This document shows, one piece after another, positions 1-64,000 of a stretch of 64,000 nucleotides of DNA. The stretch's first letter is position 1; each line of letters opens with the position of its first letter. The notes beneath the pieces are model-generated. The model did no database searches. It saw nothing but the letters and a program-made list of their open reading frames with translations, and had not been told where the DNA came from. This stretch comes from an uncultured virus (IMG/VR IMGVR_UViG_3300022885_000008) (Duplodnaviria > Heunggongvirae > Uroviricota > Caudoviricetes): IMG/VR virus record IMGVR_UViG_3300022885_000008. One strand, 5' to 3'. The position numbers and the translations under genes were made by a program.

Positions 1-69
1 GGAGGGATTCGAACCCCCGAACGCCGCCTTCCAAAGACGGTCCGTGTGGCCAACTGCAGGAACACCTAG
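1..69 (-). tRNA. tRNA-Pro(TGG), 3' end outside window
   Basis: Minus strand: anticodon stem CCGTC/GGCGG with loop TTTGGAA; T arm GGGGG-TTCGAAT-CCCTC; C1 start; weak D stem. Confidence 0.75.
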
Positions 70-86
70 ATAGTGTTATCATCACC

Positions 87-125
87 AACAATACTAAGAT
101 ACGGAACATTACCCAATAATCCAAA
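87..125 (-). promoter_or_regulatory. Bacteroidota-type promoter (TTTG-N20-TATCTTAG)
   Basis: Copy of the repeated motif CGTATCTTAGTATTGTT with TTTG exactly 20 nt upstream. Confidence 0.75.
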
Positions 126-151
126 TCTTTTTGAAACTTTAACATATAGAT

Positions 152-877
152 TTAAATCCATCCGTTCTTATGTGCTGGAAATTCTGCATCGTAACCAGTC
201 AATAATTTACGTGATACGACCCTTTCAGACGCTCGCCTACGACCTTTTTCAATCTGTCGTTCATCCTTATTGGGCTTGTAACTATAATTCTTAAAAGCGC
301 CTAAGTGACGAAGTTGATTATATCGATTATATATCTCAGCTAACTCTTGTTCTATGATTTCATCATGTTCTGCATAATGAGTTACATATCTACGTTTATA
401 AACTATTTCATAATAATATTCTGGTACTGTACAAATATAGTGGCCCTTTGACCACCAATAATGCCCAGAAGCTTCTTGGTAAATGAACCAACTTTTTAGT
501 TCTTCATCATCTAATTCATCATATATATGCGCGTGGATACCATACAATGACCCAACTACGGCCCGGTTATTATAAGAGCCCCAACTTGCTTGAACTCTAT
601 CTTTCTTTTTGGGATTTTTAAGTGAACGTCTATGATCCTTTTTGTCTTTAATAACAAAACTTTTAGGATGACACATGTTAATTGCAGTCTGCAATTTATC
701 ACTATCCATTCTATTAGCCGCCTGTTTGGTCAATCGCAATTTAACATACCAACCATCTTTAATTGGTTTGTCATATGGTATCCACGTTACATTTCGTGAT
801 CGGCTATAATAATCATGCAATTGGACCTGAACATTATAAGCTTCTTTTTCCCGATGATATTGTTTATTTCTATTCAT
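152..877 (-). CDS. hypothetical protein
   Basis: 241-aa ORF on the coding strand between tRNAs. Confidence 0.75.
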   Translation of the reverse strand: MNRNKQYHREKEAYNVQVQLHDYYSRSRNVTWIPYDKPIKDGWYVKLRLTKQAANRMDSDKLQTAINMCHPKSFVIKDKKDHRRSLKNPKKKDRVQASWGSYNNRAVVGSLYGIHAHIYDELDDEELKSWFIYQEASGHYWWSKGHYICTVPEYYYEIVYKRRYVTHYAEHDEIIEQELAEIYNRYNQLRHLGAFKNYSYKPNKDERQIEKGRRRASERVVSRKLLTGYDAEFPAHKNGWI

Positions 878-891
878 ACTATTATGTACTT

Positions 892-967
892 TGGTAGGGG
901 TAACAGGACTCGAACCTGCGACTTCTGATTCCCAAAACCAGAGCTCTACCAGCTGAGCTACACCCCT
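892..967 (-). tRNA. tRNA-Pro(TGG), CCA encoded
   Basis: AGGGGTG acceptor, loop TTTGGGA, GTTCGAGTC T loop, ends ACCA. Confidence 0.9.
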
Positions 968-1088
968 ATAATTGACATCTTTTTGACGGTGTATTAACTA
1001 GTATACTTACCATCCTCCACAAAAGCGGTTACTTTTACTACACTAATCGCTAAATTAATGTGATGACTAAAAGCACGTAACAAAATTG

Positions 1089-1162
1089 AGCTCCATATCC
1101 GATTCGAACGGATGACCTGCTCATTACAAGTGAGCTGCTCTAGCCAACTGAGCTAATGGAGC
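1089..1162 (-). tRNA. tRNA-Thr(TGT)
   Basis: GCTCA-CTTGTAA-TGAGC anticodon arm; complete cloverleaf. Confidence 0.95.
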
Positions 1163-1179
1163 TTGTTTGATTTTTATCT

Positions 1180-1422
1180 TTATCCTTCGATGGGTTGATT
1201 AATCGGAAATATAGTTTTATGTATATCAACGGAATCTACCCAGCATTTGGAGTCCCAGAACGGTGGTGTTTCATACCAGTCAACGTAATAAGTCTGGCTG
1301 ATAGCTGCCCATTCTAACCAACGGGTTTCATCGTTTAAAGTTTTGGGAAAAAATAAGAATCGTTTGATAATTCTTGAATCATTTTCACTTGGATACCATT
1401 TCGGTTCTCGTGTCCATCTCAT
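1180..1422 (-). CDS. hypothetical Trp-rich protein
   Basis: 80-aa ORF in a tight gene string. Confidence 0.65.
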   Translation of the reverse strand: MRWTREPKWYPSENDSRIIKRFLFFPKTLNDETRWLEWAAISQTYYVDWYETPPFWDSKCWVDSVDIHKTIFPINQPIEG

Positions 1423-1577
1423 TTTAAATATTGTTTATATTTACGTTCCATTGATTCAACAAATGTAATAATATCATCTGCTATTTCTTCTCTTTCACCA
1501 TGCGGTACTTTTCCCAGAAGGTTACTTAATCTGTCTATAAGCATGGAAGCCACAATTGCGTCTACATCCCGTTCCAT
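1419..1577 (-). CDS. small hypothetical protein (52 aa)
   Basis: Hand-translated MERDVDAIVASMLIDRL...; stop overlaps next start (ATGA). Confidence 0.6.
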   Translation of the reverse strand: MERDVDAIVASMLIDRLSNLLGKVPHGEREEIADDIITFVESMERKYKQYLK

Positions 1578-1588
1578 AATAGTTTTGT

Positions 1589-1810
1589 TTAAGTGTTTAC
1601 AAATGTCTTTTCTTCTATTGCCTTACGTATGTAACGCATAAAAAGTATTGCTTTGTCTTTGCTTTTTAATACTCCATCACCAATATCTGATAGTGGAACT
1701 GGAAATAGGTAAAGTTGCTCGTCATGGAAGACGTTATAATAAAATATGCCATTCTTATAGAAAGCAAATTGTACGGTATTGTCTTTGACAATATCTTTAA
1801 TGTTAAACAT
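1589..1810 (-). CDS. hypothetical phage protein
   Basis: 73-aa ORF. Confidence 0.7.
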   Translation of the reverse strand: MFNIKDIVKDNTVQFAFYKNGIFYYNVFHDEQLYLFPVPLSDIGDGVLKSKDKAILFMRYIRKAIEEKTFVNT

Positions 1811-1850
1811 ATTATTTTATTTATGTAATCGGCCAAATTGCCATTCGGGG

Positions 1851-1935
1851 TGGGGCCCCAGAGATTCGAACTCCGAACGTATCTTACGTAAGTGATTTAC
1901 AGTCACCATGCTTCAACCAATTTGCATAGAACCCC
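1851..1935 (-). tRNA. tRNA-Tyr(GTA)
   Basis: GTGA-CTGTAAA-TCAC anticodon arm, long variable arm, GTTCGAATC. Confidence 0.9.
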
Positions 1936-1938
1936 GGT

Positions 1939-2742
1939 TTAAATTTTATATTTTATGTTCCATTGTTCAATTTTATACTTAAGTTCATCTATAGTAATTG
2001 AGCAATTTGTATACTTTTTTACGTTATTAGCGTGAATCATTAAGTTACAGTTTGCCGGGTGTGATATGATACCAGGTGGAATTCCTGCCGCAAATCCAGC
2101 ATTTACTGAAAACATATGGTCTCTAGATACACCCGTATGGTTATCACCTCTATTCTTTGCGGTGTACCATCCGTATTGCTCGATTAGTTTGAAATTAAAT
2201 TCATCTGAATAATCCGATAAATTGAAATTAAATTTTGTATCTAGTTGATATTTTCTATATTCTGATATGGTTTTTCGTGCGTATTTATTTCCACATAAGC
2301 GTGTACAAAATTTGTTATTTCTTTTTTTGTAATTGAGAGTGGTATTACATTGTTTACATCTATTCGGATGATGTTCATAGTATTCGAGCCACTCCGGTCG
2401 ACGTTTCCTATTAGAATACCTTATATTCTTTAATGCTTTACTTGATAACGGTTTTCTGTTTTCTACTATTCTATTTAAATTAGTATGGGTCGCTGCACAA
2501 GATTGACTACAGAATATATTTCGTCGTTTATCAAACGAAATCGTATGATTGCATTGTTTACAAAATGACGGATTTAATTCATATTCTTTTTTACTCACGG
2601 CTTTTTTTTGCTTAATGTAATCATGTAACCCCGCGTAACTTCTAATGTATTTATTTACATAATAGCTTCTACACGACAGCGAACAATAAATACGCTTACC
2701 TTCGGTGTTATTATTGCATTCTGTATTTTTACATTTAACCAT
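1939..2742 (-). CDS. HNH-type homing endonuclease with repeated CxxC...FC(S/T)xxC zinc fingers
   Basis: Three Cys-rich repeats; C-terminal SRDH...HPANC...H..N..K motif; free-standing between tRNAs. Confidence 0.7.
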   Translation of the reverse strand: MVKCKNTECNNNTEGKRIYCSLSCRSYYVNKYIRSYAGLHDYIKQKKAVSKKEYELNPSFCKQCNHTISFDKRRNIFCSQSCAATHTNLNRIVENRKPLSSKALKNIRYSNRKRRPEWLEYYEHHPNRCKQCNTTLNYKKRNNKFCTRLCGNKYARKTISEYRKYQLDTKFNFNLSDYSDEFNFKLIEQYGWYTAKNRGDNHTGVSRDHMFSVNAGFAAGIPPGIISHPANCNLMIHANNVKKYTNCSITIDELKYKIEQWNIKYKI

Positions 2743-2804
2743 ATTATTCCTTTATATATAAATATAAGGAAAGTGGAGAGCCACGTTTATGAAACGTAAT
2801 TTTC

Positions 2805-2882
2805 TGGTGGAGGTGGGGAAATTTGAATTCCCGATCATCGCATGCAAAACGACTGCTTTAGGCCAGACTAAGCTACACCCCC
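2805..2882 (-). tRNA. tRNA-Ala(TGC), CCA encoded
   Basis: G3-U70 pair, loop TTTGCAT, ends ACCA. Confidence 0.92.
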
Positions 2883-2885
2883 ATT

Positions 2886-3368
2886 TTAATTAATTAATCC
2901 ATTCTTAATACCACGGTGTATATAATTCGAATGAGCTATATTCTTTTCATTTGCGTAACCTATACTTAAGTGTAAACCAAAGTAAGGTCTTTCAGTTAAT
3001 CCAAGTTCTGTTCTAATTAGATGAAGCGAAGACCTTGATTCTTCAGTCACGTCTAACCACCAGTACTTGCCATCAGATTTTACATTTTCATCTAAGGTAA
3101 TTGTCAGAAGCTTTCCGTCCCATTTGTTTTTGATGGAATTCCAAGTATCTTCATCACCTGTAAATCTATCATTGATAAATGATATGTGGGCCCCTCTAAG
3201 CGGTTGGTTAAGAACTAAATTATACCGTTTTTGAATAAACCAAGCGTAGTAATTATCTACGTCACAATTAAACATAATCATCGATGTTCTTTTCCAGTAT
3301 GATTGTTTAGTATGCTTTTTGGTTTTATCCTTTGGATCAAATAGTATTTTACCTGTTATTGTAAACAT
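2886..3368 (-). CDS. 2H-phosphoesterase-like protein
   Basis: Two HxS motifs (GAHISF, GLHLSIG); start reset to MFTITG because the longer ORF runs through tRNA genes. Confidence 0.6.
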   Translation of the reverse strand: MFTITGKILFDPKDKTKKHTKQSYWKRTSMIMFNCDVDNYYAWFIQKRYNLVLNQPLRGAHISFINDRFTGDEDTWNSIKNKWDGKLLTITLDENVKSDGKYWWLDVTEESRSSLHLIRTELGLTERPYFGLHLSIGYANEKNIAHSNYIHRGIKNGLIN

Positions 3369-3383
3369 TACTAAAGTGAGTTG

Positions 3384-3456
3384 TAACGCGTACGGGATTC
3401 GAACCCGTGACTCCGGCTTGAAAGGCCAGTGACTTAGACCGCTTGTCGAACGCGTC
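3384..3456 (-). tRNA. tRNA-Glu(TTC)
   Basis: CTGGC-CTTTCAA-GCCGG anticodon arm; canonical cloverleaf. Confidence 0.95.
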
Positions 3457-3471
3457 GTTATTAAATAATTG

Positions 3472-3544
3472 CGGAACCTTCCGGTAACGATCCGGAATCT
3501 CAAGGGCTTCAACCGAGCGCATAGACCATCTTTGCTAAAGTTCC
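3472..3544 (-). tRNA. tRNA-Phe(GAA), atypical
   Basis: GGAACTT/AGGTTCC acceptor, loop TTGAAGC, imperfect anticodon stem, T loop ATCGTTA. Confidence 0.65.
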
Positions 3545-3551
3545 ATTTTTG

Positions 3552-3635
3552 CTGACACGGTGAGATTCGAACTCACGTTGGGATTTCTCCGGATGATTAA
3601 CAGTCATCTACCATCGGCCACTCGGTCACATGCCA
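3552..3635 (-). tRNA. tRNA-Asn(GTT) with long variable arm
   Basis: GATGA-CTGTTAA-TCATC; U1-A72, G73; extra GGA-GAAA-TCC hairpin. Confidence 0.88.
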
Positions 3636-3663
3636 AAATTTCGTTGTTAATGTGTTATCCACT

Positions 3664-3702
3664 AACAATACTAAGATACGCAATAATATCTGTATATACA
3701 AG
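3664..3702 (-). promoter_or_regulatory. Bacteroidota-type promoter (CTTG-N20-TATCTTAG)
   Basis: Repeated motif copy. Confidence 0.7.
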
Positions 3703-3716
3703 CCCTTTGCCAAACT

Positions 3717-4370
3717 TTAACAAATCTTTTTATTACCTATAAATCTACCCAAATTCCATCCTTCAGTTATATTATCTTCTTTATTTATTTTTTTATTTTC
3801 CGTTCCGTTCGTAATCCAACAAGTACCATATTGAGAATTAGATGTTCCTAATCCCTGGCCTTTACTAGATTCACTCATTTTCTTTTTAGCTGCGTCTGTG
3901 TGTAATTTTCCCTTCGGCCACGGATTATATTGGCGTTTCATTCTACCGTCCAATATGGCCTTTCGTCTACCGTTATTCAACCGGCCAATCATATATTTAC
4001 CCCATTTAGAATCAGATGCCCATTTATCTCTTAGAATTTCGGCCGCAGCGTATCCGCCCTTTCTAGCATTTTCAATGGAAAATCCACCGCGTCCACCAGG
4101 CTTAAGATTCATACATTTTTCATCTTTGATTAAACCCAAATTTACAATTTCAGATTCTCTTTCCATAAGTAGTTTTCTACTATCGAAATATTCTAAGATT
4201 TCTAAATTGAATTTATCTTTTCCGTGTTTTTTAATTGCACGTCTTAATCGTGTTCCACTACCCAAATACCCATCATTTAAGTCATTGGTTGAATGGGCTC
4301 CAATATAGAAATTTCCATTTCTTAAATCGGTTGTTTTATAAATGTAATGATATTGTTTTTCTTTCCGCAT
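3717..4370 (-). CDS. GIY-YIG homing endonuclease with NUMOD3
   Basis: YIYKTT...FYIGAH..YLGSG; HTDAAKKKMS. Confidence 0.9.
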   Translation of the reverse strand: MRKEKQYHYIYKTTDLRNGNFYIGAHSTNDLNDGYLGSGTRLRRAIKKHGKDKFNLEILEYFDSRKLLMERESEIVNLGLIKDEKCMNLKPGGRGGFSIENARKGGYAAAEILRDKWASDSKWGKYMIGRLNNGRRKAILDGRMKRQYNPWPKGKLHTDAAKKKMSESSKGQGLGTSNSQYGTCWITNGTENKKINKEDNITEGWNLGRFIGNKKIC

Positions 4371-4407
4371 GCATATAAATATACATTAGGTACAAAAAAC
4401 GTTCCAG

Positions 4408-4480
4408 AGCGCAATGTCGGATTCGAACCGCGTCCTCTGATTGGAAATCAGATGCTTTAGGCCACTAAGCTACATCGCGC
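4408..4480 (-). tRNA. tRNA-Gly(TCC), apparent 8/4 fold
   Basis: TCTGA-TTTCCAA-TCAGA; 8-bp acceptor GCGCGATG/CATTGCGC, shortened T stem, U73. Confidence 0.8.
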
Positions 4481-4633
4481 ATGTCACTTTACGTTTCAAA
4501 GTGTAAGCAGGTTTAGTCACTAACTTTCCTTTATCCGAATCTTTTACAGTTAATAATTATTACTGGATCCAAGGTAATAATTGCGGGGTATTATTTCGGG
4601 TTTCAATATAGGCTCCAACCTATACTAAGAATG

Positions 4634-4711
4634 TGCTACCGACTGGATTTGAACCAGTATTTTCAACCAGTTACCTTTATTCTACTTATCAGGTAGAGGG
4701 GATACGGTAGC
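4634..4711 (-). tRNA. D-arm-less tRNA-Ile(GAT)-like RNA
   Basis: Perfect acceptor GCTACCG/CGGTAGC, TCTAC-CTGATAA-GTAGA, ACTGG-TTCAAAT-CCAGT; only 7 nt where the D arm should be. Confidence 0.75.
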
Positions 4712-4726
4712 ATCAAGCTATTCAAT

Positions 4727-4781
4727 ATGTCAAAGAACCATCAACAGTACTAAGATAAGTAAAATTGATTGGAATCACAAA
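4727..4781 (-). promoter_or_regulatory. promoter plus boxA-like element (GTTCTTTGACAT)
   Basis: TTTG-N20-TATCTTAG followed by an rrn boxA-like 12-mer at 4727-4738. Confidence 0.65.
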
Positions 4782-4825
4782 CTATTAACGTTAAATAATT
4801 GTTAATAATGTGTGATTCATAAAAG

Positions 4826-4900
4826 CGGCTCGGACGGGATTCGAACCCGTGTCCTTCGCAGAGACAGTGCGCTATCCTTGACCAACTAGACCACCGAGCC
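4826..4900 (-). tRNA. tRNA-Asp(GTC)
   Basis: GCGCA-CTGTCTC-TGCGA arm, G73. Confidence 0.9.
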
Positions 4901-4906
4901 AATGTG

Positions 4907-4974
4907 TATTTAAAGAACAATGTTACGTGTACTGTAACAGTACTAAGATACTAATTTTTTACCGAATTTACAAA
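4907..4974 (-). promoter_or_regulatory. promoter plus boxA-like element (GTTCTTTAAATA)
   Basis: TTTG-N20-TATCTTAG with a boxA-like motif at 4907-4918. Confidence 0.65.
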
Positions 4975-4992
4975 TATTTTTGAAGTTTTTAC

Positions 4993-5025
4993 AAAAAAAA
5001 ATGGGAAGTTCTATTGAACCTCCCA
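4993..5025 (-). terminator. intrinsic terminator
   Basis: TGGGAGGTTC-AATA-GAACTTCCCA followed by a T-run. Confidence 0.85.
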
Positions 5026-5055
5026 CTTGGAATATAATTATATTATAAGCGGAGG

Positions 5056-5187
5056 TTATGTGGCCAATTCCTTTGTATCAAACACATTATTAGTGTTTAA
5101 ATTGGCGCGGGTCGGTTGGATTGGTTCCGTTCTATACGGGCCAGCAATCGCTTCGAGTCTACCTAGTTTATAATTTGTTGCTTTCAT
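5056..5187 (-). CDS. 43-aa ORF, possible leader peptide
   Basis: MKATNYKLGRLEAIAGPYRTEPIQPTRANLNTNNVFDTKELAT* directly before the terminator. Confidence 0.45.
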   Translation of the reverse strand: MKATNYKLGRLEAIAGPYRTEPIQPTRANLNTNNVFDTKELAT

Positions 5188-5220
5188 CTGTTATAAGTAT
5201 ATCGGTTTATTAAAACCGTG

Positions 5221-5291
5221 TTGCCCGCTTCGGGGTCGAACCGAATTAACAAGTCTTATGAGAACCTGTCCTTTTCCACTAAGCCGAGCAG
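5221..5291 (-). tRNA. atypical tRNA(CAT), Met or Ile2; possibly degenerate
   Basis: Loop CTCATAA, T arm TTCGG-TTCGACC-CCGAA, truncated D arm. Confidence 0.55.
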
Positions 5292-5294
5292 TGT

Positions 5295-5747
5295 TTATTT
5301 TTGTCTAGCGGCCCGTTTTCTTTGTTCTCTAATAAGAGCCGCTTCTTTTATTTTCTTTCTTGTTTCTGCGCTAGGTGATCCCCATTTTTTACCTGTAGAC
5401 CACTTTCCAATTTTAGCCTTAGTTTCATCTGTATGAGTTTTACCTTTGAAATGAGGTCCGCCTTTGCCGCCAATAGCTGAATTATAATTGGTATCAGTTG
5501 AAATAAAGCTTTCGGTTACAATCTCCATTTCCTTATCATTCATTTCATCTTCTGAATCAAATACAAACAATATGACTTTCTTAAAAGTTTGCCTTCCGTG
5601 TTTCTTAATAGCATTGTTTAAAGCTATACCTGATCCCAAATATGAATCATTTATTTTTTTGGTTTGGTGCTTTCCTATATAAATTTTATTATTTAATAAA
5701 TTTATAGTTTTATAAATGGTATAATATAACTGTGTTTCCTTCCGCAT
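5295..5747 (-). CDS. GIY-YIG homing endonuclease with NUMOD3
   Basis: TIYKT...IYIGKH..YLGSG; HTDETKAKI. Confidence 0.88.
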   Translation of the reverse strand: MRKETQLYYTIYKTINLLNNKIYIGKHQTKKINDSYLGSGIALNNAIKKHGRQTFKKVILFVFDSEDEMNDKEMEIVTESFISTDTNYNSAIGGKGGPHFKGKTHTDETKAKIGKWSTGKKWGSPSAETRKKIKEAALIREQRKRAARQK

Positions 5748-5783
5748 GTATATAAATATACATTGAGTCAGAAAACGATCGGG

Positions 5784-5856
5784 TGGCGGATGAAGGATTC
5801 GAACCTCCGACCTCCGGATTATGAGCCCGGTGAGCTGGCCACTGCTCTAATCCGCG
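5784..5856 (-). tRNA. initiator tRNA-fMet(CAT)
   Basis: CGCGGAT start with 1-72 mismatch, CCGGG-CTCATAA-TCCGG. Confidence 0.9.
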
Positions 5857-5874
5857 ATGTTTATTTTTATTGTA

Positions 5875-6905
5875 ACCTTGAGACTATAGGTTTTACACTG
5901 ATACTTTTGTTACCGTACCCATAAGGTGCTACCCTACAGTTAATAACTTATCCACTAACCCATCGGATTAGTATACCAGCAATACCGCCTTTTTTAAAGT
6001 GTGGCTTTTCACTTGTCATAATGAAACTACTCGACTTTCATCCTTTTCCTGACCTTGCGAGCCATTCATTCCTGCTAAGGAATTAGATGTGGAATTCAAT
6101 CAAATCATATCTGCCTTGCGAGCGTCAATGATTCTGTGTTACTTTTCAGTCACAGAATTAGGTAATTTGTTTTTCATTACCGTAGTGGCCTTTGCGTTTT
6201 GTTTATACTTGCGTATAATAGTGTACGAGTCGAACGTACTACCTTTCGTTTAGAAGACGAATGCTCTACCAAATGAGCTAACTATTGAAGTTATTTAAAT
6301 CCACCGAGATGTGCCACTACGGTCGCTTCATATCTTTTTGGGATACAAAATACAACACACCTCATGCGTTTCGGGCTACCAACCCTACTGTGCCATATTT
6401 CAAGATTAATAGGAATCTTTAACGATTCCGTTTACCTTTTATATTGAATAACCGCTTTTGTACTGGTGGTACTTTAACCGTTATTCTACAACTTGTCTAA
6501 TTTTGAGTTCGAAGATTTAGCGTGACATAGCAGGGTGCTAACCCTTTTGCTCTCACCGTGTGGCACCGAGCTTATCTTTCCCAAAGACTATTATCAATCA
6601 ACTTATTCATATCAACCAGTTTGGATCTGATTGCTGCGCTTGGGAGCGTAGTAAGATGTTGCTTGCTTAAATGAACTTATTGCTAAGCGGAAACGTGTGG
6701 AACTATTTCCTTTCATATTCTTACGAATACATATTCTTTTTTTAGACAATACACCTTATCGGCGGCTATGCCGTTCACGCGTCGATGTATTGCCAAATGG
6801 ATATCAAGCTACCCATATATTTTAAAACTACTTTTTGGAAGCCAAAAGCAACATTATCTATACTTCATCCCAGATTCCAAGTCTGAGCCTATAGTCTTAA
6901 AGACA
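5875..6905 (-). ncRNA. large structured ncRNA, GOLLD/ROOL-like, with embedded tRNA
   Basis: About 1 kb with no ORF; ends pair (5881-5890 with 6888-6897); many GCAA/GNRA hairpins; 11-bp helix 6179-6189/6313-6323; inside a phage tRNA array; family not confirmed. Confidence 0.7.
6215..6287 (-). tRNA. tRNA-Arg(TCT) embedded in the large ncRNA
   Basis: TTCGT-CTTCTAA-ACGAA; GTACG-TTCGACT-CGTAC; C1-A72 mismatch. Confidence 0.82.
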
Positions 6906-6938
6906 TATAAATTACATTTAGTTTAAAATGCTTTCATC

Positions 6939-7013
6939 ATGTTAAAGAACAAGATTCGGAACCTTTTCCGAACCAACAATACTAAGATACGTAATTTTCA
7001 TCGAAATACCAAA
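6939..7013 (-). promoter_or_regulatory. promoter plus boxB-like hairpin plus boxA (GTTCTTTAACAT)
   Basis: TTTG-N20-TATCTTAG; hairpin TTCGGA/TCCGAA at 6955-6972; boxA-like motif at 6939-6950. Confidence 0.7.
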
Positions 7014-7053
7014 TTTCTTTGGACTTTTTTTGAAAAAGTTATCCACATTGTAG

Positions 7054-7128
7054 AGCGGTAGGGTGGATATGAGCCACCGGCCTTCTAGTTGGTAACCAGA
7101 CGCTCTGACCAGACTGAGCTACTACCGC
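7054..7128 (-). tRNA. tRNA-Gly(ACC)
   Basis: TCTGG-TTACCAA-CTAGA; GCG/CGC top pairs and U73; variant T loop CTCATAT. Confidence 0.8.
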
Positions 7129-7134
7129 AAATGT

Positions 7135-7425
7135 TTTATCAAATTAGCCATGTTTCCATGTTACCGATTACGCCACGAGGAGGCTTTGATGTGTAATCGT
7201 CTGGGTTTCGTTGTTACTTGGACCTTATCTATAGTTGATCCTTTCACCGTTGTATGTTATTTTAAATCGCCGTCTGCCTAATACCCTTTACAGGGACGAT
7301 TATAATGTTAATGAATTCTTACGGTATTATTGCCCAGTGTTGGATTCCATACCAACATATCTTCCTAGAAAAGCGTCCTTTAGATGGGTTAACATCGGAT
7401 ATTGGACTAACTGAACACCGTCATC
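7135..7425 (-). ncRNA. candidate structured ncRNA (about 290 nt)
   Basis: ORF-free interval between a promoter and tRNA-Gly with several hairpins. Confidence 0.4.
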
Positions 7426-7431
7426 ATCACC

Positions 7432-7470
7432 AACAATACTAAGATACGCAATTTTCTAACAACTACCAAA
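7432..7470 (-). promoter_or_regulatory. Bacteroidota-type promoter
   Basis: TTTG-N20-TATCTTAG. Confidence 0.75.
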
Positions 7471-7562
7471 TTTTTAATGTTAAGAAACTGTTAAATGTTT
7501 TCATAACCTTTACCGTTCATATTGTAACATATAAGTATATGTAATTTTATAAAACGGGATTG

Positions 7563-7650
7563 GGTGCATAACGAGAATTGAACTCGCGTAATACTTTCGT
7601 ATCCCTGATTCACAGTCAGGTCCGGCTAACCAACATCCGGCTTACACACC
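7563..7650 (-). tRNA. tRNA-His(GTG) with long variable arm
   Basis: CCTGA-CTGTGAA-TCAGG, G-1/C73, extra GATAC-GAAA-GTATT hairpin. Confidence 0.88.
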
Positions 7651-7661
7651 ATATATAAATA

Positions 7662-8099
7662 TTATTTATTTAATAATAAATCTAATTCTTTCATATTTTT
7701 CTTAAGCAACTTATTTAGCCTATCAGATTCCTTTTTAAGCTTTCTGCTTGCTATGTCAATTCGTTTAAGTTCTGCCTGCTTTATTTCGGTCATGTTATTT
7801 TCAAGCCAAGTGTTATATTCAAGTAATTTGGATAAATACTTTAGTCGATCAGATTCATATACTTTTTCCCTTGCAGCGAAATGTTCATCAGGTTCATCGC
7901 CAAGCCAAGCCAATTTCATAATGAAATCACCAAAGCGGTCGGGCACGGCATCGATATATGCGAGATTAGGAACTACGTTATATTCTTTACATTTATCTAT
8001 CAATTCCTGTACAGTACAGTCATATAGGTCAAATGTCATTGATACCTGAGTCCGACGTACAGGCGCAATAGGTTCAATTGGCTTCTTTTTCATTCTCAT
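7662..8099 (-). CDS. hypothetical protein with coiled-coil C-terminus
   Basis: 145-aa ORF. Confidence 0.7.
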   Translation of the reverse strand: MRMKKKPIEPIAPVRRTQVSMTFDLYDCTVQELIDKCKEYNVVPNLAYIDAVPDRFGDFIMKLAWLGDEPDEHFAAREKVYESDRLKYLSKLLEYNTWLENNMTEIKQAELKRIDIASRKLKKESDRLNKLLKKNMKELDLLLNK

Positions 8100-8113
8100 A
8101 ATAACTGTTTGTG

Positions 8114-8187
8114 CACACCCAGAAGGATTCGAACCCTCGTCCCCGGGTTTGGAAGCCGGTATCCTGGACCAACTAGACGATAGATGT
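8114..8187 (-). tRNA. tRNA-Trp(CCA)
   Basis: Loop TTCCAAA, G73, 31-39 mismatch. Confidence 0.8.
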
Positions 8188-8225
8188 GTATTATTTATTA
8201 ATGTTTATATAAGTATAAGTTTATT

Positions 8226-8336
8226 TTGTGTCCAATTACCAGATATAAATACTGATATTGCTGAAACTTGAGTGTCTTTCTGTAGTACCATTATCTAATG
8301 TACCATCGAAGTCAAATGATACCCTTTGTTCGTCAT
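8226..8336 (-). pseudogene. HAD-family remnant
   Basis: VSFDFDGTLD motif out of frame with the upstream ATG, with an early stop. Confidence 0.4.
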
Positions 8337-8412
8337 TAGAAACAAGATACGTAATAATGTTCGTATTTACAAACTTTTCTGAAACTTTAACATATTTTTA
8401 TAATTATAATTG

Positions 8413-8485
8413 AGGCCCGGGCTGGATTCGAACCAGCGTAAATGGATTTGCAGTCCATCACCTATAGCCACTCGGACACCGAGCC
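8413..8485 (-). tRNA. tRNA-Cys(GCA)
   Basis: ATGGA-CTGCAAA-TCCAT, U73. Confidence 0.95.
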
Positions 8486-8520
8486 TTGTTGTATATAACT
8501 ATACAGTATAAAAGTTATTT

Positions 8521-8916
8521 TTATAGTAATCTTGCGAATCGTTTTGGAAGGTATACGTTATTCAGTTCTTTTGCACCTTCGAACAATGGACCTACTTGTT
8601 TGGGCCTTAACCCGGCTAAACCACACCCTATTTCAGTTACAAGGAACGTGAGGTCCGGTCTAGAGCGCGCGAATTCTACAAAGCGGTCTACGTATGGTTT
8701 CATCTGATCTAACGTTAGGGTACGTCTGATGGCCGAATCTTTGCTAGGTATGCCGTATGTCCTACCTTGCAGGCCTTCTGCCTGGCCGTACACAGCGCCC
8801 CATGTGAGCGCTTGGCGCGCGGCGCCTTTACCATGCCGGCCACCTTCGTTAGAGCCAAATACGAATACCTGATTTTCAGCTAGCGTTGTTATATTTTCTG
8901 GTGTATGTTTCATCAC
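8521..8916 (-). CDS. A1S_2505-family phage protein
   Basis: VFVFGSN.GGRHGKGAA and FLVTEIGCGLAG motifs. Confidence 0.8.
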   Translation of the reverse strand: MMKHTPENITTLAENQVFVFGSNEGGRHGKGAARQALTWGAVYGQAEGLQGRTYGIPSKDSAIRRTLTLDQMKPYVDRFVEFARSRPDLTFLVTEIGCGLAGLRPKQVGPLFEGAKELNNVYLPKRFARLL

Positions 8917-8934
8917 GTTAAATATGTAATTGGA

Positions 8935-9081
8935 TTAGCGCCGGCTTCTACGATTCCAAGTTTTCTGTTCGAGTAGAGTTCTGTCAAGTTTTTCTGTTAG
9001 TTCATGAATTAACCTTTCTAGTTCTTCAACTCTACTTTCTAGGACTTCGATTTTGTCAATAAGTTTCAGTTCAGCATCCAT
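8935..9081 (-). CDS. small coiled-coil protein (48 aa)
   Basis: Hand-translated MDAELKLIDKIEVLESRVEELE... Confidence 0.55.
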   Translation of the reverse strand: MDAELKLIDKIEVLESRVEELERLIHELTEKLDRTLLEQKTWNRRSRR

Positions 9082-9094
9082 TGTCTATTAGTTT

Positions 9095-9688
9095 TTATGG
9101 TATGTATAGATTGGTAAAGTTATCTTTATGTACTTCAACTTCAGGATAAAGTAAGCTAAATGCTTGTAAATTAAACGGTTTAGTTACATAATGATATCCA
9201 TTTTTCGATGGAATAATATCAATTAATTTATTACCTACTGGTAATATTGATTTAAGTTGTATCGGTAGGTTCATATTATACTTATCGTTATCAAATTCAT
9301 CAATATCAATAATCCATTTTTTACGTTCCTTTGGAGTACTGGCCCTTCCAACCGTACTGGTATATATTCTATGTGAGTAATCGGTTTGGTTTGACTTTAT
9401 TACCTTGAGCATAGCTTCCACAGAATTAAAAGCTACGTCATATGAGTTACGTACATTAATCCAGAAAGCTGCCCTGGCAGAAAACATCTCACATAACTTA
9501 ATAATTTCGGGTATAGTTTTATCATATTGCTCTACGCTGTAGATAAAATAATTCTTAACTATATACGAATTACGACCCAGGTCGGGATTTTCTTTTTTAC
9601 GTTGGATGACTTGTAGGTAATAGAAATCACCTGGGTCTGTAAACGTTAAAAAGTTATCCCTAATTTTGGTTATATTATCAGTCATCAC
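9095..9688 (-). CDS. hypothetical protein, AEP/primase-polymerase-like motifs
   Basis: WIIDID and SKNGYHY motifs. Confidence 0.5.
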   Translation of the reverse strand: MMTDNITKIRDNFLTFTDPGDFYYLQVIQRKKENPDLGRNSYIVKNYFIYSVEQYDKTIPEIIKLCEMFSARAAFWINVRNSYDVAFNSVEAMLKVIKSNQTDYSHRIYTSTVGRASTPKERKKWIIDIDEFDNDKYNMNLPIQLKSILPVGNKLIDIIPSKNGYHYVTKPFNLQAFSLLYPEVEVHKDNFTNLYIP

Positions 9689-10925
9689 CTAACAACTTAA
9701 AAATGTCATCAGTGCCGTTTATCTGTACATATCTTTGTACAACTTGCTTAACAAACGAACGTTCAGAATCATTTCCACCAGACGAATCATAATGAGGAAA
9801 TACACATACTTCACAAGATTCTTCCAATGTAAACCCATCTTCAATGAGCGATGTAAGTTCCACCGAATTCCGCGTACTAATGGGATGGTCAATTTTACCA
9901 TTTTCATTAGCTGCTTCCACCCGCGTGAGCGACACAATTTCACAAATAGCGTCAATCATTTCCGGTGCAACATCTGGGTATAATTTAGACAACAAACTGT
10001 TTTCCTGGTCATTGTCCAGTAGGTCCATTTCAATAATAGTAAATCGGTCAATTAGCGCCTTATCCATTTGACGTGTGCTGGTGTATTCATGTCCGATATT
10101 AGCCGTAGCGATGAAACAAACACCATCAGCTACCTTTACAGTAGGAGAGTCTGCATGTTCATCAATCCGTAAGTACCGCTGAGTTTCATCCAATACGGTC
10201 ATCAGAATATTTCCTGCTTCGGGATGAGCCCGGCTAAGTTCATCCAACAGAATCACCGCGTTTTCAGTCTGAATAGCCTGGATGAACAATGATTCAGCGA
10301 AAAAAGTTCCTTCATCTTTTGCGAAGTGAGTGTTTCCGATAAGTGTGGACCGAGGGTCCTGAGTTGCCCCAAGATTAAAGTAAAAGTTAGGACGTTCAAA
10401 TGCTTCGAATGCACTTCGGGCGGCCATTGTTTTACCACAACCAGCGGGCCCTGTCATCAGTACATTCTTACCACGTAGAATACTACGAACAAGATACTTC
10501 CATTTAATTTCACTGATTTTCAGCAATTCTGGCTTACGGTCCAATGAATCAACGTGTACGGCCTGGATGAAATCCATTTTTGCCATACTAATAGTTGAAG
10601 ATGGAACAGCCTTCGGCTTTGCCGATGTGCCTTCACCGGGTTGTGACGGCCGGACGGTGCCTGATGAACCTTTATACCGACACTTAGGCGGAATAGCTTT
10701 ATTTCCTACATAATCCATAGGTAGCTTCATACGATCCAAGCACAACTTTTGATTCCCAGCGGGTAGGTGTGTTTTAGTTAACCGAGCATTAATGCCACTG
10801 ACGAAACACTCACTAGCGTAGGTATCAGCATCAATGGATTGGTCCAGACACGAAGTATCTAAGATATTTCCATCACAGTCAACAAATTTAAGCGGCCCTT
10901 CTTCCGGCACTTTTAGAATAATCAT
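9678..10925 (-). CDS. MoxR/CbbQ-type AAA+ ATPase
   Basis: GPAGCGKT Walker A, ILLDELSR Walker B, ATAN, ALIDRF. Confidence 0.9.
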   Translation of the reverse strand: MIILKVPEEGPLKFVDCDGNILDTSCLDQSIDADTYASECFVSGINARLTKTHLPAGNQKLCLDRMKLPMDYVGNKAIPPKCRYKGSSGTVRPSQPGEGTSAKPKAVPSSTISMAKMDFIQAVHVDSLDRKPELLKISEIKWKYLVRSILRGKNVLMTGPAGCGKTMAARSAFEAFERPNFYFNLGATQDPRSTLIGNTHFAKDEGTFFAESLFIQAIQTENAVILLDELSRAHPEAGNILMTVLDETQRYLRIDEHADSPTVKVADGVCFIATANIGHEYTSTRQMDKALIDRFTIIEMDLLDNDQENSLLSKLYPDVAPEMIDAICEIVSLTRVEAANENGKIDHPISTRNSVELTSLIEDGFTLEESCEVCVFPHYDSSGGNDSERSFVKQVVQRYVQINGTDDIFKLLGDD

Positions 10926-10999
10926 GGGTATGAATGTAGGTACGAATTGTGTTACGTACTAAATTACAAATTATTAGGTAGAATACCTAATGTGAAGTG

Positions 11000-11233
11000 T
11001 TAAGAAATTGTTAATTCCGGTGTAAATTTGGACACTTGATATCCATAGGCCCAGTGGCCGTCATCAAAAAAGGCGACGAAATACCCAACTGGAAGCGTCT
11101 CAGACGCTTTGTCACCGTCTTCGTCCTTTTCATGGTCTGATACGTAGAGGTCAATGATTACCGCTTGTGTAGGGTCATCTAAGCCCCAACATCCCTGATA
11201 ACTAACTGTTTCACCTACCTTGTAAATAACCAT
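11000..11233 (-). CDS. hypothetical protein
   Basis: Start reset to MVIYK, downstream of the promoter motif. Confidence 0.65.
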   Translation of the reverse strand: MVIYKVGETVSYQGCWGLDDPTQAVIIDLYVSDHEKDEDGDKASETLPVGYFVAFFDDGHWAYGYQVSKFTPELTIS

Positions 11234-11246
11234 AAGTCCCTTTGTT

Positions 11247-11284
11247 ACAGTACTAAGATACAACATTCACCTGACTCAATCAAG
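11247..11284 (-). promoter_or_regulatory. Bacteroidota-type promoter (CTTG-N20-TATCTTAG)
   Basis: Repeated motif copy. Confidence 0.7.
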
Positions 11285-11325
11285 CGCTCATTGAAACTTT
11301 AACAAATCTTTTTGCTACATATATG

Positions 11326-12093
11326 TTAATTATTATCGGTGTCTTTTATGAAGTCTTCTATTTCTCCTTTACTGATATTAAAATCATTGATATGATTATT
11401 ATCCATTTGTATTTCTTCTTCTATAATGTTAGCGCTTGGATATGTACCTAACGAATCAAGGTTGACCGGATTCCCATCAATGTCCACTTCAACATTTTCT
11501 ATCATGTCTTTTTGACGCATGGCATCGGGAGCTTTAGTATGGTGTGGCTTATTATAATACCATTTCCTACGTCCCCAGGGATTACCTACGGTAACAAAAT
11601 AACAATTGTAACATAATATTTCTAAATTTTCAAGAGTGAAATCTTCCTTATCACCATTTTTATGCGACACTACAAGCGGATATTCACCGTCTGTTATTCT
11701 TGATTCACCGTATCCACAACAATCACATTCCTTAGCCTTTAGATTGGCTCTCCATAGTCTGTGCTTGAGTTTATGTAGCGGGTACTTAGGTACTTTGTTA
11801 TCCAAAATATCCTGTAAGGCCTTCATGGATGAACCTTTACCGCCCTTAGAACGCCGACCACGGGCTGTAGGCCTACCAATACCGATGCCCGTTGGGTTCA
11901 ATTGAATATCAAATAACGTTTTTTTTGTTCCCGCGTCAATATACTGTATTGCCCATTTTCTATATGTGTTATAACTAACCTTGAGCCATAGGGCAGCAGC
12001 CTTATTACTTTTCGTATGCTTCATAGCATCTCGGATTTCCGACTCAAGTATAATTATTGGCTTTCGGCCGCCGCGGCCATCTTTTCTAGGCAT
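11326..12093 (-). CDS. HTH plus HNH-like domain protein
   Basis: N-terminal HTH-like segment; CDCC...H.NGD...NLEILCYNC. Confidence 0.7.
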   Translation of the reverse strand: MPRKDGRGGRKPIIILESEIRDAMKHTKSNKAAALWLKVSYNTYRKWAIQYIDAGTKKTLFDIQLNPTGIGIGRPTARGRRSKGGKGSSMKALQDILDNKVPKYPLHKLKHRLWRANLKAKECDCCGYGESRITDGEYPLVVSHKNGDKEDFTLENLEILCYNCYFVTVGNPWGRRKWYYNKPHHTKAPDAMRQKDMIENVEVDIDGNPVNLDSLGTYPSANIIEEEIQMDNNHINDFNISKGEIEDFIKDTDNN

Positions 12094-12094
12094 A

Positions 12095-12415
12095 TTAACT
12101 CCAGCTTATATAGTACATATACCCATCAATAATATAACTTGATACTTTGTTAGAATATGAACCTATAGTATTTATCGCAAGCGGATCCAATGGATATTTA
12201 AATCGGGTGATTTTAATATCAGATGAATATGGATAGCGGTCTTGGAATGCTACCGGACCTCCATCGTATACATCGCGCGTAGTTTCAATAAACAGTGACC
12301 TAAGATATACTTTATCTTGCCAATGTACGTCTGTACCATAATCAAATCCTCTGGTTATAGAAGATAGGGCTTTATCAGACATTATATCTGATTTACTACT
12401 GTGTTTAATATTCAT
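12095..12415 (-). CDS. hypothetical protein
   Basis: 106-aa ORF. Confidence 0.6.
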   Translation of the reverse strand: MNIKHSSKSDIMSDKALSSITRGFDYGTDVHWQDKVYLRSLFIETTRDVYDGGPVAFQDRYPYSSDIKITRFKYPLDPLAINTIGSYSNKVSSYIIDGYMYYISWS

Positions 12416-12417
12416 AA

Positions 12418-12714
12418 TTAATTAATATATTTAAAATCATTATCACTAAATTGTATTCCTTTTGGTTTGGATATACCACGTATCGATCTGTTGATATTTT
12501 TATCCCAAACAAATTTGGTAATATATACGTTTCTCCATGCCTGTAATACGGTCTTTGCTGAGGTTAATTCCGGGCCGTATCCAGGTGAAACTAAATTCCG
12601 TCCCATTTGATGAACCATAAATTTCCCATTTTTACAATATGTCTTTGAGTCCGGATACTTTTTTTCAATTTCATATCGCATGAAATTATAATCCGATAAT
12701 ATGTTTTCAATCAT
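12418..12714 (-). CDS. hypothetical protein
   Basis: Start reset to MIENIL to avoid overlap with the upstream gene. Confidence 0.6.
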   Translation of the reverse strand: MIENILSDYNFMRYEIEKKYPDSKTYCKNGKFMVHQMGRNLVSPGYGPELTSAKTVLQAWRNVYITKFVWDKNINRSIRGISKPKGIQFSDNDFKYIN

Positions 12715-12724
12715 AATATTTAAT

Positions 12725-14803
12725 TTACTTATTAATAAACAGTTTGTTAATTGATTTCGAAAGAGGGAGCAGTTCAGCCACCGATATGTCCTGCGAATCT
12801 TTTTCACCGTACATACGTTGGAATGTGGATAGATGATCGTTATGTACGTCATCATTGATAAAATAACTGAGTATTTTAATCCCACGGGCTTTCATTTTAT
12901 TTATTTCGTTACGAGTATATGCCTGGGCATACGCGCCAAGGAAGCTGCAGTACCCTCTTGCTGCAGCGGAAGTATATCGGCCGAAAGGCATTCCATCTGA
13001 AAAGTTTATGAAGTAACTTTGCCGATTGTTATTTGAATCTAAGATTTGCGATTGAATTGCTTCGAAGCAAAGGCCTTCGGGTGTAGACTGTCCATTAGGA
13101 TTAATAAATTTAAATAGATTCTTAATTTTACTAATCTTATCTTTATCGGAGTCATATGCTATTAATACAATCGGGTTAACAATATTGGTGTTTTTTGGGT
13201 TACATACCGATCGATAACTGATAACCACCCGAATATTATTAGACATTGAACAAGCTTTGGCGATAGCGGCAACTGCCGTTTGTGTATTGAGCCACTTAAT
13301 ACCGTACATTGATGCCGATGCATCGACTGTAAGATGAACAAATGCGTCTGAATATTTGCTGGCGCGATTTACTTCAAATACAATATCTGACCCATATCCA
13401 AGCGCGGATATCATTCGTTTGTCAATTCGCCCCTGTCGTTGTCGATTATACTTGGTATGAGTTTCATAATTACGAATCATTAACTTCTTACCTAGTGCCT
13501 TTCCGAGCGACAATCCAATATCAATATGGGTTTGATTTCGCGTTTCTCTACTGCATGAAAGTCCCTGGCTATTATTAAAACTACGTAGATATACATCAGT
13601 TTTCATAATATTTGCGTCAAATACATTAAGTACAATACACTGTGTCAATCCGCCTTTTTCAAAACCGTACATAGTAGACGTATTTACATCTACCTTAGAA
13701 ACATCAGAATTAGCCAATTGATTAATTTCTGCAGCTTGCTTCTTACTTATTGAAGTTTTTTTTATATTATCATTAATAAAGGCTTTTTGTACTTTAATAG
13801 CTTTATCCAACTTCTTTTGTAGAGTAGCGGATAATTTACTACTTGGAACAGGAGTAGAAGTGTCATCTGGACTGTCTTCGCCTTCCGTACTAGAGTCATT
13901 TGAATCATTTGAATCATCAGAGTCATTTGAATCATTTGAATCATCAGAGTCATTTGAATCATTTGAATCATCAGAGTCATTTGAATCATCAGAGTCACCT
14001 GAATCATCAGAGTCACCTGAATCACCGGATGTATCTTTATCTGGCTCCTGACTTTTTTGAGATGGAACGTTTACTATTGAATCATTAATAACCTTATAAA
14101 CATCCTGAGCGACAATAAAGGCTTCTTCAGTTGACTTAAGCCTAGCGATGTTACTGATATCAATCATTTCCCATACTTGTCTAAGTAAAGGAAGCGTATC
14201 CAAATTACGATTTGGATTGGTAAAGTTAATAATGTGAAACATATAATCATCAAATGACGTGGGGTCATTCTTTTCTCCAAGCTTCAAAGCTTTGTCGATT
14301 ATAGTATTATTGAAATATCGACTATAAAGTGCTTCATAGTATCCGGTGTAACCTGGCGAATTGGAATAGATAAATTTGTCAATTCTACGATCTTCAATTA
14401 TATTCAACAACGTCTTAACCGTTGATTTATGAAAATAATCATGAAACATGATACTATGCGGAGAAAATACAGTTTGAATATATTTAAAATCAGTTAATAG
14501 AATGTGACTACCTTCATGAAGCGCCAGACCTACTACTGAATCAAATGTTTTTTGTGATATATTAGACCCGATTGTGATATTTTCACCATCGGTATAACTA
14601 TTATCATTCGTACCATATGAAACGCCGATATCAGTACGATTGGTTACAATCCGTACAAAGTTAGATATGGCACGTTGATAGGAGGCCAATACTACAGGGT
14701 CCGCGAACCGTGCCGAAGCCACAGCTGTGTTCACGGGCATTCCGTAGTTGTTGTTATCTGAAAGCCAGAATGATGAATGTAGGTCCATGTTTGGTAGTGT
14801 CAT
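12725..14803 (-). CDS. HExxH metallopeptidase-like plus acidic linker plus vWA domain protein (likely MoxR partner)
   Basis: LALHEGSH, NIIEDRRID; VDASASM MIDAS, TPEG, FSDG. Confidence 0.85.
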   Translation of the reverse strand: MTLPNMDLHSSFWLSDNNNYGMPVNTAVASARFADPVVLASYQRAISNFVRIVTNRTDIGVSYGTNDNSYTDGENITIGSNISQKTFDSVVGLALHEGSHILLTDFKYIQTVFSPHSIMFHDYFHKSTVKTLLNIIEDRRIDKFIYSNSPGYTGYYEALYSRYFNNTIIDKALKLGEKNDPTSFDDYMFHIINFTNPNRNLDTLPLLRQVWEMIDISNIARLKSTEEAFIVAQDVYKVINDSIVNVPSQKSQEPDKDTSGDSGDSDDSGDSDDSNDSDDSNDSNDSDDSNDSNDSDDSNDSNDSSTEGEDSPDDTSTPVPSSKLSATLQKKLDKAIKVQKAFINDNIKKTSISKKQAAEINQLANSDVSKVDVNTSTMYGFEKGGLTQCIVLNVFDANIMKTDVYLRSFNNSQGLSCSRETRNQTHIDIGLSLGKALGKKLMIRNYETHTKYNRQRQGRIDKRMISALGYGSDIVFEVNRASKYSDAFVHLTVDASASMYGIKWLNTQTAVAAIAKACSMSNNIRVVISYRSVCNPKNTNIVNPIVLIAYDSDKDKISKIKNLFKFINPNGQSTPEGLCFEAIQSQILDSNNNRQSYFINFSDGMPFGRYTSAAARGYCSFLGAYAQAYTRNEINKMKARGIKILSYFINDDVHNDHLSTFQRMYGEKDSQDISVAELLPLSKSINKLFINK
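13892..14026 (-). repeat. 9-bp-unit in-frame tandem repeat encoding (D/N/G)DS tripeptides
   Basis: Reiterated GAATCATTT/GAATCATCA/GAGTCATTT units. Confidence 0.9.
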
Positions 14804-14807
14804 TGGT

Positions 14808-14846
14808 TACAGTACTAAGATACGCACTGGGACGGTAGCATCCAAA
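14808..14846 (-). promoter_or_regulatory. Bacteroidota-type promoter
   Basis: TTTG-N20-TATCTTAG immediately before the vWA gene ATG. Confidence 0.75.
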
Positions 14847-14970
14847 TAAATCTACGTTTGTTAACAATTATTTAACATTAGACGATGATATAGTGTCCTA
14901 AACATTGGACGTACAACGCCAATCATGCATTATAGTACAATATACGGACTATTGATGACTAATCCAAATA

Positions 14971-15165
14971 TTAATCAAAATACTTTTTTGCTAATTTAAT
15001 GGCCATTGGCTCATCGATTAGTCCTGCCTTATATAACTTTCTGTAATAGTTTGAATCTTCCGATGTATGGTCTTTGGCTATTTTTAATGCTAATTTAGCA
15101 TTATCTGTATGTTCCATTTCAACCGATGTACCAACTACCAGTTCACCACGATTTGGCTTACTCAT
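14971..15165 (-). CDS. DUF5661-like small protein
   Basis: G..VEMEHT...IAKDH..E...YY.KL motif. Confidence 0.65.
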   Translation of the reverse strand: MSKPNRGELVVGTSVEMEHTDNAKLALKIAKDHTSEDSNYYRKLYKAGLIDEPMAIKLAKKYFD

Positions 15166-17075
15166 ATATTAATCCTCTTATCCGGTGTGTTGAAATCTTT
15201 TTTCCTCATAACCGTTTTAGCAATAGCCCTATTACTTTTTTTCATAAACGGAATGTTTATGTTTGTCCTATCATCTGTAGTTACAACTTGTTTGTACTTA
15301 TTTAAGAAGGTAACAAACTCTTTTTTCTTTCTACTCAAGCGCTTAAAAAAGCCGATCAGTTCTGCACCGGATATATCTTTTTCATTCCTTGGGTCATTAA
15401 GTCTATCGAAAAAATGCTGACCTGTAAGTACAATATCAACCGGGTCCAATTGCTTGTCGGCAAATTTGTCGATTTTTTGTAAATCAGCCATAGGTATTTC
15501 AGTTAAGAATGATTCACCTAATCCACCTTTATCAAATTTATTAGAGAATTTCACCAGCTTACCAAATTCAGGGTCTTGAGCAAACTTCTTTTGTTTTTCT
15601 GGTCTCATCACACCGAAGTTCTGTACGCGCATATGATTCTTTACTATATAATATACAGTATCAACGTTGCCACCCAATTTAGTAATTACACTACTGTATT
15701 TTTTAACTAATTCAGCGGATACCTTTTCATGATTATAATGTGTGACTTTTCCTGTCTTGGCATGTATTCCACTTGTTTCATCTTTTCCGATATCATGAAA
15801 TATTGCAGCTAAAGCGTAATCTATATGCTCACCATCCTTTAGCGCGCGATTAACTACCATGATGGTATGTTTCAATACATTTCCTTCTGGATGATAGGTT
15901 GGATTTTGACCAATGTACTTTAAGTTAAAGATTCGTTTTTGTAGTGGTGATGGTAGTTTACTGTATAATGATTTAAAGTTATTGACAACTTCATTTATAG
16001 ATTCACTAAGAAACTTTTCAGTTTCCAGACGTTTCACTTCTTTTCCAATATCTTGCTTTTTAAATCCTCTATCCATTACATCTTGACCATTTACACTTAG
16101 CTTGAACTTGACAAACTTAGATAGGTCTTTATTTACCAACTTACCCCATTCGATTATTTCCGAATCAGATAAATCGGTATTGTCATGTAACCTCTTTAAA
16201 AGGTATATATTTTCTGGATTGAATTTATTTAACTTAATTAGGAAATCAACATCAAATGATTCTTTGTCAGTATACTTTAACTTCTTAAGGTACTTACCTA
16301 CATTTGGTACATCCAACAACAAAGTAGCAAGTTGTAGCTTGTAATTGTTGTTATTGATGAAACTAGTTGAATACTTTACATTCGGAAGTATTAGATGTAA
16401 TATCTTTAATGTATGGGCCAATTTCAAGTACCAAGTAGTTGATTTCGCACTTTTGATAGATTTCAGAAATTCGTCACGAATTCGTTCTGCTGATACACCA
16501 TCTAAGCCTGGGCTTGTTTTTAGTGCAAGTAATGCTGACTTTTCAATTTTGCCGCCAAGTCTTGCTGCAAACCTTAGTACCCGTAGCTTTCGGAGCGGGT
16601 CTTCATCAAATCGTTCTTGTGCTACACCTACGGTACGAATCTGCTTATTCTTTAAGTCTTTGATTCCACCTACCAGGTCGACTATCTTATCTGTTCCAAT
16701 ATCGTAAAAGAGAGCGTTGATAGTCAAGTCTCTACGTTTTACATCACCTTCGATATCGGTGAAATCAACTGAATCCGGGCGCCTACCCTTGCCTATATCT
16801 TTTCTGAATGTAGCTATCTCGTGGCCACCGATAATTACAACACCAAATGATTTACCAACTTCAACTACGCTATAACCAGCTTTCTTAGCCATAGCGATAA
16901 CTTCGTCGGGTTTAGCATCTGTTGCCAAATCCCAATCCTTCGGAGTCTTACCTAATACAGCATCACGGACAGCACCGCCAACTACATACAATTTCTTACC
17001 ATTCTTTTTGAAGATACTGTGTATTTGTCGTATGTCCTTGGGTACTACTAAATTCTTTACTTCTAAGAGTACCAT
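15162..17075 (-). CDS. cca: tRNA nucleotidyltransferase (CCA-adding/poly(A) polymerase family) fused to an HD domain and a C-terminal domain
   Basis: VGGAVRD, DWD, RRDLTINAL, EDPLRKLR; QNPTYHPEG..KHT, FHDIGK. Confidence 0.88.
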   Translation of the reverse strand: MVLLEVKNLVVPKDIRQIHSIFKKNGKKLYVVGGAVRDAVLGKTPKDWDLATDAKPDEVIAMAKKAGYSVVEVGKSFGVVIIGGHEIATFRKDIGKGRRPDSVDFTDIEGDVKRRDLTINALFYDIGTDKIVDLVGGIKDLKNKQIRTVGVAQERFDEDPLRKLRVLRFAARLGGKIEKSALLALKTSPGLDGVSAERIRDEFLKSIKSAKSTTWYLKLAHTLKILHLILPNVKYSTSFINNNNYKLQLATLLLDVPNVGKYLKKLKYTDKESFDVDFLIKLNKFNPENIYLLKRLHDNTDLSDSEIIEWGKLVNKDLSKFVKFKLSVNGQDVMDRGFKKQDIGKEVKRLETEKFLSESINEVVNNFKSLYSKLPSPLQKRIFNLKYIGQNPTYHPEGNVLKHTIMVVNRALKDGEHIDYALAAIFHDIGKDETSGIHAKTGKVTHYNHEKVSAELVKKYSSVITKLGGNVDTVYYIVKNHMRVQNFGVMRPEKQKKFAQDPEFGKLVKFSNKFDKGGLGESFLTEIPMADLQKIDKFADKQLDPVDIVLTGQHFFDRLNDPRNEKDISGAELIGFFKRLSRKKKEFVTFLNKYKQVVTTDDRTNINIPFMKKSNRAIAKTVMRKKDFNTPDKRINI

Positions 17076-17080
17076 AATTA

Positions 17081-17827
17081 TTATTTTTTCTTCTTACCTA
17101 ACTTAAATACAATGTTAACCATAGATGGTATTGATAATGAAGATAATTTCTTTTTATTTGAATCGCTAATTTTATCATATACACTAACGATTGCTCCTGC
17201 TGAAAATAAATCAACTAATACGTTCGTACCAGTTTTAGGATCTTTTACTTTTGCCGCAGTACCCTTAGCGACAACACTTCGTATTTGAGTTATAACATCT
17301 GGGTCAGTAGTTTCAGCTATAGATTCAGTAGTTTCACTAACTCTTGATTCGTATTTATCCCATTCAGACTTAGCCATTGTACCAAGCCCGCGTATACCAG
17401 GCTTTTCCATCATTTTCATATTCTTATTCGACCACATAGCGGCCGCGTGACCCGATTTTAATATCTTAATAAAGCGTTTTTTGCCGCTGTCTAACGTAAC
17501 ATATCCTACAAATTGGCCATCCATATACTTCAATTCATCAATAGTACTTTCCCGTAAGTTGAAAGTTTTGCCATAACGTTTGATTGCCAATTTTCCAGCC
17601 GAATTCAATTTAGAATTCTGACTTACAATATCCGGCGAAGCATTTTTTGTATATTTGCTAATTTGCTGGATGGCCGATTTCATAGCACTGTATTTCTTAG
17701 GATTATCACTCATTTCTGCGTAATTATCAAATGTGTTTAGTACTGATATTAAATCATCATCATTTTTAATTGCCGTACCTTTGGCTGCGTCGGCGTATGA
17801 TACTTCGTTTAAATCTTTAGATTCCAT
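17081..17827 (-). CDS. hypothetical multi-domain protein (possible head protein)
   Basis: 248-aa ORF with (L/I/V)xE linkers. Confidence 0.65.
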   Translation of the reverse strand: MESKDLNEVSYADAAKGTAIKNDDDLISVLNTFDNYAEMSDNPKKYSAMKSAIQQISKYTKNASPDIVSQNSKLNSAGKLAIKRYGKTFNLRESTIDELKYMDGQFVGYVTLDSGKKRFIKILKSGHAAAMWSNKNMKMMEKPGIRGLGTMAKSEWDKYESRVSETTESIAETTDPDVITQIRSVVAKGTAAKVKDPKTGTNVLVDLFSAGAIVSVYDKISDSNKKKLSSLSIPSMVNIVFKLGKKKK

Positions 17828-17839
17828 AGTGTGATTTCC

Positions 17840-18115
17840 TTAGAATGCGTTGTGTATACTATCGTAATTAGAATACATGGATTTAGCCATTGCAAATAGC
17901 TTATCATCCAATCTACGTCTAATGTTTTGATTAGCGGTTGAAAGATGACCATCTCTTCGCTGCATTTTCATCAGCTTGTCATACGCGGCTGACAGCGTGG
18001 TATGGGCCATTGTTCTGGCTAGAACATATCTTGCTTCGGTGTGATTATTAGCATCAGTTAATTTTTCTATTGCTCGAATAGTTGTAACCGGGAGTTCACT
18101 TGCTTCGTTAATCAT
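17840..18115 (-). CDS. hypothetical protein
   Basis: 91-aa ORF. Confidence 0.65.
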   Translation of the reverse strand: MINEASELPVTTIRAIEKLTDANNHTEARYVLARTMAHTTLSAAYDKLMKMQRRDGHLSTANQNIRRRLDDKLFAMAKSMYSNYDSIHNAF

Positions 18116-18128
18116 AGTTTATTGACTC

Positions 18129-18449
18129 TTACTTTTTCTTTCGTTTGACAATTTCAAGTGTATCGGTTCCAAACCAAGATTCACGGAGAACCTTACATTC
18201 GGATGCCCACACCGCTAATAGAGTTTCTACAAATAGTATAGATGTATTCACCAGACCTGTTACCAATCCAATTATAAATATTACAAGAGCCTTAGCCTTG
18301 GTATATGCATTAACCGAAAAGTCAACTACTGGGTCAACTACCTTATTCAGAAATGAATACCATAGATTAGAAAAGAAACCGGCTACAGTATTCCATGTAT
18401 CTACAAACCAATTACCTATCTTTTCAAAAAATGATTTAATCTTTTTCAT
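18129..18449 (-). CDS. hypothetical membrane/amphipathic protein
   Basis: Hydrophobic segment, basic C-terminus. Confidence 0.65.
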   Translation of the reverse strand: MKKIKSFFEKIGNWFVDTWNTVAGFFSNLWYSFLNKVVDPVVDFSVNAYTKAKALVIFIIGLVTGLVNTSILFVETLLAVWASECKVLRESWFGTDTLEIVKRKKK

Positions 18450-18479
18450 ATAAAATTCCTTTCATATAAATATACAGAT

Positions 18480-18623
18480 TTATTTTAAATCGGTTTTTGC
18501 ACGGCGTTTCTTTGGTTTCAAGGTTGAATCATCAAAACTATCGGTGAGCTTCTTTTTGCTCTTAATCTTAACCTTTTTTGCTGGAGGGATTTCTATATAA
18601 TCGTCCAAGTTAATTTTTTTCAT
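18480..18623 (-). CDS. small basic protein (47 aa)
   Basis: Hand-translated MKKINLDDYIEIPPAKK...; start overlaps the upstream stop. Confidence 0.5.
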   Translation of the reverse strand: MKKINLDDYIEIPPAKKVKIKSKKKLTDSFDDSTLKPKKRRAKTDLK

Positions 18624-18865
18624 TTTAATCTAATCTTCAGGGGTTCAATTTTTTTTAAAAATTCGGTTATTGTGTATGTTCCACCTATATCGGTTCTTAT
18701 CTTAACAACCATAAGTGCATCTGGATTATTTTCTGTCATCTTAAGTAATATATTCATAGCTTGGCCACCCCAAAATACACCAAAGCCATTATCTATACCT
18801 AATAAATTTGAATCGAAGCCGGCTGTTTCTTCTGTGTCGCCGGGCATCTGTAAATAGTATTCCAT
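18620..18865 (-). CDS. hypothetical protein
   Basis: 81-aa ORF. Confidence 0.7.
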   Translation of the reverse strand: MEYYLQMPGDTEETAGFDSNLLGIDNGFGVFWGGQAMNILLKMTENNPDALMVVKIRTDIGGTYTITEFLKKIEPLKIRLK

Positions 18866-18866
18866 A

Positions 18867-20093
18867 TTATTTGTTAATAAATATCAATTCTTTAGAATGA
18901 TCTTCCAATTTATTGATAGTAATTAGTAAATTTCCTATTTTAAATTCACCTATTTCACCACTATCTTTTATAATTTCTGATAGCTGGGCGGTTATATCAT
19001 GGTCCGATTGAATGTACGTATTACCATCAATATTTACTATTACATCGTAAAAGAAATCCATTTCACCACCATCATAGAAATTGTTGATGTGTTCTCTTAA
19101 ATCAAATAGAGTATTATCTTGCTCTGATTTGATATACGAATCAATTTCATCTTCGGATAAGTCGCATTCAATCCGCGAAGCCCAGGGTTCTACTATGTGT
19201 AATAACTGCTGTGTACAATTATCAATTTTAAATTTGATAATATATTTAGGTGGAATTATTGGTTTCATATATTCATCATGCTTAACCATATGGCCCCATT
19301 TACGAATAAAATTTCGCGTTGACTTTTGATTTTGAATTAACCATTCATCTGTTTCACGATTCTTCATGAACACTTGGCCAGCTGGATTACGTGTAGCGCC
19401 ATCTGCAAATCTACTTCCGCGGCAGGTCATATGATATACATAACCTTCCCATGTTTGAATGAATTTAACACCATTCAATTGAAAGCGATTGAAGATATCT
19501 GAATCTTCTTTTGATTGTGGCGCGAATAATGGATCATGGCCTCCAATTTCTTGAAAGTCTTTTTTCCAAAATGCCCACGGTGCAAATATACCTTCTGTAT
19601 TTTTATATTCTCCATCGGTATGTACCAGCCATAATAATAGAGCATCTTCATCAAATTCCTCGGTTTCAATACCAAAATCCATTATAATTTTTTCCGGACC
19701 AGGTGGATGTAATGGTGGTTCTATTCGAGTAAGTGATACTATTGTTTTTGAATCTGAATTACCTATATTCTTTTCAATTGCATCTAATGCGACTGGACAT
19801 AAATACATATCCGCATGAAATATCATACAAATATCATGAGTTGCAACTCTATTTACTAAATCATCATATAAGATAGTATGCCCAAGACGTTTCGGGCCAG
19901 CGTTACGCATCCATTTGAAATGTTCATCACGTTCAGCAGTATCTTGGCACCATACATCAGTACCATCATCAGAAAAGTCATCTGCCACACAAATTTCTAC
20001 GGTATGGTCTCCTTGATTTCGTCTAATGGAATCATATGACCATTTAAGATATTTTAAATTATTACGAGCCGGTTGAATTATACTAATATTCAT
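18867..20093 (-). CDS. glycosyltransferase family 2
   Basis: ISIIQP, VADDFSDDGT, HADM, EDSD. Confidence 0.88.
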   Translation of the reverse strand: MNISIIQPARNNLKYLKWSYDSIRRNQGDHTVEICVADDFSDDGTDVWCQDTAERDEHFKWMRNAGPKRLGHTILYDDLVNRVATHDICMIFHADMYLCPVALDAIEKNIGNSDSKTIVSLTRIEPPLHPPGPEKIIMDFGIETEEFDEDALLLWLVHTDGEYKNTEGIFAPWAFWKKDFQEIGGHDPLFAPQSKEDSDIFNRFQLNGVKFIQTWEGYVYHMTCRGSRFADGATRNPAGQVFMKNRETDEWLIQNQKSTRNFIRKWGHMVKHDEYMKPIIPPKYIIKFKIDNCTQQLLHIVEPWASRIECDLSEDEIDSYIKSEQDNTLFDLREHINNFYDGGEMDFFYDVIVNIDGNTYIQSDHDITAQLSEIIKDSGEIGEFKIGNLLITINKLEDHSKELIFINK

Positions 20094-21037
20094 TATTGAA
20101 ATTTATCATAAAATTTACTTAAAAAGATACGTTCAGAATAATGTGTATCATAAGCCTTCTGTGTAAATATACTACATTCTTTGTAGAAATCCAAATCTTG
20201 AGCTAACTTTAACATAACTTTTTTAGCAGAATGTATATCTCCTACATCTACTGTAGTTTCTGGGTGGCAGACCATTTGTGTATCCAATCCATTATAACCA
20301 ATACATGGTATACCAAGGAATGCACAGTTTAGGGCAAACGTTCCAGCTGCATGTGTACGCATCAAGTGTATTCCTACCTTATACTTAGACAGCTCAGCTA
20401 TCCAATCTACCCATTTCATATATGGTAAATGAACCAGGCCATCTACTTGTTCTTCTCCAACAATCTTTCTACCCATTGACGGTATATAGACTGTATCGCT
20501 GTATTCTTTGGCTACTACATACGAATCAAATCCGCTGTACCACGAACAGAAATTACCACCTATAATAACATCCTTTGTTTTTTCAGTTAATGGCCTGATA
20601 ATAGAATTTTCAATCATAAGAGATTGTAATGTATACACGGATTTATCTGGAAAATGTCCCTGATAATATAGTACATCAGACTTATTATGTGCAAAAATAG
20701 TATCTACCCGACTTAAAATACCATAATAATCAAACTGTTGTTCAATTGGGTAATCCTGCCAATACCAATTCGGTCCTTCTTGCATGACTGCCAATTTACC
20801 ACATGCCGGTTTCAAAGAACTTAATATGGCGTCCCAGTCATACTGGCCTTTTTTTGGTATAATTATTATACCCAAATCATGTGATTCAAATTTACCGTGG
20901 TCCGGATTATTTTTATTTGGTAGAGTATAATGATTAGCATCGAGTGCACACATCCAAGCAAATTCCGTACGCATTTGTTCGAAGTTACGAGGTACCTTAC
21001 CGGTAAATGTGTTTTCTGAAAAAAATGCTATTTTCAT
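20093..21037 (-). CDS. GT-B glycosyltransferase-like protein
   Basis: C-terminal ALNCAFLGIPCIG resembles the GT-B nucleotide-binding motif; start reset to MKIAFF. Confidence 0.65.
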   Translation of the reverse strand: MKIAFFSENTFTGKVPRNFEQMRTEFAWMCALDANHYTLPNKNNPDHGKFESHDLGIIIIPKKGQYDWDAILSSLKPACGKLAVMQEGPNWYWQDYPIEQQFDYYGILSRVDTIFAHNKSDVLYYQGHFPDKSVYTLQSLMIENSIIRPLTEKTKDVIIGGNFCSWYSGFDSYVVAKEYSDTVYIPSMGRKIVGEEQVDGLVHLPYMKWVDWIAELSKYKVGIHLMRTHAAGTFALNCAFLGIPCIGYNGLDTQMVCHPETTVDVGDIHSAKKVMLKLAQDLDFYKECSIFTQKAYDTHYSERIFLSKFYDKFQ

Positions 21038-21645
21038 AATTTTCCTTTTAATAAGAATCCAATATAATGATAGATTCCATCGGGCATATTTATATCTTCT
21101 AAGTTTGATTTCCAAAGAACAGGGTAGCCTCTGATATCAAACGTATCCAGTGTATAATGTGATATGTGTTCACCAAAACAATCATCTACCGTATCTACTG
21201 TGGATATAAATGCGTATTCACAATGGTCTAAGATATTATCAATGATTTTATAATTGACTCCTTCTTCTATGTGTTCAATAGTTTCAAGGCATGTAATATA
21301 GCCAAAGTCAGCTTCAATTGGATTTAATAAAATATCCCTACATTCAAATGTACATAGTGGCGACTTTATAGTTGCTGCATCTATAGCAGTCTTGGAAAAG
21401 TCGTACCCTGTACATTCCCACTCTGGATGATTTTGTTTAAAATATTCAATAGCGTATCCTGCTGCACACCCTACATCAAGAATACTATTACGTTCGAATG
21501 ATTCGCCATTGATTCCAAGTATATCGGACGCAATTTTAACATAGCTTGAATCTTCAATTGTGGTGAAATCGTATTCGGTATTTACTTCATACTGTTCAGT
21601 ATGTTTCTTTTCCCAGTAGTCAACTGTATTATTTCCTCTAAACAT
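21034..21645 (-). CDS. class I SAM-dependent methyltransferase
   Basis: ILDVGCAAG, GYDFS, ETIEHI. Confidence 0.88.
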   Translation of the reverse strand: MFRGNNTVDYWEKKHTEQYEVNTEYDFTTIEDSSYVKIASDILGINGESFERNSILDVGCAAGYAIEYFKQNHPEWECTGYDFSKTAIDAATIKSPLCTFECRDILLNPIEADFGYITCLETIEHIEEGVNYKIIDNILDHCEYAFISTVDTVDDCFGEHISHYTLDTFDIRGYPVLWKSNLEDINMPDGIYHYIGFLLKGKL

Positions 21646-22616
21646 TATGCGTAAAATTTTACCCAAAACTGCACCATTTCGTCCATCATGGCTTCAAATG
21701 TATATTCGGGTTCCCATCCTAATTCAGTTCTTATTTTAGTTGAATCGCCTTTTAAATATGGTAATTCTTCTGGTCTAAGAAACTTTGGATTTTGTACAAC
21801 GTAATCATTATAATCAAGTCCCAGACTACCGAAGACATAATCGCACATTTCACGGACTGAATGTGTCTTGCCTGTAGATACTACGTAGTCACCTGGTTCG
21901 TCTTGTTGTACAATGGAGTGCATTGCCCTAACATAGTCCTTTGAGTGACCCCAATCCCTATATGAATCGATATTTCCCAGTTCCAACTTATCTTGCATAC
22001 CAAGTGATATACGAACCGCAGCCTTAACTACTTTATTAGTAACGAAGTTCGAGCCTCTACGTGGTGATTCATGATTAAAAAGAATACCATTGGATGCATG
22101 GAGCTTATAGGCCCGTCTGTAATTACGTACAATGTTATATCCAAATACCTTTGCGCATCCATATGGAGATACGGGATTCATCGGTGTTGTTTCACGTTGG
22201 CAATTATCCTCATCAACTGATAAACCAAACATTTCCGAACTACTGGCTTGATAAAACTTGGCTTTTGGACAACTTCGCCTATAAGCTTCCATCACATTCA
22301 ATACACCTATGGCATTTGTTTGTACTGTGAATTGTGGAATATCAAAACTAATTCTAACGTGGCTTTGTGCTGCCAAATTATATATTTCATCTGGTTGTAT
22401 GTCGTCCAGTAGTTTTTCTATTCCACCTTGATCTAATAAATCACCATAGTAGGTATTGATTTTATCTTGAATATCCGTTATACGGGTATCTTGATGTTCT
22501 GGAACAGAATTTCTGCGGACTATACCATGTACTTCATATCCCAATGAAAGTAAATATTCGGCCAGGTACGATCCGTCCTGTCCTGAAATTCCCGTGATAA
22601 ATGCTTTTTTACTCAT
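21645..22616 (-). CDS. gmd: GDP-mannose 4,6-dehydratase
   Basis: GISGQDGSYLAE, NLAAQSHV, YGCAK, LFNHESPRRG. Confidence 0.96.
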   Translation of the reverse strand: MSKKAFITGISGQDGSYLAEYLLSLGYEVHGIVRRNSVPEHQDTRITDIQDKINTYYGDLLDQGGIEKLLDDIQPDEIYNLAAQSHVRISFDIPQFTVQTNAIGVLNVMEAYRRSCPKAKFYQASSSEMFGLSVDEDNCQRETTPMNPVSPYGCAKVFGYNIVRNYRRAYKLHASNGILFNHESPRRGSNFVTNKVVKAAVRISLGMQDKLELGNIDSYRDWGHSKDYVRAMHSIVQQDEPGDYVVSTGKTHSVREMCDYVFGSLGLDYNDYVVQNPKFLRPEELPYLKGDSTKIRTELGWEPEYTFEAMMDEMVQFWVKFYA

Positions 22617-22622
22617 TACTTG

Positions 22623-23036
22623 TTAAAGATTTTCATTTGTGTTAAATTTGTAACCCTTGAATTTACCTTTGGTTACGGGTTTCTTTTTTTCAATACTATT
22701 TCGTATAGCAGTAATTGATATTCCTAATGTTTCGGATGCCTCACTAATAGTGGGAAACGTAACTTCGTTTTTATCACCATCTATACATTTTACAGAACAA
22801 CCAACACCATACATAGGGTTATTAATCCCGTGTTTAACTTCACTCATTTTATCAATGGTTTCCTTACGATGTTTTTTACCATACATAGGATGATTTTCAC
22901 CCTTTATAGAATCTGATATACGTTGTTTAACATCGTCATTCCATTTTGTCCCAGTTCTTGATTCCGATATTTTTTTCTTGGCTTCATCAGTATGTGTTTT
23001 ACCATACATTCCATTTTCCTTACCGTGATGTACCAT
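22623..23036 (-). CDS. NUMOD3/NUMOD1 DNA-binding protein (homing endonuclease remnant without nuclease domain)
   Basis: Repeated NxMYGKxH motifs and C-terminal FPTISEAS HTH. Confidence 0.7.
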   Translation of the reverse strand: MVHHGKENGMYGKTHTDEAKKKISESRTGTKWNDDVKQRISDSIKGENHPMYGKKHRKETIDKMSEVKHGINNPMYGVGCSVKCIDGDKNEVTFPTISEASETLGISITAIRNSIEKKKPVTKGKFKGYKFNTNENL

Positions 23037-23038
23037 TT

Positions 23039-23629
23039 TTAATTATTAAAAACATCCATCAACGAAATGTCTGGCCAATCATTAATATCCCATTGGTGAG
23101 GAATTGTTTCTACTGCTTCTGCAAACTTATATATGCCTTCGGCTGCCGTTTCTGGCGTCATATAATAATGATATCCCATCGTATCGATGTTTTGTTCACG
23201 CCAAGGTACATCTGGCAATCTACCGTCATACGACATTTTTTTTAACGCCACTGCTTGATCTATATTATCAGTTAATATCATTCCACCCCGACCTAAACTA
23301 AGATGCTTTCTATATTGAAATGATATACACATTAATGTATTGGGTACATATGTATTTTCACCCCACAAAACTGCTGCATCTATAATATCAGTCGTAATAT
23401 AGTAATAGTCCGACCAAGTACAATCAATCCATTCTAAATCAATTGACAATTTATCTGCTAAAAAAGGTACTGATATGTATGTCCTGCGGGGAGATTGCAT
23501 TTTATCGGCCTTAGTATATCTTAGGCATAATTCCAATCCATGTGTACACGAATCTACTGCTACACCGTACTTAGCACCAAAATAACTGGCTACTATATCT
23601 TCGAAGGATGTTATTGTATTAAAGCTCAT
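23039..23629 (-). CDS. short DegT/DnrJ/EryC1-family aminotransferase
   Basis: VAVDSCT, IDAA, SFQYRKHL...GGMILT. Confidence 0.85.
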   Translation of the reverse strand: MSFNTITSFEDIVASYFGAKYGVAVDSCTHGLELCLRYTKADKMQSPRRTYISVPFLADKLSIDLEWIDCTWSDYYYITTDIIDAAVLWGENTYVPNTLMCISFQYRKHLSLGRGGMILTDNIDQAVALKKMSYDGRLPDVPWREQNIDTMGYHYYMTPETAAEGIYKFAEAVETIPHQWDINDWPDISLMDVFNN

Positions 23630-24171
23630 TTTATTGCTTCCATATTTAAACTAATTAATGTACCATTCTCTTTATCCATGTGTGGTAGGTAAGCCTGTGA
23701 ATGATCGTCATACATACTGTGCTCAGTATCTTTCCAATCATACATACGTACATAGTTGAATCCCGCCTTAAATAATACCGATTTTAATCTAGCATAATCA
23801 TATGCTGTCTTGTGATATATTGCCTTACCATCCATATACATTTTGCCGTATAGTGGGCCCAAGAAAGATTCCAATGGATATTGTCCGGCCATATATAAAG
23901 AAGCCATTGCGGCGAAATTAGGAACGGCTATTCTAATTGTTCCACCTGGTTTCAATTTACGATACCAGCCATACATCAAAATCACAGCCGCATCATAATC
24001 GAAGTATTCTAATACATGACTGGCATATATTAAATCTACGGTGTTATCTCTATATGGTAGAGTTACAATATCATGTGAATCTAAGTGACTATAATCGCCG
24101 CCGTCAATATGTACCCAATCTTTACCAAAGTTTCGCCAGCCACATCCTAAATTTATTTTAATTTCGTTCAT
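23626..24171 (-). CDS. SAM-dependent methyltransferase
   Basis: INLGCG, ASHVLEY, LKPGG.IRIAVP. Confidence 0.88.
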   Translation of the reverse strand: MNEIKINLGCGWRNFGKDWVHIDGGDYSHLDSHDIVTLPYRDNTVDLIYASHVLEYFDYDAAVILMYGWYRKLKPGGTIRIAVPNFAAMASLYMAGQYPLESFLGPLYGKMYMDGKAIYHKTAYDYARLKSVLFKAGFNYVRMYDWKDTEHSMYDDHSQAYLPHMDKENGTLISLNMEAIK

Positions 24172-24178
24172 GTTTAAT

Positions 24179-24838
24179 TTATTCAAAGTTATATCCAAAA
24201 AATTTCAAATCATCCGAGTGCATTTCAGCCACCAAACCAATAGTATAATCATCATAATATGTTCTAAAATCGTTGTGTGATGATTTTCGTTCATGTTTTG
24301 AAATAGTTACATCTATACCAATGGAATTCAACATATCAGGCCATTTACCAATGTCTTCCATTTTAAAAACAGCATTAACATATTCATTTCTATCAATTGA
24401 TATCCAGTCTATCATTTGTTGATATTTGGGAGTCAGTTTACCATTATTATAAAATGTCAGTTCATCCCTATATTGGTATATATTTTTCATAAATTCTGGA
24501 AACGATAACTGAGTCCATTTAGATTCTATACTAAAATCATTATCAACACTAGCATGTACTTTTAAAAAATGATACCAAGATACATACCATGAATACGGAT
24601 TTCTGACAAGCGAAAATGTAATTAAATTTTTAAAGTCTATGTTTTGTAATCTACATATACCTTTAATATCCGTTAAGGATAAGTGGCCGGTTATTGGTCC
24701 TTTATTTTCCCACCCATAAATCGTGTCTATTTCATCATACATTGACAATACTTTTCCGATTGTTGTGCCGCCGGTTTTTGGTATGTGAACAAAACAATAA
24801 TGTGCATTATTCGCATCATTTTTAAATAAATATGCCAT
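24179..24838 (-). CDS. sulfotransferase family 2
   Basis: FVHIPKTGGT and VRNPY..YVSWY PAPS-binding motifs. Confidence 0.85.
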   Translation of the reverse strand: MAYLFKNDANNAHYCFVHIPKTGGTTIGKVLSMYDEIDTIYGWENKGPITGHLSLTDIKGICRLQNIDFKNLITFSLVRNPYSWYVSWYHFLKVHASVDNDFSIESKWTQLSFPEFMKNIYQYRDELTFYNNGKLTPKYQQMIDWISIDRNEYVNAVFKMEDIGKWPDMLNSIGIDVTISKHERKSSHNDFRTYYDDYTIGLVAEMHSDDLKFFGYNFE

Positions 24839-24841
24839 TGG

Positions 24842-26350
24842 TTATTTACGTTTCCAACATTCCCAAACAAACGGATATGAAAATACAAGTTCATGTGTTT
24901 CTTTCAATCGTTCTATTATTTTTGCTCTATCGGATATAGGATTAACTGCTAAGTAATGAAACTGAACCAATATACGGTCAACCTTATTAATAAATTTCGA
25001 ATCTATAATTTCATTAAGTAATTCATATTCTCCACCTTCAATATTAATTTTTATCAATGAAATATCATCAATATTGTTTTCTATTACAAAATCACGGAAT
25101 CTAACCTTACTGCATGTTTCCTTTGACCCGGATGTAAATTGCGACGATGAATTACCATCAACCGAAATTTCAAATGTAGAATTAGAATCACCCAGTGCAA
25201 AATTATGTAGTGTAACGCTATCCGGTAAATGTTCGCTTGAATATCGATAGAAAGATTGTACTGGTTCGAATGCATGTATACGTAAGGTATGTTTATTACG
25301 TAACATAAGCTGATTATAATAATCGCCTTCATATGAACCAACGTCGAACACTACCGAGTCTTCATTTAAATCAAAATATAAATGAGTTGAATCGCCACCG
25401 TTTGAAAAAAACTGGTCAAGCCAATGACGCTGTACATGTCCATCTACTGTAGTTCTAAAGTCATCGGGACTTAAATCTATTATTTCTTTATCTGATGTTT
25501 CATGTAAATTCTTAAATACATTATCATATATCCAATCTTCTTGACAATAATAATTACGCATCATCGCGTTGTTTTTCATGACAGAATGTAACTTACGTTC
25601 ATATAAATCAGTAGTTAGTGTAGAAAGTATATCATCCAATTCCGATATAGTATCGAACATTATAATTCCGTTTTTATCAAAATAATTACCTATTGCATTT
25701 GGTCCATAGTAAATTGGGATAGTACCAACGGCAAAACAATCTAGTAACTTCTCTGAAAAGTAATCCGGTATCTTTGAATTTTCCACTACAATTGAAAATC
25801 TATATGGAGCAAGAATTTCTTCTTTATAATCAAAGTCTATACCTGCCCCCGAACCATACCTATCTACATCGGGAAACATTCTAGCAATTTCATGACGTAG
25901 TTTATGACCGTCAGTTAATTTCTTGTTAGAATATATAATATTTACATCCTTTGATTTTTCATACACGCCTATGTTATCTTCTAATACCCATGAGCCACCA
26001 AACGGATAATATATACATTTTGTTGGATATTTGTCAATCAAGTCACGATTGTACGTCAATATAAAATCAAACAAATCTATAATGGTTTCTATATTAGAAT
26101 ACACATTTGAATTGATTTGTGGTGGTTCTATTATCATACCAACCTTATATGTGCTTTCCACAGAAGTTACCAACTCACCATTACACATCCAATCATCTGA
26201 AAATATAGTGATACCATTGTGCTTCATTTTATTTCTAACCCATTTCCAATTTTTAGGAATACGATTATCAGTCATTGAAAAATGACCGTTGTCTCTGTCC
26301 AGGTGAGTAAATCCGCCAAACAAATTTACTTCCATTATATCTTTATCCAT
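24842..26350 (-). CDS. GT10 (alpha-1,3-fucosyltransferase-like) fused to FkbM methyltransferase
   Basis: YRFSIVVEN..DYFSEKL..GTIPIYYG; VFDVGS, AFEP, LIKINIEGGE. Confidence 0.82.
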   Translation of the reverse strand: MDKDIMEVNLFGGFTHLDRDNGHFSMTDNRIPKNWKWVRNKMKHNGITIFSDDWMCNGELVTSVESTYKVGMIIEPPQINSNVYSNIETIIDLFDFILTYNRDLIDKYPTKCIYYPFGGSWVLEDNIGVYEKSKDVNIIYSNKKLTDGHKLRHEIARMFPDVDRYGSGAGIDFDYKEEILAPYRFSIVVENSKIPDYFSEKLLDCFAVGTIPIYYGPNAIGNYFDKNGIIMFDTISELDDILSTLTTDLYERKLHSVMKNNAMMRNYYCQEDWIYDNVFKNLHETSDKEIIDLSPDDFRTTVDGHVQRHWLDQFFSNGGDSTHLYFDLNEDSVVFDVGSYEGDYYNQLMLRNKHTLRIHAFEPVQSFYRYSSEHLPDSVTLHNFALGDSNSTFEISVDGNSSSQFTSGSKETCSKVRFRDFVIENNIDDISLIKINIEGGEYELLNEIIDSKFINKVDRILVQFHYLAVNPISDRAKIIERLKETHELVFSYPFVWECWKRK

Positions 26351-27903
26351 GATTCTGGTATTATATCTTTATCGCTTAAATTTCTTTTTTCGCCGAACCA
26401 TTGTTTAGGTGCAATTACAACTTTATCGGGGTTTTCATTTAGCCATGCTCCCCACCAAGAAAATGTAGAGTTGGCAATAATATTGTGATTACATTCAGAC
26501 ATTATCAATAAATCCAAATAATCATCACAATCACATACAAAGTGTTTATTTGATAACGACGAAAATAATTCATTATTCATACACCAGTCAATGTCATCAC
26601 TAAATATAAGGAATAAAGCTGATGAATCAAAATAATCTATGGCATTTTTATAATAATCCATCGGAAGTATAGGGTGCATTTCTGATAAATTAGTGTAATC
26701 ACCCCTACGTACATGAATTGATACTACGTTGCCAGTAAATGGTAATAACGTGCTTAGATTCTCCTGTACCGGCTTCATCATATCGTCATCGTGTTTGAAC
26801 ATATTTAGTATGGCCTGACGATTGTGAACAAAGAATTTTTCCGATTGAAAGTAACCAGAATATTTACAGTTTGGATAAAACGGTGTATCACTGTATGTAA
26901 ATTCTGGTTGTTCATACGTCATAGTATGATTTACACTTGGGGTAGTGCGTATTTTACTAAATATATTATTTGTATATCCGCCAAATTGAGGCGTTTTTAA
27001 TTGAGGAAGAATTAATGTTGCATCGTTGTCCTTTGCCATTGATATTCCGGTAGCAACCTGAAACATCAAATTACCTAATCCATAATTATGTATGCCACCA
27101 GGCGCACCAGGACCCTTCAAATCAAATGTAATATTTGATGTAATAATTCTGTCCATCGGTGGCTTAGTTCTAATTCTTTTTTCTATTTCCTTTTGTTCTT
27201 TCTGCCTAACGGATCCTTCGTTATTTAAATCAGCGGACCTATTCAGTATGTACAATATATCATCACATCTATAGATATGATCCTTACCAGCCATTTCTAC
27301 CATTGGAATACATAGGGCATGGTCCCAAGCGGCTGAGAAGTATTCTCCCGTACAATCATCTGTTAATCTATTGGTAGGTATCCTACTAAACAAATGGTAC
27401 TTATACGTCTTTAGATGGGAAAACGGGAACGGTGTGAATCTATAAGTATTAGCTGAATCTACTGCTTGGTCTATACCCATATTATAATGGCCGCCTGTTT
27501 CACCGCTTGGATACATTTGGTATTGGCCATAGGTCATCCATACAGCATTGTCGGTATAAATTTGGCTTATATATTGTAACGTAAATACACTTGATAACCA
27601 ATCATCACCATCAACTTCAACTATTATATCTTCATCTGAAATTAAATCGTTTACCTGTAGCCAACTAATTCCAAACATATAGGCTTTACCTTGACTTCCA
27701 TTATCATCGTTACGAATTACATGGCACCTATCATCACTATGAGTTTCATCTAGTAACGTAGTATACGTACCATCAGTAGAACCATCATCAATGTATAGGT
27801 ACAATACATTCTTATAACTTTGATATTTGTTCATGGCTATATTCATTCGAATATAATCATTTACATTATAGCATGTAGTTATAACTACAAATCTATTGTT
27901 CAT
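26335..27903 (-). CDS. GT2 fused to GT11 (alpha-1,2-fucosyltransferase-like)
   Basis: DDGSTDGT, VDGDDW; GLGNLMFQ, GYFQSEK, SIHVRRGDY, NSTFSWWGA. Confidence 0.88.
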   Translation of the reverse strand: MNNRFVVITTCYNVNDYIRMNIAMNKYQSYKNVLYLYIDDGSTDGTYTTLLDETHSDDRCHVIRNDDNGSQGKAYMFGISWLQVNDLISDEDIIVEVDGDDWLSSVFTLQYISQIYTDNAVWMTYGQYQMYPSGETGGHYNMGIDQAVDSANTYRFTPFPFSHLKTYKYHLFSRIPTNRLTDDCTGEYFSAAWDHALCIPMVEMAGKDHIYRCDDILYILNRSADLNNEGSVRQKEQKEIEKRIRTKPPMDRIITSNITFDLKGPGAPGGIHNYGLGNLMFQVATGISMAKDNDATLILPQLKTPQFGGYTNNIFSKIRTTPSVNHTMTYEQPEFTYSDTPFYPNCKYSGYFQSEKFFVHNRQAILNMFKHDDDMMKPVQENLSTLLPFTGNVVSIHVRRGDYTNLSEMHPILPMDYYKNAIDYFDSSALFLIFSDDIDWCMNNELFSSLSNKHFVCDCDDYLDLLIMSECNHNIIANSTFSWWGAWLNENPDKVVIAPKQWFGEKRNLSDKDIIPESWIKI

Positions 27904-28324
27904 TGATGAAAGTTTTATCGAATTCTTGGCCCTCATATGGCCCAGTCTTATATTCCAACACCCGTGTACCGTCTTCCAATATCAAATAATTGTGGCCACC
28001 CTCTAAAGTAAAACTGGCGTCAAACTGATTCAATATCATCTTACACAAAACACCATCATCCAAATCATAGAAAGTACATTCAACTTTACCACGTAATACT
28101 ACCCAAGATTCCTGAGCAATCTGATCTGTATATGAACGATGCTTCTTTATATGTCGGTGCGGAACGAATGTTTTACCTTCTCCCATACCAAGTACGGAAC
28201 ACTGTAGGAAATTTTCGCCTGATATAATATCTAATCTTCCATCATATTTAGAATCAAGTACATCGGTAATTACCATGTGCAATAGCTTACCCGGTTCTAC
28301 CGCTGAATATATTTTGTTAATCAT
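27893..28324 (-). CDS. cupin-fold (WbuC-like) protein
   Basis: PHRH...QE.WVVLRG...GGH...EYKTGPY. Confidence 0.75.
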   Translation of the reverse strand: MINKIYSAVEPGKLLHMVITDVLDSKYDGRLDIISGENFLQCSVLGMGEGKTFVPHRHIKKHRSYTDQIAQESWVVLRGKVECTFYDLDDGVLCKMILNQFDASFTLEGGHNYLILEDGTRVLEYKTGPYEGQEFDKTFINEQ

Positions 28325-28944
28325 AACGTATTATAAAATTCGTTTTGGCGTTCTTGTCTATTAATATCCTTAGCGTGAAATAACGAATATTCTGTTTCGG
28401 TAGGTAGGAATGCATATGATGCAGCGCCTATTATTCGTTCATGTACGTGATTCGTCCATTGTATTGAATCCTTATTTCTATAGATTCTACTTTGAAAGTC
28501 AGGAAAATTGACTCTACCCTGATCATCTTGTATCCATCCCCATTTACGAATATGATGTGGAGTTATACCTTTAACAATATTTACCCGGGGAACCCACAGT
28601 AAATCGGTTGCTTCATTTTCAACCAAAATACCTGGCAAGACTTCCAATAAATGTTCATCTGGAACTTCATCGGCATCAATTTGAAAAATCCAATCACCGT
28701 TACACATTGAATTCAAATAATTCTTCTGGTCCGCAAAAGAGCCTTCAAACGGTCGCTCATACCACATATATTCCGAATTAACAGAATGTGATCGTAAGTA
28801 TTCTTCTACGTATTCATGGCCGTTTTTTGAATCATATAAAACTACAATTTCATCTTCGGAACGCTTGTTGTCTAATAAATGAGTAATCAAATGCTGTATT
28901 TGATGTAGTTCATCTTTGACCGGAATTGCATAACTAATCTTCAT
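28321..28944 (-). CDS. glycosyltransferase family 2
   Basis: ISYAIPV, WIFQIDADE, VHE. Confidence 0.88.
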   Translation of the reverse strand: MKISYAIPVKDELHQIQHLITHLLDNKRSEDEIVVLYDSKNGHEYVEEYLRSHSVNSEYMWYERPFEGSFADQKNYLNSMCNGDWIFQIDADEVPDEHLLEVLPGILVENEATDLLWVPRVNIVKGITPHHIRKWGWIQDDQGRVNFPDFQSRIYRNKDSIQWTNHVHERIIGAASYAFLPTETEYSLFHAKDINRQERQNEFYNTL

Positions 28945-29422
28945 TACTGTCTACTTTAATTGGCTCGGGAGCAGCACATGGGTATTTATTTTCTAATTCT
29001 TTGCCGAATTTATATTCTATTACCGATGAATTTTTAAATGAATCTGTTAGTAAAGTTCTATAGGCTTTCTTAACATCTGGAAACCGTGAACTCTTTATTG
29101 TATCTAAATAAAATCGTTGAGTGTTGGTTTCGGTAATGTCTACCATTGGAATTTTAACCATACGCTTGTTGTTAACGCAAACAATACCCAGTTCGGTTAT
29201 TAGCCTTAGAAATACATGGCGGGGAATATCATTCATCTTAATAACATGGCACATGCCCGAATTAATGGGCCAATCTGGACTAAGTACAACCAACATATAT
29301 TTTCTCGCTTCACCTGTTTTGGTATTGTAGTTTGCTTCTACTATCATACCATGTTCAAATTCGGCTGGTGTGATGCGGCTCCGTTTCCGTATATTATACT
29401 GATGTTCAATTAATCGGCTCAT
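28934..29422 (-). CDS. hypothetical protein
   Basis: 162-aa ORF, overlapping coupling to neighbours. Confidence 0.7.
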   Translation of the reverse strand: MSRLIEHQYNIRKRSRITPAEFEHGMIVEANYNTKTGEARKYMLVVLSPDWPINSGMCHVIKMNDIPRHVFLRLITELGIVCVNNKRMVKIPMVDITETNTQRFYLDTIKSSRFPDVKKAYRTLLTDSFKNSSVIEYKFGKELENKYPCAAPEPIKVDSNED

Positions 29423-29882
29423 CGTCGGTATTTATTAAGGTTTGTTGTTCGAAGCTGATATCACCGAGCGAATACCCATTTATGTTTTTAATTGCATCTA
29501 AATGACGCTTGTAATATTTGGCGTTTTTCATATCAGCTTCAGACGTAGATTCATTATCTATTACAGGTGCGTAACACCATTCCCAGCTTTGTAATGTACC
29601 GAGAGGAAAAACTATACCATCGGATGCTTCTACTACAATTGGATACCAATACGATTCACCATCGTCATGTCTCAGATTTTTAATTAATTCTGGAAGTCTA
29701 GCTTCGTATCCATCTTGACCAGTTAGGTTTTCATCTGGATATTTGATATAATTTAAAGGATATTCATTAGTGAAAAATCCACTTTCAATATCATACTTAG
29801 ATTTATTTCCCTGATCGTCGTGTTCGACTAGTACAGATTGTTTATCTGTAAATGGGCTAGTTTCCCATGTTCCGTTTGTCAT
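29406..29882 (-). CDS. hypothetical protein
   Basis: 158-aa ORF. Confidence 0.7.
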   Translation of the reverse strand: MTNGTWETSPFTDKQSVLVEHDDQGNKSKYDIESGFFTNEYPLNYIKYPDENLTGQDGYEARLPELIKNLRHDDGESYWYPIVVEASDGIVFPLGTLQSWEWCYAPVIDNESTSEADMKNAKYYKRHLDAIKNINGYSLGDISFEQQTLINTDDEPIN

Positions 29883-31147
29883 TGTGCTATCTTATTTAAT
29901 TTTGGAAGTTTTAATTCTACTTTCTTTGAAACGTACTTATCTAATATGTCACCGAATTCAACCGTCATGCTTCCGTGATTAAATTGTTCCCTTGATATCA
30001 TTGCTTGCTTTCGCGCATCGACTACATAATCAGAATAACTTTCATACACGGCTTTTAGTATATTACTTGCAGTTGGATAATTAACATAAAACCATTTTGA
30101 TTCCGGAATAATTACATCTTCCCATACTGCTGACGGGTGTACATTTTTTAGTTCACCAGGAAGTAAAACTGATTTTGTTAGGAAATCAATATGACCGGAC
30201 CAATTACTTGCAATTACCGGCTTCTGTGTTACTGAAAATTCTAGTAGTGGCCTCCCAAAACCTTCACCGTGAGTAAAGGAAACCATAGCTTTGATTTTCG
30301 GGTGGTTATACAACCCATTGACTTCAGCGGGAGTTAAGTCACCGTGGAACAGATATACCTTCGGTAGATCCTTTTTTTGATATTTGGATGTAATAGATTC
30401 AATTTGTGCTATCATAGTATTTCTATCGGTAACACTGAATCCTGATCCACTTATTTTAAGTATTAGTGCAGGTCTATTTCTAGGTGCCATACCCTTAAAC
30501 GTTTGAATGAACGTTGATATAGTTCCGCCAATATCCTTTCTATCGTGGGTTAAATCACCTTTCAACCAATGACCCATGACAAGAAAACAAAAGTCTTCGG
30601 GTACTGATTCCATTTGGGTGACAATGGTAACTGGAATATCAGGCGTCTTATGGAATATGTCAGTATTAATACCTTCAAATAAAACTTCAATGGGCGTTTC
30701 AACCTTAAGTTCACCCACTTGTTGCTTAGTATTATTATCTACAATTTGTAGTATAGAATTTACAAATGATGCCTTAGAATGATTGGATGTAGTAATTACC
30801 AAATCCATATTATTACATCCTTCAATCCATTTTTGAGATACTTTATCGGTTTCCATTCCAGCCGTAATACCAATATTAAATTTCCCTTGTTTTTGAAATT
30901 CATTTGGTACTGTCACTTGAATCCATACGTCAGGTTGATTAAGCTGTTGGCCAGGCTGCGCAAATAAATTGGTAATATCAGTATCATTGGTAGTCAACGC
31001 GTTTTTATCGCATGACCCCCATCGCTGATCCATTATCTTTATATCAAATCTATCCAACGCAATTAAACTACGTATAATGTCTCTTGAATGATCGCCGTAT
31101 CCACTTCTACTACTTGCCGGGCAACTTATAACTAATGATTCTTTCAT
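29879..31147 (-). CDS. glycosyltransferase family 4
   Basis: SGYG N-terminal motif; GEGFGRPLLE, WSGHIDF. Confidence 0.88.
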   Translation of the reverse strand: MKESLVISCPASSRSGYGDHSRDIIRSLIALDRFDIKIMDQRWGSCDKNALTTNDTDITNLFAQPGQQLNQPDVWIQVTVPNEFQKQGKFNIGITAGMETDKVSQKWIEGCNNMDLVITTSNHSKASFVNSILQIVDNNTKQQVGELKVETPIEVLFEGINTDIFHKTPDIPVTIVTQMESVPEDFCFLVMGHWLKGDLTHDRKDIGGTISTFIQTFKGMAPRNRPALILKISGSGFSVTDRNTMIAQIESITSKYQKKDLPKVYLFHGDLTPAEVNGLYNHPKIKAMVSFTHGEGFGRPLLEFSVTQKPVIASNWSGHIDFLTKSVLLPGELKNVHPSAVWEDVIIPESKWFYVNYPTASNILKAVYESYSDYVVDARKQAMISREQFNHGSMTVEFGDILDKYVSKKVELKLPKLNKIAQ

Positions 31148-31160
31148 TTAATTTTTTGTT

Positions 31161-31703
31161 TTAATCTAATTTGATATTAATTCTGTATTCTTGTCCATCC
31201 GGTACGGAATAAATAGCGTACTGTGGCGTCGCCTGAAATTCATTGAAATTAATCTGGTTGAGTATATCGATATATTTTTTTCCCGTTCCAGGTGTTAGAT
31301 ATGCTATAGTCATGTGAGGATGATAATCAGGAAACTTAGTCGTATGTGGTAATTTTCCCAGCGCTTTATTTGTTTCATTTAAGTTGGCACCCTTTACATC
31401 AAACTTAAGTACATCATAAAATTCACTACTGAAAGTAGATGGATTGTGTAGCCTACACGATGAATATGTGTAATCATCAAGTACTGATTCTACTTGGTGT
31501 TTACTTACACCATCATGTAATCCATATAACAGCGTAGCGTGCGGGTGTACTTCTAGCCCATACGTGTCACCGTTCGGCTCTTCAAATACGTCATTAGTAG
31601 CAATCATATCATGAATACGTTTCATTTCTGGAAATGAAAAATACAACATAGCGCAACCGAATGAATATTCTGCTTCCGCCAATAAACTTCTAAGTGATAT
31701 CAT
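31161..31703 (-). CDS. acb1: Acb1/T4 57B-like 2H phosphoesterase (anti-CBASS nuclease candidate)
   Basis: PHATLLYG and YHPHMTIAY 2H motifs. Confidence 0.75.
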   Translation of the reverse strand: MISLRSLLAEAEYSFGCAMLYFSFPEMKRIHDMIATNDVFEEPNGDTYGLEVHPHATLLYGLHDGVSKHQVESVLDDYTYSSCRLHNPSTFSSEFYDVLKFDVKGANLNETNKALGKLPHTTKFPDYHPHMTIAYLTPGTGKKYIDILNQINFNEFQATPQYAIYSVPDGQEYRINIKLD

Positions 31704-33220
31704 AGTAACGTACAATTTGTATAGGTAACATCTTCTTTATGTGATACGTCAATGACCGAAAATTTATTTCTTGGATGAAATCTATCCATACACATATCCA
31801 ACGAATAAACGGTTCTACTACACATATTTTCTTTTGTAAACCCGTTTTTAATTGACCATGATCTTCCAGCTGCTCCTGCTTTAATTCTATGGTCATCACC
31901 TTTCAAGTACCAATACTTCAGGCCATCACGTAGCGATGTAATAGGAGCAATCGAATCATATATATATGGCGTTGCGGGTGAACCTTGTAAATTATAAATT
32001 GGCCATAACGGATATACCCAATTTCCATGTTCGGTTGTGATGTTACCCGAACTATTACTAGCTACTGCATCGGTGAAATCATTAACCGTAAGTTCCTTAC
32101 CGTCTTTAGTAAATCCCATTTGGTCCTGTAACCCACCGATGACGGTAGCTATGGTAGGTGTTCCTGCCATTAATGATTCCATATGTGATAATCCAAATCC
32201 TTCAGCGGACGATGGATTACAGGTAACATCGGCCAGATTATACAGACAATTTAACTCGGTAGTACTTATCTTTCGATTACTGAATATGATATTTACATCG
32301 GGTGCAAGTGCCTGTGCGACTGCTGGTAAATCTGTACCATGTTGGTCAACGGGGTCGGTGTGCATCAACAGGTAACAATCACTTCGTTGTTCTTCGGGAA
32401 GACTATCAACCATTAATTTAAATGCCAATATCAAATTAGACGGGCATTTCCGTCTTACATTTCTACTATTAAAAAATGCTACGAATTTTGGATCTTTATT
32501 TCCAAATATTGCCTGCTTAACTTTGGCCAGCGTAGGGTCTGTAGATTTAAGTGGTGTAAACGTATCTGTATCAATACCATGCGGTACATATGTTAATAAT
32601 GGTATGGGTCTCCACGGTGCTTCCTGCCCAGTATTACCAACCAATTTCATTCTATTGACATCATCAGTTTTATCTTCTGATTCATAGTAGCCATGGCCTA
32701 GTACCATTCGATTTAAATTGTATGTTTGTTTTGATATAGCCATTAATAAATCACATGATTCATATGCGTTACGATTCCAATGTGGTGCCGGTAAATCATC
32801 CCATATATTAAGATATGCAATTGGAATAGTTTGCCTAATTTCATGTTCCATGTTGTACAGCCAGTCCCAAAATCTGGGGTCTGTAAAGTGAACAATGATA
32901 TCAGGCTTTTCAATTAACAATATTTGTCTTAGAACATCAGGGTTACCATATCCACTAGCACAATATACTTTGACCGAAGCATCACCTACACCCGTTACAG
33001 TAGCTGCATCTTGGCTCATATCAAACACCTTACCTTGATCTTGATGATTAATTGCTCCACCAATCTGAACCCAATCATACGTGGCCACGGTTCCGTATAC
33101 CATTTCTCTGGACATAGTTCCTACTCCAGATGGTAATCTAATATCATCCGATAATAGTAATACTTTTTTCTTTGGAGGCTTAGATGTATCTACTTTTCGT
33201 AACTTAGGTAACTTATTCAT
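31700..33220 (-). CDS. glycosyltransferase family 4
   Basis: VPHGID, RNVRRK, EGFGLSHMES. Confidence 0.88.
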   Translation of the reverse strand: MNKLPKLRKVDTSKPPKKKVLLLSDDIRLPSGVGTMSREMVYGTVATYDWVQIGGAINHQDQGKVFDMSQDAATVTGVGDASVKVYCASGYGNPDVLRQILLIEKPDIIVHFTDPRFWDWLYNMEHEIRQTIPIAYLNIWDDLPAPHWNRNAYESCDLLMAISKQTYNLNRMVLGHGYYESEDKTDDVNRMKLVGNTGQEAPWRPIPLLTYVPHGIDTDTFTPLKSTDPTLAKVKQAIFGNKDPKFVAFFNSRNVRRKCPSNLILAFKLMVDSLPEEQRSDCYLLMHTDPVDQHGTDLPAVAQALAPDVNIIFSNRKISTTELNCLYNLADVTCNPSSAEGFGLSHMESLMAGTPTIATVIGGLQDQMGFTKDGKELTVNDFTDAVASNSSGNITTEHGNWVYPLWPIYNLQGSPATPYIYDSIAPITSLRDGLKYWYLKGDDHRIKAGAAGRSWSIKNGFTKENMCSRTVYSLDMCMDRFHPRNKFSVIDVSHKEDVTYTNCTLL

Positions 33221-33246
33221 TTATTATAACTTTATTATAAATATCG

Positions 33247-33672
33247 CTAATATACAATAACGACTGGTTTATTTAATTTTTTTGTCTTATTTATTATATC
33301 GATTATTCCTTTATTCGAGTCACCTTTATCGATGAACACCATTAAATAATCGATATGCTTACAAAACATATCGTTTCTGTGAAATATATATCTTGGGCTG
33401 TATTCCTTCCCGTAATAGTTTTCATGACAGGCGGAATATAAATTAGCATTTGTATATGCCGGATTAAATTCTTTATAGTTACATTCAAGTTCAAGACAAA
33501 ACTTCTTAGCCATCTTATCGGCTCCGTCTTTATTTCCCGTTGACACTATTTGTAGTTCGCTGCCGAATCGTCCTTTCATTTTCCAAATACTATCCTTTAT
33601 TTTACGTCTATTCTGCCATCCCAAACTACCAACTATTCCGACTCTGGTTTGATTCTGCTTCCTTTTGGACAT
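33247..33672 (-). CDS. SLOG/YspA-like protein
   Basis: VGIVGS, GAD..A, RN motif. Confidence 0.65.
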   Translation of the reverse strand: MSKRKQNQTRVGIVGSLGWQNRRKIKDSIWKMKGRFGSELQIVSTGNKDGADKMAKKFCLELECNYKEFNPAYTNANLYSACHENYYGKEYSPRYIFHRNDMFCKHIDYLMVFIDKGDSNKGIIDIINKTKKLNKPVVIVY

Positions 33673-34562
33673 AATTCATAGTTGTCTTTAAATGCGCAAA
33701 ATTTACAGCCGGTTTTCCATGCTGGATATTCCGCTTCTTTATTGTGTTTTCCTGTTTCTAAAAATGCCGTGGATATAAAAGAATTAAACTTTCGCTTTGT
33801 TCTATTCATACTTACCGACCCATGAGCCGGCCTAAACTGTTGAATACGTGATTGCGGAAAATCAGTATTTTCATATAACTTCCTCTTTACTATGAAATAT
33901 TCAACTAAAATAGAATTAGCATCTATACCCAATTGCTTAGAATAATGTTCTTTATAAAGTCTAATTTGGTCGCCTTCAATCTTTTTTCTTGCCGGCTTCC
34001 ATCCATAGAATGAAGATTTAATATCATATAGTACTACGTTATCACCTTCTTGCATTATAATATCTACAAATCCAATGAACGATACATTATCGTTACTTTC
34101 AACGGGTTGTAATATTGGAACTTCAATTCCAATTAATTTGCAATTACGTTTACCAAAGTATTTAGCGCGCTTCTTTAAAAAGAAATCTAATATTTCAATA
34201 CCATCGTAATAACATTCCTTCAGATCATCGGACGTAAGGAAATGTACACCTGTTTTTTCATATTCGGTATTGTATTCACGTATCAATACTGCTTGCATCA
34301 TTTGATGTAAGCCAAGTTTATTAGCTTCCTTTATAGAAGATTCATACATGACTGTTAAGTAGTGTTGAAGACATTCGTGTATAGCCGTGCCAAATATACT
34401 AAACACATTTGCATCAAATGACTTATGCTTGTCTATGTACGTTAGCTTCCATTGTCTGGGACAAGTCCTATACATATTAAACTGGCTATAGCTTACCGGG
34501 GTTTTACCCTGTTTGTAGGCAGCTATAGCCAGTTCCTTCGGAGATTTGTAACCTTTATTCAT
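33633..34562 (-). CDS. PD-(D/E)XK exonuclease (RecB/Cas4-like)
   Basis: SYSQ...CP, FGTAIH, GFVD, YDIK, Q..LY, CKFC...C. Confidence 0.88.
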   Translation of the reverse strand: MNKGYKSPKELAIAAYKQGKTPVSYSQFNMYRTCPRQWKLTYIDKHKSFDANVFSIFGTAIHECLQHYLTVMYESSIKEANKLGLHQMMQAVLIREYNTEYEKTGVHFLTSDDLKECYYDGIEILDFFLKKRAKYFGKRNCKLIGIEVPILQPVESNDNVSFIGFVDIIMQEGDNVVLYDIKSSFYGWKPARKKIEGDQIRLYKEHYSKQLGIDANSILVEYFIVKRKLYENTDFPQSRIQQFRPAHGSVSMNRTKRKFNSFISTAFLETGKHNKEAEYPAWKTGCKFCAFKDNYELCPKGSRIKPESE

Positions 34563-34601
34563 TACAGTAATATAGTAATAAATTATGACATTACCAAATA
34601 A

Positions 34602-35264
34602 TTACTTACCCCATTTTCCAGTATTTACTAATCTAGCGATAATTCCATACACAGATAAATCTTCATATGTATCATCGATAGCCTCACCCACTTCGTCTGG
34701 TTGCCCCATCACTACAAGTTGTTTGATACGTTGAATTTTATCATTCATTCTAAAAAATAGGCCTGTCAATGATAATTTTATATCTTCCGGCGTTGTCAAT
34801 GGGGTTCCCACTGATATATTTGCTGGGCCGTAATTCCGTTGCTTTTTACAAAACGTGACGTACATTTCATCTTGTAATCGCTTGAATTCAGTTGTACATA
34901 ATGGATACATTCGTTCACAATATTCTATAGCTGTTTCGTTTCGTGTAAGCGCCAGAGTATCCGGTGTATCACGTACATATGGATTTGGTTCACTGACAGT
35001 AACTGGGTAATCGCCATACGGATCAAGAATAGGCAACATTGGCCGAGCTCCTGGAATTGTTGGTCTTGGAGGCCACGTGGTCCAATCCACGTAATGATAC
35101 CACGTAGATAAATCCCGCGTTTTGTTTACACTTGGCCCTTCGTTACTCCGGCCCAGGGCTTCGGCCACTCTATCTTCAGTTGAGTCTTGAGCAACGGGAG
35201 TATTTTCAGTTTTATCGGTTCCACGAGTACCACATGGTACTACAACCTTTTTTTCGTCTGACAT
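34602..35264 (-). CDS. DUF1599 nucleotide-modification-associated domain protein
   Basis: KKQRNYG..NI, RMNDK..R, DLSVYGII. Confidence 0.75.
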   Translation of the reverse strand: MSDEKKVVVPCGTRGTDKTENTPVAQDSTEDRVAEALGRSNEGPSVNKTRDLSTWYHYVDWTTWPPRPTIPGARPMLPILDPYGDYPVTVSEPNPYVRDTPDTLALTRNETAIEYCERMYPLCTTEFKRLQDEMYVTFCKKQRNYGPANISVGTPLTTPEDIKLSLTGLFFRMNDKIQRIKQLVVMGQPDEVGEAIDDTYEDLSVYGIIARLVNTGKWGK

Positions 35265-35268
35265 ATTA

Positions 35269-35529
35269 TTACGTTTTTGGTAAAAATTCTTTTCCGATTT
35301 CATTACATTCATCACATTTAAACACCTGTAGTGGAATCATTCGTTCCTTTCCATCCGGTGACATAACTGCCGATAGTGTTTTGAATACAAATGCCTGAAC
35401 AAATGTTTGATTTCCACAGTTATTACATGTGTAATCAGTTAAATCTTCCGGTTTAATATTGAGTTGTGGTTCCTGTGGTACTGGTGGAGGCGGAGGGCCT
35501 TTACCACCCATGTTAATTGTCTTTCCCAT
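35269..35529 (-). CDS. small zinc-ribbon protein
   Basis: CNNC...CDEC. Confidence 0.75.
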   Translation of the reverse strand: MGKTINMGGKGPPPPPVPQEPQLNIKPEDLTDYTCNNCGNQTFVQAFVFKTLSAVMSPDGKERMIPLQVFKCDECNEIGKEFLPKT

Positions 35530-35531
35530 AA

Positions 35532-37181
<1,650 letters not shown>

Positions 37182-37191
37182 TTATTTTCTT

Positions 37192-37560
37192 TTAAATGTG
37201 CGCGCTGTTGCGGTCTGTCGGAGGCATTGGTGGAGGTGAAGGGTAGTCTGAACTCGATTTGTTTTTCGGTCCTGTTCTGTTTATAATAGACAATAAATCA
37301 GATTCTTGGACTGCCATCAATCCGTCTGTATCTTCCATTACTTTCGCAGATAATTTAGTATACAATACGATATCACCCACAATACACTGCATGTCACCTC
37401 TGGCACCAGACAGTAATAATAATCCAGGACCCACAGCAACTACTTCAGCTGTGTTTACACCTTCATCATTTGTTTCTGGTACTATTACTCCACCGGATGT
37501 AATGTCTTGTTTGGTGGGCTTTATTATTACCCGGCCACCAATGGGAAAAAACTGCTTCAT
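37192..37560 (-). CDS. groS: co-chaperonin GroES
   Basis: P.GGRVII, TSGGVIVP, VVAVGPG. Confidence 0.92.
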   Translation of the reverse strand: MKQFFPIGGRVIIKPTKQDITSGGVIVPETNDEGVNTAEVVAVGPGLLLLSGARGDMQCIVGDIVLYTKLSAKVMEDTDGLMAVQESDLLSIINRTGPKNKSSSDYPSPPPMPPTDRNSAHI

Positions 37561-37592
37561 AACTTATTTTTTATTTACTATTATAAATATCA

Positions 37593-38042
37593 CTACTTTT
37601 TCTTAAAGCTCGTGAGCTTGGTTATTTTTTTCTTATCAAGACCATACGCCTGTAAGATAGATTTTACATCATCCTTATCCATTATTTCTAAATATTGAAT
37701 CACTTCGCGTGATGAAACTTTATACCATTTAATGAGGTAATCAATCAGTTCACTATCATACTTAGATGTACCCTTTCCTTTAATGTATTTGTCATACGTT
37801 TTTACTTTGGGTAAGAAATCATAATAAACTTTATATACATCTCTTGGTTCTAATAATCCAATGGAAAATATTTGAAATTCATTTACGAATTCAATTAAGT
37901 CCTGGTTCATACTTAGAAATCTATTTATAAGAAATGGACTAAACGATTTTTTATCCAACTCACTTAAGGTATTCCAAGGTACTTTCTTATCCTTTATACC
38001 TGCTAAGTGTTCGAAGATTGTTTTTGGTTTCGTTGTACTCAT
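37593..38042 (-). CDS. clamp loader small subunit (T4 gp62-like)
   Basis: FSPFLINRFLS motif; adjacent to the large subunit. Confidence 0.7.
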   Translation of the reverse strand: MSTTKPKTIFEHLAGIKDKKVPWNTLSELDKKSFSPFLINRFLSMNQDLIEFVNEFQIFSIGLLEPRDVYKVYYDFLPKVKTYDKYIKGKGTSKYDSELIDYLIKWYKVSSREVIQYLEIMDKDDVKSILQAYGLDKKKITKLTSFKKK

Positions 38043-38163
38043 TTTATATATTTACGTAGCTTAGCCTTTACAATATAGTAAATCATTGGGACAAATCCAA
38101 ATAAACTTAGTAAAGAAAAATGTGGTTCTCCGCATGTACCTAAAATGTGGTGTATAATATGCA

Positions 38164-39093
38164 TTAGTTTATAATATCTAAGATTCCCATAATGGTTGCC
38201 ATTATATTAATTTCTGAGTCCACTACAAAGCTATCTTTATATTGGCCATCAGCCAACTTAATAATTACTTCACCTTGTTTTTGTGGAGCATACTGATCTA
38301 CATTGTCATAAAGAAACTTAAAGAATTGAGTAAAGTCCTTAACCTTACTATCAGCTATAGTCTGTCTTATAAGTACAAACTTATTTTCAGTACTTGCCTT
38401 AGATGTTAGGTGAATCAAACATTCATTCATGTAATTTGCCTGAATGATAGATTGCTTATCTATTGTCAACTTACCATTTATTATTTGACTTTGTGCCGAT
38501 CCCAATATACGTCTTATGTCAGGGTATCCATTATTAACAATAGACACTACATCCGCATTGTCAAAGGATACTCCTTCTGCGCTGAGGATGGACACGAGCC
38601 TCTTAGCCACGTCTGCTTTGTTAGGAGGTGTTATGGCAAATGATTGGCATCTACTCTGTATAGGGTCTATAATTTTTTCAACGTAATTACATGTAAGAAT
38701 GAAACGTGTAGTTTTTGAAAAAGTTTCCATTAAATTACGAAGGGCTGCTTGGCCGTTCGGAGTCATATAATCACTTTCATCAAGAATACAAATCTTCCAC
38801 TTTCTGAATCCCATTGAACTGGCAAAGTTTTTGATTTTGGTTCTTACCGTGTCTACGTTGTTTTCGTCAGACGCATTTATATAAAGTACATCCGCGTCAA
38901 TTGAATTAGATATAATTTTGGCTAGTGTAGTTTTGCCAGTTCCAGCTTGACCATACAATAATAAATGAGGTACGTCTCCCGATTCAATATATACTTTAAC
39001 TTTACTTTTCAGTAATTCATTACCTACATATCCGTCCAAATCGGCGGGACGATATTTTTCTATAAATAACGTATGTTCTGTATTTCCTATCAT
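38164..39093 (-). CDS. clamp loader ATPase subunit (RFC/T4 gp44-like)
   Basis: EKYRP, GQAGTGKT, NASD, LDESD, SRC. Confidence 0.95.
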   Translation of the reverse strand: MIGNTEHTLFIEKYRPADLDGYVGNELLKSKVKVYIESGDVPHLLLYGQAGTGKTTLAKIISNSIDADVLYINASDENNVDTVRTKIKNFASSMGFRKWKICILDESDYMTPNGQAALRNLMETFSKTTRFILTCNYVEKIIDPIQSRCQSFAITPPNKADVAKRLVSILSAEGVSFDNADVVSIVNNGYPDIRRILGSAQSQIINGKLTIDKQSIIQANYMNECLIHLTSKASTENKFVLIRQTIADSKVKDFTQFFKFLYDNVDQYAPQKQGEVIIKLADGQYKDSFVVDSEINIMATIMGILDIIN

Positions 39094-39524
39094 TATTCTC
39101 CAGTTGAACCGAATCCACCTTCACCACGTTCCGTATCTTCAAGTTCTTCAACCTCTTCAAATTCTACGGACGGAATTGGCATAATTACAAGTTGACCTAT
39201 TCTATCACCTACTTTATAAATTTCAGCTTCTCTGTCACCCCAGAAACGAAGCATTAATTCACCTCTGTAACCACTATCAATAACACCAACACAATTAGAT
39301 AACACCAATTGCTTTTTATATATTGAACTTCTGGGATATATCAGACCAACGTATCCAATCGGAATTTCTATTGCTATGCCGGTTCCATATCGTATAATTG
39401 AATTCAATTCATGTTCTATCGATGTGGCAGTTAAATCTGATCCGGCATCACCTGGATTTGCAATTGTAGGAATTACTGCCTTATCGTGCAGCTTCTTGAA
39501 TTTGACTTTCAATTTCGTTTTCAT
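39093..39524 (-). CDS. dut: trimeric dUTPase
   Basis: AGSDL, PRSS, GVIDSGYRGE, RGEGGFGSTG. Confidence 0.96.
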   Translation of the reverse strand: MKTKLKVKFKKLHDKAVIPTIANPGDAGSDLTATSIEHELNSIIRYGTGIAIEIPIGYVGLIYPRSSIYKKQLVLSNCVGVIDSGYRGELMLRFWGDREAEIYKVGDRIGQLVIMPIPSVEFEEVEELEDTERGEGGFGSTGE

Positions 39525-39531
39525 AATTTTA

Positions 39532-40755
39532 TTATCGACCAACTTCACTTAAATATTTAGATTTCATTTCGTCCCATGAGATACCAACTGCATCAATGTA
39601 ATACAAATGGTCTGGCTTAAGCCTTCCTTCTGTATGTAGCTTAGTATAACGTCTAATTGCTTTAGGTTTCCACCAATTATTAATGTAATCAATACCCTCT
39701 ACAAACTTCTTTTTCATAACAAGTTCGTCTTCGGATATTTTTCCACATAAAAAGTCATTGCCATTATCATATATAAATGCTCCGTAACAACCACGTTTGA
39801 ACCCGTGCTGATACTTAGACTGTGATATTTTACATTCGGAAAATATTTTACTAATTATTTTCTGTTTGATTCCACTTACTGGGCCGCTGCGTGTATTGTC
39901 ACCTTCTTCTATAGGGAGACCATCTTTACCACGTTCTTCTGTCACATTTATTTCATACCATTGAGTACGGTTTTCTTTTATCCATTGGTGCCACGGAGTA
40001 TAAATTGAATCATCCGGCTTAATACTAATTTTCCCGGCGGATTCACCCAAAGTTTTGAAATGGGGAATAGCGTTATACTGTGAATGAATACCGTATAATG
40101 ATGTTGTACCTACTGCTACAAGTGTCTGACCATACGATGATTTCCAATAATCCCTAACATCAGGGGTTGTTGTCATCGTTGCTATCAATTTTCCACCTAA
40201 GAAATTATAACCAAGTGGCTGTGTACATACAATGGTAGATGCTATACTTGTGTGGTTTAGTTTTCCGGCGGCAAATTTATCTTGTAAAGTCCACCCAATA
40301 TATTTATCACGTACAGCAAGAGAAGTTATATCCGATGCCATTGATACTTGACCTAATAACTTACCACTTACCCTATCCTTTATATTCAATTTGACATTTC
40401 GTCCTGGGTTAGGAGTCCAACTCATAGTATGAATCATACGGCGTATGTGGCTCCACTTAGTAGATTCCTTTTCCGTTGTTACTATTTCAACGTAAGGGTC
40501 CAAGTTTTCTATTTCTCTTACCGTCAAATCATAATCATATATATCGGTGGGATTCCACTGATTATCATATAGCTCTGCCAGTAGCGATTTATTTTTAATC
40601 ACGGCTGGATCTTGAAGTTCAACCCATTTTTTATATAGGGTTTGTTCTTCCACAGTCATACTTGCCAACGTATCTAAGTTCTGAATTAAATTCTGCTTTT
40701 CTTTTGTAAAATCAAATTCATCATCAGGTACTTCGCTGTCCCAAAATGGATTCAT
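39532..40755 (-). CDS. DUF4338/DruA-like protein
   Basis: PGRN, RDKYIGW, PLGYNFLGGKL, TTSLYG. Confidence 0.7.
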   Translation of the reverse strand: MNPFWDSEVPDDEFDFTKEKQNLIQNLDTLASMTVEEQTLYKKWVELQDPAVIKNKSLLAELYDNQWNPTDIYDYDLTVREIENLDPYVEIVTTEKESTKWSHIRRMIHTMSWTPNPGRNVKLNIKDRVSGKLLGQVSMASDITSLAVRDKYIGWTLQDKFAAGKLNHTSIASTIVCTQPLGYNFLGGKLIATMTTTPDVRDYWKSSYGQTLVAVGTTSLYGIHSQYNAIPHFKTLGESAGKISIKPDDSIYTPWHQWIKENRTQWYEINVTEERGKDGLPIEEGDNTRSGPVSGIKQKIISKIFSECKISQSKYQHGFKRGCYGAFIYDNGNDFLCGKISEDELVMKKKFVEGIDYINNWWKPKAIRRYTKLHTEGRLKPDHLYYIDAVGISWDEMKSKYLSEVGR

Positions 40756-41450
40756 TACGCTAACTTGACCAAGTAATATTCAGATGTATAATCCGCCGTA
40801 GCGAATGTTAAATGACATAACCCTTTACTTGAAATCTTCATTGATGCACTTTCACTATTCTTATTAGCAACAAGAATTGACTTTAAATAATCTGCTGAAA
40901 ATTGAATGGGCTTCATATCGCCGGATGATGTACATTTAACTACCATTGATACACGATTGGTGTTCAGTGTGGAATATCCTAAGATAATTTCGCCTGAGTC
41001 TGCTGAATAGCTAAATGTAAATTTATCACTATCAGGAAGAGCTGCTTTAGATTTGATGAATCGAGTGATGAAATCAATATCAAGTTTAATGTCAGCTTCA
41101 AAATCGGGAATCTGCTTCATTTCTGGTACATCGGGAATAACTGCCATGTCCGATAAAACGTATGTTACTGCTGTATTACTATCAGACAACTTAATTGTAC
41201 TATCAGAGTGTCTAACCTTAATGTCAGAATCAAGTACAGTTAACATCGATTTGAGTTGACTGGTTGTATATATACCAAATTCTCCAGCAGGAAAATCGGG
41301 TTCGTTTGATGTTACATTACCCAACAATGTTTTATCATCGGATATAAATGATACATACATTCCAGCGGAATCTGCTGAAATTTTAACAGATTCAACTTCA
41401 CCTGATAGATTGTATCGGGTTATAAATCCGTCTAATTTAGATTTGTTCAT
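40755..41450 (-). CDS. sliding clamp (T4 gp45-like)
   Basis: Size, EFGIY motif and position beside polymerase and clamp loader. Confidence 0.75.
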   Translation of the reverse strand: MNKSKLDGFITRYNLSGEVESVKISADSAGMYVSFISDDKTLLGNVTSNEPDFPAGEFGIYTTSQLKSMLTVLDSDIKVRHSDSTIKLSDSNTAVTYVLSDMAVIPDVPEMKQIPDFEADIKLDIDFITRFIKSKAALPDSDKFTFSYSADSGEIILGYSTLNTNRVSMVVKCTSSGDMKPIQFSADYLKSILVANKNSESASMKISSKGLCHLTFATADYTSEYYLVKLA

Positions 41451-41520
41451 AGTTTACTTTACTTTTTTGGAGTGATTACAATATAAGGATAATTACTGAT
41501 AATACCAAATTATTATCAGG

Positions 41521-42425
41521 TTAAAATGAAAAGAATTGTGATGCGGTTTCCAAATTTTCATTTGGTAGTTCCCATCCAAGTGACGTATAGAATTGTTCCA
41601 ACTTCTTACCGATTTCACTATTCCATATCTGATCATAATCAATGTATGTATTGATTATATTTAGGATTTCATCGGAATCTTTGTAGCCTGTGAAGGCAAC
41701 TGATTCCAATCCAAGATTATTATGTAGTAAATATACCCACTTGATTTTATCACCGTCCTTAATCGGTTCATACTTAGTAGTAAGATTATAATGTGTAAGT
41801 AGTTGATTATGGGCTATACATGATTTGACGTGAGCAGGTGTACCTTTGGTAAACGCACCTAATAATTGGTCTTTATAAGTGTATTTACTTATACCCTTTA
41901 CACCTGAATTACGTCCCAATGATGTAATCGGTTGGTTAGATATATCTTTTCTGTATGCCAGAATTTTGTTATCCACTGCCACCTTATTTTCAACTTTAAG
42001 TATGTCCATCAGTACCTCAGACATAATAGTTTTGAAGTATGGTGGAAATGATGACCTACGTACATCTAGCCCCTTTACATCAAGTTTATCACAGTTAACC
42101 CCCTTATCATTAATAATCCACTGAGCATATCGTTTCTTTGCAACCCAGAATGCGCTCTTAGCAATTGTTTCTTGTTTGATATTAAATCGATGTGATTCAA
42201 TATTAAACATTCGAGTGGCCATAACATCATATGTCGAGTTAATATGATTTTGAATTTCACCTGCTACTGATAGAATGGCAGGTATCATTTGATCATCATT
42301 GTTTTCATCAATATCTGGATTACGTGTTTTTACAAGCGGCGTTGATTCGTAGAATACTGAGTCAGTTAAGTGTCCACGTAAATGTTATAATCTACGTGGA
42401 CTTTTTCAATTTTTTTGATTTTCAT
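41521..42425 (-). CDS. polB: family B DNA polymerase, C-terminal part; interrupted by a stop/frame change at 42364-42371
   Basis: MKIKKIEKVHVDYNIYVDT* (42366-42425) then TDSVFY...KKRYA...VKGLDVRRS in another frame. Confidence 0.85.
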
Positions 42426-43090
42426 AAATAATAATAAATTCACACCCTAGATGGGTTGTTATTTCGTTTTGTCTTATTTTATCCTTTTCAATTCGATTAG
42501 TATGGAATGATTCGTAATATTCAATTACGATATTTTTTTCCTTACTATATCCATCAACCCAGTAGCCAAGTTCTTTAATATAAAATTCTCCGCCATTTTC
42601 GGCGTGTTGGAGGTCTACTATATCAAGTTCTTTTGCTTTGGCCTCAATGATGGAAATTGATGATGGATTATAGTTTGGAGAAATACCATGCTTGGATATC
42701 AATTCGTCAATTCTCTTTAATCTTAGTTTCCTAACACTTTTGGGATTATCCATCGGATTCTTACCAACCGAAGTCCAATACTTATATCGTATTTTCTTCA
42801 TCGCGGCGGTTGCATTTTTCTTCCAAGTCGGGTGTTTATTTCTAGTTTCTATCATTGAATCAATACTATCCTTGCTATGTCGTTTTCCTTTAAATGGATT
42901 TTTATCACCACGAACATCAGCGTGATTCTTACTTAGACTTTCTTTATGTTTATCACTAAATAATTTACCTGTCTTAGAACAACTCAAACATTTCTTATTT
43001 TCAGCTATAGCTTTTTCATGAAACCATTTAGTTTTAATTGTTATTTCGATGCCGCAAGTGGGACAATTTCGTACATATTTTCATCATCAT
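42406..43090 (-). CDS. NUMOD3 plus Vsr/PD-(D/E)XK-like homing endonuclease; one extra A after the ATG
   Basis: RNCPTC...CLSC, NPFKGKRHS, YWVDGY...IEYYESFH...D..RQ. Confidence 0.75.
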
Positions 43091-43136
43091 ATCTCCTATA
43101 ATAAGTATATGATTATTCAACTTTCTGTATGGAGTA

Positions 43137-45080
43137 CTAGACAACAATATCATCATCTTCCGTTAATTCACCAACTTGCTTCTTACTACCATCCATTAAC
43201 GTAACAAATTCATTTACACCAAATATTAATTCTTTGCCATTTTCTAGTGTGAGTTTATGTGGATTTATGTGTTCATTGTAGTATGCGTTGGCAATCTTTT
43301 CCGTAGTTTTAATAATGGTTTGACCACACTCTGTAACAGCTGCAGCATTATCAAGGTCATAAAATCTGAACGTGGCAAGCCCAAGACAGCCATATAAACT
43401 ATTAAGCATGATTTTTTGGGTATGCTGCCTTCTATCGTAGAATTTATACAAATCGGTGGCTCCGGCCTTACCGTGTGATTTCATTAACTTTGTATATTCT
43501 GTTCGTTTTTTAAACCAAACATCTAAGATTTCTGCAATGACACCAACTTTATCCTGTCTATACAATACACCATTGGATGATACCGAATAGTTAGATTCTG
43601 ATAATAGCTCTTGGAATTTAGCTTTGTTAATAGCAGGATAATAGTCGCCGTGACTATCTTCAATAATGTATTCATCTATTTCATCGGATATATATCGTTC
43701 CGTAGTGAAATTATGAACCTTGCCCATCTTAGTTTCTGGACTAATATTTAGGCTCATAATAATACTTGGATACAATGATGTTAAGTCCAAGTCATATACC
43801 CATTTATATAATCCGGTAATAGGTTCCTTTACATATGCTCCTACAAAATCAAGTGCCACCTTATAATCAGTACCAGCTTCTTTTTCTAGTGGCTTTGATA
43901 ATGTAAATGTTGATCCATCATATGAATCATACGATACAATAATATAGCTGGATGTAGATTTACTTATTTTTAATCGGCCTGTTCCAGGTACGTTTGTCAG
44001 TATGTTAGATTCCATATTAAGCTTCGTGGTTCCAACGGGATGCTTTCTACTTAATACTAATGACAAACGGGGTGGTGAATTTGTTGCAATTCTATTATTC
44101 CGTCTAAGGAATGTTAATATAGCACCTTCCAGCCATTTAGATGAAAAAAGAAAATCTTCATATTGAGTGTGACCGGCATGAGTAATTGAACGAGCAAGGT
44201 CAATGAATTGTAGCTTACGGTCCATATCTACCACAAGTTCAACGTCTACCAAGTTATATTCTACAAACGTTTCAATGTCATCTCTGAATAGTTCATCTAG
44301 GCTTCCAACGTATTCTATTTTACCCCTACCCAATACTTCCTTTGCAATAGTATCCAATCGATAATTTGCTAGTTCACTATATGTGAAGTTTTTATATAGA
44401 GCAAGATAATCAAGGGATGATACACCTGCTATTAAATAACGGCCGCGTCTTTCATTCCAATCAACTATACCAATCGGTGACAACCTATTAGCAACACCTT
44501 CCGAAAATACAGTCTTGATTCTGTTATAGAGATATGTAATATCAAAATAATCTATGTTCCACCCAGTTATAATGGTGGGATTTATTTGTTCCCATTTATT
44601 AAGGAATGCAAGTAGTAAGCTATCTTCATCTGGAAAAGATTGTACAATGGCTTTCTTAATCTTCTTATCTATTGATAAATCTGATATCACATATACATAA
44701 TAATCATCTGTTGTAGAATCATGTAGCGCTATTGATGTGATTGCATTATCAGCATCAGTTAAGTCAGGTAACCCCGTTACCATTTCAACTTCAATATCAA
44801 ACGTAACTACAGTATGGCCGGTGGAAATTTCATCACTGTCACCATACGTATCAATTAAGAAACGAATGATTGGATTTATATCGCTTTCGTGTAATTTACT
44901 AGTGGTATATTTATCCCATTCTCCAATTTTCCTTAATTTCTCCCCATAGATAGATTCAAATGCTCCATTAGCATCCGGTACATATGCATACTTATGGTAT
45001 TTTTCTTGCTTGTAACCAAGCTCGTCATCCCAATAATGTATAGTATTGGTCTTCCTATCAAAGTGCACATTCTGATACAT
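43137..45080 (-). CDS. polB: family B DNA polymerase, N-terminal part (3'-5' exonuclease, motifs A and B)
   Basis: FDIE, GWNIDYFD, YNLVD, DLTSLYPSII, KIMLNSLYG. Confidence 0.95.
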   Translation of the reverse strand: MYQNVHFDRKTNTIHYWDDELGYKQEKYHKYAYVPDANGAFESIYGEKLRKIGEWDKYTTSKLHESDINPIIRFLIDTYGDSDEISTGHTVVTFDIEVEMVTGLPDLTDADNAITSIALHDSTTDDYYVYVISDLSIDKKIKKAIVQSFPDEDSLLLAFLNKWEQINPTIITGWNIDYFDITYLYNRIKTVFSEGVANRLSPIGIVDWNERRGRYLIAGVSSLDYLALYKNFTYSELANYRLDTIAKEVLGRGKIEYVGSLDELFRDDIETFVEYNLVDVELVVDMDRKLQFIDLARSITHAGHTQYEDFLFSSKWLEGAILTFLRRNNRIATNSPPRLSLVLSRKHPVGTTKLNMESNILTNVPGTGRLKISKSTSSYIIVSYDSYDGSTFTLSKPLEKEAGTDYKVALDFVGAYVKEPITGLYKWVYDLDLTSLYPSIIMSLNISPETKMGKVHNFTTERYISDEIDEYIIEDSHGDYYPAINKAKFQELLSESNYSVSSNGVLYRQDKVGVIAEILDVWFKKRTEYTKLMKSHGKAGATDLYKFYDRRQHTQKIMLNSLYGCLGLATFRFYDLDNAAAVTECGQTIIKTTEKIANAYYNEHINPHKLTLENGKELIFGVNEFVTLMDGSKKQVGELTEDDDIVV

Positions 45081-45370
45081 TAAACAGACATTGTTATTTC
45101 AGTGATGCGGTAGTTTCCCATATAGCTAAGTAAATCATGTGCATCATCTATCATAAATTTCATGTTTCTATCACCACCCAACCAATCCTTACGAATAAAA
45201 TTGTCATATGATATGGGATTAGGTATATTGTACCCCATCGCTTTCGCGCGGTCTTTAATTAACCTAGCTGTCCGTGAACATCTACATACAATTACATCGG
45301 AAGTAGCTGCCGATTTACGTATCAAATGAGTTGTTTTTCCTGAGTTTCGTTTTCCTATATTTATTTGCAT
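45080..45370 (-). CDS. small P-loop protein
   Basis: GKRNSGKT and MIDDA. Confidence 0.6.
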   Translation of the reverse strand: MQINIGKRNSGKTTHLIRKSAATSDVIVCRCSRTARLIKDRAKAMGYNIPNPISYDNFIRKDWLGGDRNMKFMIDDAHDLLSYMGNYRITEITMSV

Positions 45371-46500
45371 GTACTTAATTTTTTGTGTAAATTTTCAATC
45401 ATTTTACCTTCGTTTAAAGATAAGTCATTTGCACGAGATATACAACTTAATTCCGATTTTTTTCTAAAATCATCATCATCTAAAACGGCGTCCAATAAAC
45501 TAAACAGCTGTGTTTTCTTACTGAAAAACTGGCCGTCTGGGTCTATTTCATGATAACAATCCGATTCTTGCCAAATCATAGGTGTGCCGTTCATCATACA
45601 ATCAGTACCACTTACGGACCAGCCATAATTTGTCTGTCTCATTTGTATTCCAACCTTACACGTCTGTAATCTAGTGTAATATTCATGCTTTGGTACTTTT
45701 GTATTGTCTACCCATCCATGCGGAGGTGTACCATTCAATTGTGGAACCCACACTGTAAAGTCTTGTCGATGTGTTCTATATTCTTCCATTAGTTCCATGA
45801 ACTTAGGATATCCTTTATATGCAGCGGCCCTATGATTGAATACAATTATATTTTCCGGATTGTTGCTAGCTGAAGTTACAATTTTTTCTTTGGGTAATCC
45901 TAAGTTCCAAACTGTAAGAATTCTATCCAATTTATCAATAAAGTCATCGTTGAATGTTTCCCTAGCTTCCGATAATACTCTGTTCTTTTGGTCTTGGGTA
46001 TTTAAGTAGCACGTATCCATTTGAGACATACCAAGTAATTCAATTGGTAGCCACATCCACTTTGCTTTGCCAGCTCTACGGTCAATACCATTACAAGATT
46101 TCATTTCCCACCAATGGCAGTAACCAATTATCTTTGTGTCAATTGATTTTTTGTACCTACCTACTTGCGGCCAATCTGGCAGATGAGAATAAATTACATC
46201 GTAGTCAACATCCCTTAATATAGCCATCAACTTATCAGACGGAAACGCGCGCTGGTTCATCATGTCACCAGGAATATCAATTTGATGTTGCTTTACATTT
46301 GGTAAATTTAACTTTTTACTAACGTTTCCCGTTGGCATTATTATATGCCAAAAGTATTCACCATACTGATTTAATCCTTTGATGTGGTTATGTATTACAT
46401 CTACAAACGAATCCTTTTCTATATTGGATGAATTTGTAATATTAGGTATAACCAATACTTTGCGAGCTGATGCGTAATCTATACTATCCCAGAATTCCAT
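45361..46500 (-). CDS. GT-B glycosyltransferase, candidate DNA-modifying enzyme
   Basis: FNHR...YKGY, GWSVSGTDCMMNGTP; located inside the replication module. Confidence 0.65.
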   Translation of the reverse strand: MEFWDSIDYASARKVLVIPNITNSSNIEKDSFVDVIHNHIKGLNQYGEYFWHIIMPTGNVSKKLNLPNVKQHQIDIPGDMMNQRAFPSDKLMAILRDVDYDVIYSHLPDWPQVGRYKKSIDTKIIGYCHWWEMKSCNGIDRRAGKAKWMWLPIELLGMSQMDTCYLNTQDQKNRVLSEARETFNDDFIDKLDRILTVWNLGLPKEKIVTSASNNPENIIVFNHRAAAYKGYPKFMELMEEYRTHRQDFTVWVPQLNGTPPHGWVDNTKVPKHEYYTRLQTCKVGIQMRQTNYGWSVSGTDCMMNGTPMIWQESDCYHEIDPDGQFFSKKTQLFSLLDAVLDDDDFRKKSELSCISRANDLSLNEGKMIENLHKKLSTCK

Positions 46501-46530
46501 AAGTGTACAATATACACATTTTAATTGACA

Positions 46531-47322
46531 TTACCAAAAATTTAACGAACTTTTTTCATACGATGTATAATGGTGGTGTATTTCATTCATAAACACATCA
46601 CTATTTTTAGGATAATCCTTTTCAGGATGTTTAAGTAATTGCTTAAGATTCTTTTTGGACCGGGGATTACCTATTAACTGAATATATCTATGCTTGGACG
46701 CTTCTATACGTCTCCAAAATTCAGTTATATTTTGCTTACCAATTTCGCGTCTCAGATGGTCCACGTTACTAGATCCCCACTTAGAAAATACAGTTCTACT
46801 GTGAATCCACTTATACGGATTTTTTTGTAGTGACAATTCATAATTGGGCATTAATGCCAAATCTGTATTGGTTCCCTGGTATATCCAATTTGTAGCCTGA
46901 TATATCCTACCTAAATGAGCTTGGCTGGCATCCGCATAGGATATCAGCGCTTTAATATCAGGGTCATTTTCCTTAATCCACTTGAATGTTTTACCAAGTG
47001 CATATGATTCTATATTTGACCCGTATCCATCATGTATATACAGTCGGGTCAATTCCAACACAGAATCTATCGCCAGTGTGTCTGAGACGCTCGCTGCCGC
47101 TGATCGACCAACAGGATTACCGTAGATAGCGCAGCCAATTAATACATCGTCTCCGAACGTATCAGAGCTACTATCGACGTAATATATACCAATAGCGTAC
47201 TTACATGAAGACCATGAATGTGTGTAATGATATTTTACAATCATTTTTTTGGCTACCACAGCATTTATTTTTTTAATAAACACTTTTGATGTATCACAGT
47301 AATGTTTTCCTTCTTCTTTCAT
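46531..47322 (-). CDS. Mom-like GNAT protein
   Basis: HY, LELTRL, ISYAD...HLG.IYQATNW.Y.G, KHRY. Confidence 0.8.
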   Translation of the reverse strand: MKEEGKHYCDTSKVFIKKINAVVAKKMIVKYHYTHSWSSCKYAIGIYYVDSSSDTFGDDVLIGCAIYGNPVGRSAAASVSDTLAIDSVLELTRLYIHDGYGSNIESYALGKTFKWIKENDPDIKALISYADASQAHLGRIYQATNWIYQGTNTDLALMPNYELSLQKNPYKWIHSRTVFSKWGSSNVDHLRREIGKQNITEFWRRIEASKHRYIQLIGNPRSKKNLKQLLKHPEKDYPKNSDVFMNEIHHHYTSYEKSSLNFW

Positions 47323-47909
47323 GATATATCGTATGTAAATATGTGCTTTGGTTTTGTATCAATTAACACAACACCTTCATCTTTTTCTTTATATCTTCTA
47401 TTGATTTCGACGCCATACGGTCTATCTAACATTGACAATGTACGAACATGAAATTTCTTTCCGTCTACCAGTAATGATTTGCCAGTAGAAGTCAATCCCA
47501 AATATTTGAAATTTGATGCTCTATAAATTACACCTGTGTGGCCTTGTTCGCCGTCTGCATATGATATGACAAATTTCCAATTTGAATTTTTCTTTAACCA
47601 CTTTAACGTCCGACTTACAAAAAATGATTCGGCGTTTTTAGGAGTGTCATCTATACAGCATAACCTACGTAGTTCTAAAACTGCCATCGGATTATCTGGA
47701 TAATATTTTGCTCCTGCTGCTGCACCAGCCGGCCTAGTGTAAACACAGACACCGACAATTTCGGGAATATTAAATTTTCCAGGGCGTAGTAAGCAGAACG
47801 TATGTTTGTGTTGAATATTAACGTAATCGGAATAATGCCAACACCTCATAAATGTACGAATCGATTTATTAAACGAAGTGTGTTCTACCCAATATGATTG
47901 TAATGCCAT
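47319..47909 (-). CDS. Mom-like GNAT protein
   Basis: HY, LELRRL, ISYAD..QGHTG.IYRASNF.Y.G, KH. Confidence 0.8.
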   Translation of the reverse strand: MALQSYWVEHTSFNKSIRTFMRCWHYSDYVNIQHKHTFCLLRPGKFNIPEIVGVCVYTRPAGAAAGAKYYPDNPMAVLELRRLCCIDDTPKNAESFFVSRTLKWLKKNSNWKFVISYADGEQGHTGVIYRASNFKYLGLTSTGKSLLVDGKKFHVRTLSMLDRPYGVEINRRYKEKDEGVVLIDTKPKHIFTYDIS

Positions 47910-47910
47910 T

Positions 47911-48576
47911 TTAAAAAAACTTGTTTATATACGATTCACGTACAATATTATCTCCGGCATCATATCTACTATTTTGCCCCTTTGGATACGGTAACACATC
48001 ATATTTTTCCATTAATTCTTTTCTTAATTTCTTTTTTTGATGCTTATTTCCCGTCACCTGAAAGTATCTATGTTTGCCTTCTTGTTCTTTGAATGTAATT
48101 GTATATCCCATACCAATCAGCGCGGGTATAGATGATGTACCGTATCTGGCAAATATTGTCCTACGGTGAGTTTCTTCACCATTGACATATATTATCTTTT
48201 CTTTTGATGACATACCGGTATACATCCAATTAGTTGCTTGGTATATATATCCGTGATGACCCCAATTCTGATCAGCATACGATACAACATGCGGGTCTTT
48301 AATTAGATTCAGGCATCCGGCTAAAAAGAACGAGGTAATGTTTTTTTGATTTAATTCGTTTGTAACCAGCCTACTTAATTCGTATGGTGAATCTTCTAAA
48401 TCAAATCTAGCGATGGCTGGAGAGAAAACACAAACTCCTTCAATGTGATTATTTATAAAAAGACCGAAAGATTTCGATATAGTTGGCATTCTTTTTAGAT
48501 AATGTTTATCCAAAAGCCAATCAGTACATACCGATTGTTTTATGCTAACTATATTAACGTTCTTAGTATCTATCAT
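47911..48576 (-). CDS. Mom-like GNAT protein
   Basis: HYL, YELSRL, VSYAD...GHHGYIYQATNW.YTG, KHRY. Confidence 0.8.
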   Translation of the reverse strand: MIDTKNVNIVSIKQSVCTDWLLDKHYLKRMPTISKSFGLFINNHIEGVCVFSPAIARFDLEDSPYELSRLVTNELNQKNITSFFLAGCLNLIKDPHVVSYADQNWGHHGYIYQATNWMYTGMSSKEKIIYVNGEETHRRTIFARYGTSSIPALIGMGYTITFKEQEGKHRYFQVTGNKHQKKKLRKELMEKYDVLPYPKGQNSRYDAGDNIVRESYINKFF

Positions 48577-48578
48577 TC

Positions 48579-50435
48579 TTAAATTATTTCACACGAACCA
48601 CCTGCACAGGCTAGTTCACCTGTAAGATCAGTATTATCTTCCGATTCAATTATCTTACTTACATCGATTTCATGTAGGTTTTTAGACAACGATTCATATT
48701 CTTCTTTGGTAATATCCTGGAAAGGGGCTTGGACATAAGTATGATTTGAATAGGGTAGTACAGACAACCCGTTGTAATGATTTCTATTATTCCACATCCA
48801 ATCACCAACTAAATCCCATTCATCATCCTTGACTGATATGGTAGCTGATATATTATGTGTGTTGTTTCCATTTCTATGACCGGGATATATCCATTCTGTA
48901 GATAGTTTCTTTATTCTATCCAATAAATCAAATGTAGATTCAGTACGAATTATGGCGCCGAATGGAGCCTTCTGTGGTACTTCAATCACCGCTGTATCAT
49001 GTGGCCGGAAATATTCATCCTTTACTAATTCGGGATGATTTTTTAATAGATAGGAATAAATAGCTTCATTCTTACCCACTCTAAGTCTACGGAGATAATA
49101 GTCATTGTGCCATGCGTGAGCTCCAGATGATGTACCAAGAGTCAATGAAGTTGTACCTGCTGGCTTACCACATGTGGTTCTAGCAGCTTTATTAATACCA
49201 ATTAATTTAGCTACCCTTTCGTTTTCATCATTTACAATTTTAGCTGCTTCGGTCATATCATATCCCAAAACAATACCACTTGCAATACCTGTCATACTAA
49301 CTCCAATAAGTGCATCTTTTTCAGTAGTACGTTGCCATACAGGTCTAAGATAATGAAAATCAGTATAGGCCGCCTGTAGTGTTGCTATGAAGGATGCTGC
49401 TCTAACCCTATTATTATAATCTTCCTGTGATTCTATGTTAGAAGCATTTACCTCAACTAGATTACAAAACTGATATGGTCTAAGTGCAATTTCACAGCAG
49501 GGATTAGTGCCCCAATCTTTATCATTTGATAGGTAGATTCCTGGTTCACCTGCGCCGGATAATTCAATACGTTTCCATAAATCAAAAAAGAATTCTTTAC
49601 TGATTCTATGTCGCATCAATACCGCTGAATTATTAGCTCTACCACGTTGCGGATTGTTTTCCCACCATGTACCACTTTTTGCTGATATCATATCATCATC
49701 ATCGGCAGAAAATAATGCAATAAGCGCTGCTCTACGGATACCGCCGGCCAATACAGCGTCAGCTATATGACATACAATATCATAAACTTCAATTGGAGAT
49801 AACTTATCACCGTTGTTTTTATTTGATAAGATACCTCCAATTTTTACTAAACACTCTTTTAATGGTTGGGGGCCCGGAGCCTTTCCACCTGATGTTATCA
49901 ACAATGAGCCTTTTGGTCTAATGTCTGAAAAATCAAATTTAATCTGGCTACCACCAAATAAATAACTTTTCATTAAAACCTTAACTGCATCAGCCCAACC
50001 CTGAATTGAGTCATCGATTAAAAATCGTCTGGTTCTATTTGTATTTGGTCGCCTAATTTCAGGAAGAGATGCAACATGATGCTTTTGTACTGAAAAGCCT
50101 ACGCCTGACCCACCCAGAAGTAGAAACATAATTTCACTAAATGAACGCCAGTCATCTATGGGTAGATATGCACAGTTATATAATCGATTGGGACTTATTT
50201 CAATTGGCTTCCCAGCAAACTGCATGGACCGCATTGAGGGTAAAATCTTTTTATCATAAACATATGTATATGCGTGCTCAATTTCATCTGTCAACTGTGG
50301 ATATTTTTTTAAATGCATACCCTTATTTCGGTCAACAAGTTCGTACCAAGTTTCCCTTCTTTTCAATTCGGGGATGTATTTGGCGTACTTCATGTGCACC
50401 GTAATTTCGCTAAGTATTTTGTTGGATATATCCAT
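48579..50435 (-). CDS. nrdJ: class II (adenosylcobalamin-dependent) ribonucleotide reductase
   Basis: YNC, GGIRRAA, TNPCCEI, KPAGT, ACAGGSCE. Confidence 0.92.
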   Translation of the reverse strand: MDISNKILSEITVHMKYAKYIPELKRRETWYELVDRNKGMHLKKYPQLTDEIEHAYTYVYDKKILPSMRSMQFAGKPIEISPNRLYNCAYLPIDDWRSFSEIMFLLLGGSGVGFSVQKHHVASLPEIRRPNTNRTRRFLIDDSIQGWADAVKVLMKSYLFGGSQIKFDFSDIRPKGSLLITSGGKAPGPQPLKECLVKIGGILSNKNNGDKLSPIEVYDIVCHIADAVLAGGIRRAALIALFSADDDDMISAKSGTWWENNPQRGRANNSAVLMRHRISKEFFFDLWKRIELSGAGEPGIYLSNDKDWGTNPCCEIALRPYQFCNLVEVNASNIESQEDYNNRVRAASFIATLQAAYTDFHYLRPVWQRTTEKDALIGVSMTGIASGIVLGYDMTEAAKIVNDENERVAKLIGINKAARTTCGKPAGTTSLTLGTSSGAHAWHNDYYLRRLRVGKNEAIYSYLLKNHPELVKDEYFRPHDTAVIEVPQKAPFGAIIRTESTFDLLDRIKKLSTEWIYPGHRNGNNTHNISATISVKDDEWDLVGDWMWNNRNHYNGLSVLPYSNHTYVQAPFQDITKEEYESLSKNLHEIDVSKIIESEDNTDLTGELACAGGSCEII

Positions 50436-50483
50436 TTAATTTTCCTGTATTTTTTGTTATTAGGTTTATATAAATATCAGCCA

Positions 50484-51839
50484 TTAGGCTCCGCCAGTCA
50501 ATTCTTTGAACTTATTTTTCAAATAAGCTCTGGAATGATCGTCGCCATTGGCCATCGATGTTGCCATCTTAGTACCCTGGCTAGAGTTTCCGTCGAACAC
50601 GTCAATTTTTCCATTAGATGCATTCATTTGGGTTGGCAATGTAATACCATCAGGTCCGAATCTGTTTTTGATAATGTGAATTCTACCAGTACCAGCTATC
50701 TTATCATCCAACTTTCTACTTAGCGACATTACAACATCAGCGGTCATAATCTTACTGTAGTCTTCTGATATCTTGTCGGCACCGATCACATCATCTTCAA
50801 GTGACGATCTGTTAGCTTGCGAGGCGGTCCACAGTGGAACTTCATATTCACCGGCCAACCCTCTTAGATGTTCGTATATACTACCGATTTCATGTCGAAC
50901 TTCTTTACTTGTCAATGTACTTCGAAGCAAGTCTGCATAATCCACTATAATTAAATCAGGCTTCACATCTTGAATCATACACTTTTCGATGTGACTTGAT
51001 ATAGTATTCGTTGTAGCTGATTTGGTATTGTAGTGTTTGATAATTAAATTACCGTCGAGTGTAGATAATCTACGTTTAACATCATCTAAATTATACTTTA
51101 AGTTTTGGTTTGGTATTCCTGTTAGGATTGAATCATAACGTAACCCAACATATGCTGCATTTAATTCAAGAGTATAATGTAAAACAGTATAGCCGGCCTT
51201 AATCGCATTTGCGCCGATGTTGGCCAATAACCAAGATTTACCAATACCAGCGGGGGCCACTACCACACCTAATTCACCCTTACCTAAGCCACCATCAATC
51301 AGGTCATCGATTACATCCCATCCCGTTTCCTTACATGCTCGTACTGATTCTTCATATCGTTCATCAATATTAACCATATAGTCATGGCCTATGTCACGGT
51401 CACTTCCAGCTTTCATAGCTGCATCAATCATTTCTTTAATAGAATCGTACTTACCATTCTTAAGTAAAGATACGGATTCCATAATAGCAGCTTTAAGCTT
51501 TTGATTCTTACAAAATTCTATACTTTTTTCCTTGACAAATTCTAAGTCAGCTGATTCTGTGTATTTCCATACATCTTTTAAATGGTCAATGACCACTTCC
51601 TTTAATACTTTATCTTCTATTTCCGCTATGGCAACTTTCATTACTTCCAACGTAACATTTGATTTATACTTTATAAAATATGCACGAATTGCATCAATTA
51701 TAAATTGATTGGCATCGCTTTCAAAGTATTCTGTTTCTAATATATCAATTATTTGATTTAAAAAAACCCTATCTTTGAATAGGGCTGAAAGTAGTTTTAT
51801 TTGGAATACATATCCAAATTCACTTAATTTGTCGGTCAT
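50484..51839 (-). CDS. replicative DnaB-like helicase (gp41-like)
   Basis: APAGIGKS, TLEL, VDYAD, TASQ, KNRFG. Confidence 0.93.
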   Translation of the reverse strand: MTDKLSEFGYVFQIKLLSALFKDRVFLNQIIDILETEYFESDANQFIIDAIRAYFIKYKSNVTLEVMKVAIAEIEDKVLKEVVIDHLKDVWKYTESADLEFVKEKSIEFCKNQKLKAAIMESVSLLKNGKYDSIKEMIDAAMKAGSDRDIGHDYMVNIDERYEESVRACKETGWDVIDDLIDGGLGKGELGVVVAPAGIGKSWLLANIGANAIKAGYTVLHYTLELNAAYVGLRYDSILTGIPNQNLKYNLDDVKRRLSTLDGNLIIKHYNTKSATTNTISSHIEKCMIQDVKPDLIIVDYADLLRSTLTSKEVRHEIGSIYEHLRGLAGEYEVPLWTASQANRSSLEDDVIGADKISEDYSKIMTADVVMSLSRKLDDKIAGTGRIHIIKNRFGPDGITLPTQMNASNGKIDVFDGNSSQGTKMATSMANGDDHSRAYLKNKFKELTGGA

Positions 51840-51843
51840 GGTA

Positions 51844-52896
51844 TTATGAATGTGTTTTTGATGCCATGGCATCTAAGGTGAAAAATACTTCACGTAACCA
51901 CAAGTCTGGGTTTTTAATTGATCCGTTCATCATATCCTCAAGTATCATTTTGTTAATCATCATCTTGTTTAACCTGGGAATTGGATTAATAACTTGGTTT
52001 GATATTGAAGTTTTTGCATGCCCTGAAATATCTACTTCTTTAAGCTGCATTAATATATAGTTACGTTCTACTATGTCGAATGAATTGCGGACAGCAGCAA
52101 GTAACTTAAGCGTAGATTCACTGTCAGTTACAAATTTCTTAATGTCATCCATTTCAACCTTATCGGATTCGAATAACATTGGTATTATTTTTTGTAGTGT
52201 CTTCGGCCCAGCGCCTTTAATACCACCAATACCATCTGATGTATCACCTATGAAAGTTCTATATTCAAGGAAGTTATGAGCTTCAACTCCAAATTCTTCT
52301 TTAATAGTAGAATCAAAGTAATATTTTTTCTTTGTCGGACTCCAAACAGCTACTCTCTTATCTACCAATTGAAGAAAATCCTTGTCCGTAGACATTATGA
52401 AACATTGTGCTTCGGTGTATATCTGCTGAGAAATATATGCAATAGAATCATCGGCTTCAATGTTATCTATACATAAAACCGTCAATGGCATTTTCTCCAG
52501 ATATTCCAACAAACGAACCATTTGCTGTTGCATAGAGATTTCTTCGTCTGCAACTGACAATGATACTTGGCGAAACGGAGTTACTTTGTTTTTTCTATTT
52601 TCTTTATATCCGCTATATAACTTTTTTCGTCTAACAGAGCCGCCCGCGCCATCGAAACAAATAATTACTCTGGTGGGTTTGATATTCTTTATGGCGTATC
52701 CAATTGACAATAAGAACCCAGCCATACCACCAATATGAACACCATTTTCATTTGTTGCTGGATTTGCTGCGAATGCACGAATAAAAGTATTGAGGCCGTC
52801 CACTAACAAGACCCTAGAATTAGGGTCATTGTTAAGTGTGGATTGGCCTTCTTTTATACCGTCTAGTATTTTAAAATATCTAGATGACTTACTCAT
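51844..52896 (-). CDS. 5'-3' exonuclease/flap endonuclease (T4 RNase H-like)
   Basis: LLVDG, FDG, YKENR, EADD, DKDFLQL, GDTSD. Confidence 0.93.
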   Translation of the reverse strand: MSKSSRYFKILDGIKEGQSTLNNDPNSRVLLVDGLNTFIRAFAANPATNENGVHIGGMAGFLLSIGYAIKNIKPTRVIICFDGAGGSVRRKKLYSGYKENRKNKVTPFRQVSLSVADEEISMQQQMVRLLEYLEKMPLTVLCIDNIEADDSIAYISQQIYTEAQCFIMSTDKDFLQLVDKRVAVWSPTKKKYYFDSTIKEEFGVEAHNFLEYRTFIGDTSDGIGGIKGAGPKTLQKIIPMLFESDKVEMDDIKKFVTDSESTLKLLAAVRNSFDIVERNYILMQLKEVDISGHAKTSISNQVINPIPRLNKMMINKMILEDMMNGSIKNPDLWLREVFFTLDAMASKTHS

Positions 52897-54011
52897 TGTT
52901 CGGGAATATCTGAATCAAGTGTTATTTCATCGGGCGCAATATCAGCTGTCTTATATGACATAATCACAGCATCTGCGATACGGTCATAGATATCAGCTTT
53001 ATTAGCCGGGTCTGATAACACTTTGGCCAAGAAATCCTTAGCTTGAAATTTGATTTCTTCTCCAGATTCTTGACTAACGTATGTATACCAAGCCCCGCCT
53101 TGTTTGACAATATCATAATCAACCATTACCGATAGCCATCCGGCTTCATCGCTAATACCCGAATCAAAATATATTTCAAATTCAGCGGTTCTTAATGGCG
53201 GTCCCATTCGATTCTTGACCACCGTAGCTTTCGTTTTAATCCCAATTACATGATCTTTACCACCTATTTTTATTGACAATTTTCCAATTGACTTTAATCG
53301 TAAGCGACATGATGAATGGAATTGTAGAGCCTTGCCACCTGATGTAGTTAGTTTGTCACCAAACATCACACCAAGTTTTTCACGTAATTGATTTGTAAAA
53401 ACCAAACATACGCGCTGGCGGCCGATAAGTTGAGTAATCTTCCGCATAGCCTTTGAAATAACAATTGCTTTTCCGGTTGACCACCCATCTTTATTATAAT
53501 CGGCGTCTTGTTCTAATTTAGTTGTGGCCGCTGCCACCGAATCAACTACTATAGTTACAAGTTTATCTTTATCAGATTCTCTAACTTTCAAAATAATATT
53601 TTCAATTATTTCGAATATATCTTCTATAGTTTCGGTTTGAATATATAGTAGCTTTTCTAAATCAATTCCAATTGCTGTAAGGAATTCTTCATGTATTGCG
53701 TTTTCGGTATCAATGAAAACAGCAATACCATCCTTTTTCTGTGTATTAGCCAAAACATGTGCAGCTACTAGAGATTTTCCAGATGCTTCCATGCCTGTTA
53801 TTTCGGTAATCCTGCCAACGGGAATACCACCGTGCTTTCGATTTGATATAGCAAAATCGAGCATCGATGATCCGGTTGAAATCCATTCCGTTAAATCGGT
53901 AGGGGTTTCTTCCGAACCATCCAAAAAATAAGCGGTCTTATGGTCCTTAAATTTTTTGTTTATGCTGTCAGCTATAACTTTACTTAAGTTATCCTTGTTC
54001 ATCGGAGTCAT
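52893..54011 (-). CDS. recA: RecA/UvsX recombinase
   Basis: GMEASGKS, IDTE, VVDSVAA, NQLR, SGGKAL. Confidence 0.93.
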   Translation of the reverse strand: MTPMNKDNLSKVIADSINKKFKDHKTAYFLDGSEETPTDLTEWISTGSSMLDFAISNRKHGGIPVGRITEITGMEASGKSLVAAHVLANTQKKDGIAVFIDTENAIHEEFLTAIGIDLEKLLYIQTETIEDIFEIIENIILKVRESDKDKLVTIVVDSVAAATTKLEQDADYNKDGWSTGKAIVISKAMRKITQLIGRQRVCLVFTNQLREKLGVMFGDKLTTSGGKALQFHSSCRLRLKSIGKLSIKIGGKDHVIGIKTKATVVKNRMGPPLRTAEFEIYFDSGISDEAGWLSVMVDYDIVKQGGAWYTYVSQESGEEIKFQAKDFLAKVLSDPANKADIYDRIADAVIMSYKTADIAPDEITLDSDIPEQ

Positions 54012-54177
54012 TCCAATTTGTAAGTATATGTCTAATATTAGTTAGGATATATTCTGTAATCTTCTGAATATTTCCGTTGAATACACCAAGCTTTACCAAC
54101 TCAGCAGCAAGGCTGCTGAGTGGTTTTTCGATTTTAGCGTGTATTTCCTGTTTACCATCTGTATCAATTATTGGCAT
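53989..54177 (-). CDS. hypothetical protein
   Basis: 62-aa ORF from MPIIDT. Confidence 0.5.
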   Translation of the reverse strand: MPIIDTDGKQEIHAKIEKPLSSLAAELVKLGVFNGNIQKITEYILTNIRHILTNWNDSDEQG

Positions 54178-54184
54178 AGTATGA

Positions 54185-54964
54185 TTACTTTTCGTCCGAA
54201 TTAAATAATTTGTCAAACGCATCACCTGCGTTATCAGTGGAATTCGCGCTTGTAGTAGAAAGGCTGTTAGCGGTTGTATCCGTATCAGTACCAGATTCTA
54301 CTTCGTCGCCAGCTTCACCAGCGAACTTTTCCAGCGCTCCCTTCAAGTCATCGTAACTTACTTTTTCAAACACATCATAAAAATCAGTTTGGTCATTGAT
54401 GATTTTCTTTGCGATATCCTTGTCTTCCGTTGCAGGAAGAGCATTCGGCTTAATAAGAAGTGTGGTACTTGGGAAGTTGTTAGCATCCCCAGCTGTATAC
54501 TTCACTACGATATCGCGGCCTGATTTCAAGTCTGTGATATCACCATAGTCCGGGTCAGCCATGTATGTAAGAAGTTCTTCGTACACTTTTTTACCGAATC
54601 CCCATAGTTTAACACCTTCACTTTCCTTTCCACGGACAATGACAGGTGCATACACACGCATCTTAGGATCCAATTTCCGTCCTTCTTTCCAATCATCTTT
54701 GTTGCCGGTGGACTTTAGTGCTTCGGCAAATTCAACAATAGGATCAGGTTCTCCGTATGTGGAAGGTGAAAGATAAGTTTTTCCTGCAAATCCATAATGG
54801 AAATAAGCTTCAATGAATGGGAAATCCTTATTGAATTGATATGGTACAATTCTAATTCGGTTATCACCACCGGCATCTGGCTTCCAGGTATAATTTGATT
54901 TCTTGGTTGTTGTTTTCTGTAGGTTTGATAACCTGTTTTTGATTTGATCTAAATTTAAAGACAT
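54185..54964 (-). CDS. single-stranded DNA-binding protein (gp32-like)
   Basis: WKP..G..RIRIVP, LWGFGK, acidic tail ending FDKLF. Confidence 0.85.
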   Translation of the reverse strand: MSLNLDQIKNRLSNLQKTTTKKSNYTWKPDAGGDNRIRIVPYQFNKDFPFIEAYFHYGFAGKTYLSPSTYGEPDPIVEFAEALKSTGNKDDWKEGRKLDPKMRVYAPVIVRGKESEGVKLWGFGKKVYEELLTYMADPDYGDITDLKSGRDIVVKYTAGDANNFPSTTLLIKPNALPATEDKDIAKKIINDQTDFYDVFEKVSYDDLKGALEKFAGEAGDEVESGTDTDTTANSLSTTSANSTDNAGDAFDKLFNSDEK

Positions 54965-55167
54965 AATGTTCTCTGTTTGGTTTTTGTTTGTTTAATTTGT
55001 TCCCAACGTCATTGTACTAATATAGTACTTTCTTTTTGATTTACCAAATTTTTATCTGAATTCTTTTGAAATTCTTTATTATCTGGTAGTTCCTCCTTCT
55101 TTATTATATTGTAAATATACACATAAACATTCGAAAATACAAGCGGCCAATGTTAACAAATAGTTAA

Positions 55168-55512
55168 CTATACCTTCCATAGTATTTGAATACCCAATAT
55201 AGTAACAGCTAATAGAACTGAAACCAGTGTTTTAAAGTTTATAGATTCGCCCATGAAATAGTAAGTTAAAAAAGCGAATATAATTATACCAATACCGAAC
55301 CCTATGAATCTGCCAGGCCATATGACGCCATCGAAATAAGCGTAGGTATGTTTGGTACCCATTATCATAATGTATGTGACAAGTACCGAACCTAAACTAA
55401 CAAGTAGAGGATTCTTTTCAATTACTGGATAAATAAATTGACCATTAATTTGAAACCACAATATAGACTGACTTATAAAGAATAGAATAATTGCGTATAC
55501 TAAGTGAATCAT
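55168..55512 (-). CDS. four-helix membrane protein (DMT/SMR-like)
   Basis: Four hydrophobic segments, GE motif. Confidence 0.7.
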   Translation of the reverse strand: MIHLVYAIILFFISQSILWFQINGQFIYPVIEKNPLLVSLGSVLVTYIMIMGTKHTYAYFDGVIWPGRFIGFGIGIIIFAFLTYYFMGESINFKTLVSVLLAVTILGIQILWKV

Positions 55513-55904
55513 TGAGTTATATCTATTACGTCATATAGTTCAGTACAAATATCAATCAATTCAAAGTTTCTAACTATCAATAACATATTTCTAAAGTCCG
55601 GCCAATAGATAGAATATTGTTTATCCAGTATTCCATTATTTAGTTCCATTATCAATTTATTTAGTGCATTTATAGTGTATAGCGTACTTGTTTCTTTTTT
55701 TCTATGAACCGATATTGTATCGGGGAGCATAGTGTACTTTGATTTATACGATACATTATACGTACACATCAATTCATCGTAATTATCGGCATTTTCCAAT
55801 ACAAATATTTTACTAAATGGTATATCGTGTGATTCTATAATAGAACTTATGTTATGGTCCAGTGTGGATGGACTAGAAAAGGTACATAGTAGTTGTGTTT
55901 TCAC
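55509..55904 (-). CDS. hypothetical phage protein
   Basis: 131-aa ORF. Confidence 0.75.
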   Translation of the reverse strand: MKTQLLCTFSSPSTLDHNISSIIESHDIPFSKIFVLENADNYDELMCTYNVSYKSKYTMLPDTISVHRKKETSTLYTINALNKLIMELNNGILDKQYSIYWPDFRNMLLIVRNFELIDICTELYDVIDITQ

Positions 55905-55917
55905 GCATATTCTCCAA

Positions 55918-58080
55918 TTATGATTTTGACTTAAAACAATTTTGCATAGCGGTACTGTATGTCAATGTATTGTTTGTTTTGCCGGTTGCACCAGCCTTCG
56001 ACCTGTAACTTTTCTTACCTATATCTATTGTATTACCATCCGAATCTATAGCGTATACAAACACTGTTTTGCCTGTTATATTACCTTCGGAATCTTTACT
56101 GAATTCATCAGTTTCACTTAATCTAAATTTCTGCTTAAATTCGTCAGTACTACCTACGCCAATACATTGACGTAGTATATCACCATTTACTTCTACCCCA
56201 CCCATATTAATATCAAGGGCCTCACCAGCTATAGTACTTGAATCACCGGGAACATAGTTCTTTGTCGGATAATCCATTAAATCCAAATGAAATCCTCTAA
56301 TACTTTCTTCTGCTTCCATTAACACTCCGACTTGGATTAGTTTATTCCCTACCTTTACCATAGTTTTATTTAATTCATTGACACGTTTACGCTGTAATGA
56401 AACCACACGTTTGCGTTGAACAGACAAATTTGATTTTACATCAATACCACCTGTATCTGGATGTAATGCTTGATACGCGAGGCCGATCTTGTTTATAACT
56501 TTAACATCCAAAGCCTTGCCATTACCCCCTGCAACCAATGACTGAATCATTCTGTATTTATCTTGTATCGAAAGCTGCTTAGCGCTTTTTCCAGAGGGTG
56601 CCAATAACTTATATTGATCTTTTATACCGGTTTTACCTATTATAGCCGCATCAATATTCTTTTTAATTGTCCCTTTATCGTTTTTTATAATACCCAATTG
56701 GACAGTTAATGGTAATTCTATCAATCTAGCAGCCATCGGAGTCGCCTGCTTGGTATAATTAGCTTCTATTTTAGATATCTTATTTGAATACGAAGTAACA
56801 ATTGATTTCAATTTTTGCTTAACTGCCTTATTAGTTTTGATTTCACTTATATAATCTTTATAGTTTTCGCCTTCTTGGTTCAAGGTAGAATTATCCTGTA
56901 TGTCACCTGTGGTAGTCTTATCTGAATGAAATTGAACTAATAGATTATTATTTTTATCCATAGCGAACGTAGCAGTATCAGACGGGTTCGTTCCGCTTCC
57001 ACCTGCATTTATAAATTCAACTATATCTTCCTTATCCACCTTAGTTCCATTGGGTAATATAACGGTGTTAGCGTCAGCAACAGCCTTTACCTGAGATTCA
57101 ATTGATTCAGATGAACCATAGTAAGTTTTTACTGTATCTATGGTACCAAAAAGTCCCTTGGATCGTAACGATTTAGCTCTATTAACAGTGTTATTAAACT
57201 TTACTTTCGCAGAACGACTTGCTACAATGCATTTACTATACAGATTAGGGTTATCTATATTATTTGGTATTTCACTTTTTTTAATGCCCGAAGTAGCCTT
57301 CTGTTCCTTACCAAGTTCACTATCCTTATAAGTGTCGTACATAGTTTGTGCCAAATCTTCGGTAGTCATTTCGTCATTATTCATTAATAAATGGACACCT
57401 TCACCAGACGCTATTTCATTAAACGCGCTTCCTGGTCCTCCAGGGGCCGGCTTTTTACCTGTATTCTTTTCGTAATTAGCAATTCCATATTCAATTACAT
57501 CTCGTTTTACATCAAAGTCATCTTCACCCGAAGTACCATGAACCTTAGTAGGTTCTTTGTCATCTTGCTTATCAGACGATTGTTCATCAGCGTCTGATCC
57601 GGGCTCAGGTGTAGTTAGTGTTTTCACAATTGCGGCTTTCCGTTCTTCACCCTCTTCCTTTTCCCTTTTTAGTCTATCGATATCCGATTCAGATCCATCA
57701 TCCGTTTCTGCATCTGTATCATTGGTTGATGAACTACCACTTGGTGCCGTCTTTGTTGGTTTCTTTTCAGTATCATCTTCACCTGTTAGCTTATTGTATG
57801 CTATTTTTGCCGGATGTGCATCCGCTCTAGTTCTTGCAGACTTAGCTTTCATTTCAGTACTGGCACCATCTTTGTCCACGTACTTTATCATTTCGTCATC
57901 TCCCACAGTACGTTCGGTGAGATGTAATATATATTCGTCAATGGCGCTTTGTGGCCACCCGTTCTGAATTAGAACTTCTCGAAACAATATTATATGAGAG
58001 TTGTTTTTTGGATCAACAACTCCATCATTTACTCTGTATTCCCAGTCGCGAATCAGTCTATGGATATTAGTGTTTATCAT
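55918..58080 (-). CDS. large hypothetical protein with acidic linker
   Basis: 720-aa ORF. Confidence 0.8.
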   Translation of the reverse strand: MINTNIHRLIRDWEYRVNDGVVDPKNNSHIILFREVLIQNGWPQSAIDEYILHLTERTVGDDEMIKYVDKDGASTEMKAKSARTRADAHPAKIAYNKLTGEDDTEKKPTKTAPSGSSSTNDTDAETDDGSESDIDRLKREKEEGEERKAAIVKTLTTPEPGSDADEQSSDKQDDKEPTKVHGTSGEDDFDVKRDVIEYGIANYEKNTGKKPAPGGPGSAFNEIASGEGVHLLMNNDEMTTEDLAQTMYDTYKDSELGKEQKATSGIKKSEIPNNIDNPNLYSKCIVASRSAKVKFNNTVNRAKSLRSKGLFGTIDTVKTYYGSSESIESQVKAVADANTVILPNGTKVDKEDIVEFINAGGSGTNPSDTATFAMDKNNNLLVQFHSDKTTTGDIQDNSTLNQEGENYKDYISEIKTNKAVKQKLKSIVTSYSNKISKIEANYTKQATPMAARLIELPLTVQLGIIKNDKGTIKKNIDAAIIGKTGIKDQYKLLAPSGKSAKQLSIQDKYRMIQSLVAGGNGKALDVKVINKIGLAYQALHPDTGGIDVKSNLSVQRKRVVSLQRKRVNELNKTMVKVGNKLIQVGVLMEAEESIRGFHLDLMDYPTKNYVPGDSSTIAGEALDINMGGVEVNGDILRQCIGVGSTDEFKQKFRLSETDEFSKDSEGNITGKTVFVYAIDSDGNTIDIGKKSYRSKAGATGKTNNTLTYSTAMQNCFKSKS

Positions 58081-58081
58081 T

Positions 58082-59110
58082 TCAATTGTCTGCCTTCATA
58101 TAGCCATAATGATTTCCTACACTACATCGCGATGGGAATTGCAATTTTGACTTAATAAGTTCTTTGATATAAATATCAGTCTTTTTCGTATCAAAGAGAA
58201 ATGAATCATACGTATACAATACTAATTTGGATTCTAACGGAGATAATATATCAAATAATTCAGTCAAAATCAACACATTCATTTCGGTTTCATATGCCTG
58301 GATGAGATAGTTGAATAGTTTTCGTGGATTCATGTCATCAAAATTATCACCACTTAATCTACGTTCTGCAATCGGTGTTTCAATATACCCGTTCGATATG
58401 TACGATACCCATAGACGTTCAATATATTCATCGATTAACTTAAAAAAGGTTACGTTACTATATTCATCGGCAATTCCACCATATAACATTGTAAATGATA
58501 TTGATTTGGATTGCTTATATTCATCATCAGTTATATCGTCCTTATCATAGTATAACTTAGCCATGTGTGTATGAAAACTATCATCGGGTGCATCATATTC
58601 AATAAGAGTGGATATCAAACGTAAGTGATATGCATCGTAATCAAATTCAATAAGCTTTCCACCTTCAAACCTGGATTTAAATCTAGTTCGTGACCCATCA
58701 TCTTTATTTAAAGCGGCGTAATTTACCCCTCCGTTGGAATTGGATGGGCGGCCGGTTTTTGTATATATGTTATAATGAGTATGCTCATATCCATCTGGAG
58801 TATATAATCCAGAGTCTTCTATCTTTCTAAAATATGGAATTAACTTATTTTTGTAAAATAACCACGGCGTTGAAGTAGTAAGATTGTCATCAGCTATGGT
58901 AGAATAATAGCTCTGTAGTAGTGTGAGACGCTCCCTGTGCTTACATAAAGGTATAATCATGTCTACATCGGTTCGCTTCCAATACAACCGTTTGTAGAAC
59001 GAATGAGCATCGGTTTCAATAGTATCAACGTCAAAGGCACTATTATATTTCAGATAATGAGTTAACTGTATATCGTCACATATAGATCGTATTTCGCTGA
59101 TGACTCCCAT
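58082..59110 (-). CDS. family A DNA polymerase-like protein (polymerase domain only)
   Basis: TGRPSN, EFDYDAYHLRL (motif A), K...F..LYG (B), NYLIQ, YTYDS (C). Confidence 0.8.
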   Translation of the reverse strand: MGVISEIRSICDDIQLTHYLKYNSAFDVDTIETDAHSFYKRLYWKRTDVDMIIPLCKHRERLTLLQSYYSTIADDNLTTSTPWLFYKNKLIPYFRKIEDSGLYTPDGYEHTHYNIYTKTGRPSNSNGGVNYAALNKDDGSRTRFKSRFEGGKLIEFDYDAYHLRLISTLIEYDAPDDSFHTHMAKLYYDKDDITDDEYKQSKSISFTMLYGGIADEYSNVTFFKLIDEYIERLWVSYISNGYIETPIAERRLSGDNFDDMNPRKLFNYLIQAYETEMNVLILTELFDILSPLESKLVLYTYDSFLFDTKKTDIYIKELIKSKLQFPSRCSVGNHYGYMKADN

Positions 59111-59161
59111 GGTTTGTAAATATAGGCATATTAATCGGTTAAACCAAGCGCTTTATGAAAA

Positions 59162-59635
59162 TTATCGTCTTGGGATTCGACCTGGCGCCAATGATTCACC
59201 ACCTATACGACCTATACGTACATCTACATCAGATGCATTAAATTGTAATGGATTATTCAAATGTAGCTTAAGACCAGGTAGCTGTACATTAAGTCTATGT
59301 ATTTCAGATATATTTCTATCCTTTGCTGACGTAGTTCCAATCGTATACGGTGCAACCAAATTAGATGTATCAGATAAAAACCACTTTAACGTACCTCGAA
59401 AATATAACCCCTTTGATAACTTACTGAATTTAGTGTTGTAAAATTTCTTACTAACTTCAATCGGATTCGAATCATATCTTTTAACAAAATATCGATCCAT
59501 TTGACCATTGGTATAATCTGTATCAGATGGTATTGGATAATATGAAATTACTTCTGAAAGGTATTGAGATCCAGCAAGTATTTTATCTTTATTTTTAGTA
59601 AAGAACATTTTTAATTCTCTGTCGGTGATAATCAT
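59162..59635 (-). CDS. hypothetical virion-associated protein
   Basis: P...DY..G...RYF motif; tail gene neighbourhood. Confidence 0.6.
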   Translation of the reverse strand: MIITDRELKMFFTKNKDKILAGSQYLSEVISYYPIPSDTDYTNGQMDRYFVKRYDSNPIEVSKKFYNTKFSKLSKGLYFRGTLKWFLSDTSNLVAPYTIGTTSAKDRNISEIHRLNVQLPGLKLHLNNPLQFNASDVDVRIGRIGGESLAPGRIPRR

Positions 59636-62040
59636 TGTACTTTTCCTGATGGTTTAGGTGTACGTTTGTATATTTTATATAACAATCCAACTACGCTGGC
59701 GCCTGCAGCTACGGCTGATCCTACACCAGCAGCCTGTCCGTTTGTTCTTAAATCCATTAGTTGTTTAAGTCGATTTCTCCGGCGCGGTGCCATTGGAGCT
59801 TGAGCAGTAGTATTTTTCCCGCTTCGTAGGTCGAAATCTAAGTCAACGTCATTAATATAATCTGCAAAGAAATTAGCATCTTCTATGTATTTGATGCGAA
59901 CTGCTGGCTTGTGTCTTAGCAGTGTACTAATATTAGTTTCCCATTTAGTAGTATCAATTGTGTGTGATACTTCATTACATTGAAACAATGTATTAGCTTT
60001 ATATCTGTCTGGAAGCCATCCTCCTTCATTAATACCTTCTACTGTAAATGAATTACCCATGTAAATTCCAGTGATTCCCGGTGTTACAATTGACAATTGA
60101 AGGCTTGCCAGAGGCTTGAAATCTAATCCGTCAGTACTATTCTTAAATTTATTAACAAGATTAACAAGTGACGATTTTGCTGCACCTTTTTTATGTCCTG
60201 AATTTATGTATATGTATACATCGTTGAAATATTCAAGTACTGGATTTATTTCACCGGCCGCTTCGTTTGACTGATCTATTGTTATTAAATCAGGTGTGGC
60301 ATTAGTAGTCGTAGGTGGTATTTTATTTCTAAGTTTATCCACTATTATCTGGTCGTTGTTATGACCGTACAATGTGAAAAAAGATCCATCTTTTAATTCA
60401 GTAGAATATGATGCTCCAAGTGAAGAAGCGTACGCTGCAGATGCTAATCTATCGGATAGATTAGTTGTCATGTTAAGGCTCTTTAAGAACGGACGCTTAA
60501 TAGTAAAGTCAAGTAACGCGTTTTTTGATTTTATCAAATCAATTATATCTGCGTTGATGCAATTAGTATCATATACGGCAAGGCCTGTTTGGTCATATGG
60601 TTTCCCGGCCATTGAAAATTCCCAAAGATTACCACATGATTCATTAATTCCACTTAACAGTCGATTGATAAAATCATTTAAGCGTGGGTTATTACCAAGT
60701 GAATTATATATACGTTCAATATAAGAAACATTAACGGCAATATTTCGTAAATATCCTCTCTTTGGATTACCTGGAACAGTAAAATCTGCAAACTTGTAAT
60801 CTATTGGCTCTGGTGGGCCAGCGGCCGATGTTTCTGGTGAAAGTACACGTTGGTATGGATATATATTGTGTTCTTTGTTTACATAGTTTTTACTACTATT
60901 TTTAATAACTGGTGTGGATGCTCCGGCAATATCAACCGTTTGAGTCTGAGGCATGAATTCTTGTCCAGGTAACATACATACATCTAAGTCACATGATCTT
61001 AATTCAGTAAAGTTTAATATTTGATTTGATTCTACACGTGCTTCACTTTCATTATATATTCTACTATTTATCGGAGTATTTATATACGCTAATAAATAAT
61101 CTTCGATAAATCCCCAAGTTACAAACATTCTATATTTAGCTGATACCGTTACTTCGCCGGGGATGGAAGCCACAGAACCAAGCTTAGTAGCTACTGTCAA
61201 TGCATCATCTGAATTTTTATATAGAGTATTGTATCCATCGCCGCGGAAATTAAGACCCGGTTTCTTTTTCATTTCGCCATGAGGGGCATCAGGATTGCGC
61301 CAATTGCCGCCCCACTCCATTCCGTTATTTAAATAGGCTCGGCCCAATGCTACCCAAAATGGGTGGTCTAAATTGGGCGGATATATTTCATCTATGGTTG
61401 CGCCGCGCGGGAGTTGTATAGCAATATCCACCGCTTGGGCAGCCGGCTTTCCTTTTGAATTTACAAAGTTATGATACCCAAAATTTACTTGAGTATTCGG
61501 ACCTTTATTGAGATGTTCCTGCCGAGCCGTACTTCTGTAAGTTTCCATTATTCTAGGATTAAATCCTTGATTTTTCATTTCGGTTATCACCTTCACCACG
61601 GCTTGTTTTGTTACCGGATGTAATAAATCTAATGAAGTTTGAGATTTAGTTACATTTTCAGTGGTAGGTGTATTATTTGCAGGTGCTGTAGTCGTACTAC
61701 TGTCAGGCCCAGAAGTTTCAGGCGATGAATAATTTGATGCTGGTTCTTTATTATCAGTATCAGTATTCGTGTCATTGTATGGTAGATATAACGTTAATCC
61801 CTGTACAGTATCATCTTCATCGAGTATTATATATTTATCGGTAGCACTAAGAGTATCAGAGTTAGTACGGTTGTTTGATATATTACCATTATCTACGTAT
61901 CGGTATCTATAATATACATCTTTTTCCGTAAGTATGGCTTCTGCTGCTACTTTGGTGAAAAATCGATTGGGATCATCTATACCCAAATCACTATCGTATG
62001 GATAGTTAATATGATATAATATTTTTTTTATGTCGTCCAT
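59632..62040 (-). CDS. baseplate hub/tail protein with M15-type peptidoglycan peptidase domain
   Basis: YRS..RQ...H...AVDI...WGGNW..PD.PH.E; hub-like C-terminus (GI..GNSF, VSHTI...WET). Confidence 0.72.
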   Translation of the reverse strand: MDDIKKILYHINYPYDSDLGIDDPNRFFTKVAAEAILTEKDVYYRYRYVDNGNISNNRTNSDTLSATDKYIILDEDDTVQGLTLYLPYNDTNTDTDNKEPASNYSSPETSGPDSSTTTAPANNTPTTENVTKSQTSLDLLHPVTKQAVVKVITEMKNQGFNPRIMETYRSTARQEHLNKGPNTQVNFGYHNFVNSKGKPAAQAVDIAIQLPRGATIDEIYPPNLDHPFWVALGRAYLNNGMEWGGNWRNPDAPHGEMKKKPGLNFRGDGYNTLYKNSDDALTVATKLGSVASIPGEVTVSAKYRMFVTWGFIEDYLLAYINTPINSRIYNESEARVESNQILNFTELRSCDLDVCMLPGQEFMPQTQTVDIAGASTPVIKNSSKNYVNKEHNIYPYQRVLSPETSAAGPPEPIDYKFADFTVPGNPKRGYLRNIAVNVSYIERIYNSLGNNPRLNDFINRLLSGINESCGNLWEFSMAGKPYDQTGLAVYDTNCINADIIDLIKSKNALLDFTIKRPFLKSLNMTTNLSDRLASAAYASSLGASYSTELKDGSFFTLYGHNNDQIIVDKLRNKIPPTTTNATPDLITIDQSNEAAGEINPVLEYFNDVYIYINSGHKKGAAKSSLVNLVNKFKNSTDGLDFKPLASLQLSIVTPGITGIYMGNSFTVEGINEGGWLPDRYKANTLFQCNEVSHTIDTTKWETNISTLLRHKPAVRIKYIEDANFFADYINDVDLDFDLRSGKNTTAQAPMAPRRRNRLKQLMDLRTNGQAAGVGSAVAAGASVVGLLYKIYKRTPKPSGKVQ

Positions 62041-62064
62041 TTATATTCTAATTTAAAAACCAAC

Positions 62065-63036
62065 TCAATTACCATCTTCTTTTGGGATAGGGTCTAGACC
62101 CATGGTCGCCAATTCTTCCGGAGATATTAATCGGCCTGGGTCAACAAATCGATTGTCTAATCCATTATTATTAGAATCATCGGGGGCGACGCCTATTGCG
62201 TTACCATTGATAATCAATTCACCTGGTAAAATTGCATCCTTACTTTCATAAAGAGAAGGAGTTTTAATTGGTATTATGTCAGGCAAATAATTAGTCGTGA
62301 TAGGACGCTCCGCTAAAAAATAGGACGGTGCAATCAATTCTATATTGGCTATATATCCGCCGCCTTCGCGGCCTGAATATTGAAAACTATATATTACCCC
62401 CAGCATAGCACCGTATTTACCAGCGGTATTGTCATCGGGTCCTAAATTACTAGCCAAGAGTTCATTTAATGGACTATCGACCGATAATATTTTTTTAAGT
62501 ATTTTATCTTGAATTAACGGCTGTGTATCAGTATCTAATATATTAAGTAATCCACCATCATAGTCACTCCACCCCCATTCTAATACACATGATACACCTG
62601 GAACCATATAAAATTTTTCAATTAATTCAAGGTCTTTTTCATATGGTATAGTTATTGAAATAGATGCTTTTTGAATTGAACCTAATTTACCTTTTTGACC
62701 TATAGATACGTTGGTTATTCCTGGACGTGGTGTATTACGTCTTGCATATGAATATTGTGTTCCAGCTTCTTCAGTTGACCAGCCGGATAATTTACGTGTG
62801 TATGGTGTTAATCCTTCACTCTTTACTACATCACCCTGTAATACCCAGTCCTTTGCATGTAGTTCATCATTAGTTTCAGAATCATATACATTCTTAGCAT
62901 TGGATGTAAGCCGCATCCAAGGCGTTTTCTGATGAATAGATGGGTCTTTGCTCGCATACTTACGTTCTTCAATATCAATTCTATTTCTGATATTGGCGTG
63001 AATAGGATCTAAAAATACACCTCTTATACCACTCAT
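62065..63036 (-). CDS. baseplate hub-like protein, N-terminal-type module
   Basis: PWMRLTS, P.PGIT, G...VLEWGWS motifs. Confidence 0.6.
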   Translation of the reverse strand: MSGIRGVFLDPIHANIRNRIDIEERKYASKDPSIHQKTPWMRLTSNAKNVYDSETNDELHAKDWVLQGDVVKSEGLTPYTRKLSGWSTEEAGTQYSYARRNTPRPGITNVSIGQKGKLGSIQKASISITIPYEKDLELIEKFYMVPGVSCVLEWGWSDYDGGLLNILDTDTQPLIQDKILKKILSVDSPLNELLASNLGPDDNTAGKYGAMLGVIYSFQYSGREGGGYIANIELIAPSYFLAERPITTNYLPDIIPIKTPSLYESKDAILPGELIINGNAIGVAPDDSNNNGLDNRFVDPGRLISPEELATMGLDPIPKEDGN

Positions 63037-63371
63037 ACTTGATTTTCATTTAATTTATCTTTAAACGATTGGATGTCGGCCGGGATTCTTAATTGGATTC
63101 CCGGTGTAACGAATAGACTACCTTTACCCATACTATTAGCAAGTGCTATTATCCACCATAAAGACATATCACTATAATATTTATCTGCCAATAAATCTAA
63201 TCTATCGGTAGATTTAGAAATTATATATAAATCATTATTACTACGATCAGTTGCTGAATATAGTGTTGACTCCCTCATTTGAGGTGACTTATTTAACCCG
63301 GCTAGTTGATTGGGTATTTTAGGTTCTTTACCTATATACTTTTTTATCTTTGTGTATTGATATCTGGACAT
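63033..63371 (-). CDS. LysM-like baseplate wedge protein
   Basis: DRLDLLADKYY...LWWIIALAN...G.QLRIP. Confidence 0.8.
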   Translation of the reverse strand: MSRYQYTKIKKYIGKEPKIPNQLAGLNKSPQMRESTLYSATDRSNNDLYIISKSTDRLDLLADKYYSDMSLWWIIALANSMGKGSLFVTPGIQLRIPADIQSFKDKLNENQV

Positions 63372-63378
63372 GGTATTA

Positions 63379-63999
63379 TCAGTTTGTTAGTCCGCCTGGC
63401 AATCCCAGCGTACTTCCACCAGAAACGGAATCTATGGTTGTAATTGGTGATACTGTTGGTGTTTCCAATAAAAAATCAGAATCGGAATATGATCTGAATC
63501 CCTGGTTGTCGGTTGGTATAGTATTGTGAATAAATTGGAATCCTATATTTACACTGGCCGCTTTAGGTAATGCATTTCTAATTCGTTTTGTATTTGTATC
63601 ATCAAACCCCAAATCAAACGGTATATCTGTGTTAGGAGATATGTTAAGTGAACTTATAAATCCAAGTTGCCCCTTATATAGTTCACCAATTGTTAATTTA
63701 ATTAATGGTCCTATCATCCTATTTGTATCAGTCATTTTTGGCATTGTTAGCTTTGATAAAAAGTCAAGCTTTCGAAACATTGCTTTCAATTCTCTTGGAT
63801 GATGTACATATACTTCAAATGTGAATGCAAGTGATCTATCCATGCCAGTATAGTTATATACCTTATCAGGGCGGCCTAGATATTGATAAGATTCCCAAGA
63901 CGGACTAAATGAATCTGCTATTCCTGATATTGTTCCTCTGAATACTGATTTGTTTCCTCCTAACCTATCGAATCCAATGGGAATTAAATCACTGTTATT
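63379..63999 (-). CDS. tail tube/baseplate initiator-like protein, 5' end outside window
   Basis: Frame open to the window edge: FRGTISGIADSFSPSW...GRPD..Y.Y.G.DRSL.F.F. Confidence 0.7.
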   Translation of the reverse strand, partial: NNSDLIPIGFDRLGGNKSVFRGTISGIADSFSPSWESYQYLGRPDKVYNYTGMDRSLAFTFEVYVHHPRELKAMFRKLDFLSKLTMPKMTDTNRMIGPLIKLTIGELYKGQLGFISSLNISPNTDIPFDLGFDDTNTKRIRNALPKAASVNIGFQFIHNTIPTDNQGFRSYSDSDFLLETPTVSPITTIDSVSGGSTLGLPGGLTN

Positions 64000-64000
64000 T

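Follow-up and report, generated by a model that had tools for sequence, protein, structure and literature searches.

A GOLLD RNA in a salt-lake phage with a tRNA-shaped module in its linker, and an acceptor-stem defect common among tRNAs nested in GOLLD RNAs

The minus strand at about positions 6897..5875 of the window (the whole 64-kb stretch of DNA that we analysed) very probably encodes a GOLLD RNA (Rfam RF02032), which is predicted to assemble as a cage with an inner tRNA module tethered to it. This copy is an ordinary member of the catalogued GOLLD family, and the layout with a tRNA in the linker is known already. What our analysis adds to the known picture is a defect of the acceptor stem that is particular to nested tRNAs, present in 15 of 18 of them and in 5 of 55 free-standing tRNAs. 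Based on this family survey, we think on balance that the module is a tRNA-shaped domain which remains covalently part of the RNA, and that it is not routinely released as a chargeable tRNA. The host element is a large phage, and the sequencing runs in which its DNA occurs are salt-lake metagenomes, with no RNA run listed among them. The features of the locus are compiled in Table 1.

Table 1. Features of the GOLLD locus and its surroundings in the window
Feature	Position	Strand	Basis or remark
HNH-like ORF	11326-12093		
CCA-adding enzyme gene	15162-17075		
tRNA-Gly(acc)	7128..7053	(-)	upstream of GOLLD
Terminator-like hairpin with T-rich tail	6953..6974	(-)	between tRNA-Gly(acc) and GOLLD
Whole GOLLD RNA, ~1.0 kb	5875..6897	(-)	3' end 5875 from Rfam model; 5' end uncertain, ~6950 to 6815
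AGACUAUAGG	6888..6897	(-)	complementary to 5890..5881
Variable 5' domain, 534 nt, outside Rfam model	6364..6897	(-)	fold and covariation
First hairpin of Rfam model	6306..6363	(-)	cmscan alignment, model positions 1-61
Linker-closing helix, 5' strand ACCGUAGUGGC	6313..6323	(-)	in 3'-side bulge of first hairpin
Variable linker (J13/15 in the papers' naming)	6190..6305	(-)	insertion relative to Rfam model positions ~62-130
tRNA-Arg(UCU)-shaped module	6215..6287	(-)	ARAGORN; Rfam tRNA 59.9 bits (cut-off 29)
Hairpin UAUAC-GCAA-GUAUA	6204..6217	(-)	directly 3' of tRNA module, overlapping its last three bases
Linker-closing helix, 3' strand GCCACUACGGU	6179..6189	(-)	directly after linker
Conserved 3' domain core	5875..6181	(-)	cmscan alignment, model positions 131-416
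tRNA-Met(cat)	5781..5857	(-)	starts 17 nt downstream of GOLLD 3' end

The Rfam GOLLD model matched positions 6363..5875 (-) over its full length (model positions 1-416 of 416), with a score of 171.2 bits and an E-value of 2.4e-46, while the gathering score of RF02032 is 150 bits. The match is 489 nt long, and not about 1 kb, because the model spans only the conserved 3' half of GOLLD. Apart from it, 14 Rfam matches in the 64-kb window reach the gathering level, every one a tRNA, and Rfam cmscan gave no match to ROOL at the gathering score anywhere in the window. ROOL is alike in being a large phage-associated RNA near tRNA genes, whose cage is reported to consist of RNA alone with a disordered linker inside, but it is unrelated to GOLLD in sequence and secondary structure. 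The original prediction, made from the letters of this DNA, had read the region as a large GOLLD-like member or a new class and had proposed a search with the Rfam GOLLD and ROOL models, and the search bears the first of these readings out. It had also foreseen that a full Rfam match would confirm the RNA and lower its novelty, which is the case since tRNAs in the GOLLD linker are already in print. The tRNA-less marine or lake copies reach about 300 bits on RF02032, whereas the window's copy reaches only 171 bits.

The RNA lies on the minus strand; the two copies of GCTCGCAAGG (6122..6113 and 6062..6053) and the tRNA are intelligible there only. It is co-oriented with its surroundings: all 15 tRNAs found by ARAGORN in the 64-kb window (892-8485) and 49 of 49 ORFs of at least 150 aa lie on this strand. 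A plus-strand RNA was considered and rejected, as its MFE (-256.3 kcal/mol) is weaker than that of the minus strand (-278.9) and the Rfam model hits the minus strand only. The sequence features of the original prediction are all present at the positions it gave, but the strand had to be corrected to minus. Among them are its hairpins, namely TATAC-GCAA-GTATA at 6217..6204, the two GCTCGCAAGG copies and GGAATC/GATTCC at 6429..6412.

The conserved 3' core contains a long-range helix (6180-6172/6026-6018), a CUAAU motif, two GCUCGCAAGG hairpins, GAGUA and GUGGAUAAG. In the cmscan alignment it ends with the 3'-terminal hairpin CCU-AUAGUCUCA-AGG (5890..5876 (-)), whose loop differs from the RF02032 consensus GUAAUCUCA but agrees with it at seven of nine positions. 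The first hairpin of the model has an outer stem (6363-6356/6313-6306) and an inner stem that ends in the A-rich loop CCCAAAAAG, for which the consensus is UCAAAAG; its stems are paired in the same alignment. Going by the numbering as given in the papers, this hairpin is probably P13/P14 with L14.

The linker behind this hairpin is closed by a helix of 11 Watson-Crick pairs, 6323-6313/6189-6179. As ACCGUAGUGGC lies in the bulge of the first hairpin and GCCACUACGGU past the linker, the helix forms a pseudoknot relative to the outer stem of that hairpin, and the final 2-3 bases of GCCACUACGGU are shared with the long-range helix that follows in the Rfam model. It had been noticed in the original prediction as an 11-bp helix enclosing the tRNA, and it is not only present but also covarying. 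In an alignment of four sequences onto which the window's MFE helices were mapped (the window and its relatives L060, L063 and L006; here referred to as A2), 7 of the 11 pairs are compensatory, with changes on both sides, and 88.6% of cells are paired. All 9 tRNA-bearing GOLLDs that we inspected have an equivalent helix, with a different sequence each time. When the best helix was sought within each of 22 GOLLD sequences, its mean length was 7.3 Watson-Crick bp, against 4.4 bp in the control that pairs a 5' strand with the 3' strand of another sequence. At least 6 Watson-Crick bp were obtained in 18 of these 22, and in the other four (L014, L048, L055 and L061) the helix was not found, the anchor-based extraction being suspected as faulty there. 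The helix also occurs in the tRNA-less GOLLDs L020, L028 and L042 and is thus a feature of the GOLLD family. It is probably the published P15, since the order of the strands fits the names P13, P14, P15 and J13/15 as they appear in the papers' numbering.

Within the linker we found the tRNA module, a GCAA-capped hairpin and a conserved AAAACGCAAAG motif. The tRNA-Arg(TCT) with C1-A72 and no CCA that was claimed earlier is confirmed by ARAGORN and by the Rfam tRNA model, and the MFE fold of the module is likewise a cloverleaf, with position 1 unpaired. The acceptor stem has 6 bp plus the C1.A72 mismatch in place of seven full pairs, while the D, anticodon and T arms are intact. The anticodon loop has 7 nt, with U33 and A37 presumably in place. 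The CCA is not encoded, which is uninformative in this phage because 12 of the 14 free tRNAs of the window lack it as well. A mismatch of the C1.A72 type also occurs in two of the three free tRNA-Met(cat) genes surveyed, and the window's own tRNA-Met has a mismatch at pair 2-71. Where the window has the hairpin UAUAC-GCAA-GUAUA, L060 and L063 have hairpins of other sequence, as judged by eye from A2.

We then compared nested with free-standing tRNAs as called by ARAGORN at its default threshold on positions 1-10000 of the window and on 21 viral and 22 metagenome loci. After removal of L052 and L065, which repeat L004, and with identical tRNAs counted once, there were 18 nested and 55 free-standing tRNAs. 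An acceptor stem with at least one non-pair was present in 15/18 nested and 5/55 free tRNAs (Fisher p 6.7e-9; the 18 are only partly independent, since their GOLLDs are related), and three of the five free cases are tRNA-Met(cat). The other stems gave no such excess, with non-pairs in 0/18 nested versus 12/55 free tRNAs for the D stem, 3/18 versus 15/55 for the anticodon stem and 1/18 versus 4/55 for the T stem. As the D, anticodon and T stems are intact, the defect is specific to the acceptor end and does not reflect general decay. Moreover, an anticodon loop other than 7 nt was seen in 2/18 nested versus 0/55 free tRNAs, with loops of 6 and 8 nt, and the nested anticodons include tta, atg (twice) and att (twice). 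Calls ending in CCA numbered 2/18 among nested tRNAs (L058 and L068) versus 35/55 among free ones, and three of the 18 nested tRNAs have a fully paired acceptor stem (L004, L017 and L058).

A tRNA-shaped fold in a larger RNA, serving without decoding, is also seen in the viral 3' TLS and in the tRNA-like domain of tmRNA. These modules keep a chargeable acceptor end, whereas the surveyed GOLLD modules lose precisely that end. Searches of the literature for GOLLD together with acceptor stems or tRNA-like elements did not turn up the acceptor-stem defect of nested tRNAs, Weinberg 2009 and Morgado 2020 lying outside that scope. As for the frequency of the layout, scanning 42 of 49 viral, 20 of 24 metagenome and 9 of 9 genome-bin loci gave 24, 13 and 4 GOLLD hits, of which 11, 9 and 2, respectively, enclose an Rfam tRNA. 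All of these frequencies are biased upward because the search patterns were designed on tRNA-bearing copies. The four genome-bin hits belong to Saprospiraceae and Limisphaerales MAGs.

The modules of the closest relatives vary further. The aligned anticodon is UCU in the window and UUU in L063, so it is not kept across orthologous copies; in L060 a GAAA tetraloop closes the anticodon stem in place of the anticodon loop, and L006 is without the 3' strand of the acceptor and gave no tRNA call. The window's module is the best preserved in its clade, its sole mismatch being at 1-72. In addition, run X7 contains a 32.5-kb contig of a relative about 80% alike, in which the 170 bases at 6124-6293 are swapped for 166 other letters; contig cover in runs X4-X7 is patchy, and holes in it were given no weight. 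The series of Arg, Lys, tetraloop-capped and truncated modules offers a natural test of whether the cage needs an inner tRNA, and of release.

Cages of this family have been described before. The env-38 GOLLD was solved as a 14-mer cage (Kretsch et al., 10.1101/2024.12.08.627333), the Streptococcus agalactiae GOLLD is reported as a 12-mer at full length and a 10-mer for its 3' domain (PMC12990946), and according to the same two sources the embedded tRNAs of GOLLD sit in J13/15 and are directed into the cage interior. Like both of these, the window's RNA has a 3' domain matched end to end and a 5' domain that is structured but less conserved; a variable linker separates the first hairpin from the 3' core, and the surroundings are those of a phage with adjoining tRNA genes. 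By homology to these two, its copies would assemble protein-free into a closed cage of 10 to 14 copies, with the 5' domains as caps, the 3' domains as rings, and the linker and tRNA module facing the interior. The pseudoknot helix would clamp the base of the linker, with the cloverleaf and the small GNRA hairpin inside.

A tRNA-shaped element in the same linker is also described for mycobacteria. In a 2026 review (PMC12990946), J13/15 is given as the site of a tRNA-Phe, after Morgado 2020. Behra et al. (PMC6582537) report that a Mycobacterium GOLLD contains a "pseudo tRNA gene", and in their northern blot, the only one published, no separate transcript from it was detected. As described, the mycobacterial GOLLD sits in a horizontally moving tRNA cluster with an HNH endonuclease gene, and the window has an HNH-like ORF. 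In contrast to it, the window's copy belongs to a salt-lake phage and not to an actinobacterial chromosome, and its anticodon is Arg(UCU).

The acceptor-specific defects in 15 of 18 nested tRNAs, together with the changed anticodon and the GAAA loop of the relatives, favour a displayed domain over an ordinary tRNA gene. Therefore the survey leans to display over excision, although the matter is not settled for the window's copy. Selection would then keep the body of the module (the D, anticodon and T arms, and hence the elbow) and not its acceptor end, CCA or anticodon identity, and candidate partners of the tethered modules would be factors that recognise the tRNA elbow or body. More tentatively, the acceptor end of linker tRNAs might be selectively disabled so that tRNA-processing enzymes spare the cage RNA, in which case 10-14 tethered tRNA bodies inside the cage could act as bait or docking site and would not be stored precursors. 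Such a disabled acceptor would consist of a frayed 1-72/2-71 region without CCA, next to a freely drifting anticodon, and the window's copy, with C1.A72 alone, would be an early or intermediate state. If the acceptor-stem defect holds, it argues against the published idea that GOLLD stores a tRNA precursor, proposed as "inhibited storage" in PMC12990946.

That idea, as put forward in the review, presumes a real tRNA, and it accords with a reading that we regard as rather unlikely here, namely that the module is a working tRNA-Arg(UCU) gene whose precursor is at the same time the GOLLD transcript. RNase P and a 3' nuclease would excise the tRNA and the phage CCA-adding enzyme would complete it, with the GOLLD halves either held by the first-hairpin stem and the pseudoknot or discarded. 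For the window's copy much speaks in its favour: the four arms are intact save pair 1-72, the loop is canonical, and the module is recognised by the Rfam tRNA model well above the cut-off. It is the sole tRNA-Arg among the tRNAs of the 64-kb window, AGA is the commonest Arg codon there (242/684, 35%) and a CCA-adding enzyme is encoded, so that a released working tRNA-Arg is quite possible in this phage and has to be taken seriously. The three nested tRNAs with fully paired acceptor stems and the two that end in CCA fit as well. On the other hand, excision would sever the RNA between its two domains, the orthologous modules of the closest relatives cannot decode or differ in anticodon, and for the mycobacterial pseudo-tRNA, as reported, no separate transcript was detected. 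The acceptor-specific defect of nested tRNAs also stands against a working gene, and we keep to the attached, displayed domain.

It seems improbable that the tRNA is a passenger, that is, one that landed or was duplicated in a permissive linker and is decaying neutrally without contributing to GOLLD. The linker does vary in length and content, the module of L006 is partly lost, the relative from run X7 has a different linker, and the highest scores, about 300 bits, belong to tRNA-less GOLLDs (L010, L022, L025, L026, L029, L037 and L042). But neutral decay should strike all four stems, whereas in nested tRNAs the damage is confined to the acceptor and the three remaining stems are at least as intact as in free ones. 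The module also sits at the same place in sequences that are only about 60% identical.

Two claims about the ends of the RNA fared less well. The original prediction held that the ends pair, and a 10-bp complement does exist between AGACTATAGG at 5881-5890 and CCTATAGTCT at 6888-6897, but it is near chance and absent from the relatives, so the claim of a meaningful feature does not stand. That it is a genuine closing helix, such as a processing stem joining the transcript ends as in rRNA precursors, is quite improbable. The complement is perfect over 10 bp and lies exactly at the Rfam 3' end, and when the upstream 750 nt were shuffled 1000 times, a perfect helix of at least 10 bp with the same 40-nt tail arose just 35 times. 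A complement of 12 bp (11 Watson-Crick) also links the 3' end of L031 to a position 478 nt ahead of the model start. However, about 0.5 perfect 10-bp inverted repeats per kb are expected by chance, and the helix was not found in L060, L063 or L006: in A2 its columns have 55% of cells paired (slid controls 35-42%), made up of a fully paired window and background pairing in the three relatives. Its formation would moreover open the conserved hairpin at the 3' end of the Rfam model, with which it competes and whose loop, if it is L27 as we infer, makes many tertiary contacts according to the published description. The complement is probably due to chance or specific to this lineage.

The second claim, that of an own promoter, was not borne out either, as a sigma-70 scan of the minus strand at 6960-6898 gave no site with at least 9/12 matches. 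A short upstream motif common with L060 has 3 matches in the window, no more than chance would give, as 33 of 100 shuffles reach that number. The terminator-like hairpin at 6974..6953 nevertheless suggests a separate transcription start for GOLLD.

The 5' domain is less conserved but structured. Positions 6900..6364 (537 nt) have an MFE of -139.7 kcal/mol, with a z of -3.37 against 100 dinucleotide shuffles, and the hairpins include a GNRA-capped one at about 6730..6712 and the GGAATC/GATTCC hairpin. In BLAST searches against the collected loci, a common 5' domain was found in L060 (64.6% identity to the window over 989 nt), L063 (66.5% over 878 nt) and L006 (68.4% over 646 nt; the sequence of L007 is identical to that of L006), with the homology beginning near window position 6827. 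L060 and L063 also score above the Rfam GOLLD cut-off, with 171.2 and 156.5 bits. Compared with the 420 nt reported for env-38, the 5' domain of the window is longer, at about 534 nt, and is alignable only to these three metagenomic relatives.

A covariation analysis of homologues, which had been suggested as a check, found covariation with all three. In A2, whose tested structure derives from the window's own fold, 70.6% of cells are paired, versus 35-42% in slid controls with partners shifted by 1-3 columns, and 64 pairs change on both sides, versus 19-27. None of five pairing measures was reached by any of 500 shuffles. Helices 9, 19 and 20 are paired in 87-100% of cells. Covariation support begins only at about 6815 and continues downstream; the 5'-most helices 2-5 in A2 are without it, and those proposed for 6886-6830 are paired in just 50-64% of cells, so the 5' end of the GOLLD is not fixed. 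A new class of large RNA, the other option of the original prediction, or a ROOL-type RNA might be suspected from these 534 nt, which matched no Rfam model and found BLAST matches in the three relatives only, but it is refuted by the full-length RF02032 match at 171.2 versus 150 bits and the missing ROOL match at the gathering score, and a variable 5' domain is already described as a property of GOLLD (Kretsch et al., 10.1101/2024.12.08.627333).

Among the records searched, the closest to the window is the 37-kb virus fragment G001, in which GOLLD is absent. In a comparison with 50,697 phage records, the query DNA matched by its two tRNAs alone, and 0 of the 19 matching records cover 80% of the query. 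No relatives were obtained from viral_contigs via the neighbouring AAA/CobS-like protein, and a scan of the same set with clade-specific 22-mers returned two contigs, both known already. The window's copy adds a well-delimited tRNA-bearing GOLLD from a salt-lake phage, with three alignable relatives.

The surroundings of the RNA are those of a phage tRNA island, as described for GOLLD, which is known as a long transcript that increases during phage lysis. In agreement with the earlier claim of no ORF, 5748..7661 holds no ORF of at least 60 aa on either strand. The island carries GIY-YIG, NUMOD3 and HNH-like (homing-endonuclease-like) ORFs as well as the CCA-adding enzyme, and beyond it the window encodes a phage DNA polymerase, a ribonucleotide reductase, the helicase DnaB, GroEL, glycosyltransferases and an endolysin-like protein. 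A tRNA-Met is near the GOLLD both here and in env-38, the window's GOLLD lying 17 nt upstream of it and env-38, as reported, downstream of a Met-tRNA. In the window, 5' processing of this tRNA-Met(cat) would cut the transcript no more than 17 nt past the GOLLD 3' end.

The window phage encodes a CCA-adding enzyme (see table), which fits the lack of an encoded CCA in 12 of the 14 free (stand-alone) tRNAs of the island. Some tRNAs of this island are unusual in anticodon or length, and the tRNA-Gly(ACC) is also present, in two copies, in L063, a close relative of the window GOLLD. Ochre-suppressor-type tRNAs (anticodon UUA) were observed at two fetched loci; one of them lies inside the GOLLD linker, and the other is free-standing and adjoins GOLLD.

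Features of the window and of fetched viral, metagenome or genome-bin loci (L-numbers)
Locus	Feature	Position	Strand	Remark
Window	tRNA-Asn	3551-3635	-	85 nt, unusually long for tRNA-Asn
Window	GIY-YIG, NUMOD3, HNH_3	3717-4370, 5295-5747, 11326-12093	-	domain matches
Window	16th tRNA	4634-4711	-	Rfam call only, 37.8 bits; absent from ARAGORN output
Window	tRNA-Gly(ACC)	7053-7128	-	A at position 34, unusual anticodon
Window	tRNA-His	7562-7649	-	88 nt, unusually long for tRNA-His
Window	AAA_5 ATPase ORF	9678-10925	-	matches PHROG labelled porphyrin biosynthesis
Window	692-aa ORF	12725-14803	-	weak match to PHROG labelled cobalamin biosynthesis protein
Window	CCA-adding enzyme	15162-17075	-	PolyA_pol head, HD domain; PHROG tRNA nucleotidyltransferase
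Window	GroEL, phage-encoded	35532-37172	-	507 bits to its PHROG
L005	tRNA, anticodon UUA	1597-1667		
L074	tRNA, anticodon UUA	1825-1899		
L016	tmRNA, phage-encoded	1-303		
L039	tmRNA, phage-encoded	2434-2784		
L019	two group I introns	2349-2652, 2812-3069		viral contig

GOLLD matches above the gathering score were also found on contigs binned into MAGs (L078, L081, L083 and L082), three of them as Saprospiraceae and one as Limisphaerales; this binning hints weakly at such hosts for the tRNA-bearing GOLLD subfamily. Among the tRNA-less high-scoring GOLLDs, an 8-nt complement (GUUGAGAU) of AUCUCAGC/AAC, the conserved terminal loop, recurs in the 5' domain of L010, L022, L026 and L037, where it precedes the start of the Rfam model by about 145-160 nt. 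This complementarity could represent a contact, or merely common ancestry.

On two viral contigs that are unrelated, a tmRNA gene and GOLLD are no more than about 1 kb apart. The contig with two group I introns contains no GOLLD match, although the 3'-motif pattern had fetched it. As for the other protein genes of the window phage, the AAA_5 ATPase ORF and the 692-aa ORF might, at a guess, form a CobS/CobT-like pair, and the ORFs with GIY-YIG, NUMOD3 and HNH_3 matches are homing-endonuclease-like and dispersed across the tRNA island.

What the first reader, a model, noticed from the sequence alone, without database searches (positions are those of the whole stretch)
42355..42425. Catalytic YxDTDS motif of the replicative polymerase is broken by ACU-UA-ACU: candidate 5-nt programmed ribosomal bypass
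Seen: the minus strand reads TAC GTG GAC ACT TAA CT GAC TCA GTA TTC. The short ORF MKIKKIEKVHVDYNIYVDT stops at TAA (42366-42368). A second ACT (42364-42366) overlapping that stop opens the frame TDSVFY..., which runs to the end of the polymerase. An 11-bp hairpin (GTCCACGTAGA/TTTACGTGGAC) ends at the codon just before the first ACT. Established: family B polymerases need YxDTDS, and T4 gene 60 bypassing uses matched take-off and landing codons, a stop codon and a stem-loop. Inference: peptidyl-tRNA-Thr hopping from ACU to ACU (+5 nt) restores exactly YVDTDS. A simple -1 shift would insert residues into the motif, and starting at the downstream ATG (42288) would lose the catalytic Asp. This could be a recoding switch on phage replication.
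Basis: partly seen in the sequence, partly recalled or inferred. Interest (0 to 1): 0.88.

Follow-up and report, generated by a model that had tools for sequence, protein, structure and literature searches.

The report
Five-base ribosome hop in phage polymerase
An uncultured T4-like phage, like many of its relatives, carries a mobile nuclease cassette that splits its DNA polymerase gene and leaves five extra bases, starting with a stop codon, inside the catalytic DTDS motif; ribosomes most likely hop over them, a miniature of the famous phage T4 gene 60 bypass.

Summary
On the minus strand the PolB motif reads TAC GTG GAC ACT|TAACT|GAC TCA, preceded by a 12-bp hairpin. It is not an assembly error or a one-off. 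With the five inserted bases left free, pattern scans found 45 loci, which give 26 distinct sequence contexts. All 26 have a Thr take-off codon, then a stop (TAA 13, TGA 11, TAG 2), then C. The landing triplet is ACN in 24 and GCU in 2. A covarying hairpin ends at the take-off codon in every variant and is absent from uninterrupted relatives. The downstream polymerase part is under strong purifying selection (dN/dS 0.04-0.14).

The gap belongs to a roughly 1.1-kb mobile cassette: a C-terminal extension, a homing endonuclease (sometimes swapped or lost), an N-terminal extension MKIKxI.., a recoded copy of the replaced codons, and the gap. This parallels the T4 MobA/gene 60 element. The C-terminal extension is related to intein N-fragments and to the T4 gp39 tail.

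Best reading (about 0.78): a programmed +5 stop-hop by peptidyl-tRNA-Thr. No experiment supports it yet, and my literature searches found no description of it. This scan's earlier AI notes reached the same reading on near-identical DNA from another assembly.

The parts
43254..45080 (-). PolB N-terminal part (exonuclease, palm motif A, fingers motif B), native sequence up to ..AYYNEHINPHK
   Evidence: Pfam DNA_pol_B 5.4e-28 and DNA_pol_B_exo1 1.8e-21. It aligns to the uninterrupted Mel-JY01 PolB up to residue 605.
43137..43253 (-). C-terminal extension (CTE) LTLENGKELIFGVNEFVTLMDGSKKQVGELTEDDDIVV plus its stop; an intein-derived tail brought by the cassette
   Evidence: Conserved in 16 distinct elements (A3). 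The profile hits the Pab PolC intein 2lcj at E 2.8e-6 and the T4 gp39 tail by hhalign at prob 84%, E 7e-6.
42406..43080 (-). Homing-endonuclease-like ORF (zinc-ribbon-like CxxC pairs, weak NUMOD3, C-terminal HAENGGE..VDGY..IEYYE nuclease-like domain). Its likely SD (43097-43093) and ATG run (43090-43082) are +1 out of frame with the ORF body.
   Evidence: The C-terminal domain is shared with the endonuclease ORFs of 8 other elements (A4). There are weak DUF559 matches in 6 of 9 members, all below the curated cut-off.
42402..42425 (-). Start of the downstream cistron: unique part of the N-terminal extension, MKIKKIEK
   Evidence: M1 K2 I3 I6 are invariant in 15 elements (A5). The pattern ATGAAAATHAARNNNATH occurs once in the window.
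42372..42401 (-). 12-bp hairpin (5' arm 42401-42390, loop 42389-42384, 3' arm 42383-42372). It encodes VHVDYNIYVD; the 3' arm is the recoded copy of the native IYVD codons.
   Evidence: z = -5.39. In alignment A2, 97% of cells are paired against 18-43% when the partners are slid, and 5 of 12 pairs change on both sides. The hairpin is absent from 36 uninterrupted contexts.
42369..42371 (-). Take-off codon ACT (Thr of DTDS)
   Evidence: ACN in 26 of 26 contexts. My pattern fixed AC here, and the codon encodes the motif's Thr.
42364..42368 (-). The 5-nt coding gap TAACT: stop TAA (42368-42366) and landing triplet ACT (42366-42364)
   Evidence: With these 5 bases left free in the pattern, 26 of 26 contexts start with a stop and have C at base 4. 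The landing triplet is ACN in 24 and GCT in 2.
41521..42363 (-). PolB C-terminal part, resuming at GAC (Asp of DTDS): DSVFYESTPLV... to the stop
   Evidence: Pfam DNA_pol_B 3.6e-9. 47% identical to Mel-JY01 PolB over 281 aa. dN/dS is 0.04-0.14 in pairs of gap-bearing relatives.
1088..1162 (-). Phage-encoded tRNA-Thr(UGU), a possible hopping tRNA (association only)
   Evidence: ARAGORN. It has an ordinary 7-nt anticodon loop CTTGTAA.

Best explanation
The window's family-B replicative polymerase gene carries a roughly 1.1-kb mobile homing-endonuclease cassette that replaced about 22 native codons just upstream of and across the YxDTDS motif. The cassette splits the gene into two cistrons.

The first cistron ends in a cassette-encoded, intein-derived tail (CTE). 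The second starts with a cassette-encoded head (MKIKKIEK), followed by a recoded copy of the replaced codons (VHVDYNIYVDT). Five extra bases (TAACT) then sit between the Thr and second Asp codons of DTDS.

To make a polymerase with an intact catalytic motif, the ribosome decodes ACU (Thr) and meets UAA followed by C in the A site. That C would be a poor termination context in E. coli, which is recalled knowledge and not tested here. The peptidyl-tRNA-Thr lets go of ACU, the mRNA slips 5 nt, and the tRNA re-pairs with the ACU that overlaps the stop. Decoding resumes at GAC UCA, giving ...DYNIYVDTDSVFYE...

The 12-bp stem that ends at the base before the take-off codon would be held open inside the ribosome at that moment. 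Its refolding behind the ribosome would supply a forward pull.

Shown here: the anatomy, its conservation, the hairpin covariation, the mobility of the cassette and the purifying selection on the downstream part. Inferred: the hop itself, the role of the hairpin, and the reason for the gap. That reason is presumed to be disruption of the endonuclease's target in an invariant motif so that the cassette is immune to its own nuclease, as shown for T4 MobA/gene 60.
For: (1) Recurrence without forcing. The pattern RTHTAYRYNGAYACNNNNNNGAYTCNRTNTWYT leaves the five inserted bases free. It found 15 loci in viral contigs, 32 in metagenome contigs and 1 in genome contigs. Some contigs occur in both of the first two collections. 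Three of the 48 are chance matches outside PolB (L114, L121, L144), and none of those has a stop. The other 45 loci give 26 distinct contexts. Stops are TAA 13, TGA 11, TAG 2. The base after the stop is C in 26 of 26. The landing triplet is ACN in 24, and GCT in the two TAG cases, which allows G.U at the first position.

(2) Unconditioned sample. Of the 80 best relatives of the C part, 8 carry the gap, all 8 with the cassette. 71 read YxDTDS uninterrupted. Of those, 65 have at least 206 codons open upstream, 5 are cut by a contig end and 1 (L071) has another break. One locus (L032) is unreadable at the site.

(3) Frames. Y-x-D-T is kept in frame 0 with synonymous changes (GAC/GAT, ACT/ACC/ACG/ACA, TAC/TAT). 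D-S-[VI]-[FY] is kept in the +2 frame. No -1 or +2 re-pairing site exists.

(4) Hairpin. All 22 distinct variants fold, with MFE -11.6 to -27.6 kcal/mol. The stem ends at the last base before take-off in 19 and one base earlier in 3. On A2, 97% of cells pair against 18-43% when slid, 5 of 12 pairs change on both sides, and the covariation score is 0.394 against 0.223 shuffled (0 of 500). In 36 uninterrupted contexts the mean MFE is -6.1, against -19.8 here.

(5) The C part is functional. dN/dS is 0.063 (L054/L077, dS 0.46), 0.039 (L099/L133), 0.10 (L111/L112) and 0.08-0.14 in deeper pairs.

(6) Mobility. The gap-bearing state is scattered on the C-part tree, with at least 6 changes, at least 3 of them forced by well-supported branches. 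L055 and L079 (without) are 864/900 and 782/800 identical in the flanks, while 67 native nt are replaced by 1079 nt.

(7) Architecture matches the MobA/gene 60 element as described in bioRxiv 10.1101/2022.08.31.505936 (sections 4, 12, 16, 19 read): CTE, endonuclease, NTE, homologous replacement region, gap at an invariant catalytic residue, endonuclease swapped or lost. Here the gap between the CTE stop and the NTE ATG is 711-983 nt in 9 elements, 457-484 in 2, 177 in 1 and -11 to 29 in 4. Endonuclease kinds differ: L027 is GIY-YIG/NUMOD3 (phrog_314, 1.3e-37).

(8) CTE homology to the T4 gp39 tail (hhalign prob 84%, E 7e-6).
Against: - No protein, ribosome-profiling or RNA data exist; no listed run is on record as RNA.
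[quoted passage not shown] Some pairs (ACC to ACA, ACG to ACC) are not read by one standard tRNA-Thr isoacceptor, so re-pairing would rest on two base pairs.
- A stop codon in the A site invites termination, and efficiency is unknown.
- The conserved hairpin could act at the DNA level (endonuclease target or recombination) or on mRNA stability rather than on the ribosome.
- Homology of the NTE to the T4 gp60 N-terminus is not shown (7 columns, prob 2.4%).
- The window's own endonuclease ORF seems frameshifted at its start, so a present-day need for immunity is doubtful in this phage.
- My pattern fixed the flanks, so variants with other flanks or other gap lengths were not sampled.
Confidence: 0.78

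Rival explanations
1. The gap is never crossed. The polymerase works as a multi-piece complex in which the 19-35-residue peptide (ending YxDT) and a C part started by some non-canonical initiation at or after the landing triplet assemble non-covalently with the N part.
For: Split family-B polymerases are known: Aeromonas phage gp43 and M. thermautotrophicus PolB, as cited in PMC2677866 (passages read). The cassette supplies extensions that could hold pieces together. The short ORF is conserved as protein.
Against: No ATG, GTG or TTG exists in the +2 frame between its upstream stop and the first downstream Met; there are 6 open codons in the window and 6-15 in relatives. This model gives no reason for an invariant C after the stop or for a Thr-like landing triplet. 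Cutting the DTD hairpin between T and D would split the two catalytic carboxylates onto separate chains.
Confidence: 0.08
2. The five bases are removed or ignored by another route, such as RNA-level excision or editing, or a specialised tRNA that reads an extended codon, rather than by P-site tRNA re-pairing.
For: The conserved hairpin directly 5' of the site could be a recognition element for an RNA-processing activity. The phage encodes 15 tRNAs and a CCA-adding-type enzyme.
Against: No group I intron or other Rfam family matches 42200-43500; the best E-value is 3.8 and all matches are far below gathering scores. Five nt is far below any known intron. The phage tRNA-Thr(UGU) has an ordinary 7-nt anticodon loop. 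The stop plus Thr-like landing pattern is exactly what re-pairing needs.
Confidence: 0.08
3. Inactivation or artefact: the gap is a sequencing or assembly error, or the polymerase is a decaying pseudogene tolerated because another polymerase serves the phage.
For: The window has a weak PolA-palm-like ORF at 58082-59110, scoring 33.9 bits against a cut-off of 34.3. The cassette's own endonuclease looks frameshifted.
Against: There are 26 distinct contexts from many assemblies with the same design. Logan contigs of two runs agree base for base. dN/dS of the C part is 0.04-0.14 within gap-bearing clades. The hairpin shows compensatory changes.
Confidence: 0.02

Closest known systems
Phage T4 gene 60 translational bypass within the MobA homing-endonuclease element (Bonocora et al. 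2011, recalled and cited in the preprint; Manning & Atkins, bioRxiv 10.1101/2022.08.31.505936, sections 4, 12, 16, 19 read)
   Same: - A mobile cassette of about 1.1 kb replaces about 55-75 nt of an essential enzyme gene and splits it; here 1079 nt replace 67 nt.
- It adds a conserved CTE and NTE and a recoded homologous region.
- It places an untranslated gap at an invariant catalytic residue, with a stop right after take-off and a like codon for landing.
- The endonuclease is swapped (GIY-YIG, Vsr-like) or lost while the gap stays.
- The CTE is related to the T4 gp39 tail.
   Different: - The target is PolB motif C, not the topoisomerase Toprim domain.
- The gap is 5 nt, against 50 nt in T4 and 20 nt for the shortest in the preprint.
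- There is no take-off stem-loop, no internal SD and no AU-rich tract.
- The conserved structure is a covarying 5' hairpin abutting the take-off codon, whereas the preprint finds the gene 60 5' stem-loop not conserved.
- The hopping tRNA would be Thr, not Gly or Asp.
- The third codon base is unconstrained.
Synthetic 'stop-hops' in E. coli (+5/+6 hops over a stop between matched codons; Weiss et al. 1987, O'Connor et al. 1989, as cited in PMC5009743, passages read, and in the preprint's reference list)
   Same: The same elementary event: the P-site peptidyl-tRNA leaves its codon when a stop sits in the A site and re-pairs a few bases downstream.
   Different: Those were low-efficiency events in artificial constructs with no dedicated stimulators. 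Here the site sits in an essential gene, is conserved across divergent phages and is flanked by a selected hairpin.
Mitochondrial bypass elements of Magnusiomyces capitatus (as summarised in PMC5009743, passages read)
   Same: Short inserts in essential genes are skipped during translation. Take-off and landing are often matched in only two of three bases.
   Different: Those are many context-independent inserts read by a relaxed mitochondrial system with an unused codon in the A site. Here there is a single site with a stop, a dedicated hairpin and linkage to an endonuclease cassette.
Fractured genes: split inteins with a free-standing homing endonuclease between the halves (Dassa et al. 2009, PMC2677866, passages read)
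   Same: An essential replication gene is broken in two with an endonuclease gene between the parts. The tail of the first part is homologous to intein N-fragments. A true split-intein N-fragment that starts at the Ser of YGDTDS exists in another PolB (P0116).
   Different: The splicing residues are missing: no N-terminal Cys/Ser, no block-B His, no C-terminal His-Asn. The two parts therefore cannot be ligated. The catalytic motif is restored by decoding, not by protein splicing.
Split gp43 polymerases of Aeromonas T4-like phages (Petrov, Karam and co-workers, as cited in PMC2677866, passages read)
   Same: A family-B replicative polymerase of a T4-like phage is encoded as two cistrons, in one case with a GIY-YIG endonuclease gene between them.
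   Different: From what I read and recall, no coding gap inside the catalytic motif was reported there. I did not examine those genomes.

Membership tests
Programmed translational bypassing (gene 60 kind) | Take-off codon and a like landing codon that flank untranslated bases | tested here: met
   Take-off is ACN. The landing triplet is ACN in 24 of 26 contexts and GCU in 2, with the gap bases left free in the search. The two codons are identical in 7 of 26.
Programmed translational bypassing (gene 60 kind) | [quoted passage not shown] | tested here: met
   A stop in 26 of 26 contexts (TAA 13, TGA 11, TAG 2), always followed by C.
Programmed translational bypassing (gene 60 kind) | [quoted passage not shown] | tested here: not met
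   The stem ends before the take-off codon, and a 5-nt gap has no room for either element. A different, covarying 5' hairpin is present instead.
Programmed translational bypassing (gene 60 kind) | Nascent-peptide stimulator | tested here: inconclusive
   The MKIKxI[KR][KR] head is invariant at M1 K2 I3 I6. Its distance to the P site varies from 19 to about 30 or more residues, and it could equally serve docking or initiation.
Programmed translational bypassing (gene 60 kind) | One polypeptide made from the two frames | not testable with these tools
   This needs a reporter assay or mass spectrometry. No RNA run is listed.
MobA / gene 60 mobile element | Inserted in the topoisomerase II large-subunit gene and carrying an HNH MobA endonuclease | tested here: not met
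   The host gene is PolB. The endonucleases are a DUF559/Vsr-like kind (weak) or GIY-YIG.
MobA / gene 60 mobile element | Homologous CTE and NTE extensions | tested here: inconclusive
   CTE against the T4 gp39 tail: hhalign prob 84%, E 7e-6 over 39 columns. NTE against the T4 gp60 head: 7 columns, prob 2.4%.
Split intein (fractured gene) | Hint-fold homology of the extension | tested here: met
   The CTE profile hits the Pab PolC intein 2lcj at E 2.8e-6 and 9hth at 0.0055. Of 65 library proteins that carry the match at their C-terminus, 43 have Pfam intein/Hint hits.
Split intein (fractured gene) | Catalytic residues: N-terminal Cys/Ser, block-B Thr-x-x-His, C-terminal His-Asn before a Ser/Thr/Cys | tested here: not met
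   There is no conserved Cys/Ser at the PolB-CTE junction. A conserved Asn stands where 2lcj has Asp-His. The NTE has no His-Asn. The CTE covers only the second half of an intein N-fragment.
Group I intron with endonuclease ORF | Match to the intron covariance model, with exon junctions that restore the frame | tested here: not met
   No Intron_gpI match in 42200-43500 at E up to 10. One intron could not remove both the 0.9-kb insert and the 5 nt.
-1 / +1 programmed frameshift | Slippery site that allows re-pairing in an overlapping frame | tested here: not met
   Read directly from the sequence: from ACN, the -1 triplet is CAC or similar and the +2 triplet is NTA or NTG. A shift elsewhere in the 6-15-codon overlap would destroy YxD.

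The most novel reading that the evidence does not exclude
Gene 60 is not a lone oddity. It would be one derived member of a broad class of endonuclease cassettes descended from 'fractured' split-intein genes. These cassettes would keep dead intein halves as a docking clasp for the two enzyme pieces. They would protect themselves by planting a tiny untranslatable gap in an invariant catalytic motif, which the ribosome crosses by a hairpin-driven micro-hop. The 12-bp stem, whose length roughly equals the distance from the P site to the mRNA exit, would act as a loaded spring. That would give a minimal, roughly 55-nt, portable bypass signal. The same design may sit unnoticed in split RNR, PolA and DnaE genes, whose N-fragments end in the same tail without detectable intein signatures.
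Probability: 0.4. Interest if true: 0.92.

Novelty: new variant of a known kind. Interest (0 to 1): 0.86.

Why it matters
Efficient natural translational bypassing has rested almost entirely on one case, T4 gene 60 and its topoisomerase homologues. The 2016 review (PMC5009743, passages read) notes that shorter counterparts were long expected but not found.

This site would be a second gene family, in the replicative polymerase and inside its catalytic DTDS motif. It offers 20 or more natural sequence variants and a much simpler signal: a hairpin, a Thr codon, a stop, and C plus one more base. Four consequences follow.

- It gives a compact system to test whether refolding of mRNA behind the ribosome drives forward sliding.
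- It shows how selfish nucleases can colonise sequences that cannot tolerate any amino-acid change.
- It links such cassettes to dead split inteins.
- It warns that gene callers will report these polymerases as truncated or broken.

Tried and rejected
- **Group I intron:** Rfam on 42200-43500 at E up to 10 gave 5 chance-level matches and no intron.
- **Close isolates:** megablast of the polymerase region against GenBank phages found nothing. The best protein match is Microcystis phage Mel-JY01 at 47%, with an uninterrupted PolB. tblastn of an element endonuclease found only partial matches in Lak phages and one uncultured phage. No cultured carrier was found.
- **Genome contigs pattern scan:** 1 match, a chance hit outside PolB.
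- **Window's own assembly:** not held. G001 is 100% identical over 3601 bases and is probably the same virus record.
- **Sequencing runs:** no RNA holder listed. Runs X4 and X5 do not cover the site.
- **Naming the endonuclease:** the PDB sequence search found nothing. Pfam gave only sub-threshold NUMOD3 and DUF559. PHROGs found nothing for the window's ORF.
- **NTE homology:** no significant match to the T4 gp60 head or to PDB chains.
- **CTE-based locus search:** A single CTE found only 6 close relatives, none informative on cassettes without a gap.
- **More with/without pairs:** L137, L027 and L046 against their nearest gap-free relatives were too diverged (about 80% flank identity) to fix boundaries.
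- **Small 3' stem:** a stem formed by the landing codon and the Asp-Ser-Val codons was considered. Its only free pair does not covary across the variants (read by eye), so it was dropped.
- **Literature:** five full-text searches and reading of four papers found no description of a PolB coding gap. Subscription journals and the preprints' supplements were not seen.
Full report
**1. What is in the window**

On the minus strand the family-B polymerase is in pieces.
- An N part of 647 aa lies at 45080-43137. Pfam gives DNA_pol_B 5.4e-28 and the exonuclease domain 1.8e-21.
- A 193-223-aa endonuclease-like ORF lies at 43080-42406.
- A 19-codon ORF, MKIKKIEKVHVDYNIYVDT, runs from ATG 42425 to TAA 42368-42366.
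- Two bases further on, the frame DSVFYE... runs to 41521 (DNA_pol_B 3.6e-9).

Against the uninterrupted PolB of Microcystis phage Mel-JY01, the N part aligns up to ..AYYNEHI. The C part aligns from TDSVF.. onward. The hairpin is 12 bp, 42401-42390 with 42383-42372, and it ends at the base before the take-off ACT. The 71-nt stretch folds at -19.1 kcal/mol, z = -5.39 against 200 shuffles.

**2. Not an artefact**

- Logan contigs of two runs span 42000-43300 with no difference at depth 15-18. These runs may be the source samples, and two further runs do not cover the site.
- More tellingly, the same design recurs in other viruses. Among the 80 best viral-contig relatives of the C part (58-65% identity; 224 relatives were found), 8 have a 5-nt insert at exactly this place, 71 read YxDTDS without interruption and 1 cannot be read there.
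- A pattern that fixes only the flanks and the take-off AC, and leaves the five inserted bases free, found 15 viral contigs, 32 metagenome contigs and 1 genome contig. Several contigs occur in both of the first two collections.
- Three of these matches lie outside any polymerase gene and carry no stop (L114, L121, L144).
- The other 45 loci give 26 distinct contexts. All have a stop right after the Thr codon (TAA 13, TGA 11, TAG 2). All have C next. The triplet that ends the insert is ACN in 24 and GCT in the two TAG cases.
- Take-off is ACT 9, ACG 9, ACC 7, ACA 1. Take-off and landing are identical in 7 of 26, and the third bases look unrelated.

**3. The frames**

Up to the stop, frame 0 keeps Y-x-D-T with synonymous variation. 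After the gap, the +2 frame keeps D-S-V/I-F/Y. The +2 frame is open for only 6-15 codons upstream and holds no start codon. From ACN there is no cognate triplet at -1 or +2. The only place where a tRNA-Thr can re-pair is +5. That reading alone gives YxDTDS.

**4. The hairpin is selected**

- All 22 distinct variants of the short ORF fold into a hairpin, with MFE -11.6 to -27.6 kcal/mol.
- The basal stem ends at the last base before the take-off codon in 19 and one base earlier in 3.
- Longer variants carry extra paired sequence at the tip, not at the base.
- On 13 sequences with the 30-nt form (11 distinct), 97% of cells pair against 18-43% when partners are slid. Five of 12 pairs change on both sides. 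The covariation score of 0.394 exceeds all 500 shuffles.
- The 5' arm is cassette sequence. In 36 uninterrupted contexts the same region folds at a mean of -6.1 kcal/mol (best -10.8), against a mean of -19.8 here.

**5. The downstream part is a working gene**

Within gap-bearing clades, dN/dS of the C part is:
- 0.063 for L054/L077 (dS 0.46);
- 0.039 for L099/L133;
- 0.10 for L111/L112;
- 0.08-0.14 for deeper pairs, where dS is saturated and the ratios are rough.

**6. A mobile cassette**

- Every gap-bearing locus with enough upstream sequence has the same layout: the PolB N part runs into a conserved tail of about 40 aa (CTE); an endonuclease ORF or its remains follows; the second cistron then starts MKIKxI[KR][KR].. 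(NTE; M1 K2 I3 I6 invariant).
- The distance from the CTE stop to the NTE ATG is 711-983 nt in 9 distinct elements, 457-484 in 2, 177 in 1, and -11 to 29 in 4. So the endonuclease has been lost four times or more while tail, head, hairpin and gap stay.
- Endonuclease kinds differ. Most share the window's C-terminal domain (A4), which gives only weak DUF559 matches. L027 has a GIY-YIG/NUMOD3 enzyme.
- On a tree of 68 C parts (18 with the gap, 50 without), the gap-bearing state needs at least 6 changes, at least 3 of them on well-supported branches. The gap-free rows were sampled around the window's protein only, so deep gap-bearing lineages lack sampled gap-free neighbours.
- One clean with/without pair fixes the element. 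L055 and L079 are 864/900 identical upstream and 782/800 downstream, and 67 native nt are replaced by 1079 nt.
- The element starts after ..ANQYY. It ends about 21 nt beyond the gap, reading TDSVFYE where the native sequence reads TDSVYFS.

**7. Comparison with T4**

The MobA element of T4 and its relatives is described in Manning & Atkins (bioRxiv 2022, sections 4, 12, 16, 19 read).
- It is 1097-1106 nt long and replaces 55-75 nt.
- It adds a CTE and an NTE with a homologous replacement region.
- It puts the bypass at an invariant catalytic residue.
- It keeps the bypass when the endonuclease is lost, and it has exchanged MobA for GIY-YIG or VSR enzymes.
- It is protected from its own nuclease by the insert, a result the preprint attributes to Bonocora et al. 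2011.

The PolB element matches all of these architectural points. Its CTE profile aligns with the T4 gp39 tail (hhalign prob 84%, E 7e-6, 39 columns). The NTE comparison is uninformative.

The differences are the host gene, the 5-nt gap (the shortest in the preprint is 20 nt), the lack of a take-off stem-loop and SD, and the conserved 5' hairpin. The preprint finds the gene 60 5' stem-loop not conserved.

**8. Origin of the tail**

- The CTE profile hits the block-B region of the Pab PolC intein (2lcj, E 2.8e-6) and another polymerase intein chain (9hth, 0.0055).
- Against 1.84 billion representatives it finds 238 proteins at E up to 0.001.
- Of the best 150, I took the 65 that are at least 150 aa long and carry the match within 12 residues of their C-terminus. 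By Pfam they are N-fragments of:
  - PolB: 13
  - ribonucleotide reductase: 11
  - UvsW-type helicase: 10
  - PolA: 5
  - DnaE: 4
  - terminase, portal, an AAA ATPase and a subtilase: 1 each
  - intein-only pieces: 16
  - unassigned: 2
- 43 of the 65 have intein/Hint hits. 10 of the 13 PolB fragments do not.
- P0116 is a PolB fragment in which a full intein N-fragment starts at the Ser of YGDTDS.
- The CTE therefore looks like the second half of a split-intein N-fragment that has lost its catalytic residues. There is no junction Cys/Ser, and Asn stands in place of the block-B Asp-His.
- I infer that it now serves as a docking piece. The complex prediction meant to test this never ran.

**9. 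Mechanism proposed**

The ribosome starts at ATG 42425, melts the hairpin and places ACU in the P site, with UAA-C in the A site. At that point the 12 basal stem bases lie between the P site and the mRNA exit. This is an inference from the usual ribosome footprint. Their partners are already outside.

Slow termination would let the stem begin to re-form and draw the mRNA forward. The slow-termination point rests on recalled E. coli data for a C after the stop. Peptidyl-tRNA-Thr then re-pairs with AC(N) five bases on, and GAC is decoded next. The idea that pairing of exiting mRNA drives forward bypassing is argued for gene 60 by Wills, Parsawar & Atkins (bioRxiv 2024; only the abstract and outline were read).

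The phage encodes an ordinary tRNA-Thr(UGU), which could read several ACN codons. This is an association only.

**10. What is not known**

- There are no RNA or protein data.
- Efficiency is unknown.
- Whether the hairpin acts on the ribosome, on DNA or on the nuclease is unknown.
- Whether the gap confers immunity is unknown.
- The window's own endonuclease seems to need a +1 shift at an A run to join its SD-ATG to its body, so it may be decaying.
- Cassettes with other gap lengths or flanks were not sampled by my patterns.

**11. Prior knowledge**

Five literature searches and the papers read found no PolB coding gap. The 2016 review states that natural bypass cases are few.

This scan's own earlier AI notes reached the same reading on near-identical DNA in another assembly (e1-5783290). 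They also reported 4-9-nt gaps behind endonuclease genes in other phages (e1-5879515 and e1-5956807). Those notes are not independent evidence. I re-derived the points above from my own calls.

Noticed in passing
window 43078-43097 (-): The cassette's endonuclease has a good SD (AGGAG) and ATGATGATG followed by AAAA, but these are +1 out of frame with the ORF body (KYVRNCPTCG..). The homologue in L118 starts MSEKVYKRNCPKCD in one frame. This is either a decaying gene or a +1 slip at the A run.
   Followed up: partly
window ~43860-44115 (-), PolB N part residues ~322-407: There is a 60-85-aa insert relative to Mel-JY01 PolB, between the exonuclease and palm regions. L046 has a similar insert and L054 does not. 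Its nature is unknown.
   Followed up: no
window 39532-40755 (-): A 407-aa ORF matches the Druantia DruA family (PF14236, 2.5e-14). It sits in the replication module next to the ORF in the sliding-clamp position.
   Followed up: no
window 892-8485 (-): A cluster of 15 tRNA genes with ORFs of about 130-270 aa between them. One of these ORFs is GIY-YIG (3717-4370).
   Followed up: no
window 22623-23629 (-): A NUMOD3-only ORF (3e-24) lies directly downstream of a 196-aa DegT-like ORF that matches only profile positions 165-241 of 360. This may be another endonuclease-associated gene truncation.
   Followed up: partly
window 46531-48576 (-): Three tandem Mom-family paralogues (PF25680; 8e-44, 6e-32, 2e-25), suggesting elaborate DNA modification.
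   Followed up: no
window 58082-59110 (-): A 342-aa ORF has a PolA palm match just under the Pfam cut-off (33.9 against 34.3 bits). It may be a second polymerase-like gene.
   Followed up: no
L071:1349-3060: In a gap-free relative the PolB reading frame is broken by a simple frameshift about 86 codons upstream of DTDS. This is either a sequencing error or another recoding site.
   Followed up: no
P0036, P0041, P0050, P0073, P0077, P0086, P0110, P0112, P0137, P0141: N-fragments of PolA, DnaE and ribonucleotide reductase end in the same tail but show no Pfam intein hit. They are candidates for the same clasp-plus-gap design in other genes.
   Followed up: no
window 35532-37560 (-): The phage encodes a GroEL/GroES pair (Cpn60 2.8e-64, Cpn10 2.8e-14).
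   Followed up: no
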